Assembly: GCA_003598025.1 (NCBI GenBank)
Contig: QZKH01000006.1
Location: forward strand, 108,035-172,034
Length of the DNA stretch: 64,000 nt
Direction: 5' to 3'
Source: Candidatus Omnitrophota bacterium
GTDB taxonomy: Bacteria > Omnitrophota > Gorgyraeia > Gygaellales > Profunditerraquicolaceae
Shown: positions 1 through 64,000 of the stretch, in pieces
How the letters are laid out: each line of letters begins with the position of its first letter
Position numbering within the stretch: the first letter of the stretch is position 1
Notes under the pieces: model-generated
Seen by the model: only the letters and a program-made list of their open reading frames with translations
Databases searched by the model: none
What the model was told of the DNA's origin: nothing
Made by a program: the position numbers and the translations under genes

Positions 1-1
1 G

Positions 2-481
2 TTCAAACTTATCATAAGCATTGATGATAAGGATATAGATACACATTTTTATCTGGCTAATGTTTATGACAGGCAGTCGAAATATAAACTTGCTGAACAG
101 GAGCTGAAAAAGACTCTTGAGCTTAACCCTGATTACCCGGAAGCCCTTAATCATCTGGGATATTTATACGCCCAGGAATCAAGGAATCTTGATCAGGCTG
201 AAATAATGATTAAGAAAGCGCTAGAATTTTCTCCGGATAACGGCGCATTCGTCGATAGCTTAGGGTGGGTTTATTTTAAAAAAGGTAACTACCAGAAGGC
301 GCTGGAAGAACTTGAAAAGGCATCACGTTTATTGGAAGACCCGGTAATATATGAGCACCTTAGCGAAGTTTACCTTAAAACCGGAGATAAGGCAAAAGCA
401 AAACAAATTTTAGAAAAAGCTATAAGTATATTTCCCGGTAACAAAATCATCGAAGAAAAACTTAATGAGATAAAATCTTGA
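2..481 (+). CDS. TPR repeat protein (5' truncated at window edge)
   Basis: The frame is open from the window start. TPR-like repeats are visible (ALNHLGYLY, AEIMIKKALEF, KGNYQKALEELEKA). Confidence 0.7.
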   Translation, partial: FKLIISIDDKDIDTHFYLANVYDRQSKYKLAEQELKKTLELNPDYPEALNHLGYLYAQESRNLDQAEIMIKKALEFSPDNGAFVDSLGWVYFKKGNYQKALEELEKASRLLEDPVIYEHLSEVYLKTGDKAKAKQILEKAISIFPGNKIIEEKLNEIKS

Positions 482-1302
482 TGGAAGCTACCAAAGATAC
501 GGCCATCCTTGAGAAAAAAGCAAAAAAGATCCGCTCCCTGATTATTCAGATGTTGGATAAAGCCGGTTCCGGGCACCCCGGAGGAAGCCTTTCGGCTACA
601 GATATGATAACTGCCTTGTTTTTTTCCGTAATGCGCCATGATCCGGCTAACCCCCATTCTTTAAATAGAGACAGATTCCACATATCAAAGGGGCATTGCT
701 GCCCTTTATTGTATGCGGTTCTTGCGGAATGCGGGTATTTTTCAAAAGATGAGCTTTGGAAATTAAGGAAACTTGGCTGTCTTCTCCAGGGCCATCCTGA
801 TAGAAGGACTCCCGGTATCGATGTCGCTTCGGGTTCACTTGGGCAGGGTTTATCAGTAGGTTTAGGCATGAGCCTGGCTTTAAAAATGGATAAGAAAGAC
901 TACAGGGTTTACGTCTTAATGGGGGATGGAGAAATACAGGAAGGCAATATCTGGGAAGCAGCGATGGCTGCTGCACATTATAAATGTGATAATTTATGCG
1001 GCATACTGGATTATAACGGCTACCAAATTGACGGCAAAACCAAAGATGTAATGAATCTTGAGCCGATCAGCGATAAATGGAGAGCCTTTGGCTGGCATAC
1101 AGTATTGATTGACGGCCACAATATGAAAGAGATAGTTGCAGCTTATAGGGAGGCAGAATCCATGAAAGGTAAACCCACGATAATAATCGGCAAGACTATA
1201 AAAGGAAAGGGTGTGTCTTTTATGGAAAACGTTGTAGATTTCCATGGAAGGGCTCCGACCAAGGAAGAGACCGATAGGGCCCTTAAAGAAATCGGAGAGT
1301 AA
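478..1302 (+). CDS. transketolase, N-terminal subunit (split tkt)
   Basis: GHPGGSLSATD TPP-binding motif. Length of 274 aa is typical of the split transketolase A subunit. Confidence 0.85.
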   Translation: MMEATKDTAILEKKAKKIRSLIIQMLDKAGSGHPGGSLSATDMITALFFSVMRHDPANPHSLNRDRFHISKGHCCPLLYAVLAECGYFSKDELWKLRKLGCLLQGHPDRRTPGIDVASGSLGQGLSVGLGMSLALKMDKKDYRVYVLMGDGEIQEGNIWEAAMAAAHYKCDNLCGILDYNGYQIDGKTKDVMNLEPISDKWRAFGWHTVLIDGHNMKEIVAAYREAESMKGKPTIIIGKTIKGKGVSFMENVVDFHGRAPTKEETDRALKEIGE

Positions 1303-1310
1303 AGCTTAAA

Positions 1311-2240
1311 ATGGCAGAGATGTTATATCAAAGAGATGTTTATGGAAAAGCCTTGGTAGAACTGGGTAAAATCAACAGGGATATAGTTGTTTTTGATGCC
1401 GATCTCTCAGGGTCTACCAGAACAAGTTTATTCGCCAAAGAATTCCCGGAAAGGTTTTTTAATTTTGGGGTAGCCGAGCAGAATATGATGGCTACTTCAG
1501 CAGGAATGAGCAGTTGCGGTAAGACAGTGTTTGTTTCCACATTTGCGATGTTTGCGACTGGCAGGGCCTGGGACCAGGTAAGAAACAGTGTTGTATATAA
1601 TAATTTTGATATAAAGATAGTCGCTACCCATGCCGGTGTCACAGTCGGGCCTGACGGAGCTAGCCATCAGGCTTTGGAAGATTTAGCTATTATGAGAGTA
1701 TTGCCTAATATGAACGTAGTGGTTCCCTGCGATGGGCCGCAGACAAGAGAAGCTGTTATGGCCGCAGCAAATACGCGCGGGCCTTTTTATATACGCCTGG
1801 GAAGGTCTAAATTCCTGACGATAGAAAATAAAGGAGAGTTTAAATTGGGCAAAGCCCAGGTGCTTAAAGATGGTAAGGATGTAACGATAATTGCATGCGG
1901 CATAATGGTTGAAGCAGCTTTAGAAGCCGCTGATAACCTTGGAAAAAAAGGCATTAGTTCTAGAGTGATTAATATGCATACGATTAAACCCATAGATAAA
2001 GACGTTATTATTGAAGCCGCAAAAAATACTTCCGGGATAGTGGTTTGTGAGGAGCATACTGTAATCGGAGGTTTGGCTTCGAGCGTAGACGAAATAGTCT
2101 CTGAGAATTGTCCGGCTAAAGTTTTACGGATAGGCGTTAAGAACAGGTTCGGCCAGTCAGGAGAACCTTCCGAGCTGCTTAAAGAATATAACCTCACAGC
2201 CGAAGACATAGAAAAATCAGCCTTAAGCATAGTTTCTTAA
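1311..2240 (+). CDS. transketolase, C-terminal subunit
   Basis: Pyrimidine-binding/C-terminal transketolase domain, immediately downstream of the N-terminal subunit. Confidence 0.85.
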   Translation: MAEMLYQRDVYGKALVELGKINRDIVVFDADLSGSTRTSLFAKEFPERFFNFGVAEQNMMATSAGMSSCGKTVFVSTFAMFATGRAWDQVRNSVVYNNFDIKIVATHAGVTVGPDGASHQALEDLAIMRVLPNMNVVVPCDGPQTREAVMAAANTRGPFYIRLGRSKFLTIENKGEFKLGKAQVLKDGKDVTIIACGIMVEAALEAADNLGKKGISSRVINMHTIKPIDKDVIIEAAKNTSGIVVCEEHTVIGGLASSVDEIVSENCPAKVLRIGVKNRFGQSGEPSELLKEYNLTAEDIEKSALSIVS

Positions 2241-2252
2241 ACCTTCCTTTAG

Positions 2253-3179
2253 ATGCAGATGCGTCTTGACTCTTGCTCTAAGCTCAACCTTTACCTAAAA
2301 GTCCTCCATAGAAATAAAGATGGCTACCATGATATAGATACTATTTTTGAACGTATCAGCCTTTCCGATAAGATTATATTCACCCTCAGGAAAGACAGTA
2401 ATATAAAAATCGTTACTTCTTCAGACAATATACCCTCTGACCATACTAATTTAGCCTACCGGGCAGCAAAATTACTCCAGGAAAAATACCGCATTAAAAA
2501 CGGCGTAAATATAAAAATTATAAAGCGCATCCCTGTAGGCGCGGGTTTAGGCGGCGGCTCAGGTAATGCAGCAACTGTTTTAATTGCCCTGAATAAATTA
2601 TGGAAATTGGGCTTATCTAAGGCAAAATTATCCAGAATTGCAGAATGTTTAGGCAGCGATGTACCATTTTTTATACATAATACCCCTTTTGCGCAAGGCT
2701 TAGGCAGGGGGGAGGATATTAAGCCGATAAAATCATTGAAAAATATTAGAATTTGGCATGTTTTAGTTGTACCAAGGATAAATGTAGCTACGGCATTGGT
2801 TTATAAAAAATGGGATGAGTTTTTTTTACCAAGTGCTTCTGATGCAAAGAGTAAAAGTCCTGGAAAAATTAAAAAGGTTAAGTTGACAACACATGATTCT
2901 GATGTTAAAATACTGACCTTAGCCATAAAGGGTAAGATTTGGAATAAGTTGCGTAAATATTCCTTCAATGACCTTGAAAACGTTACTTTCAGGCTGTATC
3001 CTGTTGTCGGTAAGATCAAGGAAGAACTTTATAAGCTTAAGCAGGAATTTGTTTTGATGTCCGGAAGCGGGCCGACAGTATTTGCCATTACTCCCTCAAA
3101 GAAGGAAGCCATGGTTTTATATAGACAGCTTAAAGGTAAGAATAAACCCTGGGATGTTTTTTTAGCTCAGACGGTATAG
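2253..3179 (+). CDS. ispE: 4-diphosphocytidyl-2-C-methyl-D-erythritol kinase
   Basis: GHMP kinase motif PVGAGLGGGSGNAA. Sits in the classic ispE-prs-rplY-pth neighbourhood. Confidence 0.8.
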   Translation: MQMRLDSCSKLNLYLKVLHRNKDGYHDIDTIFERISLSDKIIFTLRKDSNIKIVTSSDNIPSDHTNLAYRAAKLLQEKYRIKNGVNIKIIKRIPVGAGLGGGSGNAATVLIALNKLWKLGLSKAKLSRIAECLGSDVPFFIHNTPFAQGLGRGEDIKPIKSLKNIRIWHVLVVPRINVATALVYKKWDEFFLPSASDAKSKSPGKIKKVKLTTHDSDVKILTLAIKGKIWNKLRKYSFNDLENVTFRLYPVVGKIKEELYKLKQEFVLMSGSGPTVFAITPSKKEAMVLYRQLKGKNKPWDVFLAQTV

Positions 3180-3199
3180 GCGTTTTTAAGGAGGGGTCT

Positions 3200-3616
3200 A
3201 TGGAAATAACGGAGGTAAAGGTTTTCCTGAAGGATTCACCGGATAAAAAGCTGAAAGCTTACGCGACCGTAACTTTTGATAACGCTTTTGTCGTAAGAAA
3301 TATTAAGGTGATAGAAGGCTCAAGCGGGTTATTCATTGCAATGCCTTCCAGAAAGATAAAGCAGCCGTGCCAGAAGTGCGGCTTTAAAAATGAGTCACGC
3401 AGTAAGTATTGCAACCAGTGCGGAGCGCAGCTAGTCGTCAGTTCCCGGCCGCTGAGCCAGGAAGAAGCTGCAAATAATTCTCAACTCGAGCATAAAGATA
3501 TAGCCCATCCGATTACGCAGTCCTTTAGGGAATATCTTCAAAAGAGAGTTTTAGAGGCTTACGAACAAGAGAAAACAAGTGGCCATGCTAATGCAGGGCA
3601 TGCAGGAGCCGATTAG
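3200..3616 (+). CDS. spoVG: SpoVG family protein with C-terminal CxxC...CxxC zinc-ribbon extension
   Basis: N-terminus MEITEVKVFLKDSP...KLKAYATVTFDNAFVVRNIKVIEG matches SpoVG. The C-terminus contains CQKCG...CNQCG. An RBS (aaggagg) precedes the start. Confidence 0.75.
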   Translation: MEITEVKVFLKDSPDKKLKAYATVTFDNAFVVRNIKVIEGSSGLFIAMPSRKIKQPCQKCGFKNESRSKYCNQCGAQLVVSSRPLSQEEAANNSQLEHKDIAHPITQSFREYLQKRVLEAYEQEKTSGHANAGHAGAD

Positions 3617-3744
3617 TCCATATATCGGCGAAAGATTTAATAATGCCTTTTTACGGCCTACTTTGTTATGTTGGGCAATTTTTTCATTAAATAGAGTACA
3701 TAGGAAATCTTGTATAACAATACAGGAAGGTCGAGCCTTAAATC

Positions 3745-3815
3745 TGCCCGGTAGTGTAATGGTAGCACATCAGAATTTGGGTCTGACTGTTGAGGTTCGA
3801 GTCCTCACCGGGCAA
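3745..3815 (+). tRNA. tRNA-Gln(UUG)
   Basis: Cloverleaf by hand: acceptor TGCCCGG/CCGGGCA with U1-A72, anticodon stem TCAGA/TCTGA, loop ATTTGGG, T-loop TTCGAGT. CCA is not encoded. Confidence 0.6.
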
Positions 3816-4024
3816 TTTTGACAAGATAACTAAGCGAGAACCTAAAGGGATGTGGAGGTTCTCCCTCGTCCGCCGCAGGCGGGCTCGGGATTAATTCGGC
3901 CAGTAAGGCAAGATGTAGCCTAAGCAACTTACGTCGTACTTTGTACTTCCGTAAGTTGTGGCCTCATTAGGAATCCACACGTCCCAACCATTTTAAGTTA
4001 GATATTAAAAAGAGAGTTAACCAT

Positions 4025-5284
4025 ATGAGAAACAAATTTGCATGCATTATTTTGGCAGCGGGTAAGGGCGTAAGGATGAAATCCTCTACGCCTAAGGTCC
4101 TGCACCCCATATGCGGAAGGCCTATGCTGCAATATGTCCTGGATTTATCAAAATCACTAAAGGCAACCGATACGGTTGTAGTTCTGGGCCATCAACATGA
4201 ACTGGTAGAGAAATCGCTGCCTCGAGGGTTGAAATTTGTAGTCCAGAAAAGATTAGTCGGTACTGCAGATGCCGTTAAGACAGCTTTGGCCAAATTGAAG
4301 GGATTTAGAGGAGATATACTTATTCTATATGCTGACATACCTCTTTTACAAAAAAGTACACTGCTTAAATTAATAAAATACCATGCAGATAATAATCTTG
4401 ATGCGGCAATACTTACCGCCCAGATGGCCAAGCCGGAAGGTTATGGAAGGATTAGCAGGGATGAATATGGGGCGATATGCAATATTGTAGAAGAAAAAGA
4501 TGCCGATGATTTTGATAAGGCAATAAAAGAGATAAATACGGGGATCATTTGTTTTAACAAGAAGAAATTGGAATTTGCTTTGGCAAAAATAAGGCCGAAT
4601 AATGCCAAGAGGGAATATTACCTGACCGATGCCATAAAGATCCTTTATGATAATGGCTGTCTGGTTGATAGCTTAAAGATTGAGGATGCCCAAGAGGCAA
4701 GCGGAGTAAACTCCAAGCTTGATTTATCTAAGGCCAATAGCGTTATTCAGCGGAGAATTAATGAAGGGCTTATGAAGGCAGGAGTTAATATTGTTGACCC
4801 TGCTACTACCTTTATCAGCTACGGAGTAAGAATCGGGCGGGATACGGTCATTTATCCCTTTACAGTTATTGAAAGAGATGTTAAAATTGGTGGTCATTGC
4901 TCAATAGGGCCTTTTATACATTTGCGTGAAGGCACCAGGGTAGCAAACGGGGTAATCTTGGGCAATTTCTTAGAGAGCGTCCGCTCAAAGATCTCAGAAG
5001 GAACTTTAATTAAACATTTTAGCTATATCGGGGATACGCGAATTGGCAAACGTGCCAATATCGGCGCAGGAAGTGTCACCGCTAATTTCGACGGTAAAAA
5101 TAAGCATGCAACCATTATAGGAGATAATGCATTTGTTGGTTCTGACTCGGTATTGGTTGCTCCGGTTAAAATCGGGAAAAATAGTATAGTTGGAGCAGGC
5201 TCAGTGCTTCTTAAAAACAGGAATGTAAAAAACGGCCAGATAGTTGCAGGCGTCCCGGCCAAACCATTAAAAAACAAGAGGTAA
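4025..5284 (+). CDS. glmU: bifunctional UDP-GlcNAc pyrophosphorylase / GlcN-1-P acetyltransferase
   Basis: N-terminus ILAAGKGVRMKS is a nucleotidyltransferase motif. C-terminal hexapeptide (left-handed beta-helix) repeats. Confidence 0.85.
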   Translation: MRNKFACIILAAGKGVRMKSSTPKVLHPICGRPMLQYVLDLSKSLKATDTVVVLGHQHELVEKSLPRGLKFVVQKRLVGTADAVKTALAKLKGFRGDILILYADIPLLQKSTLLKLIKYHADNNLDAAILTAQMAKPEGYGRISRDEYGAICNIVEEKDADDFDKAIKEINTGIICFNKKKLEFALAKIRPNNAKREYYLTDAIKILYDNGCLVDSLKIEDAQEASGVNSKLDLSKANSVIQRRINEGLMKAGVNIVDPATTFISYGVRIGRDTVIYPFTVIERDVKIGGHCSIGPFIHLREGTRVANGVILGNFLESVRSKISEGTLIKHFSYIGDTRIGKRANIGAGSVTANFDGKNKHATIIGDNAFVGSDSVLVAPVKIGKNSIVGAGSVLLKNRNVKNGQIVAGVPAKPLKNKR

Positions 5285-5286
5285 AC

Positions 5287-6225
5287 ATGGATAAATTGGC
5301 AGTATTCTCTGGCAATGCCAGCCCGCAGTTAGCAAAAGATATCTGTAAATATCTTAAGATAAAGCTTTCTGATGCCTTAGTGTCAAGATTCAGCGAAGGC
5401 GAAATAAGGGTCAAAATCAATGAGAATGTCAGAGGCAAAGATGTGTTTATCGTACAGTCAACCTGTCCTCCTCCTAATGATAACCTTATGGAGCTTTTGA
5501 TTATGATGGATGCCTTAAGGAGAGCTTCAAGCAAGAGGATAACTGCGGTTATACCTTATTTTGGTTATGCCCGCCAGGACAGGAAGGACCAGCCTCGTGT
5601 GCCTATCAGCGCTAAATTAATCGCAAACCTCCTTACGGTTGCAGGAGCAGACAGGGTTTTGACGATGGACCTGCATGCAGGCCAGATCCAGGGATTTTTT
5701 GATATTCCGGTAGACCATTTATTTTCCGTCGGGGTATTCATAGATTATTTCTCAAATATCGATCCCAAAGACGTTGTGGTGGTTTCTCCGGATGTAGGCA
5801 GCATTAAGATGGCAAGGGCTTATGCCAAAAGGCTAAATGCAGCATTGGCAATAATTGATAAAAGAAGGATTGACCCTGAAAAGTCCGAAGCTTTGCATAT
5901 ATTAGGCGAGGTCGAAGGCAAAGATGTCATAATCGTTGATGATTTGATTGCTACGGGGAGTTCTTTAATAGAAGCAGTAGGCGTGCTTAAGAAATACGGG
6001 TGCAAAACTGTGCGTGCAGCCATAACTCATGGCGTATTATCCGGGCCGGCACTTGAAAGAATAAATAAATGCGCAGAATTAAAAGAACTTTTAATATCAG
6101 ATAGTATCCCTCTGTCGGAAGATAAGAAAAATCCACGGATCAAAGTCTTGTCTGTTGCCGGGCTTCTTGGGGAAGCTATAAAACGGATTCATAACGAAGA
6201 ATCGGTCAGTTCGCTGTTCGATTAA
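5287..6225 (+). CDS. prs: ribose-phosphate pyrophosphokinase
   Basis: PRPP synthetase motifs (DLHAGQIQGFFDIPVD, VDDLIATGSS). Confidence 0.9.
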   Translation: MDKLAVFSGNASPQLAKDICKYLKIKLSDALVSRFSEGEIRVKINENVRGKDVFIVQSTCPPPNDNLMELLIMMDALRRASSKRITAVIPYFGYARQDRKDQPRVPISAKLIANLLTVAGADRVLTMDLHAGQIQGFFDIPVDHLFSVGVFIDYFSNIDPKDVVVVSPDVGSIKMARAYAKRLNAALAIIDKRRIDPEKSEALHILGEVEGKDVIIVDDLIATGSSLIEAVGVLKKYGCKTVRAAITHGVLSGPALERINKCAELKELLISDSIPLSEDKKNPRIKVLSVAGLLGEAIKRIHNEESVSSLFD

Positions 6226-6256
6226 ACTATTAAAATATTTAATGAGGTGAAATAAA

Positions 6257-6958
6257 ATGGAAGAGATATTTTTGGATGCGGAAATAAGGACTCAGCTAGG
6301 AAAGATCGGTGTTAAAAAGTTAAGGGCTACCAGCGTAATACCGGCAGTTATATACGGCGAGGGCAAGGATTCCAAAGCCATAGGTATACCTAAAAAACAA
6401 TTATTAACGCTGGTACACCAACACCGCCTTGAAAACCTGGTTATAAACCTTAAGATAAAGGACGAAAATAAACTCAGGTCTAAGACCTGCCTGATAAAGG
6501 ATATACAGTATGACCCGGTCCAGGGAGATATAATACATGTTGATTTCAACGAGATATCGCTTACTAAGTCAATTAAAGTAAACGTGCCGGTTGTAGCAAA
6601 AGGCGAAGCAGTAGGGGTTAAGCAGGAAGGCGGCTCTCTGGAGCATATCATGTGGGAAATAGAGATCGAGTGCTTGCCTACAAAGATCCCTGAAAAAATA
6701 GAGGTAGATGTGACACCTTTAAAGATAGGGGATTCAATACATGTAAAGGATATAATCCTTCCTCCTGACATAAAGGTGATCACCCCTCTTGAATCAGTAG
6801 TCATATCTGTATCTGAGCCTATGAAAGAGGAGGCACCGGTAGAGGAAATTGAAGGCGCTGAAGCTGCAAAAGAGCCGGAAGTAATAAAAGAAAAGAAGGA
6901 AGTCCCTGCTGAAGAAAAAGAAGCCGAGGAAAAACAGGAAAAGAAAGAGAAAAAATAA
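6257..6958 (+). CDS. rplY: 50S ribosomal protein L25 / general stress protein Ctc, with E/K-rich C-terminal tail
   Basis: L25/Ctc fold sequence. Low-complexity EK-rich C-terminal extension. Confidence 0.8.
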   Translation: MEEIFLDAEIRTQLGKIGVKKLRATSVIPAVIYGEGKDSKAIGIPKKQLLTLVHQHRLENLVINLKIKDENKLRSKTCLIKDIQYDPVQGDIIHVDFNEISLTKSIKVNVPVVAKGEAVGVKQEGGSLEHIMWEIEIECLPTKIPEKIEVDVTPLKIGDSIHVKDIILPPDIKVITPLESVVISVSEPMKEEAPVEEIEGAEAAKEPEVIKEKKEVPAEEKEAEEKQEKKEKK

Positions 6959-6980
6959 TACCTTTACTTTCCACCCTTTT

Positions 6981-7550
6981 ATGAAATTGATTTTGGGCCT
7001 GGGTAATCCGGGCATAAGATATTCCGGGTCAAGGCATAATATAGGTTTTCAGGTTATACGCACTCTAGCCAAGCAGCATAAGATGCGTCTAAAGAAGGAG
7101 CCGGGTATACCTGCTTTTATTGCTAAAGGAAACATTAGTAGCGTTAGCGTAATACTGGCCATGCCTTTGACATTTATGAATCTATCCGGCGTAGCTGCCA
7201 AGCTTTTATTTAAGAAGTTTGCTCTTTGCAACAAGGATCTTTTGGCTGTATGCGATGATTTAGACCTGGATTTCGGCAGGATAAAATTAGTAGCAGGAGG
7301 TTCTTCGGCCGGGCATAACGGCATAAAGTCAATAATCACCTATTTAGAAACAGCTGAATTCAACAGGCTGCGCATAGGCATAGGAAGGCCGGATAAGGAT
7401 ATTGCGGCAAAGTATGTCCTTTCCTCTTTTGACAGAGCACAAAAGAAGGAATTGCCGGAGATCATTGGTAGCGCATGCAGCTGTTGTGAGTCTTGGGTTA
7501 TAAATGGGATTTCAGAAACCATGAATATATATAATAAAAGGAGAAACTAA
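6981..7550 (+). CDS. pth: peptidyl-tRNA hydrolase
   Basis: MKLILGLGNPG...HNGIKS Pth motifs. Confidence 0.85.
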   Translation: MKLILGLGNPGIRYSGSRHNIGFQVIRTLAKQHKMRLKKEPGIPAFIAKGNISSVSVILAMPLTFMNLSGVAAKLLFKKFALCNKDLLAVCDDLDLDFGRIKLVAGGSSAGHNGIKSIITYLETAEFNRLRIGIGRPDKDIAAKYVLSSFDRAQKKELPEIIGSACSCCESWVINGISETMNIYNKRRN

Positions 7551-7846
7551 TGAATAAGTATGAAGCCATGTTAATAGTGAAACCGGATTTGCCGGAAGAC
7601 CAGAAGAAGGCTGTTTTTTCGCAGATTAATGAAGTGATCACAAAAAATAAAGGCAGCGTAACCAATTCTTCTGTCTGGGCAGATAAGAGGAGGATGACGT
7701 TCCCGATAAAGAAATTTCAGGAAGGCCTTTATTATCTGGTTAATTTTGAATCTGACCCCCAAGCTATAAAAGAATTGAACCGTTTGTATAGCTTGAATGA
7801 AAATATCCTTAGGACATTGATAACCAGGCCGATAGAGGAGAAATAA
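7550..7846 (+). CDS. rpsF: 30S ribosomal protein S6
   Basis: MNKYEAMLIVKPDL S6 N-terminus. Part of the rpsF-ssb-rpsR-rplI operon. Confidence 0.85.
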   Translation: MNKYEAMLIVKPDLPEDQKKAVFSQINEVITKNKGSVTNSSVWADKRRMTFPIKKFQEGLYYLVNFESDPQAIKELNRLYSLNENILRTLITRPIEEK

Positions 7847-7847
7847 T

Positions 7848-8282
7848 ATGGCAAATTTAAATAAAGTCTTATTGATAGGTAACCTTACCAAAGACCCTGA
7901 GCTAAGGTATACGCCCCAAGGCACGGCTGTCGTAAATATAAGGCTAGCCGTAAACAGGCGGTTCCGTAATAAGAACCAGGAGGCTAAGGAAGAGACGTGT
8001 TTTATAACTGCGGTTGCATGGGATAAGCAGGCAGAGACCTGTAACCAGTATCTTAAGAAGGGTAGCCCCGTTTTTATTGAAGGCCGCCTGCAGTCAAGGA
8101 GCTGGGAAGATAATGCAGGACAAAAACGCAGTGTAATCGAAGTCAGGGTTGAGAGGCTGCAGTTTCTTGGAAGCCCATCATCAAGGCAGGCTGCAGATCA
8201 GCACCAAGATTTATCTGTTACAGATTCACATACTGAGTCCGAATGGTTAGAAGAAAGCGAGGATAAAGCAGATGAGGTTTAA
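7848..8282 (+). CDS. ssb: single-stranded DNA-binding protein
   Basis: OB-fold SSB sequence with an acidic C-terminal tail (DEV). Confidence 0.85.
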
Positions 8283-8547
8283 GAGCGGGAAGTTCGAAAA
8301 AAGAACTACAAACAAGAAATCATTTGAAGCGGGAGTTTCTTTCAGGAAAAAAGTTTGCAGGCTATGCGCGGATAAAGTCAAGGGCATAGATTATAAAGAT
8401 TTGAGGAGGCTTGAATCTTTCGTCAGGGAGCGGGGCAAAATTATTTCAAGAAGGATATCCGGTAATTGTGCAAAGCACCAGCGCATGCTGGCAGAGGCTG
8501 TAAAAAAAGCGCGTTTTATAGGCCTTTTGCCATACGTAAAAAATTAA
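8272..8547 (+). CDS. rpsR: 30S ribosomal protein S18
   Basis: [15 protein letters not shown]...[21 protein letters not shown] is the S18 signature. Confidence 0.85.
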
Positions 8548-8568
8548 TCAGATTCCAGGAGATAAATT

Positions 8569-9012
8569 ATGGAAGTAATTTTGAAGAAAGATGTAGCTAA
8601 AGTCGGAAAATCCGGGAGTGTGATAAAAGTAAAAGACGGTTTTGCGCGTAATTTTCTTTTTCCTCACAATCTTGCGGTCCCGGTTACAGATGGAAACCTG
8701 AAAAAAATAGAAGAAGACAAACAGAGGAAAGCAAGCCAGATGCAGAAATTGAAACAGCAGGCCCAGGATATGGCAGATAGGCTTTCAAAATTATCCCTGA
8801 CAGTGCCTGTGCTGACCCATGATGATGACCAGGTATACGGCAGTATTTCTGCGGTAGAAATAGAAAAAGCCCTTAAAGACGAAGGTTACGATGTCAGTAA
8901 GAATCAAATAGAACTGGAAGAGCAGATTAAGACCGTCGGAATTTATGAAGTGCCGGTGAAACTGCATCCGGAAGTAAAGACAATTGTCAAGATCTGGGTA
9001 GTAAAGAAATAA
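8569..9012 (+). CDS. rplI: 50S ribosomal protein L9
   Basis: MEVILKKDVAKVGKSGSVIKVKDGFARNFL L9 N-domain. Confidence 0.85.
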   Translation: MEVILKKDVAKVGKSGSVIKVKDGFARNFLFPHNLAVPVTDGNLKKIEEDKQRKASQMQKLKQQAQDMADRLSKLSLTVPVLTHDDDQVYGSISAVEIEKALKDEGYDVSKNQIELEEQIKTVGIYEVPVKLHPEVKTIVKIWVVKK

Positions 9013-9053
9013 TATATATATATATATTATTTCTAAATCAGTGCCTTTTAAAT

Positions 9054-10391
9054 ATGCCTCAAGATTTAACATTAGACAAGATCCCTCCGCAGAATCTAGA
9101 AGCTGAAATGGCGTTATTAGGCTCTATGCTTATGGACGAAAACGCTATTTCGGTTGCCGCCGAATCATTGAGCGCAGAGTGTTTTTATAAAGATGCGCAT
9201 AAGAAGATTTTCCAGGCAATACTTGAATTATACAATTCCAACAAGGCGGTCGATCTTATTACACTTACAGATGAATTAAAAAGAGACAACCTTATTGATG
9301 AGATCGGAGGAGTAAGTTTTCTTACGGGCCTGGTTAATTCCGTACCTACTGCCGCTAATGCTTCATATTACGTAGGGATAGTAAAAGAAAAAAGCCTGCT
9401 TAGGGGCCTGATTAACAGCGCTACCAGGATAATCGCGATGTGTTATGAAACACAGGGCCATATTGATGAGGTAGTTGATAGTGCTGAAAAGCTTATTTTT
9501 GATGTCAGGGACACAAGAAGCCAGAGTAGCTATTTGCTTCTAAAGGAAATAGTAAAAGACAGCATAGAAACAATAGACAAGCTGTACCAGAAGAAGGCCC
9601 ACGTTACGGGTATACCTACAGGTTATATAGATTTTGATTTAAAGACCGCAGGACTTCAGCCATCAGACCTTATTATCGTTGCAGGAAGGCCTTCAATGGG
9701 TAAAAGTGCTTTGGCGCTTGGCATAGCTGAATATGCCGGAGTGGTTGAAAAGATGCCCATAGCAATATTCAGCCTTGAGATGTCAAAAGAGCAATTGGTG
9801 CAAAGGATGCTCTGTTCGCATGCCAAAGTGGATGCTAATAAAGTGCGTACAGGTTATTTGGCAACTTCCGATTGGCCGAGGCTTACTGCCGCAGCCGGTA
9901 AACTTTCAGAGGCACCTATATTTATAGACGATACGCCGGCAATCTCGGTCATGGAATTAAGGGCAAAAGCAAGGCGCCTTAAAATGCACCACGATATAAA
10001 GCTTATAATCCTTGACTATTTGCAGCTTATGCGGGGCTCAGTCAGCATAGAAAACAGGCAGCAGGAGATATCGGAGATTTCGCGTTCATTAAAGGCCTTA
10101 GCCAGGGAATTAAGCGTCCCGGTTATTGCCGTTAGCCAGCTTTCCCGCGCTGTAGAATCCCGCAATGACCACAGGCCTCAATTATCCGATTTGAGGGAGT
10201 CCGGTGCTATTGAGCAGGACGCAGACCTGGTTGTCCTTATACTTAGGGAAGAGTATTATAACCCTTCTCCTGATAATCAGGGCATAGCCGAGATAATAAT
10301 TGCAAAGCAGCGTAACGGGCCCGTAGGTTCGCTTAAATTGACATTTTTAAAAGAGTATACAAGATTCGAGAACATCGCACGCATAGAATAA
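9054..10391 (+). CDS. dnaB: replicative DNA helicase
   Basis: DnaB N-domain (NLEAEMALLGSML), Walker A GRPSMGKSALAL and RecA-like core. Confidence 0.9.
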   Translation: MPQDLTLDKIPPQNLEAEMALLGSMLMDENAISVAAESLSAECFYKDAHKKIFQAILELYNSNKAVDLITLTDELKRDNLIDEIGGVSFLTGLVNSVPTAANASYYVGIVKEKSLLRGLINSATRIIAMCYETQGHIDEVVDSAEKLIFDVRDTRSQSSYLLLKEIVKDSIETIDKLYQKKAHVTGIPTGYIDFDLKTAGLQPSDLIIVAGRPSMGKSALALGIAEYAGVVEKMPIAIFSLEMSKEQLVQRMLCSHAKVDANKVRTGYLATSDWPRLTAAAGKLSEAPIFIDDTPAISVMELRAKARRLKMHHDIKLIILDYLQLMRGSVSIENRQQEISEISRSLKALARELSVPVIAVSQLSRAVESRNDHRPQLSDLRESGAIEQDADLVVLILREEYYNPSPDNQGIAEIIIAKQRNGPVGSLKLTFLKEYTRFENIARIE

Positions 10392-10442
10392 TTACCAAAA
10401 AACAAATTGATAAAACCCAAACACTTTAATATAATATCAATA

Positions 10443-12830
10443 ATGAAAAAAAATTCAAAGATACCCTTAGCCTTATTTTTATTAAGCTTTCCCTTATTTA
10501 TCTATGGGGCACCTGTTTTTTCCCAGGATGTTACTGCGCAGGATAAGCAGGAAGTTTCCGCCGAAAATCGGGCTCCGGAAACCGTTCCGGCAGAAGAAAT
10601 CCAGCCTAAGACAATCACCTCTATCGAGGTTACCGGTAATAAGTCTATAAGCAGTAATGTAGTTATCTCTAAGATGAAATCCCGCGTCGGCAGTCCATAT
10701 CAAGAGAATGTTGTGAGCGATGATTTAAAGAGGCTGTTTGAGTTAGGTTATTTCTCCGATATTAAGATAGATACCCAAGACTATAAAGATGGGCTTAAAC
10801 TTATTGTTTCGGTTACCGAAAGGCCCATAATTGAGAAAATTGATTTTAATGGCATTAAGCGTCTTTCTTATACAGACGAGAAGTTAAAGAGCATGCTTAA
10901 GTCCAAGGAGACGCAGTATCTTGATTACCCCAGCCTTAATGACGATTTGTCAACGATAAAGAAGATGTATGAAAAACTGGGGTTCAGCCTTGCTGAAGTA
11001 GATTACAGCGTTGATATAAGCAAGGATACCAATAAAGCTGTTGTTGTTTTTAATGTCAAAGAGGATAGAAGGATCAGGATAAAAAGGATATTTGTCGATG
11101 GGAATGTTTCTTTTTCGGATCGAAAGATACTTAAGCTCCTAAAGACAAAGAGGGCCTGGCTTTTTAATGCCGGAGTCCTTAAAGAAGATACTTTAGAAGA
11201 CGATATTGAACGTGTAAGGGCTTTTTACCGAAAACAGGGTTTTAGTGACGTAAAAGTTGACCACGAGGTTAAGAATGACGGCAAAAAGTTTCTTTATATT
11301 TATATTTCTATCGAAGAAGGAAAGAAGTATTTAGTTGGCGGGGTTTCCGTAAGAGGCAATGTTGATATTCCGGAAAAAGATATCCTTGAGCAGCTTAAAT
11401 CCTGCATACCTGGAAAAGTTTTCAGCCAGGAAGCCATGAAAGAGGATATAGCAAGTATCCAGAGCCTTTATTTTGACCGAGGTTATATATTTGCGCAGGT
11501 ACAGGAGACTACCCTGGTAAACAGTGATACCGGCAGGGTGGATATAGCCTATAATATTATAGAAAATCAGATCGCTTATGTGGATAAAATAAAGATAAGG
11601 GGAAATATCAAGACTAAAGATATTGTCATACGCAGGGAGCTAAGGATTAAACCCGGCGACAGGTTTGACGGGGAGAAACTCAGGCGCAGCAAGGAAAGGC
11701 TCAAGAACTTAGGATTCTTCGACGAGATTAGTTATGATACCGAGGATACTGTGGTGCCGAACGAAAAGGACCTTATAGTTGATGTAAAAGAATCCAAGAC
11801 CGGAGCTTTTAGTTTCGGCGGAGGTTACAGCACTGTTGACGAATTCATTGGTTTTGTTGAGCTTGAACAGAAGAACTTTGATTGGAAGAATTGGCCGTAT
11901 TTTACGGGTGATGGGCAGAACTTAAGGCTGCGCACATCTTTCGGTTCATTAAGCTCGGGATTTGACCTAAGCTTTACTGAACCATGGCTTTTTGATTATC
12001 CTGTCTCTTTCGGGTTTGATGTATATAAGAAGACGCACGAACGCGAATCAGATGTAGGCTATGGTTATGATGAGGATATAACCGGAGGGGATTTAAGGCT
12101 CGGTAAGGAACTCAGCGAATATGTAAAGGGTAATCTCGTCTATCGTTATGACAGGATAGACATTTCAAATATCTCACCGGAAGCAACAAATGATTTAAAG
12201 AAAGAAGAAGGCAAGAATACAATAAGCAGTATGCAGTTTGGGCTGACTTTTGACAGCAGGGACAATGTTTTTGACCCGATAAAGGGAGATATGCTCAGCG
12301 GCACAGTAGAAACTGCCGGCGGGCCGTTCGGGGGGGATAAGGATTTTGTGAAATTCTTCGGCCGGGTTTCGCACTATATACCTTTATGGAAGAAGTCTTC
12401 CCTTGAGCTAAGGGCCAGGGCAGGTGTTGTCGATGCGTATGGTGATTCAAACGATGTCCCGATATATGAGAGATTTTTTGCCGGCGGTGCTTATACAATA
12501 AGAGGTTATGAAGAAAGAAAAATCGGGCCGATTGATCCTGTTTCAAAGGACCCCTTAGGCGGTAATTCCATGGTTGTAGGCAACATAGAATATGTTTATC
12601 CTGTTTTTGATTTTCTTAAAGCGGCAGTTTTTTATGACACCGGTAATGTCTGGGCAAAAATGGGTGATATCGGTGACGGAGGCTTTAAATCAAGTTTTGG
12701 GTTTGGCATCCGTATCAAAACCCCGATCGGGCCGATTATGCTTGATTACGGTATCCCGCTTGATAAAGAGCCGGGAGAGGATTCCAGGAGCGATGGCAGG
12801 ATCCACTTTAGCATGAGCCACGGTTTCTAA
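10443..12830 (+). CDS. bamA: outer membrane protein assembly factor BamA (Omp85)
   Basis: Signal peptide, multiple POTRA-like segments and a C-terminal beta-barrel ending in F. Start chosen at MKKNSKIP within the longer ORF. Confidence 0.85.
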   Translation: MKKNSKIPLALFLLSFPLFIYGAPVFSQDVTAQDKQEVSAENRAPETVPAEEIQPKTITSIEVTGNKSISSNVVISKMKSRVGSPYQENVVSDDLKRLFELGYFSDIKIDTQDYKDGLKLIVSVTERPIIEKIDFNGIKRLSYTDEKLKSMLKSKETQYLDYPSLNDDLSTIKKMYEKLGFSLAEVDYSVDISKDTNKAVVVFNVKEDRRIRIKRIFVDGNVSFSDRKILKLLKTKRAWLFNAGVLKEDTLEDDIERVRAFYRKQGFSDVKVDHEVKNDGKKFLYIYISIEEGKKYLVGGVSVRGNVDIPEKDILEQLKSCIPGKVFSQEAMKEDIASIQSLYFDRGYIFAQVQETTLVNSDTGRVDIAYNIIENQIAYVDKIKIRGNIKTKDIVIRRELRIKPGDRFDGEKLRRSKERLKNLGFFDEISYDTEDTVVPNEKDLIVDVKESKTGAFSFGGGYSTVDEFIGFVELEQKNFDWKNWPYFTGDGQNLRLRTSFGSLSSGFDLSFTEPWLFDYPVSFGFDVYKKTHERESDVGYGYDEDITGGDLRLGKELSEYVKGNLVYRYDRIDISNISPEATNDLKKEEGKNTISSMQFGLTFDSRDNVFDPIKGDMLSGTVETAGGPFGGDKDFVKFFGRVSHYIPLWKKSSLELRARAGVVDAYGDSNDVPIYERFFAGGAYTIRGYEERKIGPIDPVSKDPLGGNSMVVGNIEYVYPVFDFLKAAVFYDTGNVWAKMGDIGDGGFKSSFGFGIRIKTPIGPIMLDYGIPLDKEPGEDSRSDGRIHFSMSHGF

Positions 12831-12884
12831 ATAAAGTTAACCATATCTTAATAAATGATATCGGGATTAAAAGGAGGAAGGTTG

Positions 12885-13391
12885 ATGAAAAAAGTAAGAA
12901 TTGTATCATTAGTGGTCATTTTTGTAGCAGCTCTTTTCCTAAACATAGCTTATTCTGCGGATAAATTTGCCTATGTAGATTTAAGCAGGATCTTCAGCGA
13001 ATACAAGAAAACACAGGACTACGAAAAGACCCTCGGTGATAAAGAGTCGGTCTACAGCAAAGAAAGAGACAAAAAGATAGATGAGCTCAAGAAATTGCAG
13101 GATAAATTGAATTTACTCAGCGATAAGGATAAGGAGACCAAGCAGAAAGACCTGGAAATAAAAGTCAAGGACTTGCAGGGTTTTGACCGCCAAAATCAGA
13201 CCGACCTGCGTAAAGAGCAGGATGAGAAAATGAAAGAGATACTTAAAGACATAGAAGAGACTGTGAAATCTTATTCCGAAAAGGAAGGCTATACCATGGT
13301 TTTTAATGACAGGGTCCTGGTTTACCAGGTTAAGAATATGGATATAACCGATAAGATAGTAAGCATCCTGAATAAGAATTATAAAAAATAG
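12885..13391 (+). CDS. skp: OmpH/Skp periplasmic chaperone
   Basis: Signal peptide plus coiled-coil-rich OmpH-like sequence between bamA and lpxD. Start at MKKVRIV after an aaggagg RBS. Confidence 0.75.
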
Positions 13392-13402
13392 TTCTGCGTT
13401 TA

Positions 13403-14443
13403 ATGAAAAGAACACTCGGCGAAATAGCAAAGTTTATAGGGGGCAAGGTAAGCGGGGATGAAAATATTGTTATTACCGGTGTTTCCGGCATAAAAGAGGC
13501 AGGGCCTGAAGATATAACCTTTGTTGCAAACCCCAAGTATTTCTCTTTTGCCGATAAAACAAAAGCCGCAGCCGTAATAGTCTCTGAAGAATTTGGCCAG
13601 ATCGCTAAGCCGTTCATCAGAGTAAAAAATCCTTCCCTTGCGTTTATAAATGTCGTTTCATTTGTATGCCCAAACCAGTCTATTCATAGCAAGGGGATTC
13701 ATCCTTCTGCCATAGTAGCCAAAAGCGCAAAACTCGGTAAAGATGTAAGCCTTGGGCCTTATGTGGTGGTAGAGGAAGGCGCAAGTATCGGCGATAGATC
13801 AATAATTTATGCCGGATGTTTTATAGGCAGGGATACTTCTATAGGCCCGGAGGCATTAATTTATCCTAATGTAACAATCCGCGAAAATGTTGCCCTTGGC
13901 AGCCGTATAATAATACACAGCGGCACAGTTATAGGCTCTGACGGTTTTGGATATGTCAATGTCGACGGGGTGCATCATAAAGTGCCTCAGGTTGGTACGG
14001 TAGTGATAGAGGATGATGTTGAAATAGGCGCGAATGTCACCATCGACAGGGCCAGGTTTGATAAGACTTTTATCGGCAAAGGCACAAAGATCGATAATCT
14101 TGTCCAGATCGCCCACAACGTTATCATCGGCAGCAATTCGCTCGTTATTGCGCAGGCAGGTATCTCCGGCAGTGTTGTTATAGGCAACAATGTCACATTG
14201 GCAGGCCAGGCTGGCTTGTCCGGGCATCTAACAATAGGGGATAATTCGATAGTCGCGGCGCAAGCCGGAGTCACTAAGAGTATACCGGCTAATACAATCG
14301 TTTCAGGTTATCCTGCTAAGCCGCACGATGTGGCAATACGCGTTAATGCCTGTGTGCAAAATTTACCCAGGCTTTATGAGACAGTTAACGAATTAAAAAA
14401 GAAAGTCGATTCCCTTCAGTCAAAATTAAAGGAGAACGGATAG
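13403..14443 (+). CDS. lpxD: UDP-3-O-acylglucosamine N-acyltransferase
   Basis: LpxD N-domain plus hexapeptide repeats. Confidence 0.85.
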
Positions 14444-14446
14444 CTT

Positions 14447-15769
14447 ATGGATGCCACAAAGCAAAGAACAATTGACAAGCAGGTAAGCTTAAGCGGGATT
14501 GGTTTGCACAGCGCAAAGAAAGTCAATATCACCTTTAAACCGGCAGATATAGATATGGGGATTAGTTTTGTGCGCACAGACCTTCCTAATCGGCCGGTTA
14601 TAAAAGTCACTGCAGATAATTCTGTTGCCCAAGGCAGGTCTCCCCGCAGGACTTCAATCAGCTCTAACGGAGTTGAATTGTACACAATAGAACATCTTTT
14701 AGCTGCCGTATACGGTTTAGGGATAGATAATGTTTTTATTGAAATCGATAATGAAGAAGCCCCGGGCATGGATGGCAGCAGCCATGATTTTATGCAGGCG
14801 TTGCTTAAGGCAGGCATTAAAGAGCAGGATTCTCCCAGAAAAATATATTCCATAAAAGAGCCGGTATTCGTGGAAGAAAACGGTTCTTCTATAATGGTTT
14901 TGCCTTATCCGGAGTTAAGGATTTCATACACGTTAAGTTATGAGCATTCTTTATTAAAAGCCCAGTATCTTGATCTTGTTTTGAATGAAGAAGTTTTTAA
15001 AAAAGAACTCGCTCCTGCCAGGACTTTTTGCCTTGAGAATGAAGCCGCTCAATTACAGCAGCAGGGAGTAGGTAAAGGCGCCAATTATAGCAATACCTTA
15101 GTCGTGGGCAAGAACGGAGTGATTAATAATAAATTACGCTTCGAAGATGAATTCGTAAGGCATAAAATGCTTGATTTAGTCGGAGATTTATATATGTTAG
15201 GCCTGCCTTTAAAAGGCCATGTTATCGCCGTAAAAAGCGGGCATTCTTTGAACCAGAAGCTCATAAGAAAGATAGAACAGCAGAGAAAAAGATCGGTATC
15301 TGCTTCCATTAATATAAACTATAGCCCTGATTCCTCTGAAGAGCTGGATATAAATATGATAATGAAAATCCTCCCGCACAGAGAGCCTTTTCTCTTTGTT
15401 GACAAAATAATATATCTTGAAAAGGGCAAAAAGGCGGTAGGGATTAAGAATGTCACGATCAATGATTATTTCTTTAAAGGGCATTTCCCAGGAAGGCCGG
15501 TCATGCCCGGAGTATTGATTATTGAAGCAATGGCCCAGGTAGGCGGGGTCATGATGCTGGCGCCTGATGAAAACAGGGGAAAACTCGCGTTCTTTATGGC
15601 GGTTAATAATGCTAAATTCAGAAAACCCGTTGTGCCGGGGGACCAGCTTGTTTTTGAGGTTGAGGCAGGCAAGATAAAATCCAAAACTGGCCAGGTAAGC
15701 GGCAGGGCCCTTGTAAACGGCAAAGTGGTAGCCGAGGCAGATTTAATGTTTGCTTTGGTAGAAAACTGA
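14447..15769 (+). CDS. bifunctional LpxC deacetylase / FabZ 3-hydroxyacyl-ACP dehydratase fusion
   Basis: The N-terminal ~290 aa is an LpxC fold. The C-terminal ~150 aa is a hot-dog FabZ domain ([23 protein letters not shown]). Confidence 0.85.
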
Positions 15770-15771
15770 TT

Positions 15772-16569
15772 ATGTCAATTCATCCAACAGCGGTAATTTC
15801 AAATAAGGCAAAATTAGGTAAAGGTGTTTCTATAGGCCCTTACAGCGTAATAGGCGATGGTGTAAATATCGCTGATAACGTTAAGATAGCCAATTCCTGC
15901 ACTATTACGGGCAATACTTCAATAGGAGCAAACTGCAATATTTTTAGCGGAGCGGTTATAGGAAGCGTGCCGCAGGATTTGAAATATAAGGGTGAAAATA
16001 GTTTCCTGGTAATAGGCAAGGATAATACCATCAGGGAATTTTGCACTTTCAATCCCGGTACAAGCGAAGGCTCTAAGACGATTATCGGAGACGGTAACCT
16101 TTTTATGGCCTATACCCATGTTGCACACGATTGCGTAGTGGGCAATAATTGTATTATAGCTAATGTCGGCACTTTGGCCGGCCATGTAACGATTGAAGAT
16201 GGGGCAGTTATCGGGGGGATCGTTGCTATACATCAGTTTGTAAGGGTAGGCACTCTTTCTATAATCGGGGGCTGTTCTAAGGTCGTCCAGGATATCCCGC
16301 CGTTTTCAACCTGTGATGGGCATCCTGCCCGTGTTTATGGACTTAATTTAATCGGTTTAAGGCGTAAGCAGATCCCCAGGCAATCTATCACCTGTCTAAA
16401 CAGCGCATTCAATATTCTCTTTACCAGGGGCATATCCATTAAGCATGCCTTAGAAGAGATCGAGAAGGCTAAACTATCAGAGAATCAAGAGGTAGGATAC
16501 CTTGTGAATTTTATAAAGAACTCCAAAAGAGGTCTATCTCGCTCCTGTCGCTCACCAAAAGAAGAATAA
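15772..16569 (+). CDS. lpxA: acyl-ACP--UDP-GlcNAc O-acyltransferase
   Basis: Hexapeptide-repeat LpxA with a C-terminal helical domain. Confidence 0.85.
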   Translation: MSIHPTAVISNKAKLGKGVSIGPYSVIGDGVNIADNVKIANSCTITGNTSIGANCNIFSGAVIGSVPQDLKYKGENSFLVIGKDNTIREFCTFNPGTSEGSKTIIGDGNLFMAYTHVAHDCVVGNNCIIANVGTLAGHVTIEDGAVIGGIVAIHQFVRVGTLSIIGGCSKVVQDIPPFSTCDGHPARVYGLNLIGLRRKQIPRQSITCLNSAFNILFTRGISIKHALEEIEKAKLSENQEVGYLVNFIKNSKRGLSRSCRSPKEE

Positions 16570-16572
16570 GCT

Positions 16573-17376
16573 ATGGAAAGAATAGGCTTGATCGCCGGTA
16601 ACAGAAAATTTCCTATAATTTTCTCCGAGGCTGCAAGAAAAAAAGGGTATGAAATTGTAGCCATAGCTATAAAGGGGGACACTTCCGCCAAGATCAATCA
16701 GCTTGCAGATAAAGTTTACTGGCTTAAGCTTAGCGATTTCAGCAGGGTTTTTGACATATTGAATTATGAAGGCGTAAAAAAAATATTAATGGCCGGACAA
16801 ATCAGCCCCTGGAGGCTTTTTAGCAAAGAAGTCCAAAAGGACAAGTCCCTTAAAGAAATACTTGATTCGTTAGCTGATAAAAGAGCCGATACGATATTCG
16901 GCGCAATAGCCGATAAATTCAGCGAGAGAGGGTTTGAGATACTGGATTCAACGAGCCTTATTGAAGAGCAGCTTCCCAAGAAAGGCACGCTCACTAAAAA
17001 ACAGCCTGATTTTAAAGGCTGGGAAGATGTATATTTCGGATTTGAGCTGGCAAAAAAGGTGGCCTTCTTAGACATAGGCCAGACTGTTGCCGTAAAGCAA
17101 AAAGCAATTGTTGCCATTGAGGCGCTTGAGGGTACCGACAAATTGATAAAAAGAGCAGGTAAAATTGCAAGAGGCGGCATTACAATAGTAAAGGTAAGCA
17201 AGCCTAAACAAGACAAGCGTTTTGATATCCCGGTCGTAGGTTTAAGCACTATTAAGAATCTCATTAAGGCGCGCGCCCAATGCCTTGCCATAGAGGCAGG
17301 TAAGACATTATTTATAGATAAAGAGATAAGTTTAGCTTTTGCTGATAGGCACGGGCTGGCAATAGTCGCAGTTTAA
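16573..17376 (+). CDS. lpxI: UDP-2,3-diacylglucosamine hydrolase, LpxI family (DUF1009)
   Basis: MERIGLIAGNRKFPIIFSEAARKKGYEIVAIAIKGDTS resembles LpxI. Position after lpxA matches LpxI genomic context. Confidence 0.7.
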   Translation: MERIGLIAGNRKFPIIFSEAARKKGYEIVAIAIKGDTSAKINQLADKVYWLKLSDFSRVFDILNYEGVKKILMAGQISPWRLFSKEVQKDKSLKEILDSLADKRADTIFGAIADKFSERGFEILDSTSLIEEQLPKKGTLTKKQPDFKGWEDVYFGFELAKKVAFLDIGQTVAVKQKAIVAIEALEGTDKLIKRAGKIARGGITIVKVSKPKQDKRFDIPVVGLSTIKNLIKARAQCLAIEAGKTLFIDKEISLAFADRHGLAIVAV

Positions 17377-17384
17377 GTAAACCC

Positions 17385-17413
17385 TTGACTTTATCTCTTA
17401 ACTAATGTATAAA
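17385..17413 (+). promoter_or_regulatory. sigma70-like promoter (TTGACT-17 bp-TATAAA)
   Basis: -35 ttgact at 17385-17390, 17-nt spacer, -10 tataaa at 17408-17413, upstream of the small CBM48 gene. Confidence 0.35.
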
Positions 17414-17436
17414 TGATTTTGTAAAAAGGAGGAGAT

Positions 17437-17712
17437 ATGCCCAGAGTTGCAAAACAAAAAACCGCGCAGTTCAGGATTTTTGCACCTTCGGCTAACAGGG
17501 TCGTTGTAGCAGGTAGTTTTAATAATTGGAATACAAGTTCATTATCGGCGAAGAAAGATTCAAAAGGCAATTGGGTGGCCAAAGTGAACTTAAAACCCGG
17601 TAAATACGAATACAAATTTCTCGTCGATAATAACTGGGTAAATGATCCGAAGTGCACCAGTAGTATATCCAATTCATTCGGCTCTACAAACAGCGTTCTT
17701 GAGATAAAGTAA
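17437..17712 (+). CDS. standalone CBM48 / glycogen-binding (E-set, AMPK-beta GBD-like) domain protein
   Basis: FRIFAPSANRVVVAGSFNNWN...KPGKYEYKFLVDNNWVNDP is typical of the CBM48 / isoamylase N-domain. Confidence 0.55.
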   Translation: MPRVAKQKTAQFRIFAPSANRVVVAGSFNNWNTSSLSAKKDSKGNWVAKVNLKPGKYEYKFLVDNNWVNDPKCTSSISNSFGSTNSVLEIK

Positions 17713-17732
17713 CATTGAACATAGGGATATTT

Positions 17733-17785
17733 AAGCCCCCACTTTTTGAATTTAAACTGCTTGAAACGTGGGGGTTTTTCTTTTA
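17733..17785 (+). terminator. rho-independent terminator
   Basis: agcccccacttt...aaacgtgggggtttttctttt: GC stem followed by a T-run. Confidence 0.5.
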
Positions 17786-17788
17786 AAT

Positions 17789-18508
17789 ATGAAATACATA
17801 TATGGTCCGATAAAATCACGCAGAATAGGGACATCTTTAGGCATTTCTTTGACTGAAAGAAAGATCTGCAGCTTCGACTGCATATATTGCCAAGTTGGCA
17901 ATACTACACATAAGACAGCGCAGAGAAAAGAATACGTCGCTGTAAATGATGTGATTTCAGAGCTTAAAGAGTGGGTCAGCCTGAATAAAGATGCGGTTAA
18001 AAAGCTTGATTATGTTACTTTTTCCGGATATGGAGAACCGACTCTAAATCCGAAGATCGGCAAGCTTATAAAAGAAATAAAAGCTTTTATGCCGGTTAAG
18101 GTTGCTGTAATTACCAATGCATCTTTATTATGGGATAAAGAAGTAAGGGATAGCTTGACCGGAGCCGACCTGATTGTCCCTTCTCTGGATGCGGTAACTC
18201 AGGAATTATTTGAGAAAATAGATAAGCCTCATGAAGATATTAGTTTAGAGAGGGTAATCGGAGGCCTTATTGACTTAAGAAAAGAATTCAAAGGTAAAAT
18301 CTGGCTTGAAGTTATGTTTATTAAAGGCATTAATGATACCCTGGAGCATGCTTATAAGCTCAAAGAGATTATTGGGCGCATAAATCCTGATAAGATTCAG
18401 ATGAACTCGCCTGTGCGTGCCACTGCCCAAAAAAATGTGCTTGGTGTAGACAAAGACCAGCTTCTAAAGATCAAAGAAATACTCGGAGATAAGGCAGAGA
18501 TTATATAA
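17789..18508 (+). CDS. radical SAM protein (COG0731-like)
   Basis: CSFDCIYCQ CxxxCxxC motif after the GPIKSRRIGTSLGIS N-terminus. Start moved to MKYIYGP because the longer ORF overlaps the terminator. Confidence 0.65.
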   Translation: MKYIYGPIKSRRIGTSLGISLTERKICSFDCIYCQVGNTTHKTAQRKEYVAVNDVISELKEWVSLNKDAVKKLDYVTFSGYGEPTLNPKIGKLIKEIKAFMPVKVAVITNASLLWDKEVRDSLTGADLIVPSLDAVTQELFEKIDKPHEDISLERVIGGLIDLRKEFKGKIWLEVMFIKGINDTLEHAYKLKEIIGRINPDKIQMNSPVRATAQKNVLGVDKDQLLKIKEILGDKAEII

Positions 18509-18513
18509 GATTT

Positions 18514-18587
18514 GCGCCCATAGCTCAATTGGATAGAGCACTAGTCTTCGGAACTAGGTGTTGCTGGTTCAACTCCAGCTGGGCGCA
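18514..18587 (+). tRNA. tRNA-Arg(UCG)
   Basis: Cloverleaf: acceptor GCGCCCA/TGGGCGC, D-arm GCTC/GAGC, anticodon stem CTAGT/ACTAG, loop CTTCGGA, T-loop TTCAACT. Confidence 0.8.
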
Positions 18588-18885
18588 TTTGAAATTGGTC
18601 CCTAAACTCACAAGATTTGGGATTTTGCCGCAGAAAGCGGCACACCCGCGCAAATCCACATAAGCGCGGGGTGTCTGTTGTTGGTATCAATTGGTATGCT
18701 GTTGCATGATGTGGTGTGAAAGTGGGTCAGAAAATGGGCACTTCCCCGTAAACACCCCTACCCCATACCCCCCGAAGCACCCCCAAGAGCAAAATCTACT
18801 GCCTTGGGATTCGCTTGTATACAAAAAGCAGGGTTAAGGGAAGAAGAATATAGAAGGGGAGGGTTTCCCCTCCCCAGTAGAGAAC

Positions 18886-19191
18886 TTAGCGGACACCACA
18901 GACAGGATTGAATTGTTCCCTGAGTTCTTGTTCAATCTGCATACGGCTTGTTTGTTGTAATCCTGGTGTGTAAAGCACAGCGACCTTCAGTGTGCCAATG
19001 CGATTTCTTGTCCAGCAGTTTTCTCTTTCGTGATTCTCGACTCTCGATTTCACAGTTGCAGACTCGCCAACATCAATTACTATCAGCTTGCTACTTCTGT
19101 CATCGACAATCGCGTAGACCCCGGCTCTATCCTGTAAGTAGCCCGTATAGGCATAAGGGCCTTCGAAGTTGTACTTCCCGATTGTCACCAT
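18886..19191 (-). CDS. small hypothetical protein, distant GIY-YIG-like
   Basis: aggagg RBS upstream on the minus strand. GVYAIVD...KLIVIDVGESATVKSRVENHER resembles the GIY...YIG...R..EH pattern. A ggggaggg/ccctcccc terminator follows downstream on the minus strand. Sits in the GC-richer patch. Confidence 0.4.
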   Translation of the reverse strand: MVTIGKYNFEGPYAYTGYLQDRAGVYAIVDDRSSKLIVIDVGESATVKSRVENHERENCWTRNRIGTLKVAVLYTPGLQQTSRMQIEQELREQFNPVCGVR

Positions 19192-19522
19192 TTGGTAATT
19201 CCTCCTGTGTTAAAAGATTGTTTCGCCGACTTTCTCCCCGCTCGTCTTCTTAGGTTCCGTTCATAACGCCTCCTTCGTGAGCGGAATACAGGAAGGAAAG
19301 TTGTTGACTTTCTCCAAGGCTAACATACAATATTGTTAACCGTAGTAAACACAAAGCAGATGAGATAGGTATTCCGCAATCGCCTTTATCCATCTGTTTT
19401 TGTGCAGTCCAATTATACCACTTTGGTGAATGATGTCAAGCATTTATTAAAAATATAAATCTTGACATATACTGCATTTTGTGGTAAGTTTATTCTAGTT
19501 TAAAAAAAAGGGGGGGCATAAA

Positions 19523-19888
19523 GTGGACATCAATAATGTTGATCAGCAGATAAATTGTTTTATAGGTCGTAGGATTACTGAGCTTAGACTGCAAAAGGGA
19601 TGGTCACAATCGCAACTTGCTGAAGCTATTGGCAAAGATAGCGCAACGGCTATTTCTTATTTTGAGAGTGGAGCGAGGAAAGTCAGTATAGATGATTTAA
19701 TAAAGATTGCGAAAGTTTTTGATAAAACGATTGCAGACTTTCTGCCTAGGACTGCTACAGATCAAGTTGAGCCAAAAGATTTTGCTCTAAAGCTTAGGTC
19801 AAACTACAACAGTCTTGATAAAGAAACCGAGAAAAGTATTCTAGACTTTACCGAATTAGCGAAAAAGAAGTTTGGAAAGAATAAATGA
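19523..19888 (+). CDS. XRE-family HTH transcriptional regulator
   Basis: LRLQKGWSQSQLAEAIGKDSATAISYFESGARKVSIDDLIKIAKVF is an HTH_3 domain. GTG start after a G-rich RBS. TTGACA-17-TAAGTT promoter upstream. Confidence 0.8.
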   Translation: MDINNVDQQINCFIGRRITELRLQKGWSQSQLAEAIGKDSATAISYFESGARKVSIDDLIKIAKVFDKTIADFLPRTATDQVEPKDFALKLRSNYNSLDKETEKSILDFTELAKKKFGKNK

Positions 19889-20391
19889 TTGAAAAGCCCC
19901 GTTATTCACATGCCAGTAAGATTGCACAGAAAGCTTTAAAAGAAGCTCAAGTAAATGCTCCCCCAGTAGATGTTAATAAGATTCTCAATGGCCTGAGAAT
20001 CAATTTTCTTCCCTATTCTTTTCCTGATAAGGTATCTGCGATACTTTTAAAAGATAATAATATGCTTGTAATCGGGGTTAATAAAAATCACCCTCCCAAT
20101 AGACAAAGATTTTCTATAGCGCATGAAATTGGACATTATCTTCTAGGGCATTATAAAGAAATTTTTGTTGATACCGCTGAGATATCAGAAGGAAGATTTG
20201 AGGCTGCTGATGAAGAGCATAATAAGGTACAGGAACAAGAAGCAAATTATTTTGCAGGAGAACTTCTTATGCCATCGGATATGTTAAAGAAAGATTTCCT
20301 GAAACTCAAGAATGTTGAAGAGATAGCTAAATTATATCAAGTAAGTAAAGAAGCGCTCTGGATTAGATTACTAAAATTAAAACTCGTTTAA
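19885..20391 (+). CDS. ImmA/IrrE-family metallopeptidase (DUF955)
   Basis: HEIGHYLLGH HExxH motif. 4-nt overlap with the upstream XRE gene, the classic ImmR/ImmA arrangement. Confidence 0.8.
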   Translation: MIEKPRYSHASKIAQKALKEAQVNAPPVDVNKILNGLRINFLPYSFPDKVSAILLKDNNMLVIGVNKNHPPNRQRFSIAHEIGHYLLGHYKEIFVDTAEISEGRFEAADEEHNKVQEQEANYFAGELLMPSDMLKKDFLKLKNVEEIAKLYQVSKEALWIRLLKLKLV

Positions 20392-20406
20392 TTAGCTAAA
20401 TAAAGT

Positions 20407-21120
20407 ATGGAAGAGATTAAACAACCTTGGCTTAGAGGGATAATCGATACCTTAACCGCGGCTAATCTAATAAAGCATTCTAAGATTGAGCATAGAAATA
20501 GATTAGTTGTGATCTTATTAGATAGTGCACTCGAAATTGCTTTTAGAAGTTTTCTTAAAAGAATCAAGAGAATACAATTATCGGAAGCTCACAAACACAG
20601 AGAAAATTTAGTAAAAGCAGTACAAAATAATATTTCTTTTGATGCTGAAGTTTGGGATTCGATAAACTACTATTACGAAGATATTAGGTGTGATTTTTAT
20701 CATACCTCATCAGATAAAACCTTAACAGATAAATCATTAGAGACTTATATTGAACTAGTGGAATTTGTTATAAACAGTTTGCTTAATATTAAATGCAGGG
20801 ATTTTATTCTTAAGCCAAGTGAGGTAATGACAACAGAGGGTGCAAGCAAAGATCAAGAAAAGCCCATCTATTTCGGAGATCTCAAGTCAGATTTGGAAGT
20901 ATTTTTAGTTGGAGTCGATAAATATAATCCTTCTAGCTTAACTGAGTTACTGGAACATTTAAAAAAAGAGGGAGTCAGAAAGAAATTTACTTATAAACAA
21001 TTTAATAATTGCGTAGGAGCAAATTATCGCCATCTATTTTATTATGATAAATCTACTAAAAGATGGAATCTATCAAGTGAAGGATTAAGAAAGTTACGTA
21101 GTCTAAAAGAACAAACTTAA
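20407..21120 (+). CDS. hypothetical protein (237 aa), possible C-terminal winged-helix
   Basis: No recognisable catalytic motif. RIQLSEAH is a possible Rx6H. AT-rich codon usage distinct from neighbouring genes. Confidence 0.5.
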   Translation: MEEIKQPWLRGIIDTLTAANLIKHSKIEHRNRLVVILLDSALEIAFRSFLKRIKRIQLSEAHKHRENLVKAVQNNISFDAEVWDSINYYYEDIRCDFYHTSSDKTLTDKSLETYIELVEFVINSLLNIKCRDFILKPSEVMTTEGASKDQEKPIYFGDLKSDLEVFLVGVDKYNPSSLTELLEHLKKEGVRKKFTYKQFNNCVGANYRHLFYYDKSTKRWNLSSEGLRKLRSLKEQT

Positions 21121-21132
21121 AGGAGGAGAAAA

Positions 21133-21747
21133 ATGACTGATCAACGTAAGGCTTTAAAAGGGAAATTAGAAATACTTATTGGAAATGCTATAAAGTTAAT
21201 AATTGATTTTGATGATGAAAAAGAAGTTATAAGCGCTTTATCCTCCATTGAAAAAATTAAAGAAAGCCTTGTAAAGTATGATAAAGTTTTTAGTACAGGG
21301 GTTCCTACAAAAACTATTCCGATTCAACAGGGGAAGGATAGATTATCAGAAGTGGAAGATGAATATGGGAAGATAGCAAATATGCTAGACGATGTGAATG
21401 TCGAGAACTTACGGCAATCTAAAATATTCAGTATTAAAGAAGATGCGGTGCAGTTATTAAAACCAAATCAATTTAAGACGGCTACAGAAGCTTTATGTGT
21501 TTTGATTTTTATTTTAGAATCTGGTTTAGGTAAAAGAGACATTCCTTATGAAGCATTTAGAAACATTTTCGAGTCACAAAATATAAAGAGTGGTAGTCCA
21601 CTCGTTATGCTGATGAATAATTTAAAAAATGCCAAATATATTGATAGCAAGAAATATGATGCAAAAACAATTTCTTTAACTCCTAAAGGTCAAGAAAATG
21701 CAATAGGAGTTTTGAATAAGCTAGTAACAACTACTGCCAAACAATAG
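21133..21747 (+). CDS. hypothetical protein (204 aa)
   Basis: aggagg RBS. No recognisable domain. Tightly spaced with the flanking genes (operon). Confidence 0.5.
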   Translation: MTDQRKALKGKLEILIGNAIKLIIDFDDEKEVISALSSIEKIKESLVKYDKVFSTGVPTKTIPIQQGKDRLSEVEDEYGKIANMLDDVNVENLRQSKIFSIKEDAVQLLKPNQFKTATEALCVLIFILESGLGKRDIPYEAFRNIFESQNIKSGSPLVMLMNNLKNAKYIDSKKYDAKTISLTPKGQENAIGVLNKLVTTTAKQ

Positions 21748-21758
21748 CAAAGGATAGC

Positions 21759-22277
21759 ATGGGAATAACTAATTGGTTAATGGTAATACTAACTTTAGCC
21801 TATGTCATAACAACTATTTGTATTTTGGTCAATTCGACTAGACAATTTAAAGAAAATCTTAGACCAAGAGTATATGTTGATTTCAGATTTGAAGGGCATG
21901 AAATGTATGTTGTGATTAAAAACTTTGGTGATAAAGCGGCCTATAATATAATTATAAAATTTACTCCAGATATTGAATATCAAATGGGGGGAAAGAGGAT
22001 GCTTAATGATCAGCCTTTTATTAAAAACCTACCATTTCTTAGCCCTCAAAACGAATTAGATAGTATAATGGGATTGAGCTCTGAGGTATTACCACTGCAA
22101 AATTCCAAAGAGGTTAGAGCTACCATTAATTATAAAGATGAAAAGGATAACAAATATAATGAAAATTATTTTTTCTCGTGGGAGGCATATAGTAGAAGAA
22201 ATTTTGTTTCAAAAAGAGGGCTACATGAAATAGCTACTGTCCTTGAAGAAATTAAAAGCTCTCTAAAAAGAACTTAA
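21759..22277 (+). CDS. hypothetical membrane-anchored protein (172 aa)
   Basis: N-terminal TM helix WLMVILTLAYVITTICILV followed by a beta-rich domain. Confidence 0.5.
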   Translation: MGITNWLMVILTLAYVITTICILVNSTRQFKENLRPRVYVDFRFEGHEMYVVIKNFGDKAAYNIIIKFTPDIEYQMGGKRMLNDQPFIKNLPFLSPQNELDSIMGLSSEVLPLQNSKEVRATINYKDEKDNKYNENYFFSWEAYSRRNFVSKRGLHEIATVLEEIKSSLKRT

Positions 22278-22288
22278 AATAAGTTTAA

Positions 22289-22429
22289 TTAAAAGTTCAG
22301 TAACTCGGCAGGTTTTACTTTCAGCGCTCTGGCAAGTCTGTCAATCGTATCAATCTTTAAAGCAGGCGGGTTCTTTCCTTCAATTCTCTGTATATACTTA
22401 TAATCAATATCCGCTACCTCAGAAAGCAT
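22289..22429 (-). pseudogene. truncated XRE-family HTH gene fragment
   Basis: The minus-strand translation MLSEVADIDYKYIQRIEGKNPPALKIDTIDRLARALKVKPAELLNF is only the C-terminal half of an HTH_3 domain. An in-frame stop lies immediately upstream. Confidence 0.45.
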
Positions 22430-22608
22430 CTCTTGAGTGATTTAGGGATAACTCAATACGCTTAGCGCTATACGCTTGTGTCTTTGTGTCGTGTGTCCTT
22501 GTGACTTACCTTATCATATCCATGAACTATGATCTATGAACCATGAACCAATAGTGTTGACTATTTTCCCCATTTAAGCTAAAATACTACCCTATTCCGC
22601 TAAATTTC

Positions 22609-22625
22609 GGGCCATTAGCTCACCC
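22609..22625 (+). repeat. 5' fragment copy of tRNA-Lys (gggccattagctca)
   Basis: 14/14-nt identity to the first bases of the downstream tRNA-Lys. Confidence 0.5.
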
Positions 22626-22688
22626 ATTCGACTCGGCCGTTCTAAACGGCCTCGCTCAGGGTTAGTAAAAGGTCATTGATAAAAGATT

Positions 22689-22764
22689 TGGGCCATTAGC
22701 TCAGCTGGTAGAGCAGGACACTCTTAATGTCAAGGTCGGAGGTTCGATCCCTCCATGGCTCACC
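22689..22764 (+). tRNA. tRNA-Lys(CUU), CCA encoded
   Basis: Acceptor GGGCCAT/ATGGCTC, D-arm GCTC/GAGC, anticodon loop CTCTTAA, T-loop TTCGATC, terminal CCA. Confidence 0.85.
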
Positions 22765-22910
22765 ATATCTTTGGTCGAACCTCCGGGGGTGTGGGGGGAA
22801 CGCCCCCACGTTTGGGGGAGAACAGCGATTCAATTTAAACAATCCAGGTTTAAGCGTTAGGAGGGGGCTTGCCACCTCCTAAGGAGCCATGATTTTAAGA
22901 TGATGGCGAC

Positions 22911-22932
22911 GGTTCGATCCCTCCATGGCTCA
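22911..22932 (+). repeat. direct repeat of tRNA-Lys 3' end (att-like scar)
   Basis: ggttcgatccctccatggctca is identical to the tRNA 3' 22 nt, 146 bp downstream of the intact gene. Confidence 0.6.
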
Positions 22933-23033
22933 AAATTATCTTTCTCTTGCAGTAAGAGGCTAATTAATCAAATCCTTCATTGAAAACCCTTTCCAATCTT
23001 ACTTAAAAAGAGCTTGACTTAACAACTATTTAG

Positions 23034-23441
23034 TTGTACACTTTATTTGTCCAAAAGGGAGAGATAGTTTTGACAAATTTTGAATGTTTGTATTATAAGA
23101 CTATAAATGGACGTATTCCAGTTATGGATTTTATCGATCATCTAAGTTTTAAAACTCAGAGAAAATTTTATGTAAAGATAGACCTGCTTGAGGAATACGG
23201 CCCTAGGCTTCCTGAGCCACATGCGAAAAAAATTGAACAAGATTTATACGAACTAAGATTTGAAGCTGATGATGGGGCTTTTAGAATTATTTACTTTTTT
23301 TATATAGGGAAAAAAATAATATTGTTGAATGGTTTTAAAAAGAAAACGAGAAAAATCCCAAGGAGAGAAGTTGAGTTAGCTAAAAATAGAATGGTAGACT
23401 ATTTAAATACTTTAGATTCCTGCGTAATAAAAGAAAAATAA
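23034..23441 (+). CDS. HigB / Gp49-like RelE-ParE superfamily toxin
   Basis: LYELRFEADDGAFRIIYFFYIGKKIILLNGFKKKT matches the DUF891/Gp49 toxin signature. Confidence 0.65.
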   Translation: MYTLFVQKGEIVLTNFECLYYKTINGRIPVMDFIDHLSFKTQRKFYVKIDLLEEYGPRLPEPHAKKIEQDLYELRFEADDGAFRIIYFFYIGKKIILLNGFKKKTRKIPRREVELAKNRMVDYLNTLDSCVIKEK

Positions 23442-23478
23442 TAATGTTATAACATTAAGCTAGGAAGAGAGGATACTG

Positions 23479-23811
23479 ATGATACGAAAACTTAAAAGTG
23501 TTAGAGAACACCTAGATGAAAAATTAAAAGATCCATATTTTAGAGAACTTTATGAACTTGAGCAAGAAAGAATGAAGATATCAAGGTTATTTATTGACTA
23601 TCGTGCGAAGAATAATTTAACCCAGGAAGAATTAGCTTCTAAATTGGGTATCAGCCAGCAGTATATTTCTAAGCTCGAAGAGGGAATTTTTAGTAATATT
23701 CGAGATGTCGCCAAGATTTTGCTTGCTATCGGTTATAAGATCGAATTTAAAATAATAAATATTCCTAGCAAGATTAGTAAGATTATAAGAAACAAACTAC
23801 AGGTAGCTTAA
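23479..23811 (+). CDS. HigA-like XRE HTH antitoxin
   Basis: NLTQEELASKLGISQQYISKLEEG HTH. Directly downstream of the toxin (toxin-first HigBA order). Confidence 0.65.
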   Translation: MIRKLKSVREHLDEKLKDPYFRELYELEQERMKISRLFIDYRAKNNLTQEELASKLGISQQYISKLEEGIFSNIRDVAKILLAIGYKIEFKIINIPSKISKIIRNKLQVA

Positions 23812-23993
23812 TCATTTTATTAAATTTTTCCTATTAAAATTAGATAAAACAAAATTCTCTATCGTCTGCATTAAATATAGTCAAAAGAAGAATTATTCTA
23901 TTATTTTCTCTAGCTTCCTTAACCAATATCCATTGACTATTTGTTCCAACTCTCCCATTTACACCTCAATCTCCTGATGTTATAATTTCACCG

Positions 23994-24413
23994 ATGGATA
24001 AGGATAATTTCGAAATATTAGAGCATACTGCAGATATCAGAGTAAGGGTTAAGGGAGAAGACCTTAAGGAGCTTTTTTCTAATTCGGCGCATGCCATGTT
24101 TTCTATTGTTGCTGCCAGGATTGGAAATGACTCTGTTCCTGAGGAATTCTTAATTGAGCTTGATGGCAATAATTATGAGGAGCTGCTTATAAATTGGTTG
24201 AATGAATTATTGTCTCTTTCTGCCGTAAAAGAGAAGATTTTCCAGGATTTTAGCTTTAGCCTTTTAGATGGACAACACCTAAAGGCAAAAGCATCCGGGT
24301 TTGATAATACGGACTATGAAATAAAAACCGAGATTAAAGCCGCAACTTACCACCAGCTTAAGATAGAGAGAAAGGCAGAATTTTGGCAGGCGGAGGTTAT
24401 ATTTGATACCTGA
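23994..24413 (+). CDS. archease
   Basis: MDKDNFEILEHTADIRVRV is the archease N-terminus. Overlaps the rtcB start. Confidence 0.8.
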   Translation: MDKDNFEILEHTADIRVRVKGEDLKELFSNSAHAMFSIVAARIGNDSVPEEFLIELDGNNYEELLINWLNELLSLSAVKEKIFQDFSFSLLDGQHLKAKASGFDNTDYEIKTEIKAATYHQLKIERKAEFWQAEVIFDT

Positions 24414-25857
24414 AATAGGCCTAGAGAAGATTGATGATTATCGTTGGAGGATCCCCAAGAGTTATAAGCCCGGGATGCGTGTCCCGGGGATAATTTATGC
24501 AGACGAGAGGCTGTTAAAGGATATCTACAAAGATAAAGCCCTTGAGCAGGTGGCTAATGTGGCTTTTCTTCCCGGGATAGTTAACGCGTCCATGGCAATG
24601 CCGGATATTCATTGGGGATACGGCTTTCCCATAGGCGGAGTTGCAGCTACTGATATTGAAGATGGCGGGGTCGTTTCTCCTGGCGGGGTAGGTTTTGATA
24701 TAAATTGCGGAGTGCGTTTAATGCGCACTAATCTTGAATTTGATGAGATAAAACCTAAATTAAAAGACCTGGTTTATGCTTTATTCTCTAATGTGCCGTC
24801 TGGCGTGGGCTCAAAAGGAGAAATACGGGTAAGCGCAAAAGAGGAAAAAGAAATATTGCTAAAGGGTTCTAAATGGGCAGTGCAGAACGGCTATGGCGTC
24901 GAAGAAGATTTAAAATTCACCGAAGAAAATGGCGCTATACATGGAGCAGACCCTGCCTGCGTTTCTGATAGGGCTTATGACCGGGGGAAGGCTCAATCAG
25001 GGACATTGGGTTCGGGGAATCACTTCCTGGAAGTGCAGGTTATAGACCAGCTTTATGACCGGGATATTTGCGATGCCTTTGGATTTGATCTAGGCCAAGT
25101 CACTGTGATGATACACTCAGGTTCCCGGGGATTCGGTTATCAGATATGCGAAGATTATTCAAAGAATATGATTCATTGCCTGCAAAAGTACAATTTAAAT
25201 GTTCCGGACCGCCAGCTTGCGTGCGCTCCGGTGAATTCTCCTGAAGGTAAAGCTTACCTTGGGGCAATGAGGTGTGCGGCAAATTACGCCTGGGCAAACA
25301 GGCAATGCCTTATGCATCTGAGCCGCCTTACATTTGAGAAAGTGTTAAATAAATCCTGGCAGAAGATGGGGATGTCTTTAGTCTATGATGTCGCGCATAA
25401 TATCGCAAAAATTGAGAGTTATGATGTTGGCGGTAAAAGCAAGAAGTTATGCGTCCATAGAAAAGGTGCAACCCGGGCATTCGGGCCAGGACACCCGGCA
25501 TTACCGGATGAATACAAGAAAATAGGGCAGCCTGTAATTATTCCGGGGGATATGGGCAGAAATTCTTACTTACTTATTGGCACACAACAGGCTATGGATG
25601 AGACATTTGGTTCAACCTGCCATGGCGCAGGCCGCCTTAAATCAAGGACTGCAGCTACCAAAAGCATTAATGCAGAACAATTATTGAAAGATTTGGAATC
25701 AAAAGGTATAATAGTGAAAGCCTCAGGGAGGGGCACAATCGTTGAAGAGGCGCCGGAGGCTTATAAGGATGTAAATGAAGTGGTTGATGTGGTACATAAC
25801 GCAGGAATTTCTAAACGCGTCTGCAGAATGCGACCATTAGGTGTAATAAAGGGATGA
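24403..25857 (+). CDS. rtcB: RNA-splicing ligase RtcB
   Basis: GGVGFDINCGVRL and SGSRGFGYQ are RtcB motifs. Confidence 0.9.
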   Translation: MIPEIGLEKIDDYRWRIPKSYKPGMRVPGIIYADERLLKDIYKDKALEQVANVAFLPGIVNASMAMPDIHWGYGFPIGGVAATDIEDGGVVSPGGVGFDINCGVRLMRTNLEFDEIKPKLKDLVYALFSNVPSGVGSKGEIRVSAKEEKEILLKGSKWAVQNGYGVEEDLKFTEENGAIHGADPACVSDRAYDRGKAQSGTLGSGNHFLEVQVIDQLYDRDICDAFGFDLGQVTVMIHSGSRGFGYQICEDYSKNMIHCLQKYNLNVPDRQLACAPVNSPEGKAYLGAMRCAANYAWANRQCLMHLSRLTFEKVLNKSWQKMGMSLVYDVAHNIAKIESYDVGGKSKKLCVHRKGATRAFGPGHPALPDEYKKIGQPVIIPGDMGRNSYLLIGTQQAMDETFGSTCHGAGRLKSRTAATKSINAEQLLKDLESKGIIVKASGRGTIVEEAPEAYKDVNEVVDVVHNAGISKRVCRMRPLGVIKG

Positions 25858-25965
25858 TTGCGGAAGTCCCGAGCGGAGCGTAGGGGCGACCGCTAGGAGT
25901 AATAAAAGGTTAAGGGAGTCCCGTGCGAAGCTTAGGGGCGACCATTAGGTGTAATAAAGGGTTAA
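25830..25965 (+). repeat. three tandem copies of gcgacc(a/g)(t/c)tagg(t/a)gtaataaa(a)gg (~52-56 bp unit)
   Basis: Copies at 25830-25853 (rtcB 3' end), 25886-25910 and 25938-25963, ending 3 nt before the serS ATG. Confidence 0.5.
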
Positions 25966-25966
25966 T

Positions 25967-27235
25967 ATGCTAGATATCAAATTCATTCGTGAAAACCAGG
26001 AATTAATAAAGAAGTCGCTAAAAGACCGCAATCTTAAAATCGACTTAGATAAATTATTGTCGGTTGATGAATCGCGGCGGCGAGCCCTTTCCGAGGTTGA
26101 AGAACTAAGAGCCAGGAAGAATAAGGCTAATGATGAGATCACCGCCTTGTTAAAAGCGAAAAAAGACGCTAAGCCGGCAATAGCTTCAATGAAGAAAGTT
26201 GCAGACAAAATTGACAGCCTTGAATCCGGCTTAAGAGAATCTCAGGCAGAGTTAGATAAGCTGGTGCTTACTATACCGAATATCCCGCATGATTCTATTC
26301 CCAGAGGGGATGCCTCTAACAATAAGGTCGTACGTACCTGGGGAGATAAGCCGCCGGTAGATTTTAAGCCGCTTACACATATAGAGCTGAGTTCAAAATT
26401 CGATATTATTGATTTTCCCAGAGCCACAAAGATCACCGGTTCAAATTTTATACTTTATAAAGGCTTAGGTGCCCGCCTTGAAAGGGCATTGATAAACTTT
26501 ATGCTCGATTTGCACACAAAAAAACACGGATATACCGAAATATTCCCGCCATTTTTGGTTAACCGCGCATCGATGACCGGTACGGGGCAACTGCCCAAGC
26601 TGGAAGAAGATATGTATAAACTCAAGGACGATGATTTGTTTTTAATCCCGACGGCTGAAGTCCCTGTTACTAATATCTTCAGGGATGAAATATTGGACGA
26701 AAAAGCCCTGCCTATTTATTATACTGCTTATACTGCGTGTTTTAGAAGAGAAGCCGGTTCATACGGTAAGGATACAAAGGGGCTTATGCGTGTACATCAA
26801 TTTGATAAAGTTGAGATGGTTAAATTTGTCAAGCCTGAAAGTTCATATGACGAGCTTGAGAAGCTTCTAAAGGATGCGGAAGAAGTCTTGCAGGCTTTAG
26901 GCTTGCCTTACAGAGTAGTGGTGCTTTCAACACAAGATCTAAGTTTTGCTGCAAGCAAGTGTTATGATATTGAGGCTTATGCCTGCGGGATAGATAAGTG
27001 GCTTGAAGTATCAAGCTGTTCTAACTTTGAGAGTTTTCAGGCAAGAAGGGCAAATATAAAATACAGAAGAGAAGATACCAAAAAAGTCGATTACGTACAT
27101 ACGCTTAACGGTTCCGGTATTGCGCTTGCCCGGACCGTGGTGGCGATATTAGAAAACTACCAGCAGAAGGACGGCTCGATTCTCATACCTGAAGTACTGA
27201 GGCCGTATATGGATGGCAAAGAAAGAATTTTCTAA
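25967..27235 (+). CDS. serS: seryl-tRNA synthetase
   Basis: N-terminal coiled coil plus class II motifs ([15 protein letters not shown]). Confidence 0.9.
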
Positions 27236-27917
27236 AGAGAATCTCGATATTAAGAAAGAAGGAAAGAGGGGCTTTGAGGCTTCAGAAAAGAACGCTTATA
27301 AAGTTACCGGGCTCTCCAGCAAAGCATTCAGCGTAATAAAGTTTATCTTCGGATTATGCCTTCTCCCGTTTGTTTACGGAGTTACCGTGTCTTTCCTGGG
27401 TGAATTTTCCGTAATCGATATCTCTGCGCAGAACCATTTCTGGTACGGACTCATAAGTTTATTGATAGTTTATCTATTTATCTGGGAACCGGCTATAGTT
27501 TACGCAAGCGGACATAAGCTGCTGGAGATAATGTTTAGTTTTATAAGGCCCTTGGTCAGGGTAGCTCCGTATCTCATCCCTGTTTACAGCTTGGTTATAT
27601 TTTTGTGTTATTTGGCCGTCTCTTTAATTTTTAGGCATACAGTATTAATAAATTATTTCATGTTCCTTTTTGGGTTAAGTATAGGGTTGCATCTTATATT
27701 CGGGGCAAAATCTCTCCGTACCAAAAAAGAAGATCTGCTCAAATCAAATTATATATTTGGGTTTTCTTTTGTATATATTACGAATATTATTTTAGTGGCG
27801 TTCTGCTTGAATATAATTTTTGACAGGTTCTCATTTGTTAATTTCTGCAATAATGCTTTCCAGTCCGGAGGAGAATTTTTTTACGGCATTTTTAGGCAAT
27901 TATTCTTAGCTAATTAG
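27213..27917 (+). CDS. hypothetical polytopic membrane protein
   Basis: 5-6 hydrophobic helices. Overlaps the serS 3' end. Confidence 0.5.
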
Positions 27918-27927
27918 ATAAGAACCT

Positions 27928-28015
27928 GGAGAGGTGGCTGAGTGGTTGAAAGCGGCAGTCTTGAAAACTGTTTAGGGAGTCTCTCCCTACGTGAGTTCGA
28001 ATCTCACCCTCTCCG
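27928..28015 (+). tRNA. tRNA-Ser(UGA)
   Basis: Class II tRNA with a long variable arm, anticodon loop CTTGAAA, acceptor GGAGAGG/CCTCTCC. Confidence 0.8.
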
Positions 28016-28098
28016 TTCTTCTTCGCTCAGACATTTTCATGTTTAAGCTACTAAGCAACGAAGTGGGCGAACACAAATAACTTCCCGATAAAAAATCA

Positions 28099-28881
28099 AT
28101 GAATTACCTTAAGATAGCAATAAGCGCAGCTGTGAGGGCAGGATATGTCCATCGAAAATATTTTGAAAAGAATATCAGGATAAGGAATAAAAGCACATCC
28201 TTTGACCTTGTAACGGTTGCTGATGTAGAGGCAGAACGCGAGGCAGTTTCTTTTATAAGAAAAAATTTCCCTTCTCACAACATACTTGCCGAGGAAAAGA
28301 AGTATAATAAAACTCTTTCAGAATATACCTGGGTAATAGACCCTCTTGACGGCACTAATAATTTTGCGTGCACAATGCCCATCTTCTGTTCTTCGGTAGC
28401 CCTAAGATTAAAAGACGAGATTATTGTGGGTGCGGTTTATGATGTAAGCAGGAACGAGCTTTTTTATGCGCAAAAAGGCAAAGGGGCATTTTTAAACGGC
28501 AAGCGTATATCGGTAAATAACGCAAAGCGGCTTGGGCAGGCATTATTGATTACCGGTTTTTATTACAGCCGGGGCAGGGAGATGACCGATACCCTTAAAG
28601 CTATCGAGCTATTTTTTCGTAAGAAGATACTCGGGATAAGAAGGCTGGGTGCTGCGGCATTGGATATGTGCTATGTCGCCTGCGGCAGGGCCTCAGGTTT
28701 CTGGGAATTTGAGCTCAGCCCCTGGGATTATTCGGCTGGAAAACTCATAATAGAAGAAGCAGGCGGTAGAGTTACCGGGAAGTACGGAGAGAATATTCCT
28801 TTAAGCGAAAAGCATTTTATTGTGTCTTCTAACGGCAAGATTCATAAGGATATGTTAAAGGTCATAGGAAAGATAAAATGA
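28099..28881 (+). CDS. inositol monophosphatase family protein (SuhB-like)
   Basis: DPLDGTNNFA and AAALDMCYVACG are IMPase motifs. Confidence 0.8.
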   Translation: MNYLKIAISAAVRAGYVHRKYFEKNIRIRNKSTSFDLVTVADVEAEREAVSFIRKNFPSHNILAEEKKYNKTLSEYTWVIDPLDGTNNFACTMPIFCSSVALRLKDEIIVGAVYDVSRNELFYAQKGKGAFLNGKRISVNNAKRLGQALLITGFYYSRGREMTDTLKAIELFFRKKILGIRRLGAAALDMCYVACGRASGFWEFELSPWDYSAGKLIIEEAGGRVTGKYGENIPLSEKHFIVSSNGKIHKDMLKVIGKIK

Positions 28882-29243
28882 AAGTCGTGTTTGACATCTC
28901 CGGCAAATTGTTTAAGGCTGAGTTTAATGATTCAAAGACGGCAAAGGATATCCTTGATAATCTGCCTGTTGAATCGAGTGTTTTGACGTGGGGAGAGGAA
29001 ATCTATTTTGAAATACCTGTTAAATGTGCTGCAGAAAATGCGACAATGGATGTAGGTTTGGGTACTGTTGCATATTGGCCGCCGGGACAATGTTTGTGTA
29101 TCTTTTTTGGCAGGACCCCTGATAGCAAAGATGATAAGCCTAAGCCCGCTTCGAAAGTAAACATAGTCGGCAACATTGAAGGTGTTTTCTCTGAACTAAA
29201 ATCGATTAAACCCGGGCAGAAGATAATTGTTTCAAAAGCCTGA
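28878..29243 (+). CDS. hypothetical protein (possibly cyclophilin-like fold)
   Basis: Conserved-looking small protein. No motif assignable by eye. Confidence 0.4.
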   Translation: MKVVFDISGKLFKAEFNDSKTAKDILDNLPVESSVLTWGEEIYFEIPVKCAAENATMDVGLGTVAYWPPGQCLCIFFGRTPDSKDDKPKPASKVNIVGNIEGVFSELKSIKPGQKIIVSKA

Positions 29244-29255
29244 TGAACTTTAAAT

Positions 29256-29654
29256 ATGAGCCCCATTGACAGCAAAAAATTGGCAGTCATCCATATCGTT
29301 AAGAAAGAGATAGGCTTAAGCGATGAGGAGTACAGGGAAATTTTAGAAGGCGTAGCAGGTGTAACCAGCGCTAAAGACCTTGATGAGGCTGCTTTTAGGA
29401 GATTGATGAATTATTTTGTCCGTAGCCGGCATTATCAAGTCAATAAATTTGGGCTTACCGTAAAACAGAAGTTATACATAGAGCATCTTGCTTATGAACA
29501 GTTGGGGTGGAGTAAACAGCATTTAATTAACTTCATGCAGAAGTATTACCACAAGTCAAATCTTAACTTTCTTCCCAAAAAAGAGGCCAATCATCTTATT
29601 TATTCCCTGAAAGCGATTATTGAACATGAAAATAAGGGCTTATCCTACAGCTAA
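29256..29654 (+). CDS. phage Mu GemA/gp16-like protein (DUF1018)
   Basis: KLAVIHIVKKEIGLSDEEYREILEGVAGVTSAKDLDEAAFRRLMNYF resembles the GemA family N-terminus. Confidence 0.5.
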   Translation: MSPIDSKKLAVIHIVKKEIGLSDEEYREILEGVAGVTSAKDLDEAAFRRLMNYFVRSRHYQVNKFGLTVKQKLYIEHLAYEQLGWSKQHLINFMQKYYHKSNLNFLPKKEANHLIYSLKAIIEHENKGLSYS

Positions 29655-29772
29655 AACGAGACCTGTCCCCAAACGGGGGCACTTCTCTGTGGGGCAGGAG
29701 AAACGGTCCTGGCTTTCTTTTGTTAATTTTTTGGGAAAACTATGATAAAATTATAATAAATAAGGAGGGAGT

Positions 29773-30696
29773 ATGGATATAAAAGGTAAGGTGGTTTTTT
29801 CCTCAGGCAAAAAGGGCGATTATGATATTTGGACTATTAACCTGGCAAGCAAAGAAATAAGTCAGCTTACTTCCGGGCCTTTCTGGAATGATTGCCCAAA
29901 GTGGTCTCCGGATGGCAAAAAGATTGTTTTTATATCCAATAGAAGCGGGACACCTGAAATATTTATAATGGATGAAGACGGCAAAAACCAGCAGCAAATT
30001 ACCAGCAGCGGCAAATGGCACAATACGCCTGATTGGTCCCCGGACGGAAAGCAGATCGTGTTCTGCGCAAACTATAAGGAGAACATCGATGTTTTTGTAA
30101 TGAATATAGACGGCTCAGGCCTTAAACAAATAACCAGTTATGAAGGGATGGATTTTAACCCGCAATTTTCACCGGATGGCAAAACTATAATATTCACTTC
30201 TCAGCGTTCAGGCAATGACGATATCTGGAAATTTGATTTAAATACTGCGCAGTTAAAACAAGTTACCACTTATAAGTATAAGGATTTTTCCCCGACGTAT
30301 TCTAATGACGGCTCTATGATCGCTTTTGTCTGTGAAGAGCCTGTTTCCGGTGATTATGGAAACATGGAAATATATCTAATGGATAAGGATGGTAAGAACA
30401 GGAGGAGAGTCACCCGTAATCTGGGAGTAGACAGGTATGTTTGCTGGTCGCCTGATTCAAAATACATAATCTATACCTCAAGCCATCCGAATTCTACAGC
30501 CGAAAGGCTTATGGTTGTTGATCTTCAGAAAATGATAAAAAGCAAGATAGATTTTGATAGGTCCGGTATTGAGGCAGAGATAGATGCTGAACCGAAAGGT
30601 TTTGGTATTTTCAGCTTTTTCCCGGACGGAGTAGTCAGGAAGTTTTATCCTGAAGCCTATTTTGGCACAGAGAGGTATCCTGATTGGAAATATTAA
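29773..30696 (+). CDS. TolB-like WD40/PD40 beta-propeller protein
   Basis: Repeated SPDGKKIVF, SPDGKQIVF and SPDGKTIIF PD40 repeats. Confidence 0.7.
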   Translation: MDIKGKVVFSSGKKGDYDIWTINLASKEISQLTSGPFWNDCPKWSPDGKKIVFISNRSGTPEIFIMDEDGKNQQQITSSGKWHNTPDWSPDGKQIVFCANYKENIDVFVMNIDGSGLKQITSYEGMDFNPQFSPDGKTIIFTSQRSGNDDIWKFDLNTAQLKQVTTYKYKDFSPTYSNDGSMIAFVCEEPVSGDYGNMEIYLMDKDGKNRRRVTRNLGVDRYVCWSPDSKYIIYTSSHPNSTAERLMVVDLQKMIKSKIDFDRSGIEAEIDAEPKGFGIFSFFPDGVVRKFYPEAYFGTERYPDWKY

Positions 30697-30711
30697 GTTA
30701 GGAGGCGCAAG

Positions 30712-32727
30712 GTGAAATGCCCAATTTGCAAAGATAAAGATTTAGAGCCTGTTTTTACCAAGCAGGGAGTAGAGGTTGATTTTTGCCCTAAATGTTTTGG
30801 GATTTGGCTGGATAAAGATGAGATTTATCATTTCACAAAGGTCCCATCATATTTGAAAGCTAAAATTGATGAGGCAGTTAAAGTGGGCAAAACATCAGAA
30901 AGGATTTCTCCTGTTAATGGCAAGCCGATGCTGGAACTGGCGATTATGGAAGGCCTGCATATCGATTATTGCCCGGATACAGAGGGAATATGGCTGGACA
31001 GGGATGAGATAAATAAGTTGCCCGGTATAAAAGTAAGGATTGATATTGACGATACTATGTTTGGCGCTTCGGCTCAGTCGCATTCCAGGATATTGTTGCC
31101 GCTACCTAATTTATCTGTCCGTTCAGGCATGGTTTTATTCGGCATGTATGCGTTGCTTGGCCTGTTTCTGATCGCACTGGTAGAGTTTGGTTTTATTCCT
31201 TCTTCATTTGCTTTACTTATAGGGGTTGTAACGGTAGCTATCCATTTTCTTTTGGGGCCGTTCTTGATGGATTTTTCACTAAAATTATTTTATAAAGTCA
31301 GGTGGATAAGACAGGATGAGTTACCGGTTCACTTAAAGAATTTTATAAGCCGAGTTTGTACTCAAAAAGGCATCGACTTTCCGCGCATGGGCATTATCGC
31401 AGACGGTTCCCCTAATGCATTCACATATGGGCATCATCCAAATAATGCCAGAATTGTTGTGACACAGGGGTTGTTAGACCTGCTTAGCGAAAAAGAAACA
31501 GAGGCAGTTGTTGCCCACGAGATCGGGCATGCCGTGCATTGGGATATGCTGATAATGACTCTTGCCCAGCTTGTCCCTCTTATTATGTATTACATTTACC
31601 GGAATTTGATACGCATGAAAAGCAGGGGTAATGATAAATCTGCACCTTACAGGCTGGCTATGGCGCTTATTTCATATCTGCTTTATATTATCAGCGAATT
31701 TGTTGTCCTGTGGTTTTCCCGTATCAGAGAGTATTTTGCCGATAGGTTCTCCGGAGAAGTAACAGCAAACCCTAATGATTTGGCTTCGGCTTTAGTTAAA
31801 ATAGGCTATGGCCTTGCAGGCAGCGACAGGTCTAAAAGCAGGATTACGGAAGAAAAAAGAAATGTAAATATCAATGCCATCGGCCCCATGGGCATATTTG
31901 ATTCTAAAACTGCTAATATATTAGCAATAGCCGGGCATTCCGGCGCCAGGAACATGGGCCAGGAGGTTGATAAAGACAAATTGAGAGATGCTGCAAAATG
32001 GGATCTTTGGAATCCGTGGGCAGCATATTACGAATTACAATCAACGCATCCATTGATTGCTAAAAGAATAAAATATCTTAGTAACCAGTCTGTTGTGTTA
32101 GGCAGAGAGCCATATATTGAGTTTAATGAGCGTAGACCTGAATCTTATTGGGATGATTTCTTGCTGGATATTTTTGTTAAGGGCCTTCCAATATTGGCTT
32201 TAATAGCAGGGATGGCATTAATTGTGCTTAAAGTTAACTATTTTTATAGCGGGGTAGCTATTTTCATAGTTGGTATTGCATACCTCATAAATGTTTTTTA
32301 TAGCTATTCTTCTACGGAGTTTTCCCCTATGACTATAAATAGCCTATTGCGTAAAATAAAGGTATCTGCAATACGGCCTGTACCTTGTAAAGTTAAAGGC
32401 AAGATTATAGGCAGAGGTATCCCCGGCTTAATTTTCTCCGAAGATTTCGTACTCCAGGATGATACCGGGATAATTTTTCTTGATTACCGTCAGCCTCTTG
32501 GGATAATAAATTTCTTTTTTGGACTGCTAAGGGCAGCTAAATACATAGATCAGGAGGCAGAGGTAGTCGGTTGGTACCGGCGTGCACCAGTTCCTTTTAT
32601 CGAAATTAAAAAATTGATCGTTAATGGCAAAGAGTCAGCTTGTTATGTATATAATGCTAAGCTGATATTTGCCTCCTTGATGATATTTTGCGGGATAGTT
32701 ATTGCTTTTATTAATGTCGGCGGTTAG
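30712..32727 (+). CDS. M48-family zinc metalloprotease with two N-terminal zinc-ribbon domains and multiple TM helices
   Basis: CPICK...CPKCFGIWLDKDE and DYCPDTEGIWLDRDE ribbons. HEIGH motif in VVAHEIGHAVHWD. Confidence 0.7.
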   Translation: MKCPICKDKDLEPVFTKQGVEVDFCPKCFGIWLDKDEIYHFTKVPSYLKAKIDEAVKVGKTSERISPVNGKPMLELAIMEGLHIDYCPDTEGIWLDRDEINKLPGIKVRIDIDDTMFGASAQSHSRILLPLPNLSVRSGMVLFGMYALLGLFLIALVEFGFIPSSFALLIGVVTVAIHFLLGPFLMDFSLKLFYKVRWIRQDELPVHLKNFISRVCTQKGIDFPRMGIIADGSPNAFTYGHHPNNARIVVTQGLLDLLSEKETEAVVAHEIGHAVHWDMLIMTLAQLVPLIMYYIYRNLIRMKSRGNDKSAPYRLAMALISYLLYIISEFVVLWFSRIREYFADRFSGEVTANPNDLASALVKIGYGLAGSDRSKSRITEEKRNVNINAIGPMGIFDSKTANILAIAGHSGARNMGQEVDKDKLRDAAKWDLWNPWAAYYELQSTHPLIAKRIKYLSNQSVVLGREPYIEFNERRPESYWDDFLLDIFVKGLPILALIAGMALIVLKVNYFYSGVAIFIVGIAYLINVFYSYSSTEFSPMTINSLLRKIKVSAIRPVPCKVKGKIIGRGIPGLIFSEDFVLQDDTGIIFLDYRQPLGIINFFFGLLRAAKYIDQEAEVVGWYRRAPVPFIEIKKLIVNGKESACYVYNAKLIFASLMIFCGIVIAFINVGG

Positions 32728-32833
32728 CCGGATAGAAGAAAATGGTTTGACAGGCGCTGATTTGTAGGATAAATTTAAAATCCTGGCCTGGATGCAAGAT
32801 GGGGGCCTGACATAATACCGATACAAAATTCTT

Positions 32834-32919
32834 GGAGGCGTGGCTGAGTGGTTGAAGGCGGTCGCCTCGAAAGCGATTATCCCCTAAAGGGATCGGGGGT
32901 TCGAATCCTCCCGCCTCCG
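32834..32919 (+). tRNA. tRNA-Ser(CGA)
   Basis: Class II tRNA, anticodon loop CTCGAAA, acceptor GGAGGCG/CGCCTCC. Confidence 0.8.
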
Positions 32920-33084
32920 TTCTTCTTCGCCCTGATGCATGCAAAAAATACGGTGGGGCTTCGAAGCAACTACGTTCTTTCTTAATACACACAAGTGCTA
33001 TGCCAGGACTGCGCAGCGATAAGTTCTGCGCTTAAACATTTTTGTATTTGAGCTGCTGAGTATAAATTAAATTTGAGAAATTAT

Positions 33085-33169
33085 GGAGAGATGCCGGAGC
33101 GGTTGAACGGGCACGCCTGGAGAGCGTGTGACTCGCAAGGGTCCCAGGGTTCGAATCCCTGTCTCTCCG
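33085..33169 (+). tRNA. tRNA-Ser(GGA)
   Basis: Class II tRNA, anticodon stem CACGC/GCGTG, loop CTGGAGA, T-stem CAGGG/CCCTG. Confidence 0.8.
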
Positions 33170-33179
33170 TTTTAATTTT

Positions 33180-33316
33180 GCGACAAGCAAAATTAAAACG
33201 GTACTTAAGCGAGCGTAAAACGACCCGACAAGGGTCGTAGCGAGCGTAGTACCTTACAAGATGCGACAAGCAAAATTAAAACGGTACTTAAGCGAGCGTA
33301 AAACGACCCGACAAGG
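33180..33316 (+). repeat. two direct copies of a 54-bp repeat (gcgacaagcaaaattaaaacggtacttaagcgagcgtaaaacgacccgacaagg)
   Basis: Copies at 33180-33233 and 33263-33316. A perfect 12-bp hairpin gttttaattttg/caaaattaaaac spans the tRNA 3' end and copy 1. Confidence 0.6.
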
Positions 33317-33324
33317 AGTTATTA

Positions 33325-33744
33325 ATGAATGCATTTTTATGGGCAATCTTAGCTGCTGCTATTTGGGGGTGTGTCCCGCTTCTTGAAAAATTAGGATTGC
33401 TTAGGACCGATCCATTGGTAGGATTGTTCTATCGATGCATCGGGGTAGTGATAGGCCTGCTTTCACTGTTATTTTTCTTAAAGCCAGCGCAAATAAAATC
33501 AGTTGATATCCGCTCGAAGATTTTCCTGATACTAGCCGGAATTTTAGCTAGTTTTGTTGCACAGATAGCTTTTTATAATGCGCTTAAGAAAGGCGATGTT
33601 TCAAAAGTCGTTCCTATCTCCGGAAGCTACCCTTTTATTTCATTTCTTCTCGGTATTCTTTTATTGAATGAAAGTTTTACTCCGGTTAAATTTATTGGTG
33701 TTACATTGGTGGTTATGGGGATTTGGGTGTTAAAGGTAAGTTAG
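33325..33744 (+). CDS. EamA-like / small DMT-fold 4-TM transporter
   Basis: Four hydrophobic helices. Resembles single-domain EamA/ArnE-type proteins. Confidence 0.55.
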   Translation: MNAFLWAILAAAIWGCVPLLEKLGLLRTDPLVGLFYRCIGVVIGLLSLLFFLKPAQIKSVDIRSKIFLILAGILASFVAQIAFYNALKKGDVSKVVPISGSYPFISFLLGILLLNESFTPVKFIGVTLVVMGIWVLKVS

Positions 33745-33804
33745 TTCATAGTTCATAGAAAGTGCGATATAAAGGGGGCAGAGATGCCCTATTTTTTTAG
33801 ATAT

Positions 33805-33858
33805 TTTAGTGAAATAAATCACAAAAAATATTGACAAACCATGAACATATGGTATATT
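33805..33858 (+). promoter_or_regulatory. Rex-box-like palindrome (TTAGTGAAATAAATCACAAA) overlapping a TTGACA-17-TATATT promoter
   Basis: The inverted repeat GTGAAATAAATCAC matches the Rex operator consensus TTGTGAAnnnnTTCACAA. The promoter -35 is at 33830-33835 and the -10 at 33853-33858. Confidence 0.45.
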
Positions 33859-33892
33859 TACTATAGTTATTGTGATGAAAGGAGCAAAAACT

Positions 33893-34543
33893 ATGAGTAA
33901 AAGCACAATAAATCGGCTATCAAGATACAAAAGTGCGCTTTTTAGGCTGAAATCGCTTGGATTTGTTAAGGTGTTCTCGGATAATCTTGCTGACGCTGTT
34001 GGGGTAACTCCGGCTCAAGTAAGAAAGGATTTTTCTCTTTTTGCCATTTCAACAGGTAATAAGAGGGGCGGATATCAGATCGATGCTTTACTTGAAAGCC
34101 TTAACTCCATACTCGGTACAAATAAAATACAGAAGGTAATAATTGTCGGAGCCGGTAATATCGGCACAGCTTTGATGAATTATAAAGGTTTTGAGAAAGA
34201 GAGCATTGAAATAGTGGCTGCATTTGATATTGACCCTTCGAAATACCATAAAGAAACTAAGATACCTGTTTTACCCCTGGAGGAGCTCAAAGATTTCATA
34301 AAGAACAATAATATAAACATAGGCATTATTGCCGTGCCCGAGATAGCTGCGCAGCAAGTATTGGATATCCTTGCTTCTGCCGGGATAAAAGGAGTTTTAA
34401 ATTTTGCCCCTATAAGGTTAAGGGCCAGCGATGACATTGTAATTAACAACATTAACCTGGCATCGGAGCTTGAAAATGTCGTTTATTATGTACATGCCAC
34501 AGAAAAAACCGCAAGAAATAATTATGAAACCAAGAACCCTTAA
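33893..34543 (+). CDS. rex: redox-sensing transcriptional repressor Rex
   Basis: MSKSTINRLSRYKSALFRLKS winged helix plus IIVGAGNIGTAL Rossmann motif. Start placed after the aaggag RBS. Confidence 0.8.
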   Translation: MSKSTINRLSRYKSALFRLKSLGFVKVFSDNLADAVGVTPAQVRKDFSLFAISTGNKRGGYQIDALLESLNSILGTNKIQKVIIVGAGNIGTALMNYKGFEKESIEIVAAFDIDPSKYHKETKIPVLPLEELKDFIKNNNINIGIIAVPEIAAQQVLDILASAGIKGVLNFAPIRLRASDDIVINNINLASELENVVYYVHATEKTARNNYETKNP

Positions 34544-36362
34544 GAAAACCCTACTTTGGTCTTTTCTGCTGGTGATTTTCTCATTCAGCATATGCATTGC
34601 TATCCTTGGTTACGGAGTAATTAAGAACGATATAATAAAGAGGTCACAACGCCAGGTGCAGGAGAGCCTCAAGGCGGCAAGGATGGTATTGTATGATGAA
34701 GTAAATTTGATGGGTAAGATGCTTGATATTGTGTCTGCTTCAGATAACCTTAATGAGATAAAAAACAAGCTCGGTTTTGATTATATCTTTGTCGTGGATC
34801 AAGCTTCCAGGTTTGATTCCGGTGATGGAATTTTGGATGCGGCTTTTAAACGGCAGAAGGCAGGAGGCATAAGGATCATTTCTAAAGAAGAATTGATAAA
34901 GATGGGCGCTCCCTTATATGAAAAGTCAAAGATTGACGTTATATTTACGCTTAAGGCAGGGCCTCAAACCATAAATACCCTGGAAAACGCCATGGCAATT
35001 GAGTATGCGCGTCCTCTGTCAGATGGAAGGAGGGTGATTTACGCAGGTAAAATAATAAACAGGGATTTTGAATTGGTTGATAAGATCAGGAACCTGGTAT
35101 TTGAGAATAAGCTATATAAGGACAAGCCGCTGGGTACCGTAACTATTTTCTATGATGATATAAGAATAACTACAAATGTCCTGAATAACAAAGGCCAGAG
35201 GGCGGTTGGCACCAGGGTATCCAAGATCGTATATGACAGGGTTATGAATGGCGGCTCTTCCTGGGTGGACAGGGCTTTTGTCGTCAATAACTGGTATCTT
35301 ACCGCTTACGAGCCTATCAAGGATATAAACGGAAGGACAATAGGCATACTCTATGTGGGTTTACTGGAGGCACCTTTCCATGTCCTTGCCAGGAATATAC
35401 TGTTAGTTTTCTTACTTATATTAATTTCCACAGTTGCCTTAGTCTCGATGTTCTCAATATTCCTGGCGTCTGTTATTTCCAGGCCTGTTACCGGCATAGT
35501 CAATGTAATAGAAAGGTTTACTGCTGGCAACTTTGATTCGCACGTGACTTCTGACACCTCCGTAACAGAGCTTAACAAACTGGCCGAATCTTTTAACGAT
35601 ATGGCAGATAAATTGAATGAGAGCTATAAAGAGCTCAGGCTTTCTAACGATAAGATGTTAACGCTAAACAAAAGGTATCTTGATTTAATCAGCTTTGTTT
35701 CGCACGAGCTAAAAGGGATATTGTCTTCTACTATTTTAAATACATATACAGTCCGTGACGGGCTTTTGGGTATGGTGAATTTTAAGCAGCAGAAAGCGCT
35801 GAATTCAATAACCAGGAATCTTGACTACCTTGATTCCACGGTAAGAAGCTTTTTGAGCCTGAGCCGGATAGAAAAAGGCGAAATGACAGTGAATAAATCA
35901 GAGGTATTGCTGAAGGAAGAAATTTTTGATGTTTCTTTGGAGACGTTTCAGAAGCAGATAAATGAAGCCGGTATCAATATCGTGGATAATATAGAAAACA
36001 ATCTGAAGGCGGTTTTAGACAGAGACCTCATGCTTATTGTGGCGAATAATTTGATCAGCAATGCTATAAAATACGGCAAGAATAACGGTAGAATAATACT
36101 GAGTAGCAAAGTCGATGCCAACTCTATAAGTATCGAAGTATATAATGACGGATATCCTATATCAGCGGAGGATGTGGACAAACTTTTCAGGCGTTTTTCA
36201 AGGCTGGATAACGCCCAGACGCGGAGCTCAAAAGGCACCGGCTTGGGGTTGTTTATAACCAGGCAAATAATTGAGCAGCACGGGGGATCTATCGAAGTGC
36301 GTCCTGGAAGCCAGGGGAATTCTTTTATTTTTGAGATACAAAAGGAGGATAATCAATGTTAA
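34524..36362 (+). CDS. sensor histidine kinase (N-terminal TM, periplasmic sensor, HAMP, HisKA, HATPase_c)
   Basis: H-box SHELKGIL, N box NLISNAIKYG, G boxes. Two TM segments flank a ~280-aa extracytoplasmic domain. Confidence 0.8.
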   Translation: MKPRTLKKTLLWSFLLVIFSFSICIAILGYGVIKNDIIKRSQRQVQESLKAARMVLYDEVNLMGKMLDIVSASDNLNEIKNKLGFDYIFVVDQASRFDSGDGILDAAFKRQKAGGIRIISKEELIKMGAPLYEKSKIDVIFTLKAGPQTINTLENAMAIEYARPLSDGRRVIYAGKIINRDFELVDKIRNLVFENKLYKDKPLGTVTIFYDDIRITTNVLNNKGQRAVGTRVSKIVYDRVMNGGSSWVDRAFVVNNWYLTAYEPIKDINGRTIGILYVGLLEAPFHVLARNILLVFLLILISTVALVSMFSIFLASVISRPVTGIVNVIERFTAGNFDSHVTSDTSVTELNKLAESFNDMADKLNESYKELRLSNDKMLTLNKRYLDLISFVSHELKGILSSTILNTYTVRDGLLGMVNFKQQKALNSITRNLDYLDSTVRSFLSLSRIEKGEMTVNKSEVLLKEEIFDVSLETFQKQINEAGINIVDNIENNLKAVLDRDLMLIVANNLISNAIKYGKNNGRIILSSKVDANSISIEVYNDGYPISAEDVDKLFRRFSRLDNAQTRSSKGTGLGLFITRQIIEQHGGSIEVRPGSQGNSFIFEIQKEDNQC

Positions 36363-36712
36363 CGCCATTACAAAGAATCAAGAAAATGCGGGCAGAAGCT
36401 ATTAACCGGATAATAGGTAAAGGGTATCTTTCTACGAAGAGAGTGTATGTCGGTATGGCTACTTGTGAAATAGCCGCAGGCTCAAGCGAAGTAATGGAAG
36501 TATTTGAGAGTGCCATAAAGAATGGCCTGCCGGATGTCTATTTAAGCAAGAAGGGTTGCGCCGGTAGATGCAATCTCGAGCCGACCGTAGAGGTAGTTGA
36601 GGAAGGCAGGATCCCCGTAAAATATGGCAAGGTAAACAGGGAAAAGGCGAAAGATATAATTGAACGCCATCTTAAAAAAGGCGAAATTATAGAAGAATGG
36701 GTCATCAAATAA
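36356..36712 (+). CDS. thioredoxin-like [2Fe-2S] ferredoxin (NuoE-like fold)
   Basis: Cys pattern C..C....CAGRC consistent with 2Fe-2S. Confidence 0.55.
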   Translation: MLTPLQRIKKMRAEAINRIIGKGYLSTKRVYVGMATCEIAAGSSEVMEVFESAIKNGLPDVYLSKKGCAGRCNLEPTVEVVEEGRIPVKYGKVNREKAKDIIERHLKKGEIIEEWVIK

Positions 36713-36745
36713 TCTGATTATAATCAGCATAAGAAAGGCAATTAC

Positions 36746-38557
36746 ATGATCAAGCAAAAAACAAAGAAGCCCGATAAGTTCGTAATAACATTATGCGACG
36801 GCCCTACATGCATGCATAAGAAATCCAAGGACCTCGAAACGATTATCCAGAAAGAGCTTGATAAATACCGTATACATAATGCGGTAGAAATCAAGCTTTC
36901 CGGCTGCTTGGGGATGTGCGATAAAGGCCCGATAATGATCGTAAATCCCGGCTATACCATGTACGGCTCGGTGCATGAAAAAGATATCCCGGAAATAGTA
37001 GAGAATCATCTTTTGAATGGCCGTCCCGTATCGAGGTTAGTCATAGATGAAGATCATCTATATAACAGGTTCTTCAGGATCTTCGGCGATATTGCATTCT
37101 TCGGCAAGCAGATGAGGATCGCCCTAAGAAACTGCGGCATCATTGATCCCGAGAATATTGATGATTATATTGCGTTGAGAGGTTATGAGGCTCTTGCAAA
37201 AGTCGTTACCGACATGAGCCCGCAGCAGGTCATAGACGAAGTCAAGAAATCCGGCTTGCGCGGAAGAGGCGGAGCGGGGTTTGCCACAGGCTTAAAATGG
37301 GAGTTTACGTCTAAGGCGCAGGGAGATGCAAAATATGTCATTTGTAATGCAGATGAAGGAGACCCCGGAGCATTCATGGACAGAAGCGCTATAGAAGGAG
37401 ATCCTCATACAGTGATCGAAGGCATGATAATCGGCGGTTATGCAATAGGTTCAAGCCGGGGTATTATATATATACGCGCTGAGTATCCATTAGCTATAAA
37501 GAGGCTTGAAAAAGCGATTGCATTAGCCAGGGACTACGGCCTATTGGGAAAGAATATTTTAGGGTCTGATTTTTCATTTGATATTGAGATAAGACTGGGC
37601 GCCGGTGCATTTGTTTGCGGGGAAGAGACCGCGCTTATCCATTCGATTGAAGGCTGCCGCGGTATGCCCAGGCCCAGGCCGCCTTATCCTTCAATTTCAG
37701 GGCTTTTTGGTAAGCCGACATTGATAAACAACGTCGAGACATGGGCAAATATTCCGGTCATAATACTTGACGGCGCCAAATGGTTTAGTTCTATAGGGAC
37801 AGAAAAAAGCAAAGGAACAAAAGTTTTTGCTTTGGCAGGCAAGGTGAAAAACACCGGTTTAGTAGAAGTGCCCATGGGGACAACTTTGCGTGAAATAATA
37901 TTCGATATAGGGGGAGGTATACCGAATAATAAAAAATTTAAGGCAGTGCAGACCGGAGGTCCTTCAGGAGGGTGCCTGCCGGAAAATTATCTTGATACCA
38001 GGATAGATTATGAATCCCTTGCTGCTGCCGGCTCTATTATGGGCTCAGGAGGGATGATCGTAATCGATGAAGATTCATGCATGGTCAAGATGGCAAAATT
38101 TTTCCTTGAGTTTACGCAGAATGAATCTTGCGGCAAGTGCACTCCCTGCAGGGAAGGGACAAAAAGGATGTTAGAGATTTTAAACAGGATCAGCCAGGGT
38201 AACGGAGCAGAAGATGATATCGATAAGTTAGAACGCTTAGGTAGCATGATAAAGAAGGCTTCATTGTGCGGATTGGGACAATCTGCTCCTAATCCGGTAT
38301 TAAGCACGATTAAGAACTTCAGGCAGGAGTACGAAGAACACATAAAAGAAAAAAAATGCAGGGCGAGAGAGTGTGTTAATTTGGTCAGTTATACTATTAT
38401 CGAAAAATGTATCGGTTGCGGTGCCTGTAAGCGCGCCTGTCCTGTTTCGGCCATAACAGGCAGTTTAAAACAGCTGCATTCAATAAACCAGGATAAATGT
38501 ATAAAATGCGGGCGCTGTTTTGAGGCTTGTAAATTCAGCGCTGTGGTGAAATCTTAA
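36746..38557 (+). CDS. [FeFe]-hydrogenase NADH-binding flavoprotein subunit (NuoF-like, HydB/HndC type) with N-terminal 2Fe-2S and C-terminal 2x[4Fe-4S]
   Basis: GRGGAGFATGLKWEF FMN/NADH site. C-terminal CIGCGACKRAC and CIKCGRCFEAC ferredoxin motifs. Confidence 0.85.
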   Translation: MIKQKTKKPDKFVITLCDGPTCMHKKSKDLETIIQKELDKYRIHNAVEIKLSGCLGMCDKGPIMIVNPGYTMYGSVHEKDIPEIVENHLLNGRPVSRLVIDEDHLYNRFFRIFGDIAFFGKQMRIALRNCGIIDPENIDDYIALRGYEALAKVVTDMSPQQVIDEVKKSGLRGRGGAGFATGLKWEFTSKAQGDAKYVICNADEGDPGAFMDRSAIEGDPHTVIEGMIIGGYAIGSSRGIIYIRAEYPLAIKRLEKAIALARDYGLLGKNILGSDFSFDIEIRLGAGAFVCGEETALIHSIEGCRGMPRPRPPYPSISGLFGKPTLINNVETWANIPVIILDGAKWFSSIGTEKSKGTKVFALAGKVKNTGLVEVPMGTTLREIIFDIGGGIPNNKKFKAVQTGGPSGGCLPENYLDTRIDYESLAAAGSIMGSGGMIVIDEDSCMVKMAKFFLEFTQNESCGKCTPCREGTKRMLEILNRISQGNGAEDDIDKLERLGSMIKKASLCGLGQSAPNPVLSTIKNFRQEYEEHIKEKKCRARECVNLVSYTIIEKCIGCGACKRACPVSAITGSLKQLHSINQDKCIKCGRCFEACKFSAVVKS

Positions 38558-38570
38558 GGAGCTATTAATT

Positions 38571-40349
38571 ATGGAAAAGAGAATCATAACTATATATATT
38601 AACAATAAACCTTATAAGGTTAACGATAATCAGACTGTCATGCAGGCCGCCGACAGCGTAGGCTTTAAGATCCCGCGCCTTTGTTATCATCCTAAGCTAT
38701 CTATTGAAGGCGCCTGTAGGGTTTGTATTGTAGAGGTAGAAGGCGCGAAGAATTACATAGCATCTTGTGCTTTTCCGGTATCTGAAGGCATGAAGATATA
38801 CACCGATACAAATGAATTACGTAAAGCCAGGCGTGATATAGTCGAGCTGATACTTGATAACCATCCTCAGGATTGTCATACGTGCGAAAGAGACGGAATT
38901 TGTGAATTGCAAAGGCTTGCTTATGCAATGGGGATACGCAAACGCCATTTTGAGGGGGAGAGAAAACATTACGATAAGGACCTTTCTTCTACTTCTGTTA
39001 TCAGGGATCCTGATAAATGCATCCTTTGCGGAAGATGCGTGCGTATGTGCTCTGAGATTCAGAAGGCAAACGCAATCCAGTATGCACATAGGGGATTTAA
39101 AACAGTTGTGATCCCGGCTTATGATATGCCGTTTAAAGAAAGTGTCTGTACCACCTGCGGCCAGTGTATTAATGTCTGTCCTACGGCAGCTTTTGTTGAG
39201 AAAAACCACACGCAGGAATTGTTTAATAAGCTTAACGATGATTCGATAATTAAAATCGCTCAGATAGCTCCTTCTGTAAGGGCTGCTATCGGTGAAGCTT
39301 TCGGGCTTGAACCCGGCAGAATAATGGAAGGGGAGATGGCAGCGGCTTTAAGAAGGCTGGGTTTTGATTATGTTTTTGATACGCAGTTTTCCGCCGACCT
39401 TACAATTATGGAAGAAGCCAATGAGTTCCTGGAAAGAATACAGGGCAAGGGTAAACTCCCGATGATTACTTCATGTTCAAGCGCCTGGATGAAATGTGTG
39501 GAGCAGTTTTATCCTGACCTTATCGATAATATATCTACATGTAAATCTCCAATGTCGATGATGAGCGCCCTGCTTAAAACATATTTTGCAAAAAAGATCA
39601 AAGCCGACCCCGGAAAGATATTATCTGTGGCAATAATGTGCTGCACGGCAAAAAAATATGAAGCCCAAAGGCCGGAATTATCGGTTGATGGCATGCAGAC
39701 AACAGATATGGTGATAACTACACGCGAGATAGGTTGGATGATAAAATCTGCAGGTATTGATTTTCTTAATATCAAGCCGGAGCATTTTGATACTCCGTTA
39801 GGATTGTCTTCAGGGGCAGGTGTGATATTCGGAGTTACCGGAGGCGTAATGGAGGCCGCTATCAGGACAGCTTATGAGTTATATACCGGGGAAACGCTTA
39901 TGGATATAGAAGTCAATGACATAAGAGGTTTTAAGGGTATAAAAGAAGGTAAGCTTGTTATGGATGGAAATGAAATAAGGGTCGCTGTCGCTCATGGCCT
40001 GGGCAATGCCTGTGACCTTCTTGATATAGTGCGTAAGGAGCCGGGACGCTATCATTTTATTGAAATAATGGGTTGTCCGGGAGGATGTATCGGAGGAGGG
40101 GGCCAGCCATATGCCAGCTCTAACTCTATACCGCTTGATGAAGAATGCCTTAAGAAAAGAGCCGAAGCATTATACGGCCTGGACCGCTCAAGGACAATAA
40201 GGCGAAGTTACGAAAATCCGGATATTCAGAGGATCTATAAAGAATTTCTCGGAAGGCCGCTTGGGCCTGTTTCGCACAAATTATTGCATACGCATTATAA
40301 GGCAAAAGAGCCCAAGGGGATAATACCGTCCACAGCGCATATAAGATAA
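38571..40349 (+). CDS. hydA: [FeFe]-hydrogenase catalytic subunit
   Basis: N-terminal 2Fe-2S plus FeS domains and an H-cluster domain. L3 motif EIMGCPGGCIGGGGQP is canonical, but L1 reads TSCSSAW and L2 reads MCCTAKKYE. Confidence 0.85.
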   Translation: MEKRIITIYINNKPYKVNDNQTVMQAADSVGFKIPRLCYHPKLSIEGACRVCIVEVEGAKNYIASCAFPVSEGMKIYTDTNELRKARRDIVELILDNHPQDCHTCERDGICELQRLAYAMGIRKRHFEGERKHYDKDLSSTSVIRDPDKCILCGRCVRMCSEIQKANAIQYAHRGFKTVVIPAYDMPFKESVCTTCGQCINVCPTAAFVEKNHTQELFNKLNDDSIIKIAQIAPSVRAAIGEAFGLEPGRIMEGEMAAALRRLGFDYVFDTQFSADLTIMEEANEFLERIQGKGKLPMITSCSSAWMKCVEQFYPDLIDNISTCKSPMSMMSALLKTYFAKKIKADPGKILSVAIMCCTAKKYEAQRPELSVDGMQTTDMVITTREIGWMIKSAGIDFLNIKPEHFDTPLGLSSGAGVIFGVTGGVMEAAIRTAYELYTGETLMDIEVNDIRGFKGIKEGKLVMDGNEIRVAVAHGLGNACDLLDIVRKEPGRYHFIEIMGCPGGCIGGGGQPYASSNSIPLDEECLKKRAEALYGLDRSRTIRRSYENPDIQRIYKEFLGRPLGPVSHKLLHTHYKAKEPKGIIPSTAHIR

Positions 40350-40365
40350 GGAAAGGAAGCCATAC

Positions 40366-40854
40366 ATGATAGCAAGCCAGGATACAAAATTACAGGAGTT
40401 GAAAGATTTTATTGCCGATTGCAAGAACAGGGATTACCCTGAATCGCAGCTTATAGCCATATTGCATAAAGCCCAGGGGCTTTATGGGTATTTAAGCAAA
40501 GAGATAATGGATGAAGTTGCTCAAGGGATGAGTATCCCGACTGCCCATATCTGGGGCGTAGCGACATTTTATCATTATTTTAACCTTGAGCCGATAGGCA
40601 AATATGTTATTTCCATATGTCTAGGTACTGCCTGCTATGTCAAGGGGGCTAATGATGTGCTGGAGGCAATAAAAAAAGAGCTAAATATAGATATAGATCA
40701 GACTACCGAAGATAAGCTTTTTACTCTGCAGGTAGCCAGATGTTTGGGCGCATGCGGCCTTGCTCCGGTAATAATGATTAACGGCAAGATACACGGAGAA
40801 CTTAATCCTGAAAAAGTAGTATCTATTTTAAAGGAATACCGTAAAAAAGGATAG
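40366..40854 (+). CDS. [FeFe]-hydrogenase NuoE-like 2Fe-2S subunit (HydC type)
   Basis: CLGTACYVKGA...CLGACGLAPV is a thioredoxin-like ferredoxin motif. Confidence 0.8.
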   Translation: MIASQDTKLQELKDFIADCKNRDYPESQLIAILHKAQGLYGYLSKEIMDEVAQGMSIPTAHIWGVATFYHYFNLEPIGKYVISICLGTACYVKGANDVLEAIKKELNIDIDQTTEDKLFTLQVARCLGACGLAPVIMINGKIHGELNPEKVVSILKEYRKKG

Positions 40855-40864
40855 GTTTTTACCG

Positions 40865-42256
40865 ATGAAATATATCAATGAGGAAAAAATATACACGCAA
40901 CTTTCAGGCGCAAAGTCCGTATCAACCCAGGAGATTGAGAGTATCCTTGCTAAAAGTGTCTCTTTGAAACGCCTGGAGCTTGATGAGGTAGCTAAACTTT
41001 TATCTGTGGAGGGCCAAAAAAGCACATCTATGCTATTTGATGCTGCCTCAAGGGTGAAAAATGAGATTTACGGTAGCAGGGTTGTGTTGTTTGCGCCTCT
41101 TTATATCAATAATATTTGCAGCAATTATTGCGCTTATTGTGCTTTCAGGGCGGATAATAAGACAATAAAAAGAAGAAAACTTAATCAGGAAGAGATTTCT
41201 GAGCAGGCCAGGGTCCTTTTGAAGATGGGGCATAAAAGAGTCTTGGTTGTTTCATCCGAGCCCGGGGGGAAAGAGGATGCGGATTATTACGTAGATTCAA
41301 TAAAGACCATATATTCAGCCAGGTTCAATAATAATTATATCAGAAGAGTGAACATTAATTGTGCTCCATTAAGTATAGACGGGTTCAGGAAATTAAAAGA
41401 CGCAGGTATAGGGACTTATCAGCTTTTTCAGGAAACATATCATCATAAGACTTATTTACAGCTCCATCCAAAAGGCCCCAAGAGCGATCCTGATAATAGG
41501 ATTGAGGCAATAGAAAGGGCGTTTGCCGCAGGTATTGAGGATATCGGCGTTGGGGTATTATATGGTTTGTATGATTACAGGTTTGAGACTTTGGCGCTAT
41601 TAACACATATTGCATGCCTTGAGCAGAAATTCGGGGTAGGGCCTCATACTATATCCGTGCCAAGGATCGAACCTGCTCTAGGAACTGAATTCTTCGATTC
41701 CAGCAGATATAAGGTCAGTGATTTAGAGTTTAAAAAGCTCGTAGCAATAATCAGGCTGGCTGTTCCCTATACAGGGATTATACTTTCGACCAGGGAGAGC
41801 CCAAAGATGAGAGATGAGTTGTTTAATCTCGGCGTTTCGCAGATAAGCGCAGCTTCAAGGACTTCGCCGGGAGGATATGCGGAGCCGGGGGCTGATAAAG
41901 ATACAGATAGCGGGGGCCAATTTGTCCTTAGCGATAACCGCAGCCTGAATGACATGGTAAAATTGCTGATCGAGAAGAAATCGATACCGAGTTTTTGCGC
42001 CGCCTGTTACAGGAAGGAGCGCACCGGCAAGGCGTTTATGAGCCTTGCAAAGCCGGGTAACATAAAAGGCAAGTGCAGTATAAATGCATTAGTTACGCTG
42101 AAGGAATATTTAGATGATTTTGCAACCGGTGATGTTAGAAGCCAAGGGTATGCTTTAATAGATGAAGTCAGTAAATCTTTGCCTGAAGAGGACAAAAAAC
42201 AGCTTATCCCTTTTCTTGAAGAGGTAAGCAGAGGTATCAGAGATAAGTATGTCTAG
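40865..42256 (+). CDS. hydG: [FeFe]-hydrogenase maturase HydG (radical SAM tyrosine lyase)
   Basis: CSNYCAYCAF radical SAM motif plus a C-terminal Cys-rich domain (FCAACYRKERTG). Confidence 0.85.
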   Translation: MKYINEEKIYTQLSGAKSVSTQEIESILAKSVSLKRLELDEVAKLLSVEGQKSTSMLFDAASRVKNEIYGSRVVLFAPLYINNICSNYCAYCAFRADNKTIKRRKLNQEEISEQARVLLKMGHKRVLVVSSEPGGKEDADYYVDSIKTIYSARFNNNYIRRVNINCAPLSIDGFRKLKDAGIGTYQLFQETYHHKTYLQLHPKGPKSDPDNRIEAIERAFAAGIEDIGVGVLYGLYDYRFETLALLTHIACLEQKFGVGPHTISVPRIEPALGTEFFDSSRYKVSDLEFKKLVAIIRLAVPYTGIILSTRESPKMRDELFNLGVSQISAASRTSPGGYAEPGADKDTDSGGQFVLSDNRSLNDMVKLLIEKKSIPSFCAACYRKERTGKAFMSLAKPGNIKGKCSINALVTLKEYLDDFATGDVRSQGYALIDEVSKSLPEEDKKQLIPFLEEVSRGIRDKYV

Positions 42257-43307
42257 ATATGTAGGTTTATTAGAAGAAATATACAGCCAGAAACATCCCG
42301 ATAGGAGTATTATCGTGGAGTTGCTTAAGCTTGACAGGGCAAGGGCAGAAGATATTTTTTTATTTGCCGAACGCCTGCGTAGTGCCTTTATGGGGGAAGG
42401 CATACTCGTAAGAGGGATAGTTGAGTTTTCAAATATATGCAGGAACGAATGCTTATATTGCGGGTTGAATAAAAATAATACTTCCTTAAAAAGATACAGG
42501 TTAAGTATGCCGGAGGTACTGCAGGCAGCCAGGCAAGTAGCCTCAAACGGCATAAAGACAATCGTTTTACAGTCCGGGGAAGACGACGGATTAGACGCAG
42601 CATGGCTTTATGAGCTGATATGCCGGATAAAATCAGACTATAATATAGCCGTGACCCTTTGCGTGGGTGAAAGAAGTTTTGAAGAATATAAGCTATGGAG
42701 AGAAGCAGGAGCAGACAGGTATCTGCTTAAAATAGAAACGACTGATAAGGCTCTGTATGAAAGGCTGCATCCGGGTATGAGTTTTGATAACCGCATCAGG
42801 TGTTTAATGCAGCTTAAGGAATTGGGTTATCAATTAGGTTCGGGAAATATTATCGGCCTTAAAGATCAGTCCTTGGAATCTATTGCCGGGGATATATTAT
42901 TTTTTAAAGAGATGAATTTGGATATGGTAGGTATAGGTCCTTTTATACCCCATCCGCAGACAAGGCTATCTTCCGAACTTCAGGGAGAGGTGTTTTTGAC
43001 CCTTAAAACTATAGCCCTTACCAGGATAGTTACTAAAACGGCTCATATCCCTGCTACCACAGCTTTAGGCAGCCTGGAAGCTGATTACAGGATAGCTGCG
43101 CTTAAATCCGGAGCAAATGTGCTTATGCCGAATTTTACTCCAGCCGGAGTAAAGAAATTGTATGATTTATACCCGCATCGCAGATGCCTGGATGATTCCG
43201 GATCAATTTGCGTAAAGTGTATGGATAATTTTGTTAAACCGATAAACAGGCATTTGGATTTCTCCAGAGGCGATTCTTTAAAGAAGGAAGATGAAGCATA
43301 TGTATAA
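42249..43307 (+). CDS. hydE: [FeFe]-hydrogenase maturase HydE (radical SAM, BioB-like)
   Basis: CRNECLYCGL motif. Sits between hydG and hydF. Confidence 0.8.
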   Translation: MSRYVGLLEEIYSQKHPDRSIIVELLKLDRARAEDIFLFAERLRSAFMGEGILVRGIVEFSNICRNECLYCGLNKNNTSLKRYRLSMPEVLQAARQVASNGIKTIVLQSGEDDGLDAAWLYELICRIKSDYNIAVTLCVGERSFEEYKLWREAGADRYLLKIETTDKALYERLHPGMSFDNRIRCLMQLKELGYQLGSGNIIGLKDQSLESIAGDILFFKEMNLDMVGIGPFIPHPQTRLSSELQGEVFLTLKTIALTRIVTKTAHIPATTALGSLEADYRIAALKSGANVLMPNFTPAGVKKLYDLYPHRRCLDDSGSICVKCMDNFVKPINRHLDFSRGDSLKKEDEAYV

Positions 43308-44538
43308 AACCCCGGCAAGCAACAGGCTGCACATAGGCATTTTTGGTAAAAGAAATACCGGGAAGTCCAGCCTTATCAATGCAGTGACTAATCAGGATAT
43401 TGCTATAGTATCGGAAGTGGCCGGCACTACTACGGACCCTGTATATAAGGCAATGGAGATATTGCCTATAGGGCCGTGTATGTTAATCGATACTGCCGGT
43501 ATAGATGATGAAGGGGTTTTGGGCGAAGAAAGGGTAAAGAAGACGCAAAAGGTATTAAGAAAAACCGATGTAGGAATAATAGTTGTAACTCCGGATACAA
43601 GAATAGATAATTTTGAGGAAGAGCTGGTAGGGGTCTTTATCCAGAAGAAACTCCCTTTCCTTTTTGTTGTTAACAAATGCGAACTGGATGGCCGGGATGC
43701 TGTCATTTATCTGCAGGCAAAGGGTTATGAATATATAGAAGCCAGCTCAAAATTAGGCACAGGTATAGATGAGCTTAAAAAAAAGATAATGGAATTAGCG
43801 CCCGCCCACTGGTCACCGGTGCCGTTGGTCGCCGATATTATAGAGGAAAGAGATACCGTTGTCCTGGTTTGCCCCATAGACAGCGCTATGCCGCAGGGAA
43901 GGCTTATCCTGCCTCAGGTTCAGGTAATGAGGGATGTGCTTGACAGGAACGCTATCGCATATGTAACTAAAGAAACGGAACTGGGCCAAGCAATAAAAGC
44001 ACTTAAGGATAAACCCAAAGTCGTTATAACCGATTCGCAGGTATTCGATACTGTTAAAGATATCCTGCCTCAAGATATCCCGCTGACATCTTTTTCAACG
44101 GTCTTTGCAAGGCATAAGGGCGATTTGAATGCGTTTATTGAGGGCGTATATGCGATTGAAGAATTAAAAGACGGGGATGAGGTGCTTATCTCCGAGGCTT
44201 GCACGCATCACGTCCAGGCCGAGGATATCGGCAGGACCAAAATACCCACATGGTTACTCAATAAGACAAAAAAAGACCTGCATTTTGAAGTTTCTGCAGG
44301 CGGTGATTTCCCCGAGGACATTAAGCGTTTCAGCCTGATAATAAGCTGCGGGGGGTGCATGATAAACCGCAGGGAGTTATTGTATAGGATAGAGCGGGCA
44401 AAAAAAGAGAATGTACCAATAACAAACTATGGTATAATAATCGCGTATTTTTCCGGGATTTTAGACCGGATACTGCAGCCTTTTTCAAAAGGTCTCGTTA
44501 AGATTGAAAATAAAAACAGGGAATTATCGTCCCATTAA
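43291..44538 (+). CDS. hydF: [FeFe]-hydrogenase maturase GTPase HydF
   Basis: GKRNTGKSSLINA G1 motif, DTAG, and a C-terminal CxH...CGGC cluster region. Confidence 0.85.
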   Translation: MKHMYKTPASNRLHIGIFGKRNTGKSSLINAVTNQDIAIVSEVAGTTTDPVYKAMEILPIGPCMLIDTAGIDDEGVLGEERVKKTQKVLRKTDVGIIVVTPDTRIDNFEEELVGVFIQKKLPFLFVVNKCELDGRDAVIYLQAKGYEYIEASSKLGTGIDELKKKIMELAPAHWSPVPLVADIIEERDTVVLVCPIDSAMPQGRLILPQVQVMRDVLDRNAIAYVTKETELGQAIKALKDKPKVVITDSQVFDTVKDILPQDIPLTSFSTVFARHKGDLNAFIEGVYAIEELKDGDEVLISEACTHHVQAEDIGRTKIPTWLLNKTKKDLHFEVSAGGDFPEDIKRFSLIISCGGCMINRRELLYRIERAKKENVPITNYGIIIAYFSGILDRILQPFSKGLVKIENKNRELSSH

Positions 44539-44553
44539 TAAAAGGAGGAAGTA

Positions 44554-44940
44554 ATGCCGGGTAAGATACTTATTATTGATGATGATGCGGATTTTAGAGA
44601 GGCTATTTCTATGCTGTTAGAAGCTAAAGGTTATTCTGTCTCTACCTCAGCCAATGGTAAAGACGGTTTGGATAAAGCCAAGTCAATAAAACCTTCTTTG
44701 ATACTGCTTGACGTCATGATGACAACCAAGACAGAAGGCTTTGATCTGGCGCAGCAATTTAAGAGCTCCAAGGATTTAAATAAAATACCGGTTATTATAA
44801 TAACCGGTATCAAGAAAGATATGAACCTGCCTTTTAGTTTTGAGGCCGATAATGATTGGCTGCCCGTAAAAGCAGTATTGGAGAAGCCTGTCAAGCCGGA
44901 TATATTATTGTCTGAAATCGAGAAATACGTAAAGGCATAA
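44554..44940 (+). CDS. standalone response-regulator receiver (REC) domain protein
   Basis: ILIIDDD...LILLDVMM CheY-like fold. Confidence 0.75.
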   Translation: MPGKILIIDDDADFREAISMLLEAKGYSVSTSANGKDGLDKAKSIKPSLILLDVMMTTKTEGFDLAQQFKSSKDLNKIPVIIITGIKKDMNLPFSFEADNDWLPVKAVLEKPVKPDILLSEIEKYVKA

Positions 44941-45033
44941 TATTCTAACAGATTGTAAACAAAATAGTTTTGTTTCAGGCGAGGATTTTCTTAACCTGTT
45001 TAGGCCTTAAAGCTTTATTTTATTTTTCACAGC

Positions 45034-45083
45034 TTGACAAATAAGCCAAATTATTACATAATAAAACAGTAATAGTTTGGCTT
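45034..45083 (+). promoter_or_regulatory. TTGACA-17-CATAAT promoter overlapped by a 15-bp inverted repeat (aagccaaattattac / gtaatagtttggctt)
   Basis: Read directly from the sequence upstream of the MscS-like gene. Confidence 0.3.
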
Positions 45084-45171
45084 ATTCTTTTGAACATCTC
45101 CGCTTGCGAAAAATCCAAGACAACCACAGTTCATTACCAAAATACCGAAACAACCATAAGAGAGGTACCAT

Positions 45172-46224
45172 ATGAATTTCAACCTGGATTTTCCTGTTAT
45201 TCTGAAGTTATTTGGCCCGGCGGTTATCTTCTTAGCAAGCATTATTACCGGCTATATGCTAAGATCTATAGTATTTAGCAAGCTTAGCCGTCTTGCCCGT
45301 AATACCAGGTCGCAGATTGACGACATCATTATTTCATCAACGAAAACACCATTTATCATTTGGTGCATGATGTTTGGTATATATTTCGCACTGGAGTTCT
45401 CAGATTTGCCGGAAGGCGCAACGCATATTGCAAGTAAAATATTGGTGGTCTTAGGCATTGCCTCAGTGACTATTGTCTTAGCTAATATAATTGCTAGGAT
45501 AATCCAGGTTTACGCCAATAAAATAGCCGGAACCCTGCCGATAACATCCCTTACCCAGAATATCAGCAGAATAATTATATTTATAATCGGCATACTTGTA
45601 ATTCTTAACGGTCTTGGGATATCCATTACCCCCATACTTGCTACTCTTGGCGTCGGCGGCTTAGCAGTAGCCTTAGCATTACAAGATACCCTTTCTAATC
45701 TATTCGCAGGTTTCCATATCACCATATCCAGGCAAGTAAGAATAGGAGATTATATAAAGCTGGATAGCGGACAGGAAGGCTATGTCATCGATATAAACTG
45801 GCGTACAACTAAAATAAGGATGCTGCCTAATAACGTGGTACTGGTGCCGAATGCAAAGCTCGCCCAGGCAATTATTACTAACTTTTACTTACCCGATACA
45901 GAGATGGCAGTTTTAATAGAAGTCAGAGTGCACTATGGAAGCGATCTTAAAAAAGTTGAAAAAATCACCTGTGAAGTGGCAAGCCAGATAATGAAAGAGG
46001 TTAACGGAGGAGTCCCCGGATTCGAACCTTTTATAAGATATCACACCTTCGGAGATTTCAGCATTGGTTTTACTGTTATTTTAAGATGCCGGGAGTTTGT
46101 TGACCAATATCTGGTCAAGCATGAATTCATAAAGAAACTCCATGAAAGATATGCTAAAGAGCATATTAATATCCCTTATCCGATAAGGGCCATAAATTAC
46201 AGCCAAGAAAAGGCAGAAGCATAA
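45172..46224 (+). CDS. mechanosensitive ion channel, MscS family
   Basis: TM helices plus conserved MscS beta-domain sequence. Confidence 0.8.
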   Translation: MNFNLDFPVILKLFGPAVIFLASIITGYMLRSIVFSKLSRLARNTRSQIDDIIISSTKTPFIIWCMMFGIYFALEFSDLPEGATHIASKILVVLGIASVTIVLANIIARIIQVYANKIAGTLPITSLTQNISRIIIFIIGILVILNGLGISITPILATLGVGGLAVALALQDTLSNLFAGFHITISRQVRIGDYIKLDSGQEGYVIDINWRTTKIRMLPNNVVLVPNAKLAQAIITNFYLPDTEMAVLIEVRVHYGSDLKKVEKITCEVASQIMKEVNGGVPGFEPFIRYHTFGDFSIGFTVILRCREFVDQYLVKHEFIKKLHERYAKEHINIPYPIRAINYSQEKAEA

Positions 46225-46527
46225 ATGTTTATATTATCTAACTTTTTAGCTAGTTTAGCCAGGGTAACGGATATGCTGCTTACAGCCTTGTATTGGATGG
46301 TATTGATACGTGCGTTGATAAGCTGGGTAAACCCCGACCCATTAAATCCGATAGTCCAGTTTCTGTATAAGGTAACCGAGCCCATTTTAAACCCGATCAG
46401 GAGAATGCTCCCATTAGGTCTGAAGTTTGGAATTGATATTTCACCAATAATCGCATTTTTACTGATTATCTTCATCCAGTCTTTTTTGGTCAAAAGCCTT
46501 TTTGACCTTTCTTTAAGGTTGGGTTAG
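46225..46527 (+). CDS. YggT-family membrane protein
   Basis: LIRALISWVNPDP...NPIRRMLP is the YGGT signature. Confidence 0.7.
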   Translation: MFILSNFLASLARVTDMLLTALYWMVLIRALISWVNPDPLNPIVQFLYKVTEPILNPIRRMLPLGLKFGIDISPIIAFLLIIFIQSFLVKSLFDLSLRLG

Positions 46528-46544
46528 CGAGAAGGAGAGGCAGT

Positions 46545-48023
46545 ATGTGGAGTAAGGAAAGTTTGCAAGAACTGATTAAGGAAAAGATGGCGGATTATTG
46601 CTTTATAGTAGTTTCTAACCGCCAGCCCTACATTCATATTTATAAAAAAGGCAAAATTACATATCAGCGCGGTGCAGGAGGCGTCATAACTGCCCTTGAT
46701 CCGGTCATGCAGGCATGCAAGGGGATTTGGGTGGCATTTGGTAATGGAGAGGCTGACCGTAAAGTAGCGGATACTAACGGTAAGTTAATGGTCCCTCCTG
46801 AAAACCCTGCTTATGTTTTAAAGAGAGTTTGGCTCACCAAAGAAGAGGAGAACGGATATTATTACGGCTATTCCAATGAAGCATTATGGCCGCTTTGCCA
46901 TATGGCTTTCCAGAGGCCGGTGTTCAGGGAGAATGATTGGTCATGCTATAAGGAAGTAAATAAAAAATTTGCCAAAGCCGTTATTGATGAGATAGGGAAT
47001 AAGAAGGCATTTGTATGGATACAAGATTATCATTTATGCTTGCTGCCTAAATACCTGAAAGAGATGGCTCCCAACCAATTGATAATTACGCATTTCTGGC
47101 ATATCCCATGGCCTAATCAAGAAACTTTCAGGATATGCCCGCAGAAGAAAGAGCTTCTTGAGGGGCTTTTGGCCAATGATCTTTTGGGATTCCATATACG
47201 TTATCATTGTGATAATTTTATCGATGTTATTGACAGGGAGATCGAGAGCAAGATTGACAGGGAAAGATTTTCCGTAATTAAATCAGGGCACGAAACTCTG
47301 ATCAGGCCTTATCCGATAAGCGTCGATTTTGATGGTATTAGTATGGCATCAAATTCATCCTTAGTCAAAAGCATCCAAGAAGAATTGCGCCAGGAATATT
47401 CCCTTGAAGGATATAAAATAATATTGGGCTTAGACAGGATTGATTATACCAAGGGGATCCCGGAAAGGCTCCTTGCTATGGATGCTCTGCTGGAGAGGCA
47501 CCCTGAACTTAAAGAAAAAATATTATTTTTGCAGATGGGCGAGATCAGCCGAATACATATTCCAAGGTATAAACAGCTTAATGATGAGATTAATGCTTTG
47601 GTTGAGCAGATCAATTGGAGGCATTCAACAGACACCTGGAAGCCGATAGTGCTTGTCAGAAGGCACCTTTCTTTTTCTGAAGCCCTGGCATTTTACAGGA
47701 TGGGCAGTGTTTGTATCGTAAGTTCTTTGCATGACGGCATGAACTTAGTGGCAAAAGAATTTATTTCCAGCCGTTCTGATGAACAGGGGGTACTTGTCCT
47801 TAGCCAGTTTACCGGCGCATCCAGAGAGCTTACCGACGCAATACTGGTCAACCCTTATGACCGCGAGCAATTCAGCGAAAAAATATTTGAGGCTTTAAGC
47901 CTAAACACAGAAGAGCAGAAAAGAAGAATGTCTAAAATGAGGCAGCATATCTCCCAGTATAATATCTTCCGATGGGCCGGCAAAGTGCTCTCTGAGCTGC
48001 TTAAATTTGAATTTAAAGAATAG
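46545..48023 (+). CDS. otsA: trehalose-6-phosphate synthase (GT20)
   Basis: GT20 motifs (WVQDYHLCLLP, LHDGMNLVAKE). Confidence 0.85.
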   Translation: MWSKESLQELIKEKMADYCFIVVSNRQPYIHIYKKGKITYQRGAGGVITALDPVMQACKGIWVAFGNGEADRKVADTNGKLMVPPENPAYVLKRVWLTKEEENGYYYGYSNEALWPLCHMAFQRPVFRENDWSCYKEVNKKFAKAVIDEIGNKKAFVWIQDYHLCLLPKYLKEMAPNQLIITHFWHIPWPNQETFRICPQKKELLEGLLANDLLGFHIRYHCDNFIDVIDREIESKIDRERFSVIKSGHETLIRPYPISVDFDGISMASNSSLVKSIQEELRQEYSLEGYKIILGLDRIDYTKGIPERLLAMDALLERHPELKEKILFLQMGEISRIHIPRYKQLNDEINALVEQINWRHSTDTWKPIVLVRRHLSFSEALAFYRMGSVCIVSSLHDGMNLVAKEFISSRSDEQGVLVLSQFTGASRELTDAILVNPYDREQFSEKIFEALSLNTEEQKRRMSKMRQHISQYNIFRWAGKVLSELLKFEFKE

Positions 48024-48823
48024 TGAAATATTTATTAAGTAATTGGCGTCAATTTAAGGATAAAATAAGGGGAAAAAAGATAATTCTGCTGCTTGATTAT
48101 GACGGAACGCTTTGCCCTATTAAGAGAACTCCTAGGCTTGCGGTAATACCGCATGATGTTAAGGCACTGCTTGAAAAGCTTTCGGGCATGTTGGATTGTA
48201 AACTGGCTATTATAAGCGGAAGAAGCTTGGAAGATATCAAAAATATAATAGGGATCCGTGGTATCATATATTCCGGAAACCATGGCTTTGAGATCGAGGG
48301 TCCTAAGATCAAATTCCATGGTTCTATACCTTATGGATACAGGCGCATGCTTGAAAGTATAAAGAGGAAGTTACACAAGAAGTTTAACGGTGTTAAAGGG
48401 GCAATTTTAGAGGACAAGGAATATTCTCTGGGTATTCATTACAGACTGGCGTCAAAAAGCGCTTTATCAGCTATCAAGAAGGCGTTCTATGAAGTCGTGA
48501 TGGTTTATCTTATAAAGGGTAAGATAAAGATCAGATATGGCAAGAAGGTTTTTGAGGTAATGCCTCCGAATGGTTGGGATAAGGGAAAGGTTGTATCCTG
48601 GCTTTTGAGCAGGAAGTTTTTTAGCTTTGGGGCTAAAATGGCCATTCCTATTTATCTTGGTGATGACCTGACTGATGAAGATGCTTTCCAGACGCTAAAA
48701 AATAAAGGGTTGACTATTTTCATCGGAAAACCTAAAATGTCATCTGCAAAATATTATCTTAGAAACGTTGGCCAGGTTAAGCATTTTTTGAAAGAAATTA
48801 TCAAGTTTTTGGAGGGCGCTTAA
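48023..48823 (+). CDS. otsB: trehalose-6-phosphate phosphatase (HAD)
   Basis: LLLDYDGTL HAD motif I and a C-terminal GDDLTDEDAF motif. Confidence 0.8.
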   Translation: MKYLLSNWRQFKDKIRGKKIILLLDYDGTLCPIKRTPRLAVIPHDVKALLEKLSGMLDCKLAIISGRSLEDIKNIIGIRGIIYSGNHGFEIEGPKIKFHGSIPYGYRRMLESIKRKLHKKFNGVKGAILEDKEYSLGIHYRLASKSALSAIKKAFYEVVMVYLIKGKIKIRYGKKVFEVMPPNGWDKGKVVSWLLSRKFFSFGAKMAIPIYLGDDLTDEDAFQTLKNKGLTIFIGKPKMSSAKYYLRNVGQVKHFLKEIIKFLEGA

Positions 48824-48824
48824 C

Positions 48825-49493
48825 ATGCCGGAAATAACCGCAGCAAAAGAACCATTCAGGTTTTATACAAGGCTGCATCTTACCGAGCTTACAGGTTTTA
48901 GGGCCTCAACCCTGACGCAGCTGCTTAATTTAATCAAAGAAGTCCCCGGTTCGAGCATATATCATCATACACACAGGTTTTTGCAGCAGCATCAGCAATT
49001 TTCTCCTGAACCGCCGAATGATTTTTCTTATTGGGCCGTAGAGATACTCGGAGAGGATGATTTGGGAGAGAGGCTGGCCAGCGTTGATACCATACAATAC
49101 CCGACCATACGCAGCCTGCGCGAGAAAATCATTGAAACGATTGAAAATTACCTCGAAGAAGACCCGACTGCAAAACTAAGGTTTGCGCACAAGGGCGAGG
49201 AATTCCATTTTGCAAAATCAGTAAGTTTTGTCTTTCCCACTAATTATATTGCCGCAAATCTAAAAGAATTTGCTGAGATCCTTAAAAAAATAACAATAGA
49301 TTCGATTTATTTCCATATTTTTGAGGCAAGGCTCAGGCTTGAAAAGAAGGCCAATGATTTTTCTTACTGGATAGATACTTCCTTGGGGGATAAAGAGCTG
49401 GCAGATGGGATTTCACGCCTTGACCCTTACACGTATACACTTGAAGACCTTAGGCGTAAAATTGTAGCTATGGTTGAAAGAAAGATAAAGTGA
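48825..49493 (+). CDS. hypothetical protein with internal duplication
   Basis: Two ~45-aa repeats, each beginning NDFSYW. Lies between otsB and treT. Confidence 0.4.
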   Translation: MPEITAAKEPFRFYTRLHLTELTGFRASTLTQLLNLIKEVPGSSIYHHTHRFLQQHQQFSPEPPNDFSYWAVEILGEDDLGERLASVDTIQYPTIRSLREKIIETIENYLEEDPTAKLRFAHKGEEFHFAKSVSFVFPTNYIAANLKEFAEILKKITIDSIYFHIFEARLRLEKKANDFSYWIDTSLGDKELADGISRLDPYTYTLEDLRRKIVAMVERKIK

Positions 49494-49494
49494 T

Positions 49495-50706
49495 ATGGTA
49501 AAGATAGAAGAATATGTTTCTATAGTCGGTGAATCTGTTATTGAAGACTTAAAGCTTGTTGCTGACAGGCTAAAAGGCAAAGTGATCCAGCATATTAATT
49601 CAACTGCGGTAGGAGGCGGGGTAGCGGAGATTTTAAACAGGATGGTTCCTTTGTTAAAAGAATTAGGCGTTGATTGCCGCTGGGACCTGATTAAAGGCGG
49701 GGAGCAGTTTTTTGATGTTACCAAGAAATTTCATAACGCCTTGCATGGGCGCAGAGAGGATATCACGCAAAAGGATTTTGATATTTTCCTTGAGACCAGC
49801 AATAAGAATATCGAAGAGGTAAACACTTACGGGGATATTGTGTTTATCCATGACCCCCAGCCCATTGCGTTAATCAAGAAGAAAGCCCAAAATAAATGGT
49901 TGTGGAGATGCCACATTGATGTCTCAGAGCCTAATAAAAAACTTTGGGATTTTCTTAGGGAATATATAGTGCAGTATGATTCTGTCGTATTTTCTACTCC
50001 GGGATTTTCACAAAAATTGCCCATAAGGCAGTTTTTGATATCTCCGTCTATAGATCCATTAAGCGATAAAAATAAAGAACTGCCTGAGGACCTGATTGCA
50101 GCAGTACTCAGGAAATACGGCGTGCCGGATGATAAGCCTATAGTTACACAGATCTCGCGTTTTGACAGGCTCAAGGATCCGATAGGGGTAATAAAGGCAT
50201 ATAAGCTGGTAAAGAAATATATTGATTGCCGCCTTATATTGGCAGGCGGCACGGCCAGCGATGATCCGGAAGGTATTAAAGTCCTTGAAGAAGTCAGAGA
50301 GCATTCTCAGGGAGATAAGGATATACATATTTTGCTTATGCCGCAAAACGACATCGAGATCAATGCCCTTCAGAGGGCCTCAGCTGTATTGGTACAGAAA
50401 TCATTAAAAGAGGGATTTGGATTGACCGTTTCCGAGGCCTTATGGAAAGCAAAACCTGTTGTTGCCTCTAACGTCGGAGGCATACCATTGCAGATCAAAC
50501 ATAAGTATTCTGGGCTGCTTTGTCATTCTATAGAAGGAGCTGCGTTTGAAATAAAGCAGTTATTGAACAGCCCCGAATACGCAAAGCGCCTTGGAACAAA
50601 CGGCAAAGAACACATAAGAAACAATTTCCTGCTTACCCGCCATTTGAAGGATTATATGTTGTTATTTCTCTCTCTTTACCATCCCGAAGATATAGTGTAT
50701 TTATAG
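49495..50706 (+). CDS. treT: trehalose glycosyltransferring synthase TreT-like GT4 glycosyltransferase
   Basis: N-terminus LEEYVSIVGE...HINSTAVGGGVAEILNRMVPLLKELGV...FFDVTKKFHNALHG closely follows the archaeal/Thermotoga TreT pattern. Confidence 0.65.
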   Translation: MVKIEEYVSIVGESVIEDLKLVADRLKGKVIQHINSTAVGGGVAEILNRMVPLLKELGVDCRWDLIKGGEQFFDVTKKFHNALHGRREDITQKDFDIFLETSNKNIEEVNTYGDIVFIHDPQPIALIKKKAQNKWLWRCHIDVSEPNKKLWDFLREYIVQYDSVVFSTPGFSQKLPIRQFLISPSIDPLSDKNKELPEDLIAAVLRKYGVPDDKPIVTQISRFDRLKDPIGVIKAYKLVKKYIDCRLILAGGTASDDPEGIKVLEEVREHSQGDKDIHILLMPQNDIEINALQRASAVLVQKSLKEGFGLTVSEALWKAKPVVASNVGGIPLQIKHKYSGLLCHSIEGAAFEIKQLLNSPEYAKRLGTNGKEHIRNNFLLTRHLKDYMLLFLSLYHPEDIVYL

Positions 50707-50737
50707 CACGGTTATCATCAGGGGCAATGCATCCTAG

Positions 50738-51583
50738 TTATTTTTTAGAGGCATAAATTATCCAGCTGTAGTCAATATTATCCAAAGTGATGCCGGAAGG
50801 TAGGCTTGGTATTTGAATGTTATAGCCGGCGTTTTTAAGTATGGCGGTTAGTTTATGGCTATCAACACCGTAATTAGGCCACAAATATGGGTGGCATTCT
50901 ATCGCAATAAATCTTGGGTAACCGGATTCCCGCAGTAATATGTTCTTTGCGCCAAGGAGAATATCCATTTCGAATCCCTCAGTATCTATTTTTAATATAT
51001 CGATTTTCTTTTCAGTAAAGATATTATCCATGGCCTGTGATTCAACCGTAAAAGATGCACCGGAGTTATTTTCCGTATGGCTGATAATGTGGCTTTCTGA
51101 AAATTCTTTATTTATTCTCAGTATAGATTTGTTGGCAGCCAGTGCGATATTCAATGGTTTAACTATGTTTAAAACTTCGTTCAATGCAATATTTTCTTTT
51201 AATACTTCGAAATTTACCGGGTTAGGCTCAAATGCTATGACTTCTCCGGATTCTCCTGTTTTTTTGGCGAGCAAAACAGCAAGGATCCCAATATATGAAC
51301 CGGCATCAACTACAGTATCTCCGGGCCTTACTTCGTCTATTATCTTTTTCCACCAGGTAATCTCTTTAAGGGGCGGGTCTAAAAAGAATTCTTTGTGTCT
51401 GTTGTGAATGTATACGTGGCCTATCCCGTCTATTATCCTTACAACCTTGTTTTTAAAGGCCAACTTTAATATGGCTGCATGCAGGGGCTCGAGTTTCCTT
51501 AAGTGTGGTCTGATTCTATTCAGCCATGGCAGTCGCCTTAAGCCATGGGCGATATTCTCAAATATGATAAGTATTCTTTTCAT
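50738..51583 (-). CDS. FkbM-family SAM-dependent methyltransferase
   Basis: VVDAGSYIGILAVLLAKK SAM-binding motif. It is one of only four substantial minus-strand genes in the window. Confidence 0.75.
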   Translation of the reverse strand: MKRILIIFENIAHGLRRLPWLNRIRPHLRKLEPLHAAILKLAFKNKVVRIIDGIGHVYIHNRHKEFFLDPPLKEITWWKKIIDEVRPGDTVVDAGSYIGILAVLLAKKTGESGEVIAFEPNPVNFEVLKENIALNEVLNIVKPLNIALAANKSILRINKEFSESHIISHTENNSGASFTVESQAMDNIFTEKKIDILKIDTEGFEMDILLGAKNILLRESGYPRFIAIECHPYLWPNYGVDSHKLTAILKNAGYNIQIPSLPSGITLDNIDYSWIIYASKK

Positions 51584-51725
51584 AATGTTTATCTTAACAT
51601 TCGCAAGTAATAAGTCAATGGTTATGGTATGATAAAAAGCGGCTATATTGGTTATTAAGTAAATATTAATCTTGAATAGAATTTCGCTTAGGATATAATA
51701 TTAGACCTGAAGATTTAAAATATCT

Positions 51726-51738
51726 TGCGCCCATAGCT
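51726..51738 (+). repeat. 5' fragment copy of tRNA-Arg (gcgcccatagctcaat)
   Basis: Matches the first ~16 nt of the downstream tRNA-Arg gene. Confidence 0.5.
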
Positions 51739-51845
51739 CAATCCCTCGGCATCTAGCCCTCGGGACTCCGCGGCAAGCAAAATTAAGCTTGCCTTGTCGT
51801 TGGATAAAGGAACTTTCGCTATGTGCGATATTGACAAAATATCTT

Positions 51846-51919
51846 GCGCCCATAGCTCAATTGGATAGAGCACTTGCCTACGGAGCAAGTTGTTGCTGGT
51901 TCAACTCCAGCTGGGCGCA
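51846..51919 (+). tRNA. tRNA-Arg(ACG)
   Basis: Same body as tRNA-Arg(UCG) at 18514 but with anticodon stem CTTGC/GCAAG and loop CTACGGA. Confidence 0.85.
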
Positions 51920-52027
51920 TTTAGGTTTTATCCTTCGATACATTCGCCCTGCGGGTTCATTTGCTCAGGATGGTTCGACTTGTGGTGAGCAAGCGACCCT
52001 TTGATAAGCCTAGGGGAGCGCGTCGAA

Positions 52028-52047
52028 TCACTCCAGTTGGGCGCATT
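52028..52047 (+). repeat. degenerate 3' fragment copy of tRNA-Arg (tcactccagttgggcgca)
   Basis: Matches tRNA 3' end ctccagctgggcgca with one substitution, 108 bp downstream of the gene. Confidence 0.45.
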
Positions 52048-52105
52048 TATTTGATAATTCTGTGGGCCACAAGGCCACAATAATACCTAACGCATTTTCC
52101 TTCCT

Positions 52106-52564
52106 ATGAACAAAATCGACGAAAACTACATGGCTGAAGCCTTGAAAGAGGCTAAAACCGCTTTCGATGAAGATGAGGTGCCGGTAGGGGCAGTCATTGT
52201 TTATCAGGGAAAGATCATCTCCCGGGGTCACAATCAGGTAGAGCGTTTAAAAGACCCAAGCGCACATGCAGAGATGCTTGCCTTGACTTCTGCCTCTAGT
52301 TATCTTGGGACAAAGTGGTTGAACGGGGCATCTTTGTATGTTACAATTGAACCTTGTAGTATGTGCGCAGGAGCACTTGTCCTGGCGCGTATAGACAGGA
52401 TAATTTTCGGGGCGCAAGACCCTAAAACAGGAGCCTGCGGTTCAGTTATAAATATCTCTAATAATAAAAGATTAAACCATCATATAAAGGTAAATAATGG
52501 CATTCTGGCCAAAGAATGCGGGGAGTTATTAAGTAGCTTTTTCAAAAAGAAGAGGCAGAAATAA
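52106..52564 (+). CDS. tadA: tRNA-specific adenosine-34 deaminase
   Basis: HAEMLAL...PCSMCAGAL CDA zinc motifs. Confidence 0.85.
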   Translation: MNKIDENYMAEALKEAKTAFDEDEVPVGAVIVYQGKIISRGHNQVERLKDPSAHAEMLALTSASSYLGTKWLNGASLYVTIEPCSMCAGALVLARIDRIIFGAQDPKTGACGSVINISNNKRLNHHIKVNNGILAKECGELLSSFFKKKRQK

Positions 52565-52665
52565 GTTAGTTCACAGATAACAGTTCACAGTGCACAGCAT
52601 TGGGACCTGCTCTTTTCCATGAACCATGAACTATGAACTAAACTTACTTATAGATGCTAATTTTT

Positions 52666-52754
52666 GGAGAGGTGGCTGAGCGGCCGAAAGCAAATCACTG
52701 CTAATGATTTGGCTGGGGAAACCTGGCCCCTGGGTTCGAATCCCAGCCTCTCCG
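52666..52754 (+). tRNA. tRNA-Ser(GCU)
   Basis: Class II tRNA, anticodon stem AAATCA/TGATTT, loop CTGCTAA, long variable arm. Confidence 0.8.
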
Positions 52755-52939
52755 TTCTTCTTCGCTCAAACATTTTCATGTTTGAGCTACGAAGCAACGA
52801 GTTTTTCTCACATAAGCGTTTTAGTGTTTGAGTTACGAAGCAACAGCCATTTCTCTAAACAGGAGAAGAAGAATTGCTGCGAAGCCCCACCGTAATCTTA
52901 GTAAGCTATGGGCGTAGCAGAAAATAGTTATTCCAAGTA

Positions 52940-53203
52940 ATGCACACAGTTTATGTTCTGAGAAGCAAGAATTGTCCTCAACGTTTGTACATTGGCTTGA
53001 CTGAGAATTTATAAAACAGGGTGAAAGAACACAATACCGGTAAATCACGGTATAGCAAAATTTATGCTCCTTGGGATTTAGAGGTTTGCATTGATTTCAA
53101 ATATAAATCTCAAGCCGTTAGCTTCGAGAAATACTTAAAATCCGGCTCTGGGTTTGCTTTTTTGAAGAGACACTTGCTGCCTGAATCTAATCCTGTCGGG
53201 TAA
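52940..53203 (+). pseudogene. GIY-YIG nuclease-family small protein interrupted by an in-frame TAA
   Basis: The ATG at 52940 gives MHTVYVLRSKNCPQRLYIGLTENL, then TAA at 53012-53014, then in frame NRVKEHNTGKSRYSKIYAPWDLEV. The canonical sequence is YIGxTxNLKNRVKEHN. Confidence 0.55.
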
Positions 53204-53243
53204 TTAGTAAAACACATTTTAATCTATAGATTAACTTTAAACT

Positions 53244-54827
53244 ATGTCCTACACAGTATTCGCATTAAAATGGCGGCCGTTGACATTTGATGAGATTGTC
53301 GGCCAGCAACACATAGTTTCAACCCTTAAAAGCGCAATAGAAAAAAACCGCCTTGCGCATGCCTATCTTTTCGCCGGGCCAAGGGGAGTGGGAAAGACTT
53401 CTACAGCCAGAATATTGGCAAAATCTCTAAATTGCAAAAATGGCCCGACAACCAAGCCTTGTAATACCTGCCCTTCTTGTAATGATATTACTCAAGGCAG
53501 AAGCATGAATGTTATTGAGATCGATGGTGCTTCTAATAGGGGCATAGATGAAATAAGGACCCTGAGGGAAAATGTCAAATTCGCTCCTATACAGGGAAAA
53601 TATAAGATTTATATCATAGATGAAGTACATATGCTCACCACCGAAGCTTTCAACGCTCTGCTTAAAACCCTTGAGGAACCACCGGAATTCGTAAAATTTA
53701 TATTTGCGACAACCCAGCCAAGCAAAGTACTTGCGACAATACTTTCCAGGTGCCAGCGTTTTGATTTTCGCAGGATAACCATGTCAGAGATCGTTGAGCA
53801 ACTGGAGAAGATAACCAAGCAGGAAAAAGTCAATGTCGACAGGCAGGTCCTTTTTTCTATTGCTAAAAGCAGCGAAGGCTCATTAAGGGACGCAGAATCT
53901 ATATTGGACCAGCTTGTTTCTTTTTCTGGGGAGAGCATTTCTTTGAATGATGTTATCTCAGTCTTAGGCTTGGTCGAGCAGGATATTTTATTTGAGATAA
54001 CCGATATGATACTGAATAATGATGCACAAGCTGTCCTTAACCTTCTTAATAAGGTATCGGATGAGGGTAAGGACCTAACAGTCTTTTTAAATCTTTTTAT
54101 TGAGCATTTCCGTAACCTGATGGTCGCAAAAGTAGCCAGGCAAGACCTTGCGTTGATTGATCTGCCGCAGGAGTTTAGCAGCAGGCTTTCTAAGCAGTCT
54201 GAAAGTTTTACCTTAAGCGAAATTTTTAGTGCCCTGAATATATTAATCAGCGCCCAGGAGATGGCCAAGAGGTTTGATTCCTTACGTATACCTCTTGAGA
54301 TAGCTTTGGTGAGGCTTGCTCATGCGGGCAGCAAAGAAAAGAATACTATAAAAGAACCAGAAAAGAAGATAAAGGCTGCTGTGAATGATATGCCTTTACC
54401 GAAGGAAAAACCAATGCATGCCGTGCGGGCCAAACCTAAAGAAACACCTCCTGCTGAAGAAAACACAGTGCCTGAACCGGAATCCTATATAACTTTGGAG
54501 CGGATAAAAGACGCCTGGCAGAACATAATTGCTGAAATAGGCAAGGTTAAGATGTCGGTTGCCACTTATTTAAGCGAAGGCAGCCCTGTAAAATGCGAGA
54601 AAAATGTTTTAACGGTAAGTTTCGCCAAGAACCATCTCTTACACAAAGAGTCTCTTGAAAAGAAAGATAATAAAGACCTGGTTGAAAAGCTTATATTAGA
54701 GCTCACTAAGGCGCGTGTCAGGATTAATTTCCTGCTTTCTAAAGAAGAGCATAAACAGGAATCCCAGGAAAGCTCACCTTTCTTAAAAAATGTGCTTAAT
54801 ACTTTTAAGGGGAGGCTTATAAGTTAG
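53244..54827 (+). CDS. dnaX: DNA polymerase III subunit gamma/tau
   Basis: AAA+ GPRGVGKTS Walker A plus Zn module CNTCPSCNDI. Confidence 0.9.
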   Translation: MSYTVFALKWRPLTFDEIVGQQHIVSTLKSAIEKNRLAHAYLFAGPRGVGKTSTARILAKSLNCKNGPTTKPCNTCPSCNDITQGRSMNVIEIDGASNRGIDEIRTLRENVKFAPIQGKYKIYIIDEVHMLTTEAFNALLKTLEEPPEFVKFIFATTQPSKVLATILSRCQRFDFRRITMSEIVEQLEKITKQEKVNVDRQVLFSIAKSSEGSLRDAESILDQLVSFSGESISLNDVISVLGLVEQDILFEITDMILNNDAQAVLNLLNKVSDEGKDLTVFLNLFIEHFRNLMVAKVARQDLALIDLPQEFSSRLSKQSESFTLSEIFSALNILISAQEMAKRFDSLRIPLEIALVRLAHAGSKEKNTIKEPEKKIKAAVNDMPLPKEKPMHAVRAKPKETPPAEENTVPEPESYITLERIKDAWQNIIAEIGKVKMSVATYLSEGSPVKCEKNVLTVSFAKNHLLHKESLEKKDNKDLVEKLILELTKARVRINFLLSKEEHKQESQESSPFLKNVLNTFKGRLIS

Positions 54828-54829
54828 AT

Positions 54830-55432
54830 ATGGCAAATTATACAGAGACAATCGAGAGACTTATCGAAAGGCTCACTAAACTACCCGGCATAGGCAGGCG
54901 CAGCGCAGAGCGTATTGTCGGCTATATCCTTAATAGCGCCTCTGTTGATGAAGTAAAGGTTTTGGCAGAGCTTATCAATAAAGTAAAAGAAAATGTGAAG
55001 AGCTGCCGGATCTGCAATAATTTAAGCGAAGAAGAAACATGCAGAATCTGCAAAGATGTACGCAGAAGAAAAGATTTGATCTGTATAGTTGAAAATCCCA
55101 GCGATGTGAATGCGATTGAAAAAGCGGGGAATTTTACGGGCGTCTACCATGTCCTTATGGGTTCGATTTCCCCTCTGGAGGGCAGGGGGCCTTCGGAACT
55201 TAAGATAGATAGCCTGATAAAGAGGATAAAAGAAGATAATGTTAAAGAGATAGTCATTGCTACCGATGCAGATACAGACGGGGAAACCACCGCTATGTAT
55301 CTTATGAAATTGCTCAAACCTTTAGGTATTCAGATTTCCCGTATCGGAGTAGGTATACCTATGGGTTCGAATCTTGAGTATGCAGACTCTGCAACCTTAG
55401 CCAAGGCCCTGGAATCTCGCCGCACAATCTAA
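54830..55432 (+). CDS. recR: recombination protein RecR
   Basis: HhH, C4 zinc finger (CRICNNLSEEETCRIC) and Toprim. Confidence 0.9.
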   Translation: MANYTETIERLIERLTKLPGIGRRSAERIVGYILNSASVDEVKVLAELINKVKENVKSCRICNNLSEEETCRICKDVRRRKDLICIVENPSDVNAIEKAGNFTGVYHVLMGSISPLEGRGPSELKIDSLIKRIKEDNVKEIVIATDADTDGETTAMYLMKLLKPLGIQISRIGVGIPMGSNLEYADSATLAKALESRRTI

Positions 55433-55436
55433 TCCG

Positions 55437-57368
55437 ATGATTACTATAACAAATCTTTCAAAAAGTTACGGCAAAAAGGAACTTTTTAGGAACGTTTCTT
55501 TAACCATTAACCGCGGGGAAAAAATCGGGCTTATCGGCCCTAACGGCGCGGGGAAAAGCACGCTTTTTTACCTTATCCTGAAAGAGCTTGAGCCGTCTTC
55601 CGGGGATGTGCATGTGCAGAAAAATACGCATATAGGATACCTGCCTCAAGAAGCAAGCTTTCATTCTGAGAGGACAATATTACAGGAATTGACCGAGGGG
55701 GATAAGAGGGTGTTAAGTCTGCGTAAGGAGAAAAGGGAGCTAGAAGATAAGAATGAGGCAGGTTCTCTAAGATACGGCGAAATACTGCATGCATTGGAAT
55801 CATTAGGTTTTTTTGAGCTGGAGCATAAGGCAAAGAAAATACTTATGGGCCTGGGTTTTAAAGAGAAGGATTTTAACAGGCCGATAAAAGAATTAAGCGG
55901 TGGTTGGCAGATGCGCGTATTATTGGCTAATCTCCTTACCTATGCTTATGATATTTTATTACTGGATGAGCCTACGAACTATCTGGACCTGGGTGCTGCT
56001 CTTTGGTTAAAAGATTACCTGGAAGGCTTTGAGGGGACATTCATAATGATATCCCACGATAGGGATTTTCTTACGGATGTGACAAATTATACGTTGATAT
56101 TAGAGAACGGAAGTATTACTAAAGTGCATGGTAATTACGAACATTATGAGCAGATAAAAAATGAAAAGCGTAAATTTTTGCTGAAGCAATTTAAGGAACA
56201 AGAAAAGAAAAAAGAACAGCTAGAGAGGTTCGTTGAGCGTTTCCATGCCCAACCGAATAAAGCCGCATCTGTCCGTGCCAAGCGCAGGGTTTTGGAGAGA
56301 ATGGAAGAAGAGGCGGTAGTCTTACCGCCTGATCCGCGTGAAAGTATCGGCAGTTTTAAATTCCCCCAGGCCAGAAAAAGCGGGCATAGGGTCATCTCGT
56401 TAAAAAATATATCTAAATCATATGGTGATATCCAGGTATATAAAGATTTTGATTTTGAGATTATGCAGAATGAAAAGGCAGTACTTGCCGGCGAGAACGG
56501 TGCGGGAAAATCCACGTTATTAAAGATACTTGCAGGAGTTATAGATATTGATAACGGAGAAAGGGCTATAGGCTACAATGTAGATATAGGTTATTTTTCG
56601 CAGACCAGGATGGATGTGCTTAATCCCGAGAATACGGTTTTAGAAGAAGCATATACCGCAAGCCCAGGCTCCATGGCAGAGGAAGTGGTGCGCACTATTT
56701 TAGGAGCTTTTTTATTTACCGGAGATGATTCTGATAAAAAAGTCAAAGTATTATCAGGAGGAGAAAAGAGCAGGCTTATACTTGCCAAACTTCTAATTGA
56801 CCCGCCGAATTTTCTTTTGCTTGATGAGCCTACTACTCATCTTGATGTAGATGCGGTCGATGCCTTGATAATGGCGCTTAAAGATTATGAAGGCACGCTT
56901 GTTTTTATCAGCCATGACATACATTTTGTGCGCTCTGTGGCAAATGTAGTCTTTGAGGTAAAAGATGGGAAAGTGAGGAAATTCCCCGGCAATTTTGATT
57001 ATTATTTGGAGAAGAGGTCTACCGAACTAAACGTCCTTCCTGAAAAAAACATAAAACGCGATAAGAATAAAGTGGCTTTAGAAGAAGCAAGAGAACTAAA
57101 GAAACTCGAAGAAAAGAGGAAGAGAGAAGAAGAAAAGAAACGCAAATCGTATAATGATGCGATTCGTGATAAGATTACGAAGTTGGTAAAGGAAAAGCAA
57201 GAGTTGAACCTGGAAAGTTATGCTAAGTCCCGCGCTTTGTCGAATCCCAGGATATTCCGCGATGAAGAAACTGTTAAAGCATATGGCAGAAGGCTTAAAG
57301 AGATAGAAAAGCTTTTACAGGAGATAGATAAGGGAATTGAAGATTTAAAGTCACAGATTATTAGATAA
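55437..57368 (+). CDS. ABC-F family ATPase (two ABC domains, coiled-coil C-terminus)
   Basis: Two Walker A sites (GPNGAGKST, GENGAGKST) and two LSGG signatures. No TMD. Confidence 0.85.
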   Translation: MITITNLSKSYGKKELFRNVSLTINRGEKIGLIGPNGAGKSTLFYLILKELEPSSGDVHVQKNTHIGYLPQEASFHSERTILQELTEGDKRVLSLRKEKRELEDKNEAGSLRYGEILHALESLGFFELEHKAKKILMGLGFKEKDFNRPIKELSGGWQMRVLLANLLTYAYDILLLDEPTNYLDLGAALWLKDYLEGFEGTFIMISHDRDFLTDVTNYTLILENGSITKVHGNYEHYEQIKNEKRKFLLKQFKEQEKKKEQLERFVERFHAQPNKAASVRAKRRVLERMEEEAVVLPPDPRESIGSFKFPQARKSGHRVISLKNISKSYGDIQVYKDFDFEIMQNEKAVLAGENGAGKSTLLKILAGVIDIDNGERAIGYNVDIGYFSQTRMDVLNPENTVLEEAYTASPGSMAEEVVRTILGAFLFTGDDSDKKVKVLSGGEKSRLILAKLLIDPPNFLLLDEPTTHLDVDAVDALIMALKDYEGTLVFISHDIHFVRSVANVVFEVKDGKVRKFPGNFDYYLEKRSTELNVLPEKNIKRDKNKVALEEARELKKLEEKRKREEEKKRKSYNDAIRDKITKLVKEKQELNLESYAKSRALSNPRIFRDEETVKAYGRRLKEIEKLLQEIDKGIEDLKSQIIR

Positions 57369-57387
57369 GTGGCATTATAGCAACAAA

Positions 57388-57418
57388 AAGACCAGCAAAA
57401 AATATGCTGGTCTTTTTT
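57388..57418 (+). terminator. bidirectional rho-independent terminator
   Basis: aagaccagca-aaaaatat-gctggtctt followed by tttttaa. It is a member of a three-copy repeat family. Confidence 0.6.
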
Positions 57419-57490
57419 AATTTGGTTCCCGTATTGGATGAGTTTCCGAACCGGTGTATGACAGAGGAGGCAGAGGAAATGGCCGGTGAA

Positions 57491-57820
57491 TTAAACCTTA
57501 CAGCCGCAATTCTTGTTGCGTAAAATTTCTATTTGTTTTTTGCGGGAATCTACAAATACAGATTGTTTTTTGATACCGCTGGCAAGAATGCGATTGAGGC
57601 TACTGTAATGATGATATCCCCTAAGTTTCATTTCATTGGTAAGCATCTTATGTCTTACATATAGAGCCGCTAATTTACCTTTCCATCTCAAGGTTTCCGG
57701 ATGCCTAGAATATCCTTTTTTGTTGTTTGTTAAAATGGACCATACGGCATGCAATTCTCTATGTTCTCCCAATAGATGATTACGGCATAATTTTCTTGGT
57801 GCGATGTCCCATATTCTCAT
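57491..57820 (-). CDS. pyrimidine dimer DNA glycosylase (T4 endonuclease V / DenV family)
   Basis: MRIWDIAPRKLCRNHLLGEHRELHAVW...GYSRHPE matches the Pyr_excise family. Start moved to the internal M of the 125-aa ORF. Confidence 0.6.
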   Translation of the reverse strand: MRIWDIAPRKLCRNHLLGEHRELHAVWSILTNNKKGYSRHPETLRWKGKLAALYVRHKMLTNEMKLRGYHHYSSLNRILASGIKKQSVFVDSRKKQIEILRNKNCGCKV

Positions 57821-57962
57821 GTTTTTATAATACACAAAAACAAAACCCTCAGCAACATGTTTTGTCACAGAGGGTTAAGTTTAATTGGCTCCCCCAAGAC
57901 TACGATTTTCGCAACTTTCTAGAGGAGTTCACCGAATTGCGTCTAGCCATAGGGCGGAAATT

Positions 57963-58760
57963 TTATTCAAATTTAAAACTATTTAGTTTATTTTCTACCT
58001 CTTCCGCCGCTTGGACATTACCTTCTTTCAAAAATAACTCTTTAGCCTTTATAAAACTGTTTCTTGCCTTGTCATATTCCTGAAAATACAAATATACGCC
58101 TCCTAGTCCAGAGTGTGCTAATGCAAAATTAGGATCTAATCTGACAGCCTCACTGAAAGAATCTTTTACCTTTTGAGGGTTAGAAAGATAATTATATACC
58201 ATGCCAATATCAAAATATAGTTTCGCATTCTCAGGCTCTATCTCAGTAGCCTTATTATAATAAAATAAGCTTTTTTGATAGTCTTGTAATTCATCATAAA
58301 GTTTGCCAAGAGCAATATATGGCTCAGAAGAATTAGGGCTTAATTTAAGAGCAGTTTCAAAGTTATCCTTCGCCTCATCATATCTCCTCAGCACAGCATA
58401 AACAACACCCAGATTTTGATAGCCCTCAAAAGATTGCGGTTCAATATCAATTAAATCACGAAACTCTTTTATAGCCTCTTCATATTTTCCCTCTGCAAAA
58501 TACCTTTTTCCTTCAGCAATATGTTTGCCCTTCGGAGAAGTATAGAATAATTCTGTTGCGGATCCTCCATCAATTCTGTTAATCTCATCAAAATAATAAG
58601 TGACTTCTATATCGTAACCTATATTGATCTTGACGCTTTCATTAGTTCTTTCTATTATTTTGCCTTCGATAGTCTTTCCTGAATTTAAAATAATAGTTTC
58701 AGCAAAAACATTATTCATCAAAATCAATACAAGCGTAACTAAAATAACCAATACTTTCAT
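57963..58760 (-). CDS. secreted TPR-repeat protein
   Basis: Signal peptide MKVLVILVTLVLILMNNVFA plus multiple TPR motifs. Confidence 0.7.
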   Translation of the reverse strand: MKVLVILVTLVLILMNNVFAETIILNSGKTIEGKIIERTNESVKINIGYDIEVTYYFDEINRIDGGSATELFYTSPKGKHIAEGKRYFAEGKYEEAIKEFRDLIDIEPQSFEGYQNLGVVYAVLRRYDEAKDNFETALKLSPNSSEPYIALGKLYDELQDYQKSLFYYNKATEIEPENAKLYFDIGMVYNYLSNPQKVKDSFSEAVRLDPNFALAHSGLGGVYLYFQEYDKARNSFIKAKELFLKEGNVQAAEEVENKLNSFKFE

Positions 58761-58871
58761 TTCTTATTTTTATTGCTATTATTAATCAAAATTATAGAGA
58801 ATCCTCCAAGGTTTATTATAACACAGAGCATCAAAAAATCCAGCCTCTCTCGTGGGAGACAGAAAGCAAAA

Positions 58872-58897
58872 AGCCCAGCAAAAATATGCTGGGCTTT
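58872..58897 (+). terminator. terminator-like hairpin repeat (second copy)
   Basis: aagcccagca-aaaatat-gctgggctttt is ~85% identical to the 57388 hairpin including its flanks. Confidence 0.4.
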
Positions 58898-59024
58898 TCA
58901 AATTGGCTCCCCCTCTCGGCGCCGAACTTCGTTCGGCACTCCCTCACTTGCCTATGGCAAGTTCGGTCGCTCAACCTGTGCCTTTGGCACAGGTTCTTTG
59001 TATCACGCAGAGAAATAAATAAAA

Positions 59025-59058
59025 TAGCCTCCGGTTTTACCGGAGGCTATTTTATTTA
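59025..59058 (-). terminator. rho-independent terminator downstream of tRNA-Asn (minus strand)
   Basis: Perfect 10-bp stem tagcctccgg/ccggaggcta with T-runs on both strands. Confidence 0.55.
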
Positions 59059-59059
59059 A

Positions 59060-59323
59060 CTCCCCCTCGAGGACTCGAACCTCGGACCTGGTGGTTACAC
59101 TTAACCCGAAATTACTTCCGGAAGTGGACTATCTCATCTCCATAGCACTTGCAGTAGGAGGCGGGTATATAGTCTCTGCACATTTACTTACGTATTACCG
59201 TAAGATTTAGCTCAGGATTTCCCAAAATGGGATTCCCTGAATTAGCCCGCTTTTTCAACCACGGTTTCCCGTAGAAGCTGCCCTATTGACAGCCACTCGC
59301 TCTACCGACTGAGCTAAGGGGGA
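59060..59323 (-). tRNA. tRNA-Asn(GUU) interrupted by a group I intron (exons 59289-59323 and 59060-59097)
   Basis: Minus-strand exons join to TCCCCCTTAGCTCAGTCGGTAGAGCGAGTGGCTGT+TAACCACCAGGTCCGAGGTTCGAGTCCTCGAGGGGGAG. This gives U1-A72, anticodon loop CUGUUAA, G73 and T-loop TTCGAGT, as in bacterial tRNA-Asn. Confidence 0.7.
59098..59288 (-). ncRNA. group I self-splicing intron (191 nt) in the anticodon loop, between positions 35 and 36
   Basis: The 5' exon ends in U and pairs (GGCUGU with GCAGCU, U-G wobble at the splice site) with an internal guide. Core elements P (UCAGGGAA), Q (AAUCCUGA), R (GCAGAGACUAUA) and S (GAGAUAGUCC) are present. The intron ends in G. Confidence 0.65.
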
Positions 59324-59335
59324 ATAGTATCAAAT

Positions 59336-59363
59336 ATTTTACATGAAATAATCTCTCAGTCAA
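59336..59363 (-). promoter_or_regulatory. promoter for the intron-containing tRNA-Asn (TTGACT-16-TAAAAT on minus strand)
   Basis: -35 at 59358-59363 and -10 at 59336-59341 (plus-strand coordinates), about 13 nt upstream of the tRNA 5' end. Confidence 0.4.
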
Positions 59364-59730
59364 TACTATTTCTAGTAAGTGGTAGCCGTCTCATGTTGCG
59401 CCACTCCGCAGTCATCTACTGGCTGTAGGGATTCAAATATTTATTGATTAATCTTTTGGAAGGATTTAATTAATTGAAAAGCATACGCATTCTATATAGG
59501 GGCGGGACACTTCCTATGTATTCCATTATGGACCATAAGGATAGAAGGAAACGGTCCTCAGGATTCCAAGGCGCGGATCCGTTTCTCAATGCCCGGCATA
59601 TTTTTGCTGGGCTTTTTATTTTTGGTTTTACGGTAAGAAGTTTGATTTATTGACACCCTGTGTAAAATGCATTATAAATCGTCTTTATTTAAAGCGTTTA
59701 ATTTACAGAACATTAAATAGGGGGTAAAAG

Positions 59731-60114
59731 ATGAAAATAAGATGGAAAGTAGTTCTTTTTATCCTAGTTTTCTTAGTTATTATGTTTCGTGGGTGTTTTT
59801 CTTCTTATGAAGCCGCAACAAAAAGTGATGATAAGGTTGTAGCTGCTATCCAGTCTGAATTAGACAAAGGCCGTTCTCCGGAAGAAATAAAAGTTTATTT
59901 AGAGAAAAACAAAAGAGTTTTGGATATCAGTGAAGTAGAATTTGGCGTATACGATGATAGTAATCCCAACAGGCCGCTCAGAAAGAAAAAGGTCCTTACA
60001 ATTTATTCAACAATATTTTCTTGGGCAGCATTCAGTAAAGGCAGGCAGGGAGCAATGAATGTTGCTATTGATGAGGATAATAAGATCAAGAGTGTTTATT
60101 GGGTACCGATGTAA
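59731..60114 (+). CDS. hypothetical secreted protein
   Basis: N-terminal hydrophobic signal, gggggtaaaag RBS, terminator hairpin downstream (~60207-60240). Confidence 0.5.
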   Translation: MKIRWKVVLFILVFLVIMFRGCFSSYEAATKSDDKVVAAIQSELDKGRSPEEIKVYLEKNKRVLDISEVEFGVYDDSNPNRPLRKKKVLTIYSTIFSWAAFSKGRQGAMNVAIDEDNKIKSVYWVPM

Positions 60115-60321
60115 AACAGGCAATTAGATTAAGGTTTTTTACGGTCCTTTATGTCAAATATAATAGAAAAGGTTCGTTGGTTTTTTAGGTGAGAGGCCAG
60201 TTTCAAAAGCCCGACATTGATTTGTTGGGCTTTTTTGTTGCCTAATGATCACCTTCGACTTAACTTGCTTTATTAACCTCTCGTGGTAAAATAGATTAAC
60301 ATATCAGGTTTTCCGTATTTC

Positions 60322-60431
60322 TTATACGTTCGCGCTTACAAAACCGCACCTTGGAAGGTACGGATGGAGTGTGTACGCTCAGTATTTCGCTCCAAGAAAC
60401 CTCAGACTTTAGCCTAATGAGCTTCATTTGT
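60322..60431 (+). promoter_or_regulatory. conserved ~110-nt 5' leader element, copy 1
   Basis: Near-identical to 62267-62376, including a fully identical 42-nt core GGATGGAGTGTGTACGCTCAGTATTTCGCTCCAAGAAACCTC. Ends ~25 nt before the GT2 gene ATG. Confidence 0.4.
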
Positions 60432-60455
60432 TTTGCCAACGATTAAAGGATCCTT

Positions 60456-61226
60456 ATGAAAGAAAATCTATCCGTAGTCATTTTAGTCAAGAATGAAGAG
60501 CAAAGAATAGCTAAATGCCTTGATTCTGTGAGATGGGCTGACGAGATCATTGTGGTCGATGATGAAAGCACTGACAGGACAGTTGAAATCGCCCGTCAAT
60601 ATACATCAAAAGTATTTACTGACAAAAAAAAGGATATTGAAGGCAGGCATAGGAATTGGTCATATAGCCTGGCAAGAAATACCTGGGTTTTGAGCCTGGA
60701 TGCAGACGAAATAGTCACTCCGGAATTGAAAGAAGAGATAATACAGGCCATAAGGAGTAACCCTGTTGAAAACGGTTTTACCATTCCGCGCAGAAACTAC
60801 ATAGGTAATTATTGGGTCCGTCACGGAGGTTGGTACCCCAGCCCGCAGTTAAAACTCTTTAAAAGAGATAAATTCAAACATGAAGAAGTGGAGATACATG
60901 GGCGTGCTTTTATGGATGGCCCTTGCGGCCATTTGAAATACGACATTATCCACTATTCATACCGAGATATTGAAGATCTTATCCGGAAACTCAACAATCA
61001 GACAACCTGGGAAGCTCAAAAATGGCATAGATTACATAAGCCTATGCGTTTCGGAAGGTTCTTCTACAGGAGTATTGACAGATTTATCAGGACATACATT
61101 GCCAAAAAAGGCTATAAAGACGGCTTCATGGGGTTTGTGGTTGCCTTTAACGGAGCTTTATACCAGATCGTCAGTTATTTAAAATACCGGGAAATTATAT
61201 TAAATGAAAAAGAAAAAAATAAATAG
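60456..61226 (+). CDS. family 2 glycosyltransferase
   Basis: SVVILVKNEE...VVDDESTD...LDADE GT2 motifs. Confidence 0.8.
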   Translation: MKENLSVVILVKNEEQRIAKCLDSVRWADEIIVVDDESTDRTVEIARQYTSKVFTDKKKDIEGRHRNWSYSLARNTWVLSLDADEIVTPELKEEIIQAIRSNPVENGFTIPRRNYIGNYWVRHGGWYPSPQLKLFKRDKFKHEEVEIHGRAFMDGPCGHLKYDIIHYSYRDIEDLIRKLNNQTTWEAQKWHRLHKPMRFGRFFYRSIDRFIRTYIAKKGYKDGFMGFVVAFNGALYQIVSYLKYREIILNEKEKNK

Positions 61227-61677
61227 CCAGAGCCCTAATTTCATAAAGGAAGTATCAGGGGTTTTAATATTAATGATATGTTTGTGCGCTCCGGTTTTTG
61301 CCTTTGCTGAAACAATTAATTTAAAATCCGGGCAAAGATTAGAAAATGTAAAAATAACGGAAAAGACTGAAGAGTATGTCAAAGTTTATAATTATAGTAT
61401 TCTTGACGACGGCCAAGATGCAGGTTTTGTCATTACTTACAAAACAAGTGAAATCGACAGCATAGAGCCGGATAAAAGCTATAGAAAACATTCTGTGGTA
61501 TTAAATAAGATAGTCCTCAAATCTGGCGATGTAAAAATGGGGGTAATAGCAGATGCGAATCAAGATAATATAAAATTAGAAGATGCCGAAGGCTCCTCAA
61601 TGATTTATCCTTGGGATGATATTGATACTATAGATGGCAGGCAAGCAGGAGATTTAAAATCCAGTTTAAAACTTTAA
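61204..61677 (+). CDS. hypothetical secreted protein
   Basis: Lys-rich N-terminus plus signal peptide (LILMICLCAPVFAFA). Confidence 0.5.
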   Translation: MKKKKINSQSPNFIKEVSGVLILMICLCAPVFAFAETINLKSGQRLENVKITEKTEEYVKVYNYSILDDGQDAGFVITYKTSEIDSIEPDKSYRKHSVVLNKIVLKSGDVKMGVIADANQDNIKLEDAEGSSMIYPWDDIDTIDGRQAGDLKSSLKL

Positions 61678-61693
61678 ATCCAATAAATCCGCC

Positions 61694-62176
61694 ATGGCAA
61701 AAAAGCTCCAATTTATTATGGTATGGTTCCTCCCGCTTATTGTAATAGGCGGGTTTTTTTATCCATTACTGGGATACCTGGTAGTAGCGATGATGGCTTT
61801 CTTTTTAACGCTGTCGTTTTTTAAAGGCCGGTATTGGTGCTGGCACCTTTGCCCCAGGGGAGCCTTTTTAGATATTATTATCTCAAAACTTAGCTTCAAT
61901 AGGCCGTTACCAGGGATTTTTCTCAAGCAATGGTTCCGCTGGCTTATATTTTTCTTGTTTCTCAGTTTTTTAGCATTCCGTGTAACCAAGGCAGGCGCAA
62001 GCTTAATTGCTATAGGGATAATCTTCATTATAACTTGCCTAGTTACAACAATTATCTCGGTCATATTAGGTATTTCACTAAAACACAGAAGTTGGTGCGC
62101 TATTTGCCCAATGGGGACTCTCCAGGAAAAGATCGGCAAAATACATCAGTTCAAAGTAAAGAGCCAGCCTAAATAA
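61694..62176 (+). CDS. small polytopic membrane protein with two CxxCP motifs (NapH/MauN-type Fer4_5-like)
   Basis: CWHLCPRGAF and WCAICPMGTL motifs between TM helices. Confidence 0.5.
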   Translation: MAKKLQFIMVWFLPLIVIGGFFYPLLGYLVVAMMAFFLTLSFFKGRYWCWHLCPRGAFLDIIISKLSFNRPLPGIFLKQWFRWLIFFLFLSFLAFRVTKAGASLIAIGIIFIITCLVTTIISVILGISLKHRSWCAICPMGTLQEKIGKIHQFKVKSQPK

Positions 62177-62266
62177 TGAAACCAGCACCTCGTTTGATCT
62201 TTCAGCTTTCTTAATTCCACTTGTTTATAAAACTTTAATGATTATAATATAAATAAAAGGGAAAAT

Positions 62267-62376
62267 TTATACGTTCGCGGCCACAAACCCGCACCTTTCA
62301 AGTTGCGGATGGAGTGTGTACGCTCAGTATTTCGCTCCAAGAAACCTCGGGCTTTAACCCAAGGAGCTTCATTTGT
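62267..62376 (+). promoter_or_regulatory. conserved ~110-nt 5' leader element, copy 2
   Basis: See copy 1. Ends ~47 nt before the B12-binding radical SAM ATG. Confidence 0.4.
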
Positions 62377-62423
62377 AATCCTTTGTTTATCAGGTAGTTA
62401 GATAGGGACGATTTTAATCAATC

Positions 62424-63749
62424 ATGAAGATAGCTCTTGTTAATCTATTTTATAAACACGCAATGCCATGTCCTCCGCATGGAATCTTAAGCTTGATCAG
62501 TTTTTTAAATAAAGAATTTGGGGACAAAATAAAAGTCAGGTATTTTGATGAGTTGCCCGGGGTGGATATTAAAAAGGCGGTTATGGGGTTTAACCCCGAG
62601 TTTATAGGGATATCTTCTTTTACTCGTACCATAAACAGGGCCTATGAACTGGCGGATTATTTTAGAAAAAAGACTGATAGTATTGTGGCGTTGGGAGGGT
62701 TGCATCCTAGCATTCTGCCAGAAGAGAGCGCAAAATATGCAGATTATGTTATTGTGGGTGAGGGTGAAAAGGGGCTGGCAAGTTTAATTGGGAGTATCCT
62801 GGAAGGGAAGAGGCATCCTGGGCAACTGATATTCTCTGAGGCAATAGAGAACTTAGATTCTTTGCCGCAGTTTCCCTGGGATGTGCTAGACAGAGATTAC
62901 TATTCAGAAAGTAGCCAGTATACAATGGAGCATTTTGGCCTTCAGAAGAGCGATAAATACGTTGCTCTTTTGACTTCCCGGGGGTGCCCTTATAGGTGTA
63001 TGTTTTGTTATTCAAGTAAATCGCCCACAAGAGTACGCTATTTTTCTTCAGAGAGGATAATATCTGATATCGAATATTTCCTGGAAGAGTGGAAAGTGAA
63101 TTATTTCATTTTTAGTGATGATGATTTTTTATCTAATAAGGAAAGATTAAACCAATTCTGCAAATTAATTGATAAGAAAGGGCTGCAATTTAAATGGGGT
63201 TGCCAGGCTAACGTGGATAGCGTTGAGCCCGAAACATTAAGATTGATAAAGCAGCATGGGTGTGAAATCATTGCCTATGGGTTTGAGAGTGGTTCCCAAA
63301 AAATATTAAATTTCTTAAAAGGCAGAAGGGCAGATATCAGAGATAACAAATACGCTATTCATATTACTAAAAAAGCAGGCATTAAGGTATTTGGTTATAT
63401 AATGCTTGGTGTCCCTACCGAAACGCTCATGGATCTTTTTAAGACATTTTATTTTACACTGTTTAGCCCAATTGATATTATATCGCCAGGCAGGATCGTA
63501 GTCTATCCCGGAACAAAACTATGGGATTGGTGCGTTGAGAAAAATATTTTTAATGAGTCCGAGATTGACTTCACTAAGCCTTATAAGTATATTTATTTAA
63601 ATAATAAATATGTCCCTGAGAAATTCTTTGGGATGTTATATTATGGATTTCATAGGTTGGCAATTCCGGTTAAATGTCTGCTGCAGAGGAAGTTTGTTTT
63701 TGCTAAAACTTGGCGCACGGTCATAAATAAAGATAGAAAGAAAGAATAA
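62424..63749 (+). CDS. B12-binding domain radical SAM protein
   Basis: N-terminal B12-binding-like region then CPYRCMFC radical SAM motif. Confidence 0.8.
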   Translation: MKIALVNLFYKHAMPCPPHGILSLISFLNKEFGDKIKVRYFDELPGVDIKKAVMGFNPEFIGISSFTRTINRAYELADYFRKKTDSIVALGGLHPSILPEESAKYADYVIVGEGEKGLASLIGSILEGKRHPGQLIFSEAIENLDSLPQFPWDVLDRDYYSESSQYTMEHFGLQKSDKYVALLTSRGCPYRCMFCYSSKSPTRVRYFSSERIISDIEYFLEEWKVNYFIFSDDDFLSNKERLNQFCKLIDKKGLQFKWGCQANVDSVEPETLRLIKQHGCEIIAYGFESGSQKILNFLKGRRADIRDNKYAIHITKKAGIKVFGYIMLGVPTETLMDLFKTFYFTLFSPIDIISPGRIVVYPGTKLWDWCVEKNIFNESEIDFTKPYKYIYLNNKYVPEKFFGMLYYGFHRLAIPVKCLLQRKFVFAKTWRTVINKDRKKE

Positions 63750-63798
63750 AGATAATTAGTTTATTGTTTTTGCGTAGGCCAATTTAATAGGAGAGAGG

Positions 63799-64000
63799 AT
63801 GGAGCACGTTATTCACGAGGAGAGGCGGCTAAGTTTTTTTGAAAGGTATCTTACCGGATGGGTTATCCTTTGTATCGGGCTCGGGATAGCACTCGGTAAA
63901 TTATTCCCGCAGGTATCAATTAAGCTTGACCAATTCTCTATTTTTCAGGTTTCTATACCTATCGCCGTGTGCCTGTTTTTTATGATGTATCCGATCATGG
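63799..64000 (+). CDS. ACR3-family arsenite efflux transporter (3' truncated at window edge)
   Basis: [37 protein letters not shown] matches the ACR3 N-terminus. aggagagagg RBS. Confidence 0.6.

What the first reader, a model, noticed from the sequence alone, without database searches (positions are those of the whole stretch)
19523..22277. XRE/ImmA-controlled five-gene operon with three orphan proteins inside a tRNA-flanked accessory island: candidate uncharacterised defense or conflict system
Five tightly packed + strand genes (gaps of 4 to 16 nt) begin with an XRE HTH repressor and an ImmA/IrrE HExxH metallopeptidase. That signal-responsive switch is typical of mobile elements and increasingly of anti-phage islands. 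Three proteins follow (237, 204 and 172 aa) with no recognisable catalytic motifs by eye. The first has a possible Rx6H and a C-terminal winged-helix-like region. The third has an N-terminal TM anchor. The operon is visibly AT-richer than the flanking housekeeping genes. It sits between tRNA-Arg (18514) and tRNA-Lys (22689), next to a GC-richer patch carrying a minus-strand GIY-YIG-like gene. A truncated XRE gene (22289-22429, minus) and tRNA-fragment repeats follow, then a HigBA-like TA pair. This is classic defense-island context. No integrase, recombinase or phage structural gene is present, so the cargo rather than a prophage seems to be what is maintained.
Basis: partly seen in the sequence, partly recalled or inferred. 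Interest (0 to 1): 0.75.

Follow-up and report, generated by a model that had tools for sequence, protein, structure and literature searches.

The report
Swappable-cargo XRE/ImmA cassette with HEPN pair
The five genes are not one system but three independently mobile pieces joined end to end: a repressor/protease switch that carries different anti-phage cargo in other genomes, a previously undescribed two-gene module built around a predicted RNA-cutting (HEPN) toxin, and an unrelated small membrane protein.

Summary
In detail: five co-directional genes (19523-22277) with gaps of 15 nt or less, AT-rich, in a tRNA-flanked island of a Candidatus Omnitrophota MAG. The "five-gene system with three orphans" reading does not hold. 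DNA and protein comparisons split the locus into three modules whose homology breaks fall in the intergenic spacers.

- **M1:** a GIY-YIG-like gene, back-to-back promoters, an XRE repressor and a short ImmA-type peptidase. It recurs at 71-79% identity on two other contigs, where the downstream cargo is a type II restriction-modification system or a ThsB-TIR/SLATT-like set. A more distant relative sits divergent from a CBASS.
- **M3:** g5, a membrane-anchored protein found alone beside other defence genes, including at the same chromosomal hotspot in a relative.

Most likely the switch controls a toxin-antitoxin or abortive-infection-type HEPN RNase module. This is a new variant of known kinds and moderately interesting.

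The parts
18513..18588 (+). tRNA-Arg(TCG), left landmark of the island
   Evidence: ARAGORN; Rfam tRNA 69 bits
18589..18885 (.). GC/C-rich non-coding patch (GC 0.50). Positions 18750-18828 recur in L008 directly after a tRNA-Lys
18886..19191 (-). 101-aa GIY-YIG-like ORF, divergent from g1 and part of module M1. It is 75% identical to a syntenic ORF in L026
   Evidence: There is no profile or PDB support for the GIY-YIG label
19412..19439 (-). Perfect sigma-70 type promoter (TTGACA-16-TATAAT with TG), reading towards the GIY-YIG-like gene
   Evidence: 12/12 match; conserved in L026 and L027
19462..19490 (+). Putative g1 promoter (TTGACA, 17 nt, TGnTAAGTT), back-to-back with the minus-strand promoter. 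The two -35 boxes form an inverted repeat, TGTCAAG...CTTGACA, which is a candidate XRE operator
   Evidence: sequence; conserved blocks in the three-way alignment. The operator role is inferred
19523..19888 (+). g1: XRE-family HTH repressor (ImmR/CapH-like), 121 aa
   Evidence: HTH_3 4.7e-13; capH 6.3e-14; 75-79% identical homologs in L026/L027
19885..20391 (+). g2: ImmA/IrrE-type M78 Zn-peptidase, 168 aa. It is the peptidase domain only, with HEIGH and no cysteine
   Evidence: Peptidase_M78 3.1e-26; capP 9e-33 covering profile positions 3-153 of 242; homologs
20407..21120 (+). g3: HEPN(Rx4H) plus C-terminal winged-helix protein, the predicted RNase effector/toxin
21133..21747 (+). g4: obligate partner of g3. 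It has a small variable N-terminal domain, a linker and a conserved C-terminal domain of about 110 aa with winged-helix-like secondary structure. Predicted neutraliser/sensor
   Evidence: follows g3 in 15/15 loci with gaps of -26 to +29 nt; alignment A3. The model is poor, pLDDT 53
21759..22277 (+). g5: independent module, N-terminal TM helix plus a soluble domain of about 145 aa with a conserved NLPFLSPxNELD motif; PHROG 9607
   Evidence: phrog_9607 4.8e-11; hydropathy; alignment; contexts; homology block 21751-22364 to L008
22289..22429 (-). N-terminally truncated XRE HTH remnant. Its 3' part belongs to the g5 homology block shared with L008
   Evidence: HTH_26 profile positions 16-60/63
22606..22932 (+). 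tRNA-Lys(CTT) at 22690-22765, with a 5' fragment copy (22606-22622) and an exact 22-nt 3'-end repeat (22911-22932). These are att-like scars
23034..23811 (+). Gp49/HigB-like toxin plus XRE antitoxin pair, a separate TA module
   Evidence: PF05973 1.7e-28; HTH_3 8.7e-12

Best explanation
The locus is a mosaic of three horizontally mobile modules placed in a tRNA-associated variable hotspot.

**M1 (18855-20401): the switch.** M1 is a portable ImmR/ImmA-type switch related to CapH/CapP. It consists of an XRE repressor and a short M78 peptidase behind a conserved region with two back-to-back promoters, plus a divergent small gene. Inferred: the XRE dimer binds the promoter region and limits transcription in both directions. 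On an unknown stress or infection signal the peptidase cleaves the repressor, raising expression of whatever lies downstream. In other genomes that downstream cargo is a type II restriction-modification system or a ThsB-TIR/SLATT-like set. Here it is M2.

**M2 (g3-g4): the effector module.** M2 is a self-contained, previously undescribed two-gene module of the toxin-antitoxin or abortive-infection kind. g3 is a HEPN ribonuclease with a canonical invariant Rx4H and its own winged helix. g4 is its obligate, tightly coupled partner. Inferred: g4 holds the RNase inactive, with its N-terminal domain and linker occluding the HEPN site and its C-terminal winged helix binding nucleic acid. This would resemble the WH protein of type IX retrons or the toxin-first antitoxins MqsA and HicB. 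Inferred: phage infection, or loss of g4, frees g3 to cleave cellular RNA and arrest growth.

**M3 (g5): an unrelated passenger.** g5 is a membrane-anchored protein that rides at the 3' end of various defence operons. It is probably not part of the HEPN system.

**Shown:** the modularity, the folds and motifs of g1-g3, the g3-g4 pairing and the cargo swapping.
**Inferred:** repression and cleavage, RNase activity, neutralisation by g4 and the anti-phage role.
For: **Modularity**
- blastn homology to L026 and L027 stops at the g2 stop codon (window 20401 and 20393).
- Homology to L005/L006/L025 covers only 20413-21719.
- Homology to L008 starts at 21751.

**Cargo swapping behind 75-79% identical g1-g2**
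- L026 carries N6_N4_Mtase+SNase and RE_MjaI (PADLOC MTase_II 2e-188, REase_II 8e-92).
- L027 carries ThsB_TIR (6e-19) and DUF4231/SLATT_1.
- L029, with a 36% identical 177-aa CapP-like protein, sits divergent from a cyclase/E2/SAVED-nuclease CBASS.
- The regulatory region is conserved across the three cassettes, and the minus-strand promoter is a perfect consensus match.

**g3**
- The AF2 model has pLDDT 86.5.
- N31, R32, D39, E43, R65, R94, Y98 and H99 are invariant across 25 sequences.

**The g3-g4 pair**
- A g4 homolog lies immediately downstream of g3 in 14 other loci from Anaerolineales, Gemmatimonadota, Hydrogenedentota, Ignavibacteriaceae, Saccharibacteria and metagenomes.
- None of those loci has XRE+ImmA directly upstream of the pair or a g5 homolog next to it.

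**Conflict-type relatives of the HEPN domain**
- The domain is fused to HATPase_c_3, RelA_SpoT and TPR domains in other proteins.
- Neighbours of the pair include OLD-family ATPase/nuclease, type ISP RM, HicAB- and HigB-like genes, integrases, and AbiJ_NTD4 and HEPN_AbiV proteins.

**g5 independence:**

**Published mechanisms used for analogy:** CapH/CapP (10.1101/2022.04.27.489752; 10.64898/2026.05.16.725639) and the type IX retron HEPN-WH (10.64898/2026.07.14.738597).
Against: - There is no functional data of any kind.
- g2 lacks the HTH and GAF domains that bind ssDNA in CapP and IrrE, so the activating signal is unknown.
- Published CapH/CapP pairs lie on the strand opposite to the operon they regulate. 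Here the cargo is co-directional, so de-repression could mainly target the divergent GIY-YIG-like gene while the cargo is simply co-expressed with the repressor.
- g4 has no PDB or Pfam hit beyond a weak DUF6429 match in 3 of 13 members. Its role as neutraliser rests on synteny and analogy.
- Several g3-g4 loci sit among ordinary housekeeping genes. That fits a TA module but is not strong defence-island evidence.
- No member of the g3 or g4 families hits PADLOC 2.0.0. Neither family was found in phage or plasmid collections.
Confidence: 0.6

Rival explanations
1. The locus is a decayed immunity region of an integrative element (prophage or ICE). Under this reading XRE/ImmA is that element's lysogeny-type switch, and its real regulated target is the divergent promoter and the GIY-YIG-like gene. 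g3-g5 are morons co-transcribed with the repressor, as rexAB are with lambda cI. They would then be expressed constitutively rather than induced.
For: - The layout matches ImmR-ImmA of ICEBs1: repressor, then a short peptidase of about 170 aa, with a divergent promoter (background).
- tRNA-fragment scars and a truncated XRE are present.
- L027 carries a serine recombinase and an integrase-like gene downstream.
- L028, with a 46% identical g2, looks phage-like.
- g5 hits a PHROG.
Against: - No integrase, excisionase or structural genes are present here or in L026.
- The cassette recurs with only defence cargo and ends precisely at the g2 stop codon.
- A relative regulates a CBASS.

This rival overlaps the best explanation. 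It differs mainly in the direction of regulation.
Confidence: 0.2
2. This is a Rosmer-like toxin-antitoxin system with a split antitoxin. XRE plus ImmA together correspond to RmrA and neutralise the downstream HEPN toxin g3 at the protein level. The variable 'cargo' genes would then be alternative toxins.
For: - g1 and g2 hit many PADLOC RmrA models, covering the HTH part and the peptidase part respectively, with E-values down to 2.8e-8 and 7.7e-15.
- ImmA-domain antitoxins pair with diverse toxins, including nucleases (PMC10440598).
Against: - The capP and capH models score far better: 9e-33 and 6e-14.
- RmrA is a single protein of about 360-400 aa with a C-terminal region that is absent here.
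- g3 occurs in 14 loci with g4 but without any XRE+ImmA directly upstream of the pair, so it does not depend on g1/g2.
- The L026 cargo is a complete restriction-modification pair, not a toxin.
Confidence: 0.1
3. This is the first reader's model: one integrated five-gene defence system in which g3, g4 and g5 act together under XRE/ImmA control.
For: The genes are tightly packed and co-directional with no internal terminator. They share low GC.
Against: - The five genes never co-occur elsewhere.
- The three homology blocks have independent distributions.
- GC steps from 0.34-0.37 in g1-g2 to 0.31 in g3-g5.
Confidence: 0.05
4. g3-g4 is a non-toxic regulatory or RNA-processing pair: two winged-helix proteins, one with a HEPN domain used for binding rather than cleavage.
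For: - Both proteins appear to carry wHTH-like C-termini.
- Some loci lie among housekeeping genes.
- Non-catalytic HEPN domains exist (PMC3710099).
Against: - R and H of the Rx4H motif are invariant across 25 sequences at 33-74% identity.
- The distribution is patchy and cross-phylum.
- The same HEPN domain is fused to RelA/SpoT, GHKL ATPase and TPR domains.
- The pair is linked to integrases, TA genes and Abi genes.
Confidence: 0.05

Closest known systems
ImmR/ImmA of ICEBs1 and phi105
   Same: An XRE-type repressor is followed on the same strand by a stand-alone M78 peptidase of about 170 aa, next to a divergent promoter. Further genes are co-transcribed downstream of the pair.
   Different: No integrase or excision genes are present. 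The downstream genes are defence-type cargo that differs between copies. The activating signal is unknown.
CapH/CapP regulators of CBASS and other immune operons (Lau et al. 2022; Calloji et al. 2026)
   Same: These are the best-scoring profiles for g1 and g2 (capH 6e-14, capP 9e-33). The pair is associated with varied immune cargo, and a 36% identical relative flanks a CBASS in the canonical divergent layout.
   Different: g2 is the peptidase domain only, with no HTH/GAF ssDNA-binding groove and no cysteine switch. The cargo is co-directional instead of on the opposite strand.
HEPN toxin modules: HepT-MntA (HEPN-MNT), RnlA-RnlB/LsoA-LsoB, and AbiJ/AbiV-type HEPN Abi proteins
   Same: All have a HEPN fold with a conserved Rx4-6H. 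They are small two-gene cassettes with patchy horizontal distribution. As in rnlAB, the toxin gene comes first.
   Different: The partner is not a nucleotidyltransferase and resembles no known antitoxin. The toxin carries its own C-terminal winged helix. There is no sequence match to any Pfam HEPN family, apart from a weak HEPN_RiboL-PSP hit (0.0021) in a fused relative.
Type IX retron effectors (HEPN nuclease plus WH protein; Retron-Kva2 preprint, 2026)
   Same: A HEPN nuclease is paired with a separate protein of about 200-245 aa that has N-terminal small domain(s) and a C-terminal HTH. In the retron this WH protein wraps the HEPN active site and keeps it off.
   Different: There is no reverse transcriptase or msr/msd RNA here. 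The retron HEPN lacks Rx4-6H, whereas g3 has the canonical motif. Homology between g4 and the retron WH protein could not be tested.
Rosmer (RmrT/RmrA)
   Same: It combines HTH and ImmA-type peptidase domains next to diverse toxins and has a phage-defence role.
   Different: RmrA is one fused protein acting as an antitoxin. Here the two domains are separate proteins, and the HEPN gene has its own constant partner, g4.

Membership tests
CapH/CapP | Adjacent XRE-HTH protein and M78/DUF955 Zn-peptidase | tested here: met
   HTH_3 4.7e-13; Peptidase_M78 3.1e-26; capH 6.3e-14 and capP 9e-33
CapH/CapP | The pair lies upstream of, and on the opposite strand to, the regulated immune operon | tested here: not met
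   g3-g5 are co-directional and 15 nt downstream of g2. Only the 101-aa GIY-YIG-like ORF is divergent
CapH/CapP | CapP has three domains: peptidase, HTH and GAF, with the ssDNA groove lying between peptidase and GAF | tested here: not met
   g2 is 168 aa and covers capP profile positions 3-153 of 242 only.
CapH/CapP | Cysteine-switch loop (present in 33% of CapP proteins) | tested here: not met
   The g2 sequence contains no cysteine
CapH/CapP | ssDNA-stimulated cleavage of the repressor | not testable with these tools
   This needs biochemistry
ImmR/ImmA | Repressor followed by a stand-alone peptidase of about 170 aa on the same strand, with a divergent promoter | tested here: met
ImmR/ImmA | Controls integrase/excision genes of a mobile element | tested here: not met
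   No int or xis in 18.5-24 kb
HEPN superfamily | All-alpha HEPN fold | tested here: met
HEPN superfamily | Conserved Rx4-6H motif | tested here: met
   R94-[CN]-D-[FL]-Y-H99, with R94 and H99 invariant in 25 sequences
HEPN superfamily | Metal-independent RNase activity | not testable with these tools
   This needs biochemistry
HEPN-MNT (HepT/MntA) TA | Adjacent minimal nucleotidyltransferase antitoxin | tested here: not met
   g4 and 12 homologs have no NTase hit in Pfam, PADLOC, NCBIfam or PDB
Type IX retron | Reverse transcriptase and msr/msd ncRNA next to the HEPN and WH genes | tested here: not met
   No RT domain among the island ORFs and no Rfam retron RNA
Type IX retron | WH partner with HEPN-binding domains and a C-terminal HTH | tested here: inconclusive
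Rosmer (RmrA) | A single fused HTH-ImmA antitoxin of about 360-400 aa paired with the toxin | tested here: not met
   The two domains are split over g1 and g2, and the RmrA models are matched only in part. g3 occurs without an adjacent XRE+ImmA in 14 loci
Type II toxin-antitoxin module (generic) | Conserved, tightly coupled two-gene cassette with patchy horizontal distribution | tested here: met
   15/15 loci with gaps of -26 to +29 nt; seven or more phyla
Type II toxin-antitoxin module (generic) | Toxicity of one product neutralised by the other | not testable with these tools
   This needs expression assays
GIY-YIG nuclease (ORF 18886-19191) | Profile or structural match to the GIY-YIG domain | tested here: inconclusive
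   By eye the ORF shows GVY-x11-DVG-x7-R...E...N. There is no Pfam hit at E<=0.1 and no PDB hit. PADLOC gives only a weak PDC-S14 match at 0.0035

The most novel reading that the evidence does not exclude
Two linked possibilities remain open.

1. g3-g4 may be a new stand-alone abortive-infection system. The winged-helix partner would sense a phage nucleic acid or protein and release a canonical HEPN RNase. This would in effect be an RT-free counterpart of the type IX retron effector pair.
2. The M1 cassette (divergent small nuclease-like gene, XRE and short ImmA) may be a mobile 'adaptor' that captures different immune cargos and puts them under one inducible switch. That would make the cassette a usable marker for discovering new defence genes in uncultured phyla.
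Probability: 0.3. Interest if true: 0.7.

Novelty: new variant of a known kind. Interest (0 to 1): 0.5.

Why it matters
- **A new protein family.** The work defines a small HEPN family (356 clusters at 50% identity among 1.84 billion proteins) and its obligate partner. Both are absent from Pfam, NCBIfam and PADLOC, and the g3-g4 pair spans at least seven bacterial phyla.
- **A direct example of cargo swapping.** Near-identical XRE/ImmA switches are shown with interchangeable immune cargo: a restriction-modification system, TIR/SLATT and the HEPN pair.
- **A different regulatory layout.** Here the cargo is co-directional with the regulators and the peptidase lacks the ssDNA-sensing domains, unlike the published CapH/CapP arrangement. 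This raises the question of what signal such minimal peptidases read.
- **A discovery handle.** The cassette could serve as a guilt-by-association marker for new defence genes in poorly sampled lineages such as Omnitrophota.

Tried and rejected
- **Sequence searches against PDB:** profile and sequence searches of g3 (A1), g4 (A3) and the GIY-YIG-like ORF found nothing.
- **g3 vs g4 C-termini:** hhalign of the g3 and g4 profiles, run to test whether the two C-terminal domains are paralogous, was not significant (probability 0.6%, E 0.09).
- **Mobile-element collections:** viral-contig scans for g3 and g5 and tblastn of g3 and g5 against annotated phages and plasmids found nothing.
- **Rfam:** a search over 17.5-24.5 kb found only the two tRNAs.
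- **PADLOC:** scans of g3-family members and of other architectures carrying the same HEPN domain gave no family hit for the HEPN domain; the only match was a TPR model to the TPR region of P0136.
- **Weak hits I give no weight to:** AbiJ_NTD4 in 4 of 25 g3 homologs (best E 0.011), DUF6429 in 3 of 13 g4 homologs and a PADLOC SIR2 hit at 0.025 for g3.
- **L010 genes after the g5 homolog:** I considered that the 272-aa and 196-aa genes might be divergent g3/g4. BLAST and Pfam show an MBL-fold protein and a multi-TM protein instead.


Full report
**Observation**

The window comes from a Candidatus Omnitrophota MAG. Exact matches to g3, g4 and g5 are annotated as hypothetical proteins C4533_05910/15/20 on a 374-kb contig.

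Five + strand ORFs occupy 19523-22277. g1 and g2 overlap by 4 nt, and the following spacers are 15, 12 and 11 nt. tRNA-Arg (18513-18588) and tRNA-Lys (22690-22765) flank them. GC falls from about 0.42 in the flanks to 0.34-0.37 in g1-g2 and 0.31 in g3-g5. A patch of GC 0.50 lies at 18589-18885.

- a truncated XRE remnant at 22289-22429(-), matching HTH_26 profile positions 16-60 only;
- tRNA-Lys fragment repeats: a 5' piece at 22606-22622 and an exact 22-nt 3' repeat at 22741-22762 and 22911-22932;
- a Gp49/HigB-like plus XRE pair at 23034-23811.

There is no integrase, recombinase or phage structural gene in the interval. The one exception is the GIY-YIG label of the 101-aa minus-strand ORF, which has no profile or PDB support.

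**What the five proteins are**

- **g1** is an XRE HTH protein (HTH_3 4.7e-13; PADLOC capH 6.3e-14).
- **g2** is an M78 ImmA/IrrE-type peptidase with HEIGH (3.1e-26; capP 9e-33).
- **g3-g5** have no Pfam, NCBIfam or PADLOC family. g5 hits PHROG 9607, a family of unknown function, at 4.8e-11.

Deep searches found only 27, 8 and 7 relatives of g3, g4 and g5, and none carries an informative functional annotation.

An alignment of 25 g3 homologs at 33-74% identity shows invariant N31, R32, D39, E43, R65, R94, Y98 and H99. That gives the motif R-[CN]-D-[FL]-Y-H, a canonical HEPN Rx4H that reads RNxxxH in many members.

g5 has an N-terminal transmembrane helix and a conserved NLPFLSPxNELD motif.

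**The locus is a mosaic of three modules**

*g3-g4.* Gene neighbourhoods of g3 homologs show that a g4 homolog always follows immediately. This holds in L001, L004, L005/6/7, L012-15, L025, L016-L020, L032, L034, L035/36 and L037. The gaps run from -26 to +29 nt, and an HMM of the g4 family scores the partners at E 1e-55 to 1e-82. That makes 15 of 15 loci including the window. The named genomes are from Anaerolineales, Gemmatimonadota, Hydrogenedentota, Ignavibacteriaceae and Saccharibacteria. None of these loci has XRE+ImmA directly upstream of the pair or a g5 homolog beside it. The nearest ImmA-type gene is a fused HTH-M78 protein about 5 kb downstream in L005, next to a type ISP RM gene.

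*g5.* Conversely, g5 homologs occur without g1-g4:
- after a PIN_12 gene and a caspase-DEAD-helicase fusion in L008;
- after a type I hsdR in L009;
- after a BglII-type RM and a 389-aa protein in L010/11.

L008 is the same chromosomal site in a relative. Its archease, RtcB (83% identity) and SerRS (76%) follow in the same order, and it begins inside a tRNA-Lys. Yet its cargo is entirely different.

*g1-g2.* A metagenome scan with g2 found two contigs carrying g1 and g2 at 75-79% identity. The cargo after g2 differs in each:
- L026 carries an N4/N6 methylase-SNase fusion plus an MjaI-type endonuclease (PADLOC MTase_II 2e-188, REase_II 8e-92).
- L027 carries a ThsB-type TIR protein (6e-19), a DUF4231/SLATT-like membrane protein and an unknown 169-aa protein, followed by a serine recombinase.

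A more distant relative, L029, has a 36% identical, 177-aa peptidase. It lies divergent from a cyclase/E2/SAVED-nuclease CBASS, which is the published CapH/CapP layout.

*Breakpoints.* blastn places the breakpoints precisely:
- Window 18855-20401 matches L026, and 19397-20393 matches L027. Both matches end at the g2 stop codon.
- 20413-21719 matches L005/L006/L025, starting at the g3 start codon.
- 21751-22364 matches L008, starting 8 nt before the g5 start codon.

**The regulatory module**

The 330-nt region between the 101-aa minus-strand ORF and g1 is conserved in all three cassettes. It contains two promoters back to back:
- a perfect TTGACA-16-TATAAT promoter with an extended TG on the minus strand, at 19439-19412;
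- a plus-strand TTGACA (19462-19467) with TGnTAAGTT 17 nt downstream.

The two -35 boxes form an inverted repeat, which is a plausible XRE operator. This is an inference.

Published CapH/CapP pairs sit on the strand opposite to their immune operon. CapP has peptidase, HTH and GAF domains, and ssDNA binds in the peptidase-GAF groove. A third of CapP proteins have a cysteine switch. Here g2 is the peptidase domain only: it covers capP profile positions 3-153 of 242 and has no cysteine. The cargo is also co-directional. The pair therefore belongs to the CapH/CapP-ImmR/ImmA-DdrO/IrrE regulator class but has the ImmR/ImmA layout. The ssDNA-sensing mechanism cannot be assumed, so the signal is unknown.

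**How it most likely works**

*Shown:*
- The switch cassette is portable and carries different immune cargo.
- g3 is a HEPN fold with an intact catalytic signature.
- g4 is its obligate partner, and their genes are tightly spaced or overlapping.

*Inferred:*
- XRE limits transcription from the back-to-back promoters.
- The peptidase removes XRE on a stress or infection cue.
- The g3-g4 module then behaves as a toxin-antitoxin or abortive-infection pair. g4 keeps the RNase silent until infection disturbs the complex.

Two known cases support this as analogy:
- In the type IX retron, a separate WH protein with HEPN-binding domains and a C-terminal HTH encircles the HEPN active site.
- From general knowledge of toxin-first TA systems (MqsRA, HicAB, RnlAB), the antitoxin has an N-terminal neutralising part and a C-terminal DNA-binding part.

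The HEPN domain of g3 also occurs fused to GHKL/MORC-type ATPase (about 525-aa proteins, including one in a Methanosarcinaceae genome), RelA/SpoT and TPR modules. Such fusions are typical of conflict systems (PMC3710099). Neighbours of the pair elsewhere include an OLD-family ATPase/nuclease, a type ISP RM gene, HigB- and HicAB-like genes, integrases, and AbiJ_NTD4 and HEPN_AbiV proteins.

g5 is best treated as an independent membrane protein that often sits at the 3' end of defence operons. Its function remains open.

**Rivals**

1. *A decayed mobile-element immunity region.* The divergent promoter would be the real target, and g3-g5 would be morons co-expressed with the repressor. This overlaps the main model and differs in the direction of regulation. 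Confidence 0.2.
2. *A Rosmer-like split antitoxin.* g1 and g2 hit RmrA models, but far more weakly than capH/capP. g3 also has its own constant partner and occurs without an adjacent ImmA. Confidence 0.1.
3. *One integrated five-gene system.* This is contradicted by the comparative data. Confidence 0.05.
4. *A non-toxic regulatory pair.* This is unlikely given the invariant Rx4H and the patchy horizontal distribution. Confidence 0.05.

**Novelty and verdict**

The regulator class and HEPN toxins are both known. Three things are new:
- a HEPN-wHTH family with an uncharacterised obligate partner. The HEPN family has 356 clusters at 50% identity, of which roughly 20 have the g3 architecture. It has no entry in Pfam, NCBIfam or PADLOC.
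- a clear case of one short-ImmA switch cassette carrying interchangeable immune cargo;
- a co-directional layout for that cassette.

This is a new variant of known kinds. It still yields a concrete, testable new two-gene module and a useful marker cassette.

Noticed in passing
window 18886-19191 (-) and promoter 19412-19439 (-): A 101-aa ORF with a GIY-YIG-like pattern by eye sits behind a perfect consensus promoter, back-to-back with the g1 promoter. The ORF and promoter are conserved with the XRE/ImmA cassette in L026 (75% aa identity). L027 keeps only the promoter and a different small minus-strand ORF start. By the published CapH/CapP logic, this divergent gene could be the primary regulated target.
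   Followed up: partly
window 18750-18828; L008 189-262: A C-rich non-coding stretch (…CCCCATACCCCCCGAAGCACC…AGAGCAAAA…GATTCGCTTGT…) follows tRNA-Arg in the window and follows tRNA-Lys in L008. It may be a conserved island-boundary element. It has no Rfam match.
   Followed up: partly
L008 373-6635: At the same hotspot upstream of archease-RtcB-SerRS, a related genome carries a 1030-aa caspase(C14)-DEAD/Helicase_C fusion, a PIN_12 protein, the g5 homolog and a GGDEF/Cas10-palm-like protein. This looks like an unusual candidate defence set.
   Followed up: no
L026 3420-9446: The M1 cassette and its type II RM cargo lie between a duplicated 3' fragment of comM (Mg_chelatase_C) and an intact comM. 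This suggests insertion at the comM 3' end without an integrase on the island.
   Followed up: no
L021-L024 (about 8800-10400 in each); P0075, P0087 and others: Proteins of about 525 aa combine an N-terminal GHKL/MORC-type HATPase_c_3 with a C-terminal g3-type HEPN domain. They form the largest branch of this HEPN family and include one in a Methanosarcinaceae MAG. RelA_SpoT (P0141) and TPR (P0136) fusions also exist. None of the HEPN domains hits PADLOC.
   Followed up: partly
L034 422-3863: Here the g3-g4 pair is followed by an AbiJ_NTD4-domain protein and a HEPN_AbiV protein, making a cluster of three HEPN-type Abi-like genes.
   Followed up: no
L005 639-1328; L006 3387-4040; L007 675-1328: Two small ORFs (110/122 aa and 106 aa, with no family) are identical on three contigs and sit directly upstream of the g3-g4 pair. 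The wider flanks of L005 and L006 differ. The ORFs may belong to the mobile unit in that lineage.
   Followed up: no
L010 3623-6709; L011: In another lineage the g5 homolog heads a tight four-gene set: g5, a 272-aa MBL-fold-like protein, a 196-aa multi-TM protein and a 360-aa MBL-fold-like protein. The set lies downstream of a BglII-type RM and a 389-aa protein containing an RVNFKH (Rx4H-like) string.
   Followed up: no
window 22741-22762 and 22911-22932; 22606-22622: An exact 22-nt repeat of the tRNA-Lys 3' end lies 170 nt downstream of the gene, and a 17-nt copy of its 5' end lies 84 nt upstream. These are att-like scars of past integrations. The HigB-like/XRE TA pair lies just beyond the 3' repeat.
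   Followed up: partly

Follow-up and report, generated by a model that had tools for sequence, protein, structure and literature searches.

An Omnitrophota tRNA-Asn(GUU) gene interrupted within its anticodon, at 35/36, by a group I intron of 191 nt

A tRNA-Asn(GUU) gene in two halves

Two halves of a tRNA gene lie 191 nt apart on the minus strand of a 64-kb stretch of DNA (64,000 nt in full, referred to below as the window) from an Omnitrophota bacterium. The locus raises the question of which tRNA the halves encode, by what means the intervening sequence would be removed, and whether the gene still serves its host. An interpretation made earlier without database searches (the sequence-only reading) had proposed a tRNA-Asn(GUU) gene that a group I intron of 191 nt interrupts after position 35 and before position 36 of the anticodon. 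This proposal was upheld by an Rfam covariance-model match, by covariation among 60 homologues and by agreement of the joined exons with intron-less genes at 73/73 positions, as detailed in the following sections. RecR, an ABC-F protein, DnaX, B12-binding radical SAM enzymes and others of this kind are encoded in the window, which was therefore regarded as bacterial chromosome and not as phage DNA.

Read along the minus strand, the gene consists of UCCCCCUUAGCUCAGUCGGUAGAGCGAGUGGCUGU (5′ exon), CAAUAGGGCAGCUUC...GGGUUAAGUG (intron) and UAACCACCAGGUCCGAGGUUCGAGUCCUCGAGGGGGAG (3′ exon). The 5′ exon (59289..59323, minus strand) comprises 35 nt, tRNA-Asn positions 1-35, with the sequence UCCCCCU UA GCUC AGUCGGUA GAGC G AGUGG CUGU. 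It ends in GGCUGU, where U35 is the U-1 of the intron, and the terminal CUGU is invariant in 60/60 aligned homologues. The ORF-less intron (CAAUAGG...AAGUG) covers 59098..59288 on the minus strand, and 59289 - i gives the window coordinate of its position i. It is followed by the 38-nt 3′ exon (59060..59097, minus strand; tRNA-Asn positions 36-73), which starts with UAACCACC and reads UAA CCACC AGGUC CGAGG UUCGAGU CCUCG AGGGGGA G. When 59323-59289 and 59097-59060 were joined, ARAGORN called the resulting 73-nt cloverleaf Asn(gtt), with a perfect 7-bp acceptor stem. The U1-A72 pair, the anticodon loop CUGUUAA with anticodon GUU, and G73 were all found as the sequence-only reading had described them; both U1-A72 and G73 are features commonly seen in bacterial tRNA-Asn. 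The 3′ end of the gene reads GAG followed by UUAAAU, so CCA is not encoded and must be supplied post-transcriptionally.

The gene had also been credited with its own promoter and terminator, and the terminator was confirmed: 59016..59058 (minus strand) forms an intrinsic terminator, made up of a perfect 20-bp hairpin and the T run behind it. The promoter-like site TTGACT-16 nt-TAAAAT (59336..59363, minus strand) is a consensus match in the right position, as its -10 element ends 12 nt 5′ of tRNA position 1, which fits a short 5′ leader. The number of promoter-like matches in the region was not above shuffle expectation, and what speaks for this site is thus its position. An Rfam E-value search of 58500-59800 for a structured segment downstream gave sub-threshold terminator-like matches only. 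No other tRNA-Asn was found among the 8 tRNAs that ARAGORN detected in the 64-kb window in plain mode, and a search of a phage genome collection with the locus returned a single match, 42 nt long and tRNA-like. Scars of rearrangement are also seen at the locus, one of them a relic copy of the tRNA 3′ end that lies 153 nt downstream.

Position of the splice junction

ARAGORN missed the gene in plain mode, and in intron mode it reported Thr(tgt), with the 191-nt intron moved by 2 nt to 33/34 (GUCAAUAG...GUUAAG). The halves might thus be read as a tRNA-Thr(UGU) with an intron of the same length two nt upstream. The rule that a U precedes the 5′ splice site and a G ends the intron does not decide the matter, since it holds for the Asn 35/36 and the Thr 33/34 junction alike. 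The pairing in P1 is more informative: in the homologue alignment, U35 pairs with G in 60/60 sequences and U33 pairs with A in 60/60, so that U35 is the only wobble U of the kind expected for a group I intron, and the 5′ splice site falls after it. Intron-less genes point the same way. A scan of metagenome contigs with the spliced Asn-junction sequence gave 35 contigs carrying uninterrupted tRNA genes, and on 14 of these the uninterrupted tRNA-Asn(GTT) gene was 73/73 identical to the spliced product. Several of these 14 contigs have adjoining recR and abcF homologues, with 63-74% amino-acid identity to those of the window. The U1-A72 pair and G73 in the tRNA body likewise argue for asparagine. 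For the 35/36 family, the same two-base shift to Thr(UGU) 33/34 has been documented as an artefact that ARAGORN and tFind produce, and sequencing of spliced products refuted it (PMC13011429). The threonine call is therefore exceedingly improbable, and we rejected it on two grounds, the pairing of U33 with A in place of a wobble and the exact match of the Asn junction to intron-less tRNA-Asn genes. Re-examination of the exon join thus gave a valid tRNA-Asn, and the 35/36 junction was retained over 33/34.

The end of the Rfam model match at 59105 was also considered as the 3′ splice site. It was rejected, as the model is no guide to where the terminal G lies, and a junction at this point results in an impossible anticodon loop.

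Secondary structure of the intron

The covariance-model search that had been suggested with the sequence-only reading gave a match above the gathering score. Rfam RF00028 (Intron_gpI) covers 59298-59105 on the minus strand with its full-length model at 73.5 bits (E 9.3e-17), far beyond chance given a gathering score of 50. To this we added a comparative analysis, in which the helices of the window intron were mapped onto 60 family members whose introns measure at most 300 nt, aligned with MAFFT and drawn from the matches listed in the motif scan described below. All members were recruited through one motif, and the P1′ and P2 flanks are thus invariant by construction. Within the structure, 90.4% of the cells were paired, compared with 75.6% after shuffling of columns and 30-50% once the partners had been slid by 1-3 columns. 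Changes on both sides were seen in 37/55 pairs, and compensatory changes occurred in seven helices (P2, P3, P4, P5, P8, P9.0 and P9). The 191-nt intron carries every invariant column of this alignment. A single-sequence fold gave P1, P2, P3, P4, P5, P6, P6a, P8, P9.0 and P9 with z = -3.1; P7 is absent from it since a pseudoknot lies beyond the prediction method.

All coordinates that follow are on the minus strand. P1 is a 6-bp helix between the exon sequence GGCUGU and the internal guide GCAGCU (intron 8-13, 59276..59281), in which G8 wobbles with U-1, as the sequence-only reading had it. The U:G pair is present in 60/60 homologues, and all four inner pairs of P1 are invariant in 60/60. The P2 hairpin CUACGG-GAAA-CCGUGG follows (intron 15-30, 59259..59274); 5/6 of its pairs change on both sides, with 98.9% of cells paired. 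The 5′ strand of P3, GCGGG (intron 39-43, 59246..59250), pairs with the 3′ strand CCCGC (intron 124-128, 59161..59165), and here 4/5 pairs covary and 97.7% of cells are paired. The P4-P5 domain (intron 49-77, 59212..59240) is built from P4 UCAGGG/UCCUGA and P5 UCCCA/UGGGA, with compensatory changes in P4 and at the base of P5. P6 (GC/GU) and the P6a hairpin CUUACG/CGUAAG occupy intron 78-109 (59180..59211). All P6 cells (100%) are paired, with variation mainly one-sided, whereas P6a aligns poorly among the relatives (51% paired) and takes its support from the single-sequence fold.

The 5′ strand of P7, GACUA (intron 115-119, 59170..59174), lies inside the invariant stretch CAGAGACUA and forms a pseudoknot with the 3′ strand UAGUC (intron 158-162, 59127..59131). 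The latter lies inside GAUAGUCC, which is invariant but for one column. Four of the five P7 pairs are invariant in 60/60 and the fifth in 59/60 (299/300 cells). Both P4 and P7 had been named in the sequence-only reading, and the alignment supports both. By homology to group I introns, P7 would contain the guanosine-binding site. P8 (intron 129-151, 59138..59160) has a CUCC/GGAG stem with a variable top, in which 3/4 pairs covary and 97.1% of cells are paired. With these helices, the conserved P3-P8 core and the P3/P7 pseudoknot of group I introns are in place.

The intron's 3′ end (59098..59126) is formed by P9.0 (CACU/AGUG) around P9 (CCGGAA-GUAA-UUUCGG), followed by the terminal G at 59098. 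The three P9.0 pairs just before this G covary, as do 6/6 pairs of P9, whose GUAA loop is of the GNRA type. The terminal G, directly 3′ of P9.0, is invariant in 60/60 homologues, in agreement with the 3′ splice site that had been placed after it. A different hairpin, ACUUCCGGAAGU, had been taken for a P9-like element. It was rejected because only 25% of its cells pair in the relatives, which is the chance level, and P9.0 and P9 replace it. Inspection by eye for a P10 pairing of the 3′ exon with the guide region gave nothing convincing.

A minimal architecture

Only four nucleotides (UAUA) separate P7 (GACUA) from P3′ (CCCGC), which leaves no room for the P7.1/P7.2 helices that mark subgroup IA introns. 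In 45/60 aligned relatives, a two-hairpin insertion of 35-50 nt is found between P7 and P3′, at the place that P7.1/P7.2 occupy in subgroup IA. The remaining 15/60, from several phyla, are like the window intron in missing it. The P7.1/P7.2 helices, which most relatives have, could contribute to folding. The P1 loop of the window intron measures 7 nt and there is no ORF for a homing endonuclease or any other protein; with these features the 191-nt intron has no mobility function of its own.

Its placement among the smallest group I introns proved well founded. At 191 nt it was the shortest of the 100 introns mapped among the matches listed, the next being 196, 196, 199 and 199 nt. The minimum among 333 bacterial tRNA introns of a published survey is 184 nt (PMC13011429).

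Comparison with known tRNA introns

The sequence-only reading was not aware of any intron described for tRNA-Asn, or for the site 35/36. Its claim of novelty falls, because introns at 35/36 of tRNA-Asn were catalogued in 2020 and spliced in vitro in 2026 (PMC13011429). With Williams 2020 (bioRxiv 10.1101/2020.01.27.920355), the number of bacterial tRNA/intron settings on record rose from 4 to 21; it is the reference given in PMC13011429 for 'Asn.4Ug', and in that connection it is credited with cataloguing group I introns at 35/36 of tRNA-Asn(GUU). Nakagawa et al. (mSystems 2026, PMC13011429) demonstrated by sequencing of ligated exons that tRNA-Asn 35/36 introns self-splice precisely in vitro with GTP; a terminal G-to-C mutation blocks exon ligation. 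Their survey of 4,934 complete genomes contained 28 introns at 35/36, 25 of them of subgroup IA, hosted by Patescibacteria (19), Cyanobacteriota (3), Nitrospirota (3), Bacillota_A (1), Bipolaricaulota (1) and Pseudomonadota (1). Omnitrophota is absent from the phyla given there for this site, and in the portion of the survey table considered here its sole entry is an fMet 33/34 intron.

The window intron resembles the Nakagawa family in host gene, insertion site, the rule of U-1 and terminal G, the guide GCAGC, the core sequences CAGAGACUA and GAUAGUCC, the P1′-P2-J2/3 motif, and even the artefactual Thr(UGU) 33/34 annotation. Over aligned columns, it is 76% identical to the published tRNA-Asn intron of the Nitrospirota genome GCF_900169565.1 (IA1) and 67% identical to that of the Saccharimonadia genome GCA_016700035.1, which was shown to self-splice (PMC13011429). 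It differs in being 191 nt long without P7.1/P7.2 or endonuclease ORF, whereas the three published Nitrospirota introns measure 248-347 nt. In Table S5, the published relatives are labelled IA1 (PMC13011429). Judged by its sequence, the window intron is placed in the IA1 lineage by descent, but without the IA architecture. It is a further member of a described and experimentally validated family.

Classical bacterial tRNA introns of subgroup IC3 reside in tRNA-Leu(UAA) at 34/35, in tRNA-fMet at 33/34, in tRNA-Arg(CCU) at 36/37 and in tRNA-Ile(CAU), for example in Azoarcus. Like these, the window intron is a small ORF-less group I ribozyme in the anticodon loop whose P1 is formed with the anticodon arm. 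It differs from them in insertion site, host tRNA and lineage, its relatives being IA1. The other group for comparison are the HNH-carrying subgroup IA introns of phages and of Patescibacteria tRNA-Asn. Close relatives of the window intron from Omnitrophota, Planctomycetia, Methylomirabilota and Elusimicrobia carry a Cys/His-motif ORF in the P1 loop with weak HNH matches, unlike the window intron itself with its loop of 7 nt.

Distribution of related introns

To find relatives, one genome per species was scanned for the P1′-P2-J2/3 motif GCAGCTTC-N5-GAAA-N5-GTTGAAA, which the window intron has in common with the published Nitrospirota tRNA-Asn introns (Table S5, PMC13011429). At least 120 such genomes, of many different phyla, contained it. 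Among the 120 matches listed, 99 belonged to valid tRNAs split exactly at 35/36, 97 of them Asn(GTT) and 2 Asp(GTC). By the submitters' labels, these split-tRNA loci among the matches listed come from Patescibacteria (26), Nitrospirota (14), Omnitrophota (13), Desulfobacterota (9), Elusimicrobiota (8), Acidobacteriota/Aminicenantes (6), Bacillota (4), Planctomycetota (3) and several others. ARAGORN in intron mode reported no split tRNA for 20/120 of the listed matches; some of these lie at the edge of the 8-kb segment, and others include Flagellimonas and Salinimicrobium. An apparent '604-nt intron' (L081) was rejected as an artefact of the junction finder, as ARAGORN resolved it into two tandem intron-containing tRNA-Asn genes.

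The closest introns among the matches listed were all from Omnitrophota-labelled MAGs (L066, L100, L108, L091, L063 and L117). In these, recR-abcF adjoins tRNA-Asn, and the encoded proteins share 64-74% amino-acid identity with those of the window. Gene linkage and closest introns thus both assign the host to the Omnitrophota.

Relatives with introns of 530-585 nt carry an ORF of 107-125 aa in the P1 loop, with CxxC...HH...CANCH motifs. Such introns were present in Omnitrophota (L063, L080, L105 and L108), Planctomycetia (L084), Methylomirabilota (L114), Elusimicrobia (L055) and WWE3 (L002). Pfam matches of these ORFs to HNH (PF01844) were weak, at 16.5 and 19.8 bits under a cut-off of 21.4 bits, but in agreement with the endonuclease family that published work describes. 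In a number of these introns, such as L055, L084, L114 and L002, the 3′ end of the ORF runs through P1′-P2-J2/3 (...QLP.ETVVEK...). The four Omnitrophota ORFs are in a different frame here and terminate inside the stretch (...AAS.GNRG). Such overlap may explain the strong conservation of the P1′-P2-J2/3 stretch. In the published survey, the endonuclease-bearing IA introns at 35/36 were confined to Patescibacteria, with the remark that draft genomes might change the picture (PMC13011429).

Some Omnitrophota lineages have this tRNA-Asn with the intron and others, similarly related, have it without. In a tree of the adjacent ABC-F protein, built by neighbour joining, the intron-less L140 and L145/L156 nest among intron-bearing lineages, and the nearest neighbour of the window is L063, with its endonuclease-bearing form. 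Repeated gain or loss of the intron is thereby suggested, and only suggested, as the tree covers one gene and carries no support values. A further copy was found on an IMG/VR viral contig (L157), whose tRNA cluster includes a tRNA-Asn(GTT) with a 193-nt intron at 35/36 (59.5 bits, Rfam). Given this viral copy in a tRNA cluster, phages are a possible vehicle.

We tentatively consider that the window intron might descend from an intron with an HNH gene that still moves, or moved until recently, across many bacterial phyla. It would then have been minimised in nature and be without the endonuclease, a history that is conceivable rather than likely. The observations that speak for it are the length of 191 nt without P7.1/P7.2, the nested intron-less lineages, the endonuclease copies beyond Patescibacteria and the viral copy.

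Proposed splicing and function of the gene

Based on the family and on general group I chemistry, splicing may proceed as follows. The gene would be transcribed from its own promoter. The guide GCAGCU would form P1 with GGCUGU of the anticodon-arm exon and so place U35 in the U:G wobble, after which free (exogenous) guanosine bound in P7 would attack after U35. The terminal G (59098), held beside P7 by P9.0, would then take the place of the guanosine, and the freed 3′ OH of U35 would attack after it, joining U35 to U36. The product would have the anticodon loop CUGUUAA, with GGCUGUUAACC spanning the ligated exons, and RNase P and the CCA-adding enzyme would finish the tRNA. The intron would in this scheme be a minimal derivative, without the P7.1/P7.2 and the HNH-like P1-loop ORF of its relatives. 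The pairing of the guide with GCUGU of the 5′ exon explains why the family is found in tRNAs with GUN anticodons, namely Asn and Asp in this study and Tyr in the portion of the published table considered.

The small size of the intron invites the question of whether it still splices. It is the shortest member mapped among the matches listed and lacks both P7.1/P7.2 and the endonuclease ORF, and the locus shows the rearrangement scars noted above, with the relic of a tRNA 3′ end 153 nt downstream. The intron might on these grounds be a decayed, non-splicing relic and the gene a pseudogene, with asparagine decoded by another tRNA-Asn gene, for which the tRNA survey covers the 64-kb window only. 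Against this, the invariant core positions are all intact, the exons are identical to working alleles, and the promoter-like site and terminator are in place. All consensus helices but P7 form in the single-sequence fold (z = -3.1), and the short architecture is common to 15 relatives of several phyla, which argues for a maintained form. We consider a relic very unlikely.

Somewhat less remote, though still unlikely, is an intron that is spliced in vivo but has come to need a protein cofactor or chaperone after losing its peripheral helices P7.1/P7.2. Several group I introns are protein-dependent, e.g., on CYT-18 or maturases. The roughly 205-nt tRNA-Ile intron of Azoarcus is comparably small and self-splices efficiently, and no candidate cofactor gene was found near the locus. 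The relatives of the 35/36 family that were tested also self-splice (PMC13011429). 

By analogy with this family and with general group I chemistry, the 191-nt intron would be expected to self-splice. The gene itself is real and, judging from its sequence, probably functional. Taken as a whole, it is highly probable that the locus is a functional tRNA-Asn(GUU) gene, split at 35/36 by a 191-nt self-splicing group I intron of the described tRNA-Asn/Asp 35/36 family.

Significance

The findings on the 191-nt intron leave the understanding of how such introns work unchanged. What is particular to the Omnitrophota copy is its host phylum, its minimal architecture and the hints of mobility, which are of modest interest. 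If it self-splices, its compact core would be a handy small ribozyme for studies of structure or folding. For annotation, tRNA finders miss or miscall the gene, and as a result an Omnitrophota genome would seem to be without tRNA-Asn and would score as less complete. The published two-step check, in which the spliced product is compared with intron-less homologues, settles the call for the Omnitrophota gene too. For the family, the data widen the range over which the 35/36 tRNA-Asn intron is known, adding Omnitrophota and many other phyla in draft genomes, and endonuclease-bearing introns at 35/36 are found outside Patescibacteria.

Relatives of the intron with HNH-like ORFs, in tandem and in a virus

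Longer versions of the intron (530-585 nt) were found to carry an HNH-like ORF of 107-125 aa in the P1 loop at the Omnitrophota loci L063, L080, L105 and L108, and at L084 (Planctomycetia), L114 (Methylomirabilota), L055 (Elusimicrobia) and L002 (WWE3). At several of these loci (e.g., L055, L084, and L114), the C-terminal codons of the ORF overlap P1'-P2-J2/3 of the ribozyme. A published survey of complete genomes (Nakagawa et al. 2026, mSystems, PMC13011429) found endonuclease-bearing introns at position 35/36 in Patescibacteria alone, whereas the ORFs observed here extend to Omnitrophota and to the L084, L114 and L055 lineages.

Among the listed matches to the P1'-P2-J2/3 motif (the first 120 in species genomes), ARAGORN in intron mode identified a tandem pair of tRNA-Asn(GTT) genes in a Candidatus Vecturithrix MAG (L081), about 30 nt apart, both interrupted by introns of roughly 250 nt. 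More than one copy is described as unusual in the same survey (PMC13011429). No split tRNA was detected by this mode at 20 of the 120 loci, including L050 (Flagellimonas pacifica), L089 (Salinimicrobium marinum), L113, L008 and L009. Some of these 20 matches lay at the edge of the sequence chunk searched, and others may be chance motif matches or the same ribozyme 5' region within another host gene.

A viral copy was located on the 142-kb contig IMGVR_UViG_3300020198_000887 (L157), in which a tRNA cluster (L157:1300-3800) includes a tRNA-Asn(GTT) gene that is interrupted at 35/36 by a group I intron of 193 nt (L157:2402-2670; 59.5 bits in Rfam). In this cluster, ARAGORN further proposed a candidate tRNA-Leu(TAA) with a 689-nt intervening sequence, inside which Rfam gave no group I match.

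Genomic surroundings of the tRNA-Asn gene

In related Omnitrophota MAGs (e.g., L029 and L117), the tRNA gene directly follows abcF on the same strand. In the window, however, the tRNA-Asn gene and recR-abcF are on opposite strands (interval 57431-59323, which holds the tRNA gene, relative to 54830-57368) and are separated by two minus-strand genes, encoding a Pyr_excise-domain protein (57491-57868) and a TPR protein (57963-58760), which suggests a local inversion or insertion.

A terminator-like hairpin, AAAAGCCCAGCA-loop-TGCTGGGCTTTTT, was recovered by pattern search in four copies inside 3 kb and in both orientations (57384-57430, 58869-58898, 59588-59617 and 60196-60235). The exact 22-nt pattern had 0 matches in 100 shuffles, so chance occurrence is not expected. 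Two of the copies, one on either side of the tRNA-Asn locus, form an inverted repeat of 57 nt with 75% complementarity.

Beside the locus, three or more genes for B12-binding radical SAM enzymes are clustered (window 60456-64000, and 1-6337 of locus L001) together with genes for a GT2 glycosyltransferase, a Fer4_5 protein, a PMT_2-family glycosyltransferase and a phosphatidylserine decarboxylase. This cluster may serve modification of lipids or the cell envelope.

A structured segment downstream of tRNA-Asn

Directly downstream of the tRNA-Asn terminator, the minus strand has a segment of very high predicted folding stability (58867-59015); the interval 58860-59030 folds at -78.3 kcal/mol (z = -7.1). 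It comprises three perfectly palindromic hairpins with 3-nt loops, and the hairpin stretch closes with ...CGCCGAGAGGGGGAGCCA (58931-58913), in which the 3' end of tRNA-Asn recurs in degenerate form, here including the CCA that is absent from the working gene. A second terminator follows on the same strand (58900-58867). An Rfam search of 58500-59800 returned no match for the segment, only sub-threshold terminator-like matches.

Most CCA-less tRNA-Asn genes at the Omnitrophota loci examined, whether or not they contain the intron, share a downstream layout. The terminator comes first, and behind it the 3' half of the tRNA is repeated in inverted orientation (AAAACTCCCCCGAGAGGACGAGAACC). Variable hairpins come next, which at several loci have conserved borders (GAGCGACCGA...GAGGGAGTG). 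In most, these are followed by a relic of the tRNA 3' end, clearly so at L080, L105, L051, L122, L132, L133 and L149. This arrangement of hairpins and relic could be the scar left by a small integrating element at tRNA-Asn; alternatively, it could be a structured RNA of an undescribed type.

Follow-up and report, generated by a model that had tools for sequence, protein, structure and literature searches.

The window, the whole 64,000-nucleotide stretch of DNA analyzed here, contains a 110-nt direct repeat (60322-60431 and 62267-62376, 88% identity), for which a repeat search and pairwise alignment gave the same boundaries. Both copies lie on the plus strand, 1945 nt apart. The first occupies the 5' region of a GT2 gene (60456-61226) and ends 25 nt before its ATG, and the second lies between a Fer4_5 gene (61694-62176) and a B12-binding radical SAM gene (62424-63749), ending 48 nt before the ATG of the latter. 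A preliminary description of this DNA had reported two near-identical copies of about 110 nt, each closing shortly before a start codon and sharing an identical 42-nt core, and our searches recover all of these features: the window contains exactly two instances of the core GGATGGAGTGTGTACGCTCAGTATTTCGCTCCAAGAAACCTC, at 60362-60403 and 62307-62348 (shuffle expectation 0), and none of the 13 differences between the copies falls within it. Neither a 3-mismatch pattern search nor the covariance model detected a third copy, either within the window or over 10 kb past its end, and the density in the source genome is low, at 2 copies per about 74 kb.

Promoter-like sequences can be read by eye ahead of both copies (Table 1), and as these lie upstream, the copies are probably transcribed within the 5' leaders of the GT2 and radical SAM operons. 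Pairwise alignment finds the DNA upstream of the two copies to be non-homologous, the promoter-like stretches included. Had a promoter or leader segment been duplicated locally and recently in this genome alone, this would explain why the window holds just two copies and why these are each other's closest relatives, but the unrelated upstream sequences argue against it, and it is refuted by more than 20 other metagenome sites that carry the element with the same boundaries; we give this explanation practically no weight.

Rfam 15 yielded zero family matches in the window, both at the gathering threshold and at E<=10, and nothing at E<=0.1 for 19 homologous loci, in agreement with the earlier failure to recognize a known riboswitch class. 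The earlier doubt about a conserved peptide is likewise justified, as the small ORF in the core lacks conservation: in homologues, 1-nt indels fall between its ATG and the core and in both hairpin loops, and indels of this size inside the putative frames exclude a peptide on either strand. Sigma-54 and ECF promoter readings of the 5' part were rejected on their spacings, an attC site because the segment is not one hairpin and has no GTTRRRY core, and a SECIS element after the UGA because an in-frame UAA follows four codons on.

Table 1. Features of the two element copies and their surroundings (window coordinates)
Feature	Position	Strand	Basis
Promoter-like TTGCTT, 16 nt, TGgTAAAAT, upstream of copy 1	60265..60292	+	putative; by eye, under promoter-scan threshold
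Element copy 1, putative inserted DNA (TTATAC...GAGCT, 102 bp)	60322..60423	+	repeat; boundaries +/-2 nt, from S6-SSB indel arithmetic and conserved ends
Long-range helix Ha, copy 1	60332..60378	+	covarying, A3 columns 12-18 with 58-67
Hairpin Hb, copy 1, CCGCACCTTGGAAGGTACGG	60344..60363	+	covarying, A3 columns 26-33 with 39-49
20-nt block GTATTTCGCTCCAAGAAACC, copy 1	60382..60401	+	exact match in 22 metagenome loci (search query)
Hairpin Hd, copy 1, weakened, CCTCAGAC...GCCTAATG	60400..60419	+	covarying, A3 columns 90-97 with 106-113
Motif flanking copy 1, TCATT (AATGA on minus strand)	60424..60428	-	putative host target motif, outside insert by S6-SSB indel arithmetic
Promoter-like TTGTTT, 16 nt, TATAAT, upstream of copy 2	62221-62248	+	putative; by eye
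Element copy 2, 102 bp	62267..62368	+	repeat and R1 match
Hairpin Hb, copy 2	62289-62308	+	counterpart of copy 1 Hb
20-nt block GTATTTCGCTCCAAGAAACC, copy 2	62327-62346	+	same exact block
Hairpin Hd, copy 2, CCTCGGGCTTTAACCCAAGG	62345-62364	+	counterpart of copy 1 Hd
Motif flanking copy 2, TCATT (AATGA on minus strand)	62369..62373	-	putative target motif

Fold and covariation

An alignment of 17 homologues (A3) reveals three strongly covarying helices, Ha, Hb and Hd, with 16 double-change pairs versus 6.6 in shuffles, a count that none of 500 shuffles equalled and that slid controls (2-6) did not approach; the covariation check proposed in the preliminary description thus came out positive. 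Hb is nested inside Ha, whose arms are GCGCTTACA (60332-60340) and TGTGTACGC (60370-60378) in copy 1, with two internal mismatches, and 62277-62285 and 62315-62323 in copy 2. Six of the eight Hd pairs show double changes. The stems noted earlier fared unevenly: CCGCA/TGCGG (Hb) and the GGGCUUUAACCC hairpin (Hd) covary over the 17 homologues, whereas the central hairpin GGAGUG/CGCUCC is not conserved, being paired in just 58.8% of cells with five of its seven pairs mostly broken among homologues, and its segment is taken up by the GCGGCCA/UGGCCGC pairing of Ha. The 20-nt block contributes two further pairings, of its GTAT with ATAC at 60324-60327 and of its GCTCC with GAGC at 60419-60422. The GCTCC/GGAGC pairing is kept in 98.8% of cells and changes to GCCC/GGGC in a diverged copy (L024:1427-1532), and a possible pseudoknot of AUGRA with UUCAU could form in 84% of cells. 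Since the helices contain 19 G-U versus 27 A-C pairs, with no strand bias, they bear no signature of an RNA made from one particular strand.

Read on the AATGA strand (minus here), the element begins directly 3' of AATGA or TATGA with AGCTCC, followed by the GC-rich Hd, an invariant-looking middle block, Hb within Ha, and then ...GCGAATGTATNA; the invariance of the 20-nt block is built into the search, for which it served as query. Covarying hairpins are subterminal at both ends, Hd 6 nt from one and Hb about 20 nt from the other. Terminal inverted repeats are absent, as comparing the first 16 nt with the reverse complement of the last 16 gave 2-6 matches across 20 copies, which is about chance.

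Recurrence at unrelated sites

The preliminary description had suggested searching for more copies of the core, and a metagenome scan with 20 nt of it returned 22 further loci, each holding the whole element. A covariance model (R1), which matches the window copies at 60321-60428 (100.8 bits, E 2.6e-19) and 62266-62373 (110.4 bits, E 2e-21), added copies at L024:1427-1532 and L037:18643-18750 as well as variants. Typical copies are about 101-110 bp long. IMG/VR, plasmid and phage collections gave no element match, and scanning a genome collection with GGATGGAGTGTGTACGCTC, the left half of the core, gave 4 chance matches in Acidobacteria and others, a result uninformative on distribution because that half is lineage-specific. 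We assign the family to Omnitrophota from the names of homologues of GT2 and the radical SAM protein in the window and of S6 in one metagenome contig (L018); our literature search found no description of such an element in this phylum.

The approximately 24 sites have unrelated neighbors, namely S6/SSB, Pth, RuvB, DapA/DapB, LptB, PilB/MshEN, PlsC, an SNF transporter, response regulators, GreA and a HEPN/NTase pair. Orientation relative to adjacent genes is split about 10 to 11, and about half of the copies are antisense to both neighbors, lying in the gap that separates a stop codon from the following start codon. Kinship follows lineage rather than context: the window copies are mutually nearest, and L018, L024 and L035 have lineage-specific stems in common at three different sites. 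Copies from separate samples and habitats are 92-97% identical; the source sample types are freshwater sediment and groundwater.

These contexts contradict the central proposal of the preliminary description, a riboswitch-like or sRNA-targeted leader co-regulating the GT2 and B12 radical SAM operons. The proposal draws on the sense orientation of the window copies, close before start codons and downstream of promoter-like sequences, on a conserved, covarying multi-helix RNA-like fold such as a riboswitch would have, and on several other copies near envelope or pilus genes (LptB, PlsC, GT2, PilB). However, many neighbors are unrelated housekeeping genes, about half of the copies are antisense to both adjacent genes, and closely related strains vary in whether they carry the element. 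Nothing like it lies upstream of the nearest radical SAM relative (only 61% identical), and GT2 orthologues in other Omnitrophota sit within LPS-core operons without the leader. Unlike a riboswitch or 5' leader, the element has no consistent gene class, orientation, expression platform or Rfam match. It is neither a pair of copies lacking covariation nor a confident Rfam match, the two outcomes that the preliminary description had set against its own proposal; with the contexts now known, we consider a dedicated shared leader highly improbable.

A better-founded alternative is a family of functional structured noncoding RNAs, acting as free-standing sRNA genes or as operon RNA modules in processing, stability or termination, present in multiple copies and with dispersal only secondary. 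It would explain strong covariation alongside long, highly conserved unpaired blocks, and the high identity between copies of different habitats. It would also accommodate the intrinsic terminators that directly follow the element in L029 (strong) and L031 (weak) only, and the U-rich runs behind both hairpins on the AATGA strand. By a hand tally, moreover, mismatches in AATGA-strand co-directional copies would mostly be G-U in the sense transcript, 13 versus 4, but this asymmetry may also stem from a transcription-linked C-to-T mutation bias, and the window copies run counter to it. Against such a family, we detected no conserved promoter outside the element in either orientation and no motif kept beyond it, orientation to genes is random, G-U and A-C totals are about equal, the element is present in some close strains and absent from others, and five samples retain a variant in which Hd is destroyed. 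On balance we regard this explanation as unlikely, though worth serious consideration.

Putative target motif and presence or absence among strains

The same element end is abutted by AATGA (19 copies) or TATGA (3) in all 22 copies. In 10 of these the TGA of the motif is the stop codon of a long upstream gene, whose frame is open for 78-354 codons, against 38 at most in either of the remaining two.

The S6-SSB spacer measures 17 nt in one close strain (ENA ERZ1426835) versus 121 nt in L018 and 113 nt in L041-L044, all of which carry the element. The short-spacer strain, in which Pth is at least 90% identical and S6 and SSB are 95 and 143 aa long, was compared through gene coordinates. Removing AGCTCC...GTATAA (104 nt) leaves exactly 17 nt; the strains differ at this site by 104 nt, or by 96 nt in the case of the Hd-deletion variant. 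The 104-nt difference fits insertion without duplication, and the indel arithmetic would place AATGA outside the insert. At the boundaries that we deduce in this way from gene coordinates, the flanks share just one T. If the element was inserted, the empty S6-SSB allele should read ...GAATGA and then at once AGATTAAGGAGAGGCTAATG.

Structural variants of kinds that are typical for repeat families are also present. Internal insertions add 53 nt and 122 nt (L017, L025); Hb is lost in L020 and L021, where the AUGAA partner is likewise dispensable; an 8-nt deletion destroys Hd in five contigs from five samples (L019, L041-44); and L034 is a head-to-head palindromic dimer. Self-cleaving and other catalytic or processing RNAs are likewise known from clusters and from diverse intergenic positions, oriented either way, and a previously unrecognized RNA of this kind could account for the multi-helix junction, the highly conserved unpaired nucleotides, the possible AUGRA/UUCAU pseudoknot, the varying contexts and orientations, and the two window copies 1.9 kb apart. 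It is, however, difficult to reconcile with the absence of strand asymmetry, with the fact that L020 and L021 dispense with Hb and the AUGAA partner, as L019 does with Hd, and with the lack of a match to known ribozyme families in Rfam, and catalysis leaves the strict AATGA adjacency and the indel polymorphism unexplained. We therefore judge it very improbable.

Relation to known mobile elements

In our assessment, the window "leaders" probably arose by insertion, at two sites, of members of a single family of small mobile DNA elements that carry no gene and occur in Omnitrophota. As a best reading, the family would be a new one of non-autonomous, target-specific elements resembling palindrome-associated transposable elements (PATEs), which are gene-less IS200/IS605 derivatives moved in trans by Y1 TnpA. 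Like PATEs, the element is about 100 bp long and gene-less, lacks terminal inverted repeats, has a hairpin near each end, and is dispersed in either gene orientation; at the boundaries set by gene coordinates, it may also lack a target duplication. An internal CCATTGTTCATCC (AATGA strand) beside one of its hairpins is complementary to AATGAA at the junction. In IS200/IS605 elements a target motif adjoins the transposon, hairpins lie subterminally, and gene-less derivatives (PATEs) occur (PMC10055086). The conserved 4-5-nt motif just outside one end of the present element is comparable to that adjacent motif. In contrast to PATEs, the two hairpins are dissimilar beyond CC...GG, one of them lies within a covarying long-range helix, conservation of the middle block is unusually high, and no partner transposase or full-length element was seen for the family. 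To our knowledge, no described member has a target of (A/T)ATGA, often a stop codon.

Other short repeats are less similar. REP and REPIN sequences (RAYT, TnpA-REP) are extragenic, structured and multi-copy, form inverted doublets comparable to the L034 dimer, and depend on a Y1-type enzyme in trans, as the present element may. REPs are, however, 20-40 nt palindromes with a GTAG-type head, usually in hundreds per genome, whereas this element is about 102-104 nt long, has two different hairpins in direct orientation plus long-range pairing, and occurs at 2 copies in about 74 kb. ERIC and Correia MITEs share a length of about 100-130 bp, intergenic transcribed positions in operons in both orientations, internal insertion and deletion variants, and conservation over a broad taxon, but each of those forms a long imperfect palindrome and has terminal inverted repeats and a duplicated TA target, features not found here.

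We propose that the element would be moved in trans by an enzyme recognizing single-stranded hairpin ends together with a short adjacent target. A Y1 (HUH) transposase, of either the IS200/IS605 or the RAYT type, is the likeliest candidate, and the element would then be PATE-like; the helices may be kept since mobilization, or an RNA from the element, requires them. Both window copies would have landed at ACAAATGA sites, intergenic and just downstream of promoter-like sequences, and any effect on the GT2 and radical SAM genes through a structured 5' UTR would be a by-product rather than a dedicated shared switch. No tnpA (Y1) gene, with or without tnpB, was found among the window ORFs checked or beside any fetched copy, and no autonomous element with the same ends was seen. 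Another Omnitrophota contig (L006) carries a RAYT-like Y1_Tnp gene, beside which model R1 detected no element.

Several observations weigh against a mobile element. Copy density is low, the identity across habitats equally fits a strongly constrained functional RNA, the terminators after L029 and L031 resemble those of a free-standing sRNA gene, and the compensated helices exceed in complexity the pair of simple hairpins that IS200/IS605 ends typically have. A rather unlikely variant is that the core serves as more than a transposase handle: made from the AATGA strand, an RNA scaffold could act as an omega-RNA-like guide with its 3' end reaching into the flank, or else the core could be a new catalytic or processing RNA on a mobile carrier. 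As a guide, the scaffold would be used in trans by a TnpB- or IscB-type nuclease with AATGA as the adjacent motif, and this would be a gene-less "guide-only" element homing just past TGA stop codons across a whole candidate phylum.

Implications for annotation and genome dynamics

The mobile-element reading removes a false positive, since a covarying "leader" before two envelope operons could be filed as an orphan riboswitch. It defines a previously undescribed repeat family in the uncultured phylum Omnitrophota, characterized by a sequence signature and a covariance model and by (A/T)ATGA, often a stop codon, as its precise target. Because they are inserted between a stop codon and the next start codon, such elements can alter operon expression, and they may serve as metagenomic markers of genome dynamics at the strain level. 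Should a Y1 transposase or TnpB prove to be its partner, the family would provide a new target motif and possibly a compact guide-RNA scaffold.

There is also a hint of a second, related family: a separate repeat, whose ends bear similar motifs (TTCGC, TCATT), is cleanly present in some strains and absent from others, a difference of 97 nt.

A structured repeat present at two window sites and at many metagenome loci

Repeat search and pairwise alignment of the window delimited a 110-nt direct repeat of 88% identity with an identical 42-nt core, which occurs only twice in the window against none expected from shuffles, confirming the preliminary description. The flanks upstream of the two copies align as unrelated sequences, and promoter-like hexamers precede each copy. 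A covariance model of the element (R1) found the two known copies and no third in the window, and no additional copy lay in the 10 kb past its end. The failure of the preliminary description to match the element to a known riboswitch class was borne out by Rfam 15, which matched no family to the window repeat even at E ≤ 10 and returned nothing at E ≤ 0.1 for 19 of the metagenome loci containing it.

Coordinates of the element, its neighbours and other features (L handles denote fetched loci, from other Omnitrophota or metagenome contigs; L002 reaches past the window end)
Feature	Position	Strand	Remark
Copy 1	60322-60431	+	ends 25 nt before ATG of GT2 (family-2 glycosyltransferase) gene
GT2 gene	60456-61226
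Copy 2	62267-62376	+	ends 48 nt before ATG of B12-binding radical SAM gene
Radical SAM gene	62424-63749
Hexamers before copy 1	60265-60292		TTGCTT-16-TGgTAAAAT; by eye, below scan threshold
Hexamers before copy 2	62221-62248		TTGTTT-16-TATAAT; by eye, below scan threshold
Inferred inserted DNA	60322-60423; 62267-62368		from S6-SSB arithmetic
Further R1 copies	L024:1427-1532; L037:18643-18750		L024 copy diverged, 43 bits
Palindromic dimer	L034:2181-2358		head-to-head
Second repeat	L036:9037-9392 (also L039); L037:7141; L033:6910; L003:12442
Y1 transposase gene	L006:12500-12762		RAYT/IS200-like; MARIARVVVPGLPHHIVQRGNRRQ...
Radical SAM cluster	62424 to L002:18048		ends ~8 kb past window end
Split tRNA gene	59038-59325	-	group I intron (RF00028, 73.5 bits) at 59105-59298
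tRNA-3'-half-like sequence	~58892-58931	-	CCA end; no callable tRNA
Palindromes	58870-58898; 59588-59616; 60206-60234; L002:4965		AAAGCCCAGCAAAAATATGCTGGGCTTTT form
SpoVG homologue	3200-3616		138 aa

The search for further copies of the core that the preliminary description proposed was productive: GTATTTCGCTCCAAGAAACC, taken from its right half, recovered 22 metagenome loci from freshwater-sediment, lake and groundwater samples; this 20-nt block is invariant among these copies by construction of the search. The left half gave only four chance matches in a genome-collection scan. Each of the 22 loci contains the complete element between the same pair of boundaries (consensus TTTATACATTCGCGGCCAGAAAACCGCACCCTTCAGGGTGCGGATGAAYAATGGCCGCTNAGTATTTCGCTCCAAGAAACCGCGGGCTTTAGCCCGCGGAGCTTCATT), and the sites number about 24 in all. 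The element was unmatched in the IMG/VR, plasmid and phage collections, and R1 found no copy in the other Omnitrophota loci L003-L009. Assignment to Omnitrophota, via protein names, covers the window and L018 only. Copies group by lineage, not context; the two window copies are mutually nearest (87%), and L018, L024 and L035 have stems in common at three different sites.

Ten of 22 copies are fitted between stop and start codons

The neighbouring genes are unrelated (S6/SSB/Pth/L25, RuvB, DapA/DapB, LptB, MshEN/PilB, PlsC, an SNF transporter, response regulators, GreA, a HEPN/nucleotidyltransferase pair, a GT2 and a carbamoyltransferase), and about 10 copies run in the direction of these genes, about 11 antisense to them. 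This context and the many other copies contradict the shared cis-regulatory leader of two operons originally proposed, making a riboswitch-like co-regulator very improbable; they equally contradict local duplication of a promoter, which we consider the least credible account. The relatives of the two downstream genes, whose homologues carry the name Candidatus Omnitrophota, were also compared. GT2 homologues of 70-80% identity in other Omnitrophota lie within LPS-core operons without an intergenic leader, and the nearest radical SAM relative (61% identity) has an unrelated spacer of 101 nt upstream; synteny thus yielded no homologous leader.

No motif conservation was found outside the element on either side. 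On the strand opposite the window's genes, AATGA (19 copies) or TATGA (3) precedes 22 of 22 copies. The adjacent TGA ends an open frame of 78-354 codons in 10 of them, where neither of the other frames stays open beyond 38 codons; S6, RuvB, DapB, an OstA-like protein and MshEN are among the frames so closed. Since the next gene start in these 10 copies lies 2-20 nt beyond the other end, the element is fitted exactly between stop and start codons.

The S6-SSB junction suggests what was inserted. In a strain with Pth in the 90% cluster of L018, S6 (95 aa) and SSB (143 aa) match those of L018 in length and lie 17 nt apart by gene coordinates only, against a 121-nt spacer in L018. Subtracting AGCTCC...GTATAA (104 nt) from L018 leaves TGA + AGATTAAGGAGAGGCTA + ATG, exactly 17 nt. 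This arithmetic from gene coordinates assigns AATGA to the host and puts the insert at about 104 nt, ambiguous by 2 nt. In the window itself, the S6-SSB junction (TAA stop, 1-nt spacer) is without the element. Copies lack terminal inverted repeats, and the only direct repeat in their flanks is a single T. Two insertions at ACAAATGA sites are the simplest account of the window copies, which now belong to the likely 5' leaders of the GT2 operon and the radical SAM operon; a common effect on expression of both is possible but would be incidental.

The window GT2 gene is placed elsewhere than in an LPS-core operon and is followed by genes for a 157-aa protein unmatched in Pfam and for a Fer4_5 membrane protein; its counterparts in L003-L007 lie in operons that include GT9 heptosyltransferases and DegT. 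Three paralogous B12-binding radical SAM genes cluster with an SBF-family transporter, phosphatidylserine decarboxylase, a PMT_2 glycosyltransferase and a second GT2, possibly forming a locus for modifying lipids or the envelope. The first of the three radical SAM genes has its nearest relative next to GT9, PMT and GT2 genes.

Covariation supports an elaborate fold

The fold from 17 sequences comprises ATAC/GTAT, a long-range helix Ha (GCGGCCA/TGGCCGC) enclosing hairpin Hb, and a second hairpin Hd, with 89% of cells paired. The covariation check suggested earlier gave 16 pairs with double-sided changes, compared with 6.6 in shuffles (0 of 500 reach 16) and 2-6 with slid partners. Two stems of the preliminary description, CCGCA/TGCGG (Hb) and the GGGCUUUAACCC hairpin (Hd), proved to be covarying helices, while its central hairpin GGAGUG/CGCUCC failed, pairing in 58.8% of cells with 5 of 7 pairs mostly broken. 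GCTCC/GGAGC, on either side of Hd, pairs in 98.8% of cells and becomes GCCC/GGGC in a diverged copy. A possible pseudoknot (AUGRA/UUCAU) pairs in 84%, changing only from purine to purine opposite U. As had been anticipated, a conserved peptide is excluded, by 1-nt indels on both strands.

A functional RNA family would fit the 92-97% identity of copies from different habitats, the conservation of unpaired blocks and the terminator that directly follows the element in L029; we regard this reading as unlikely overall. The helices contain 19 G-U and 27 A-C pairs, so that neither strand has the wobble excess expected of single-strand-derived RNA. By our own tally, copies whose AATGA strand is the neighbours' sense strand have 13 A-C versus 4 G-U, which could stem either from maintenance at the RNA level in the orientation that is transcribed or from a mutation bias linked to transcription; in the window copies the asymmetry is reversed.

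Variants carry internal insertions of 53 nt (L017) or 122 nt (L025) or lack Hb (L020, L021), and in L041-L044, with a 113-nt S6-SSB spacer, an 8-nt deletion destroys Hd. The L034 dimer joins opposite-orientation copies around Hd as a common centre, both without the GGAGCT end. A new ribozyme would leave both the AATGA rule and the dispensability of Hb and Hd unexplained, and is quite improbable.

A probable mobile element resembling IS200/IS605 derivatives

We favour, with some reservation, a non-autonomous, target-specific mobile element. Inverted repeats are lacking and duplication apparently so, hairpins lie close to both ends, a short motif is conserved immediately beyond one end, and an internal CCATTGTTCATCC is complementary to the AATGAA junction. 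These features point to the 'peel and paste' mode of IS200/IS605 elements and of the gene-less PATEs derived from them (PMC10055086), by which the element would be moved as single-stranded DNA. Here the hairpins are set in a covarying fold that is more elaborate than usual. A partner transposase was not observed, and a specific Y1-transposase mechanism is a tentative proposal. Another Omnitrophota genome (L006) encodes a Y1 transposase, with GGGGACACAATACTTAATT occurring upstream of it as two direct repeats; the studied element was not found beside it.

A second, different structured repeat consists of a GC hairpin, TAAATTCGC, a hairpin containing AACTTACGTTCGCTTTTGCTCCGTAAGTT, and CTCATTTA. 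It has TTCGC and TCATT end motifs in common with the studied element, and is also present in another Omnitrophota contig. Near-identical strains differ cleanly, by 97 nt, in having or lacking it, L037 and L038 being without it at the L036 site.

Other features of the window

ARAGORN calls the split tRNA only once the intron is removed; the splice site decides its identity, with Leu(UAA) as one option. The palindromes lie at gene ends, with one A-rich and one T-rich side, and look like bidirectional intrinsic terminators with a common sequence. In the SpoVG homologue, the 82-position profile spans residues 1-123, and a zinc-ribbon match at residues 57-78 is an insertion within it.
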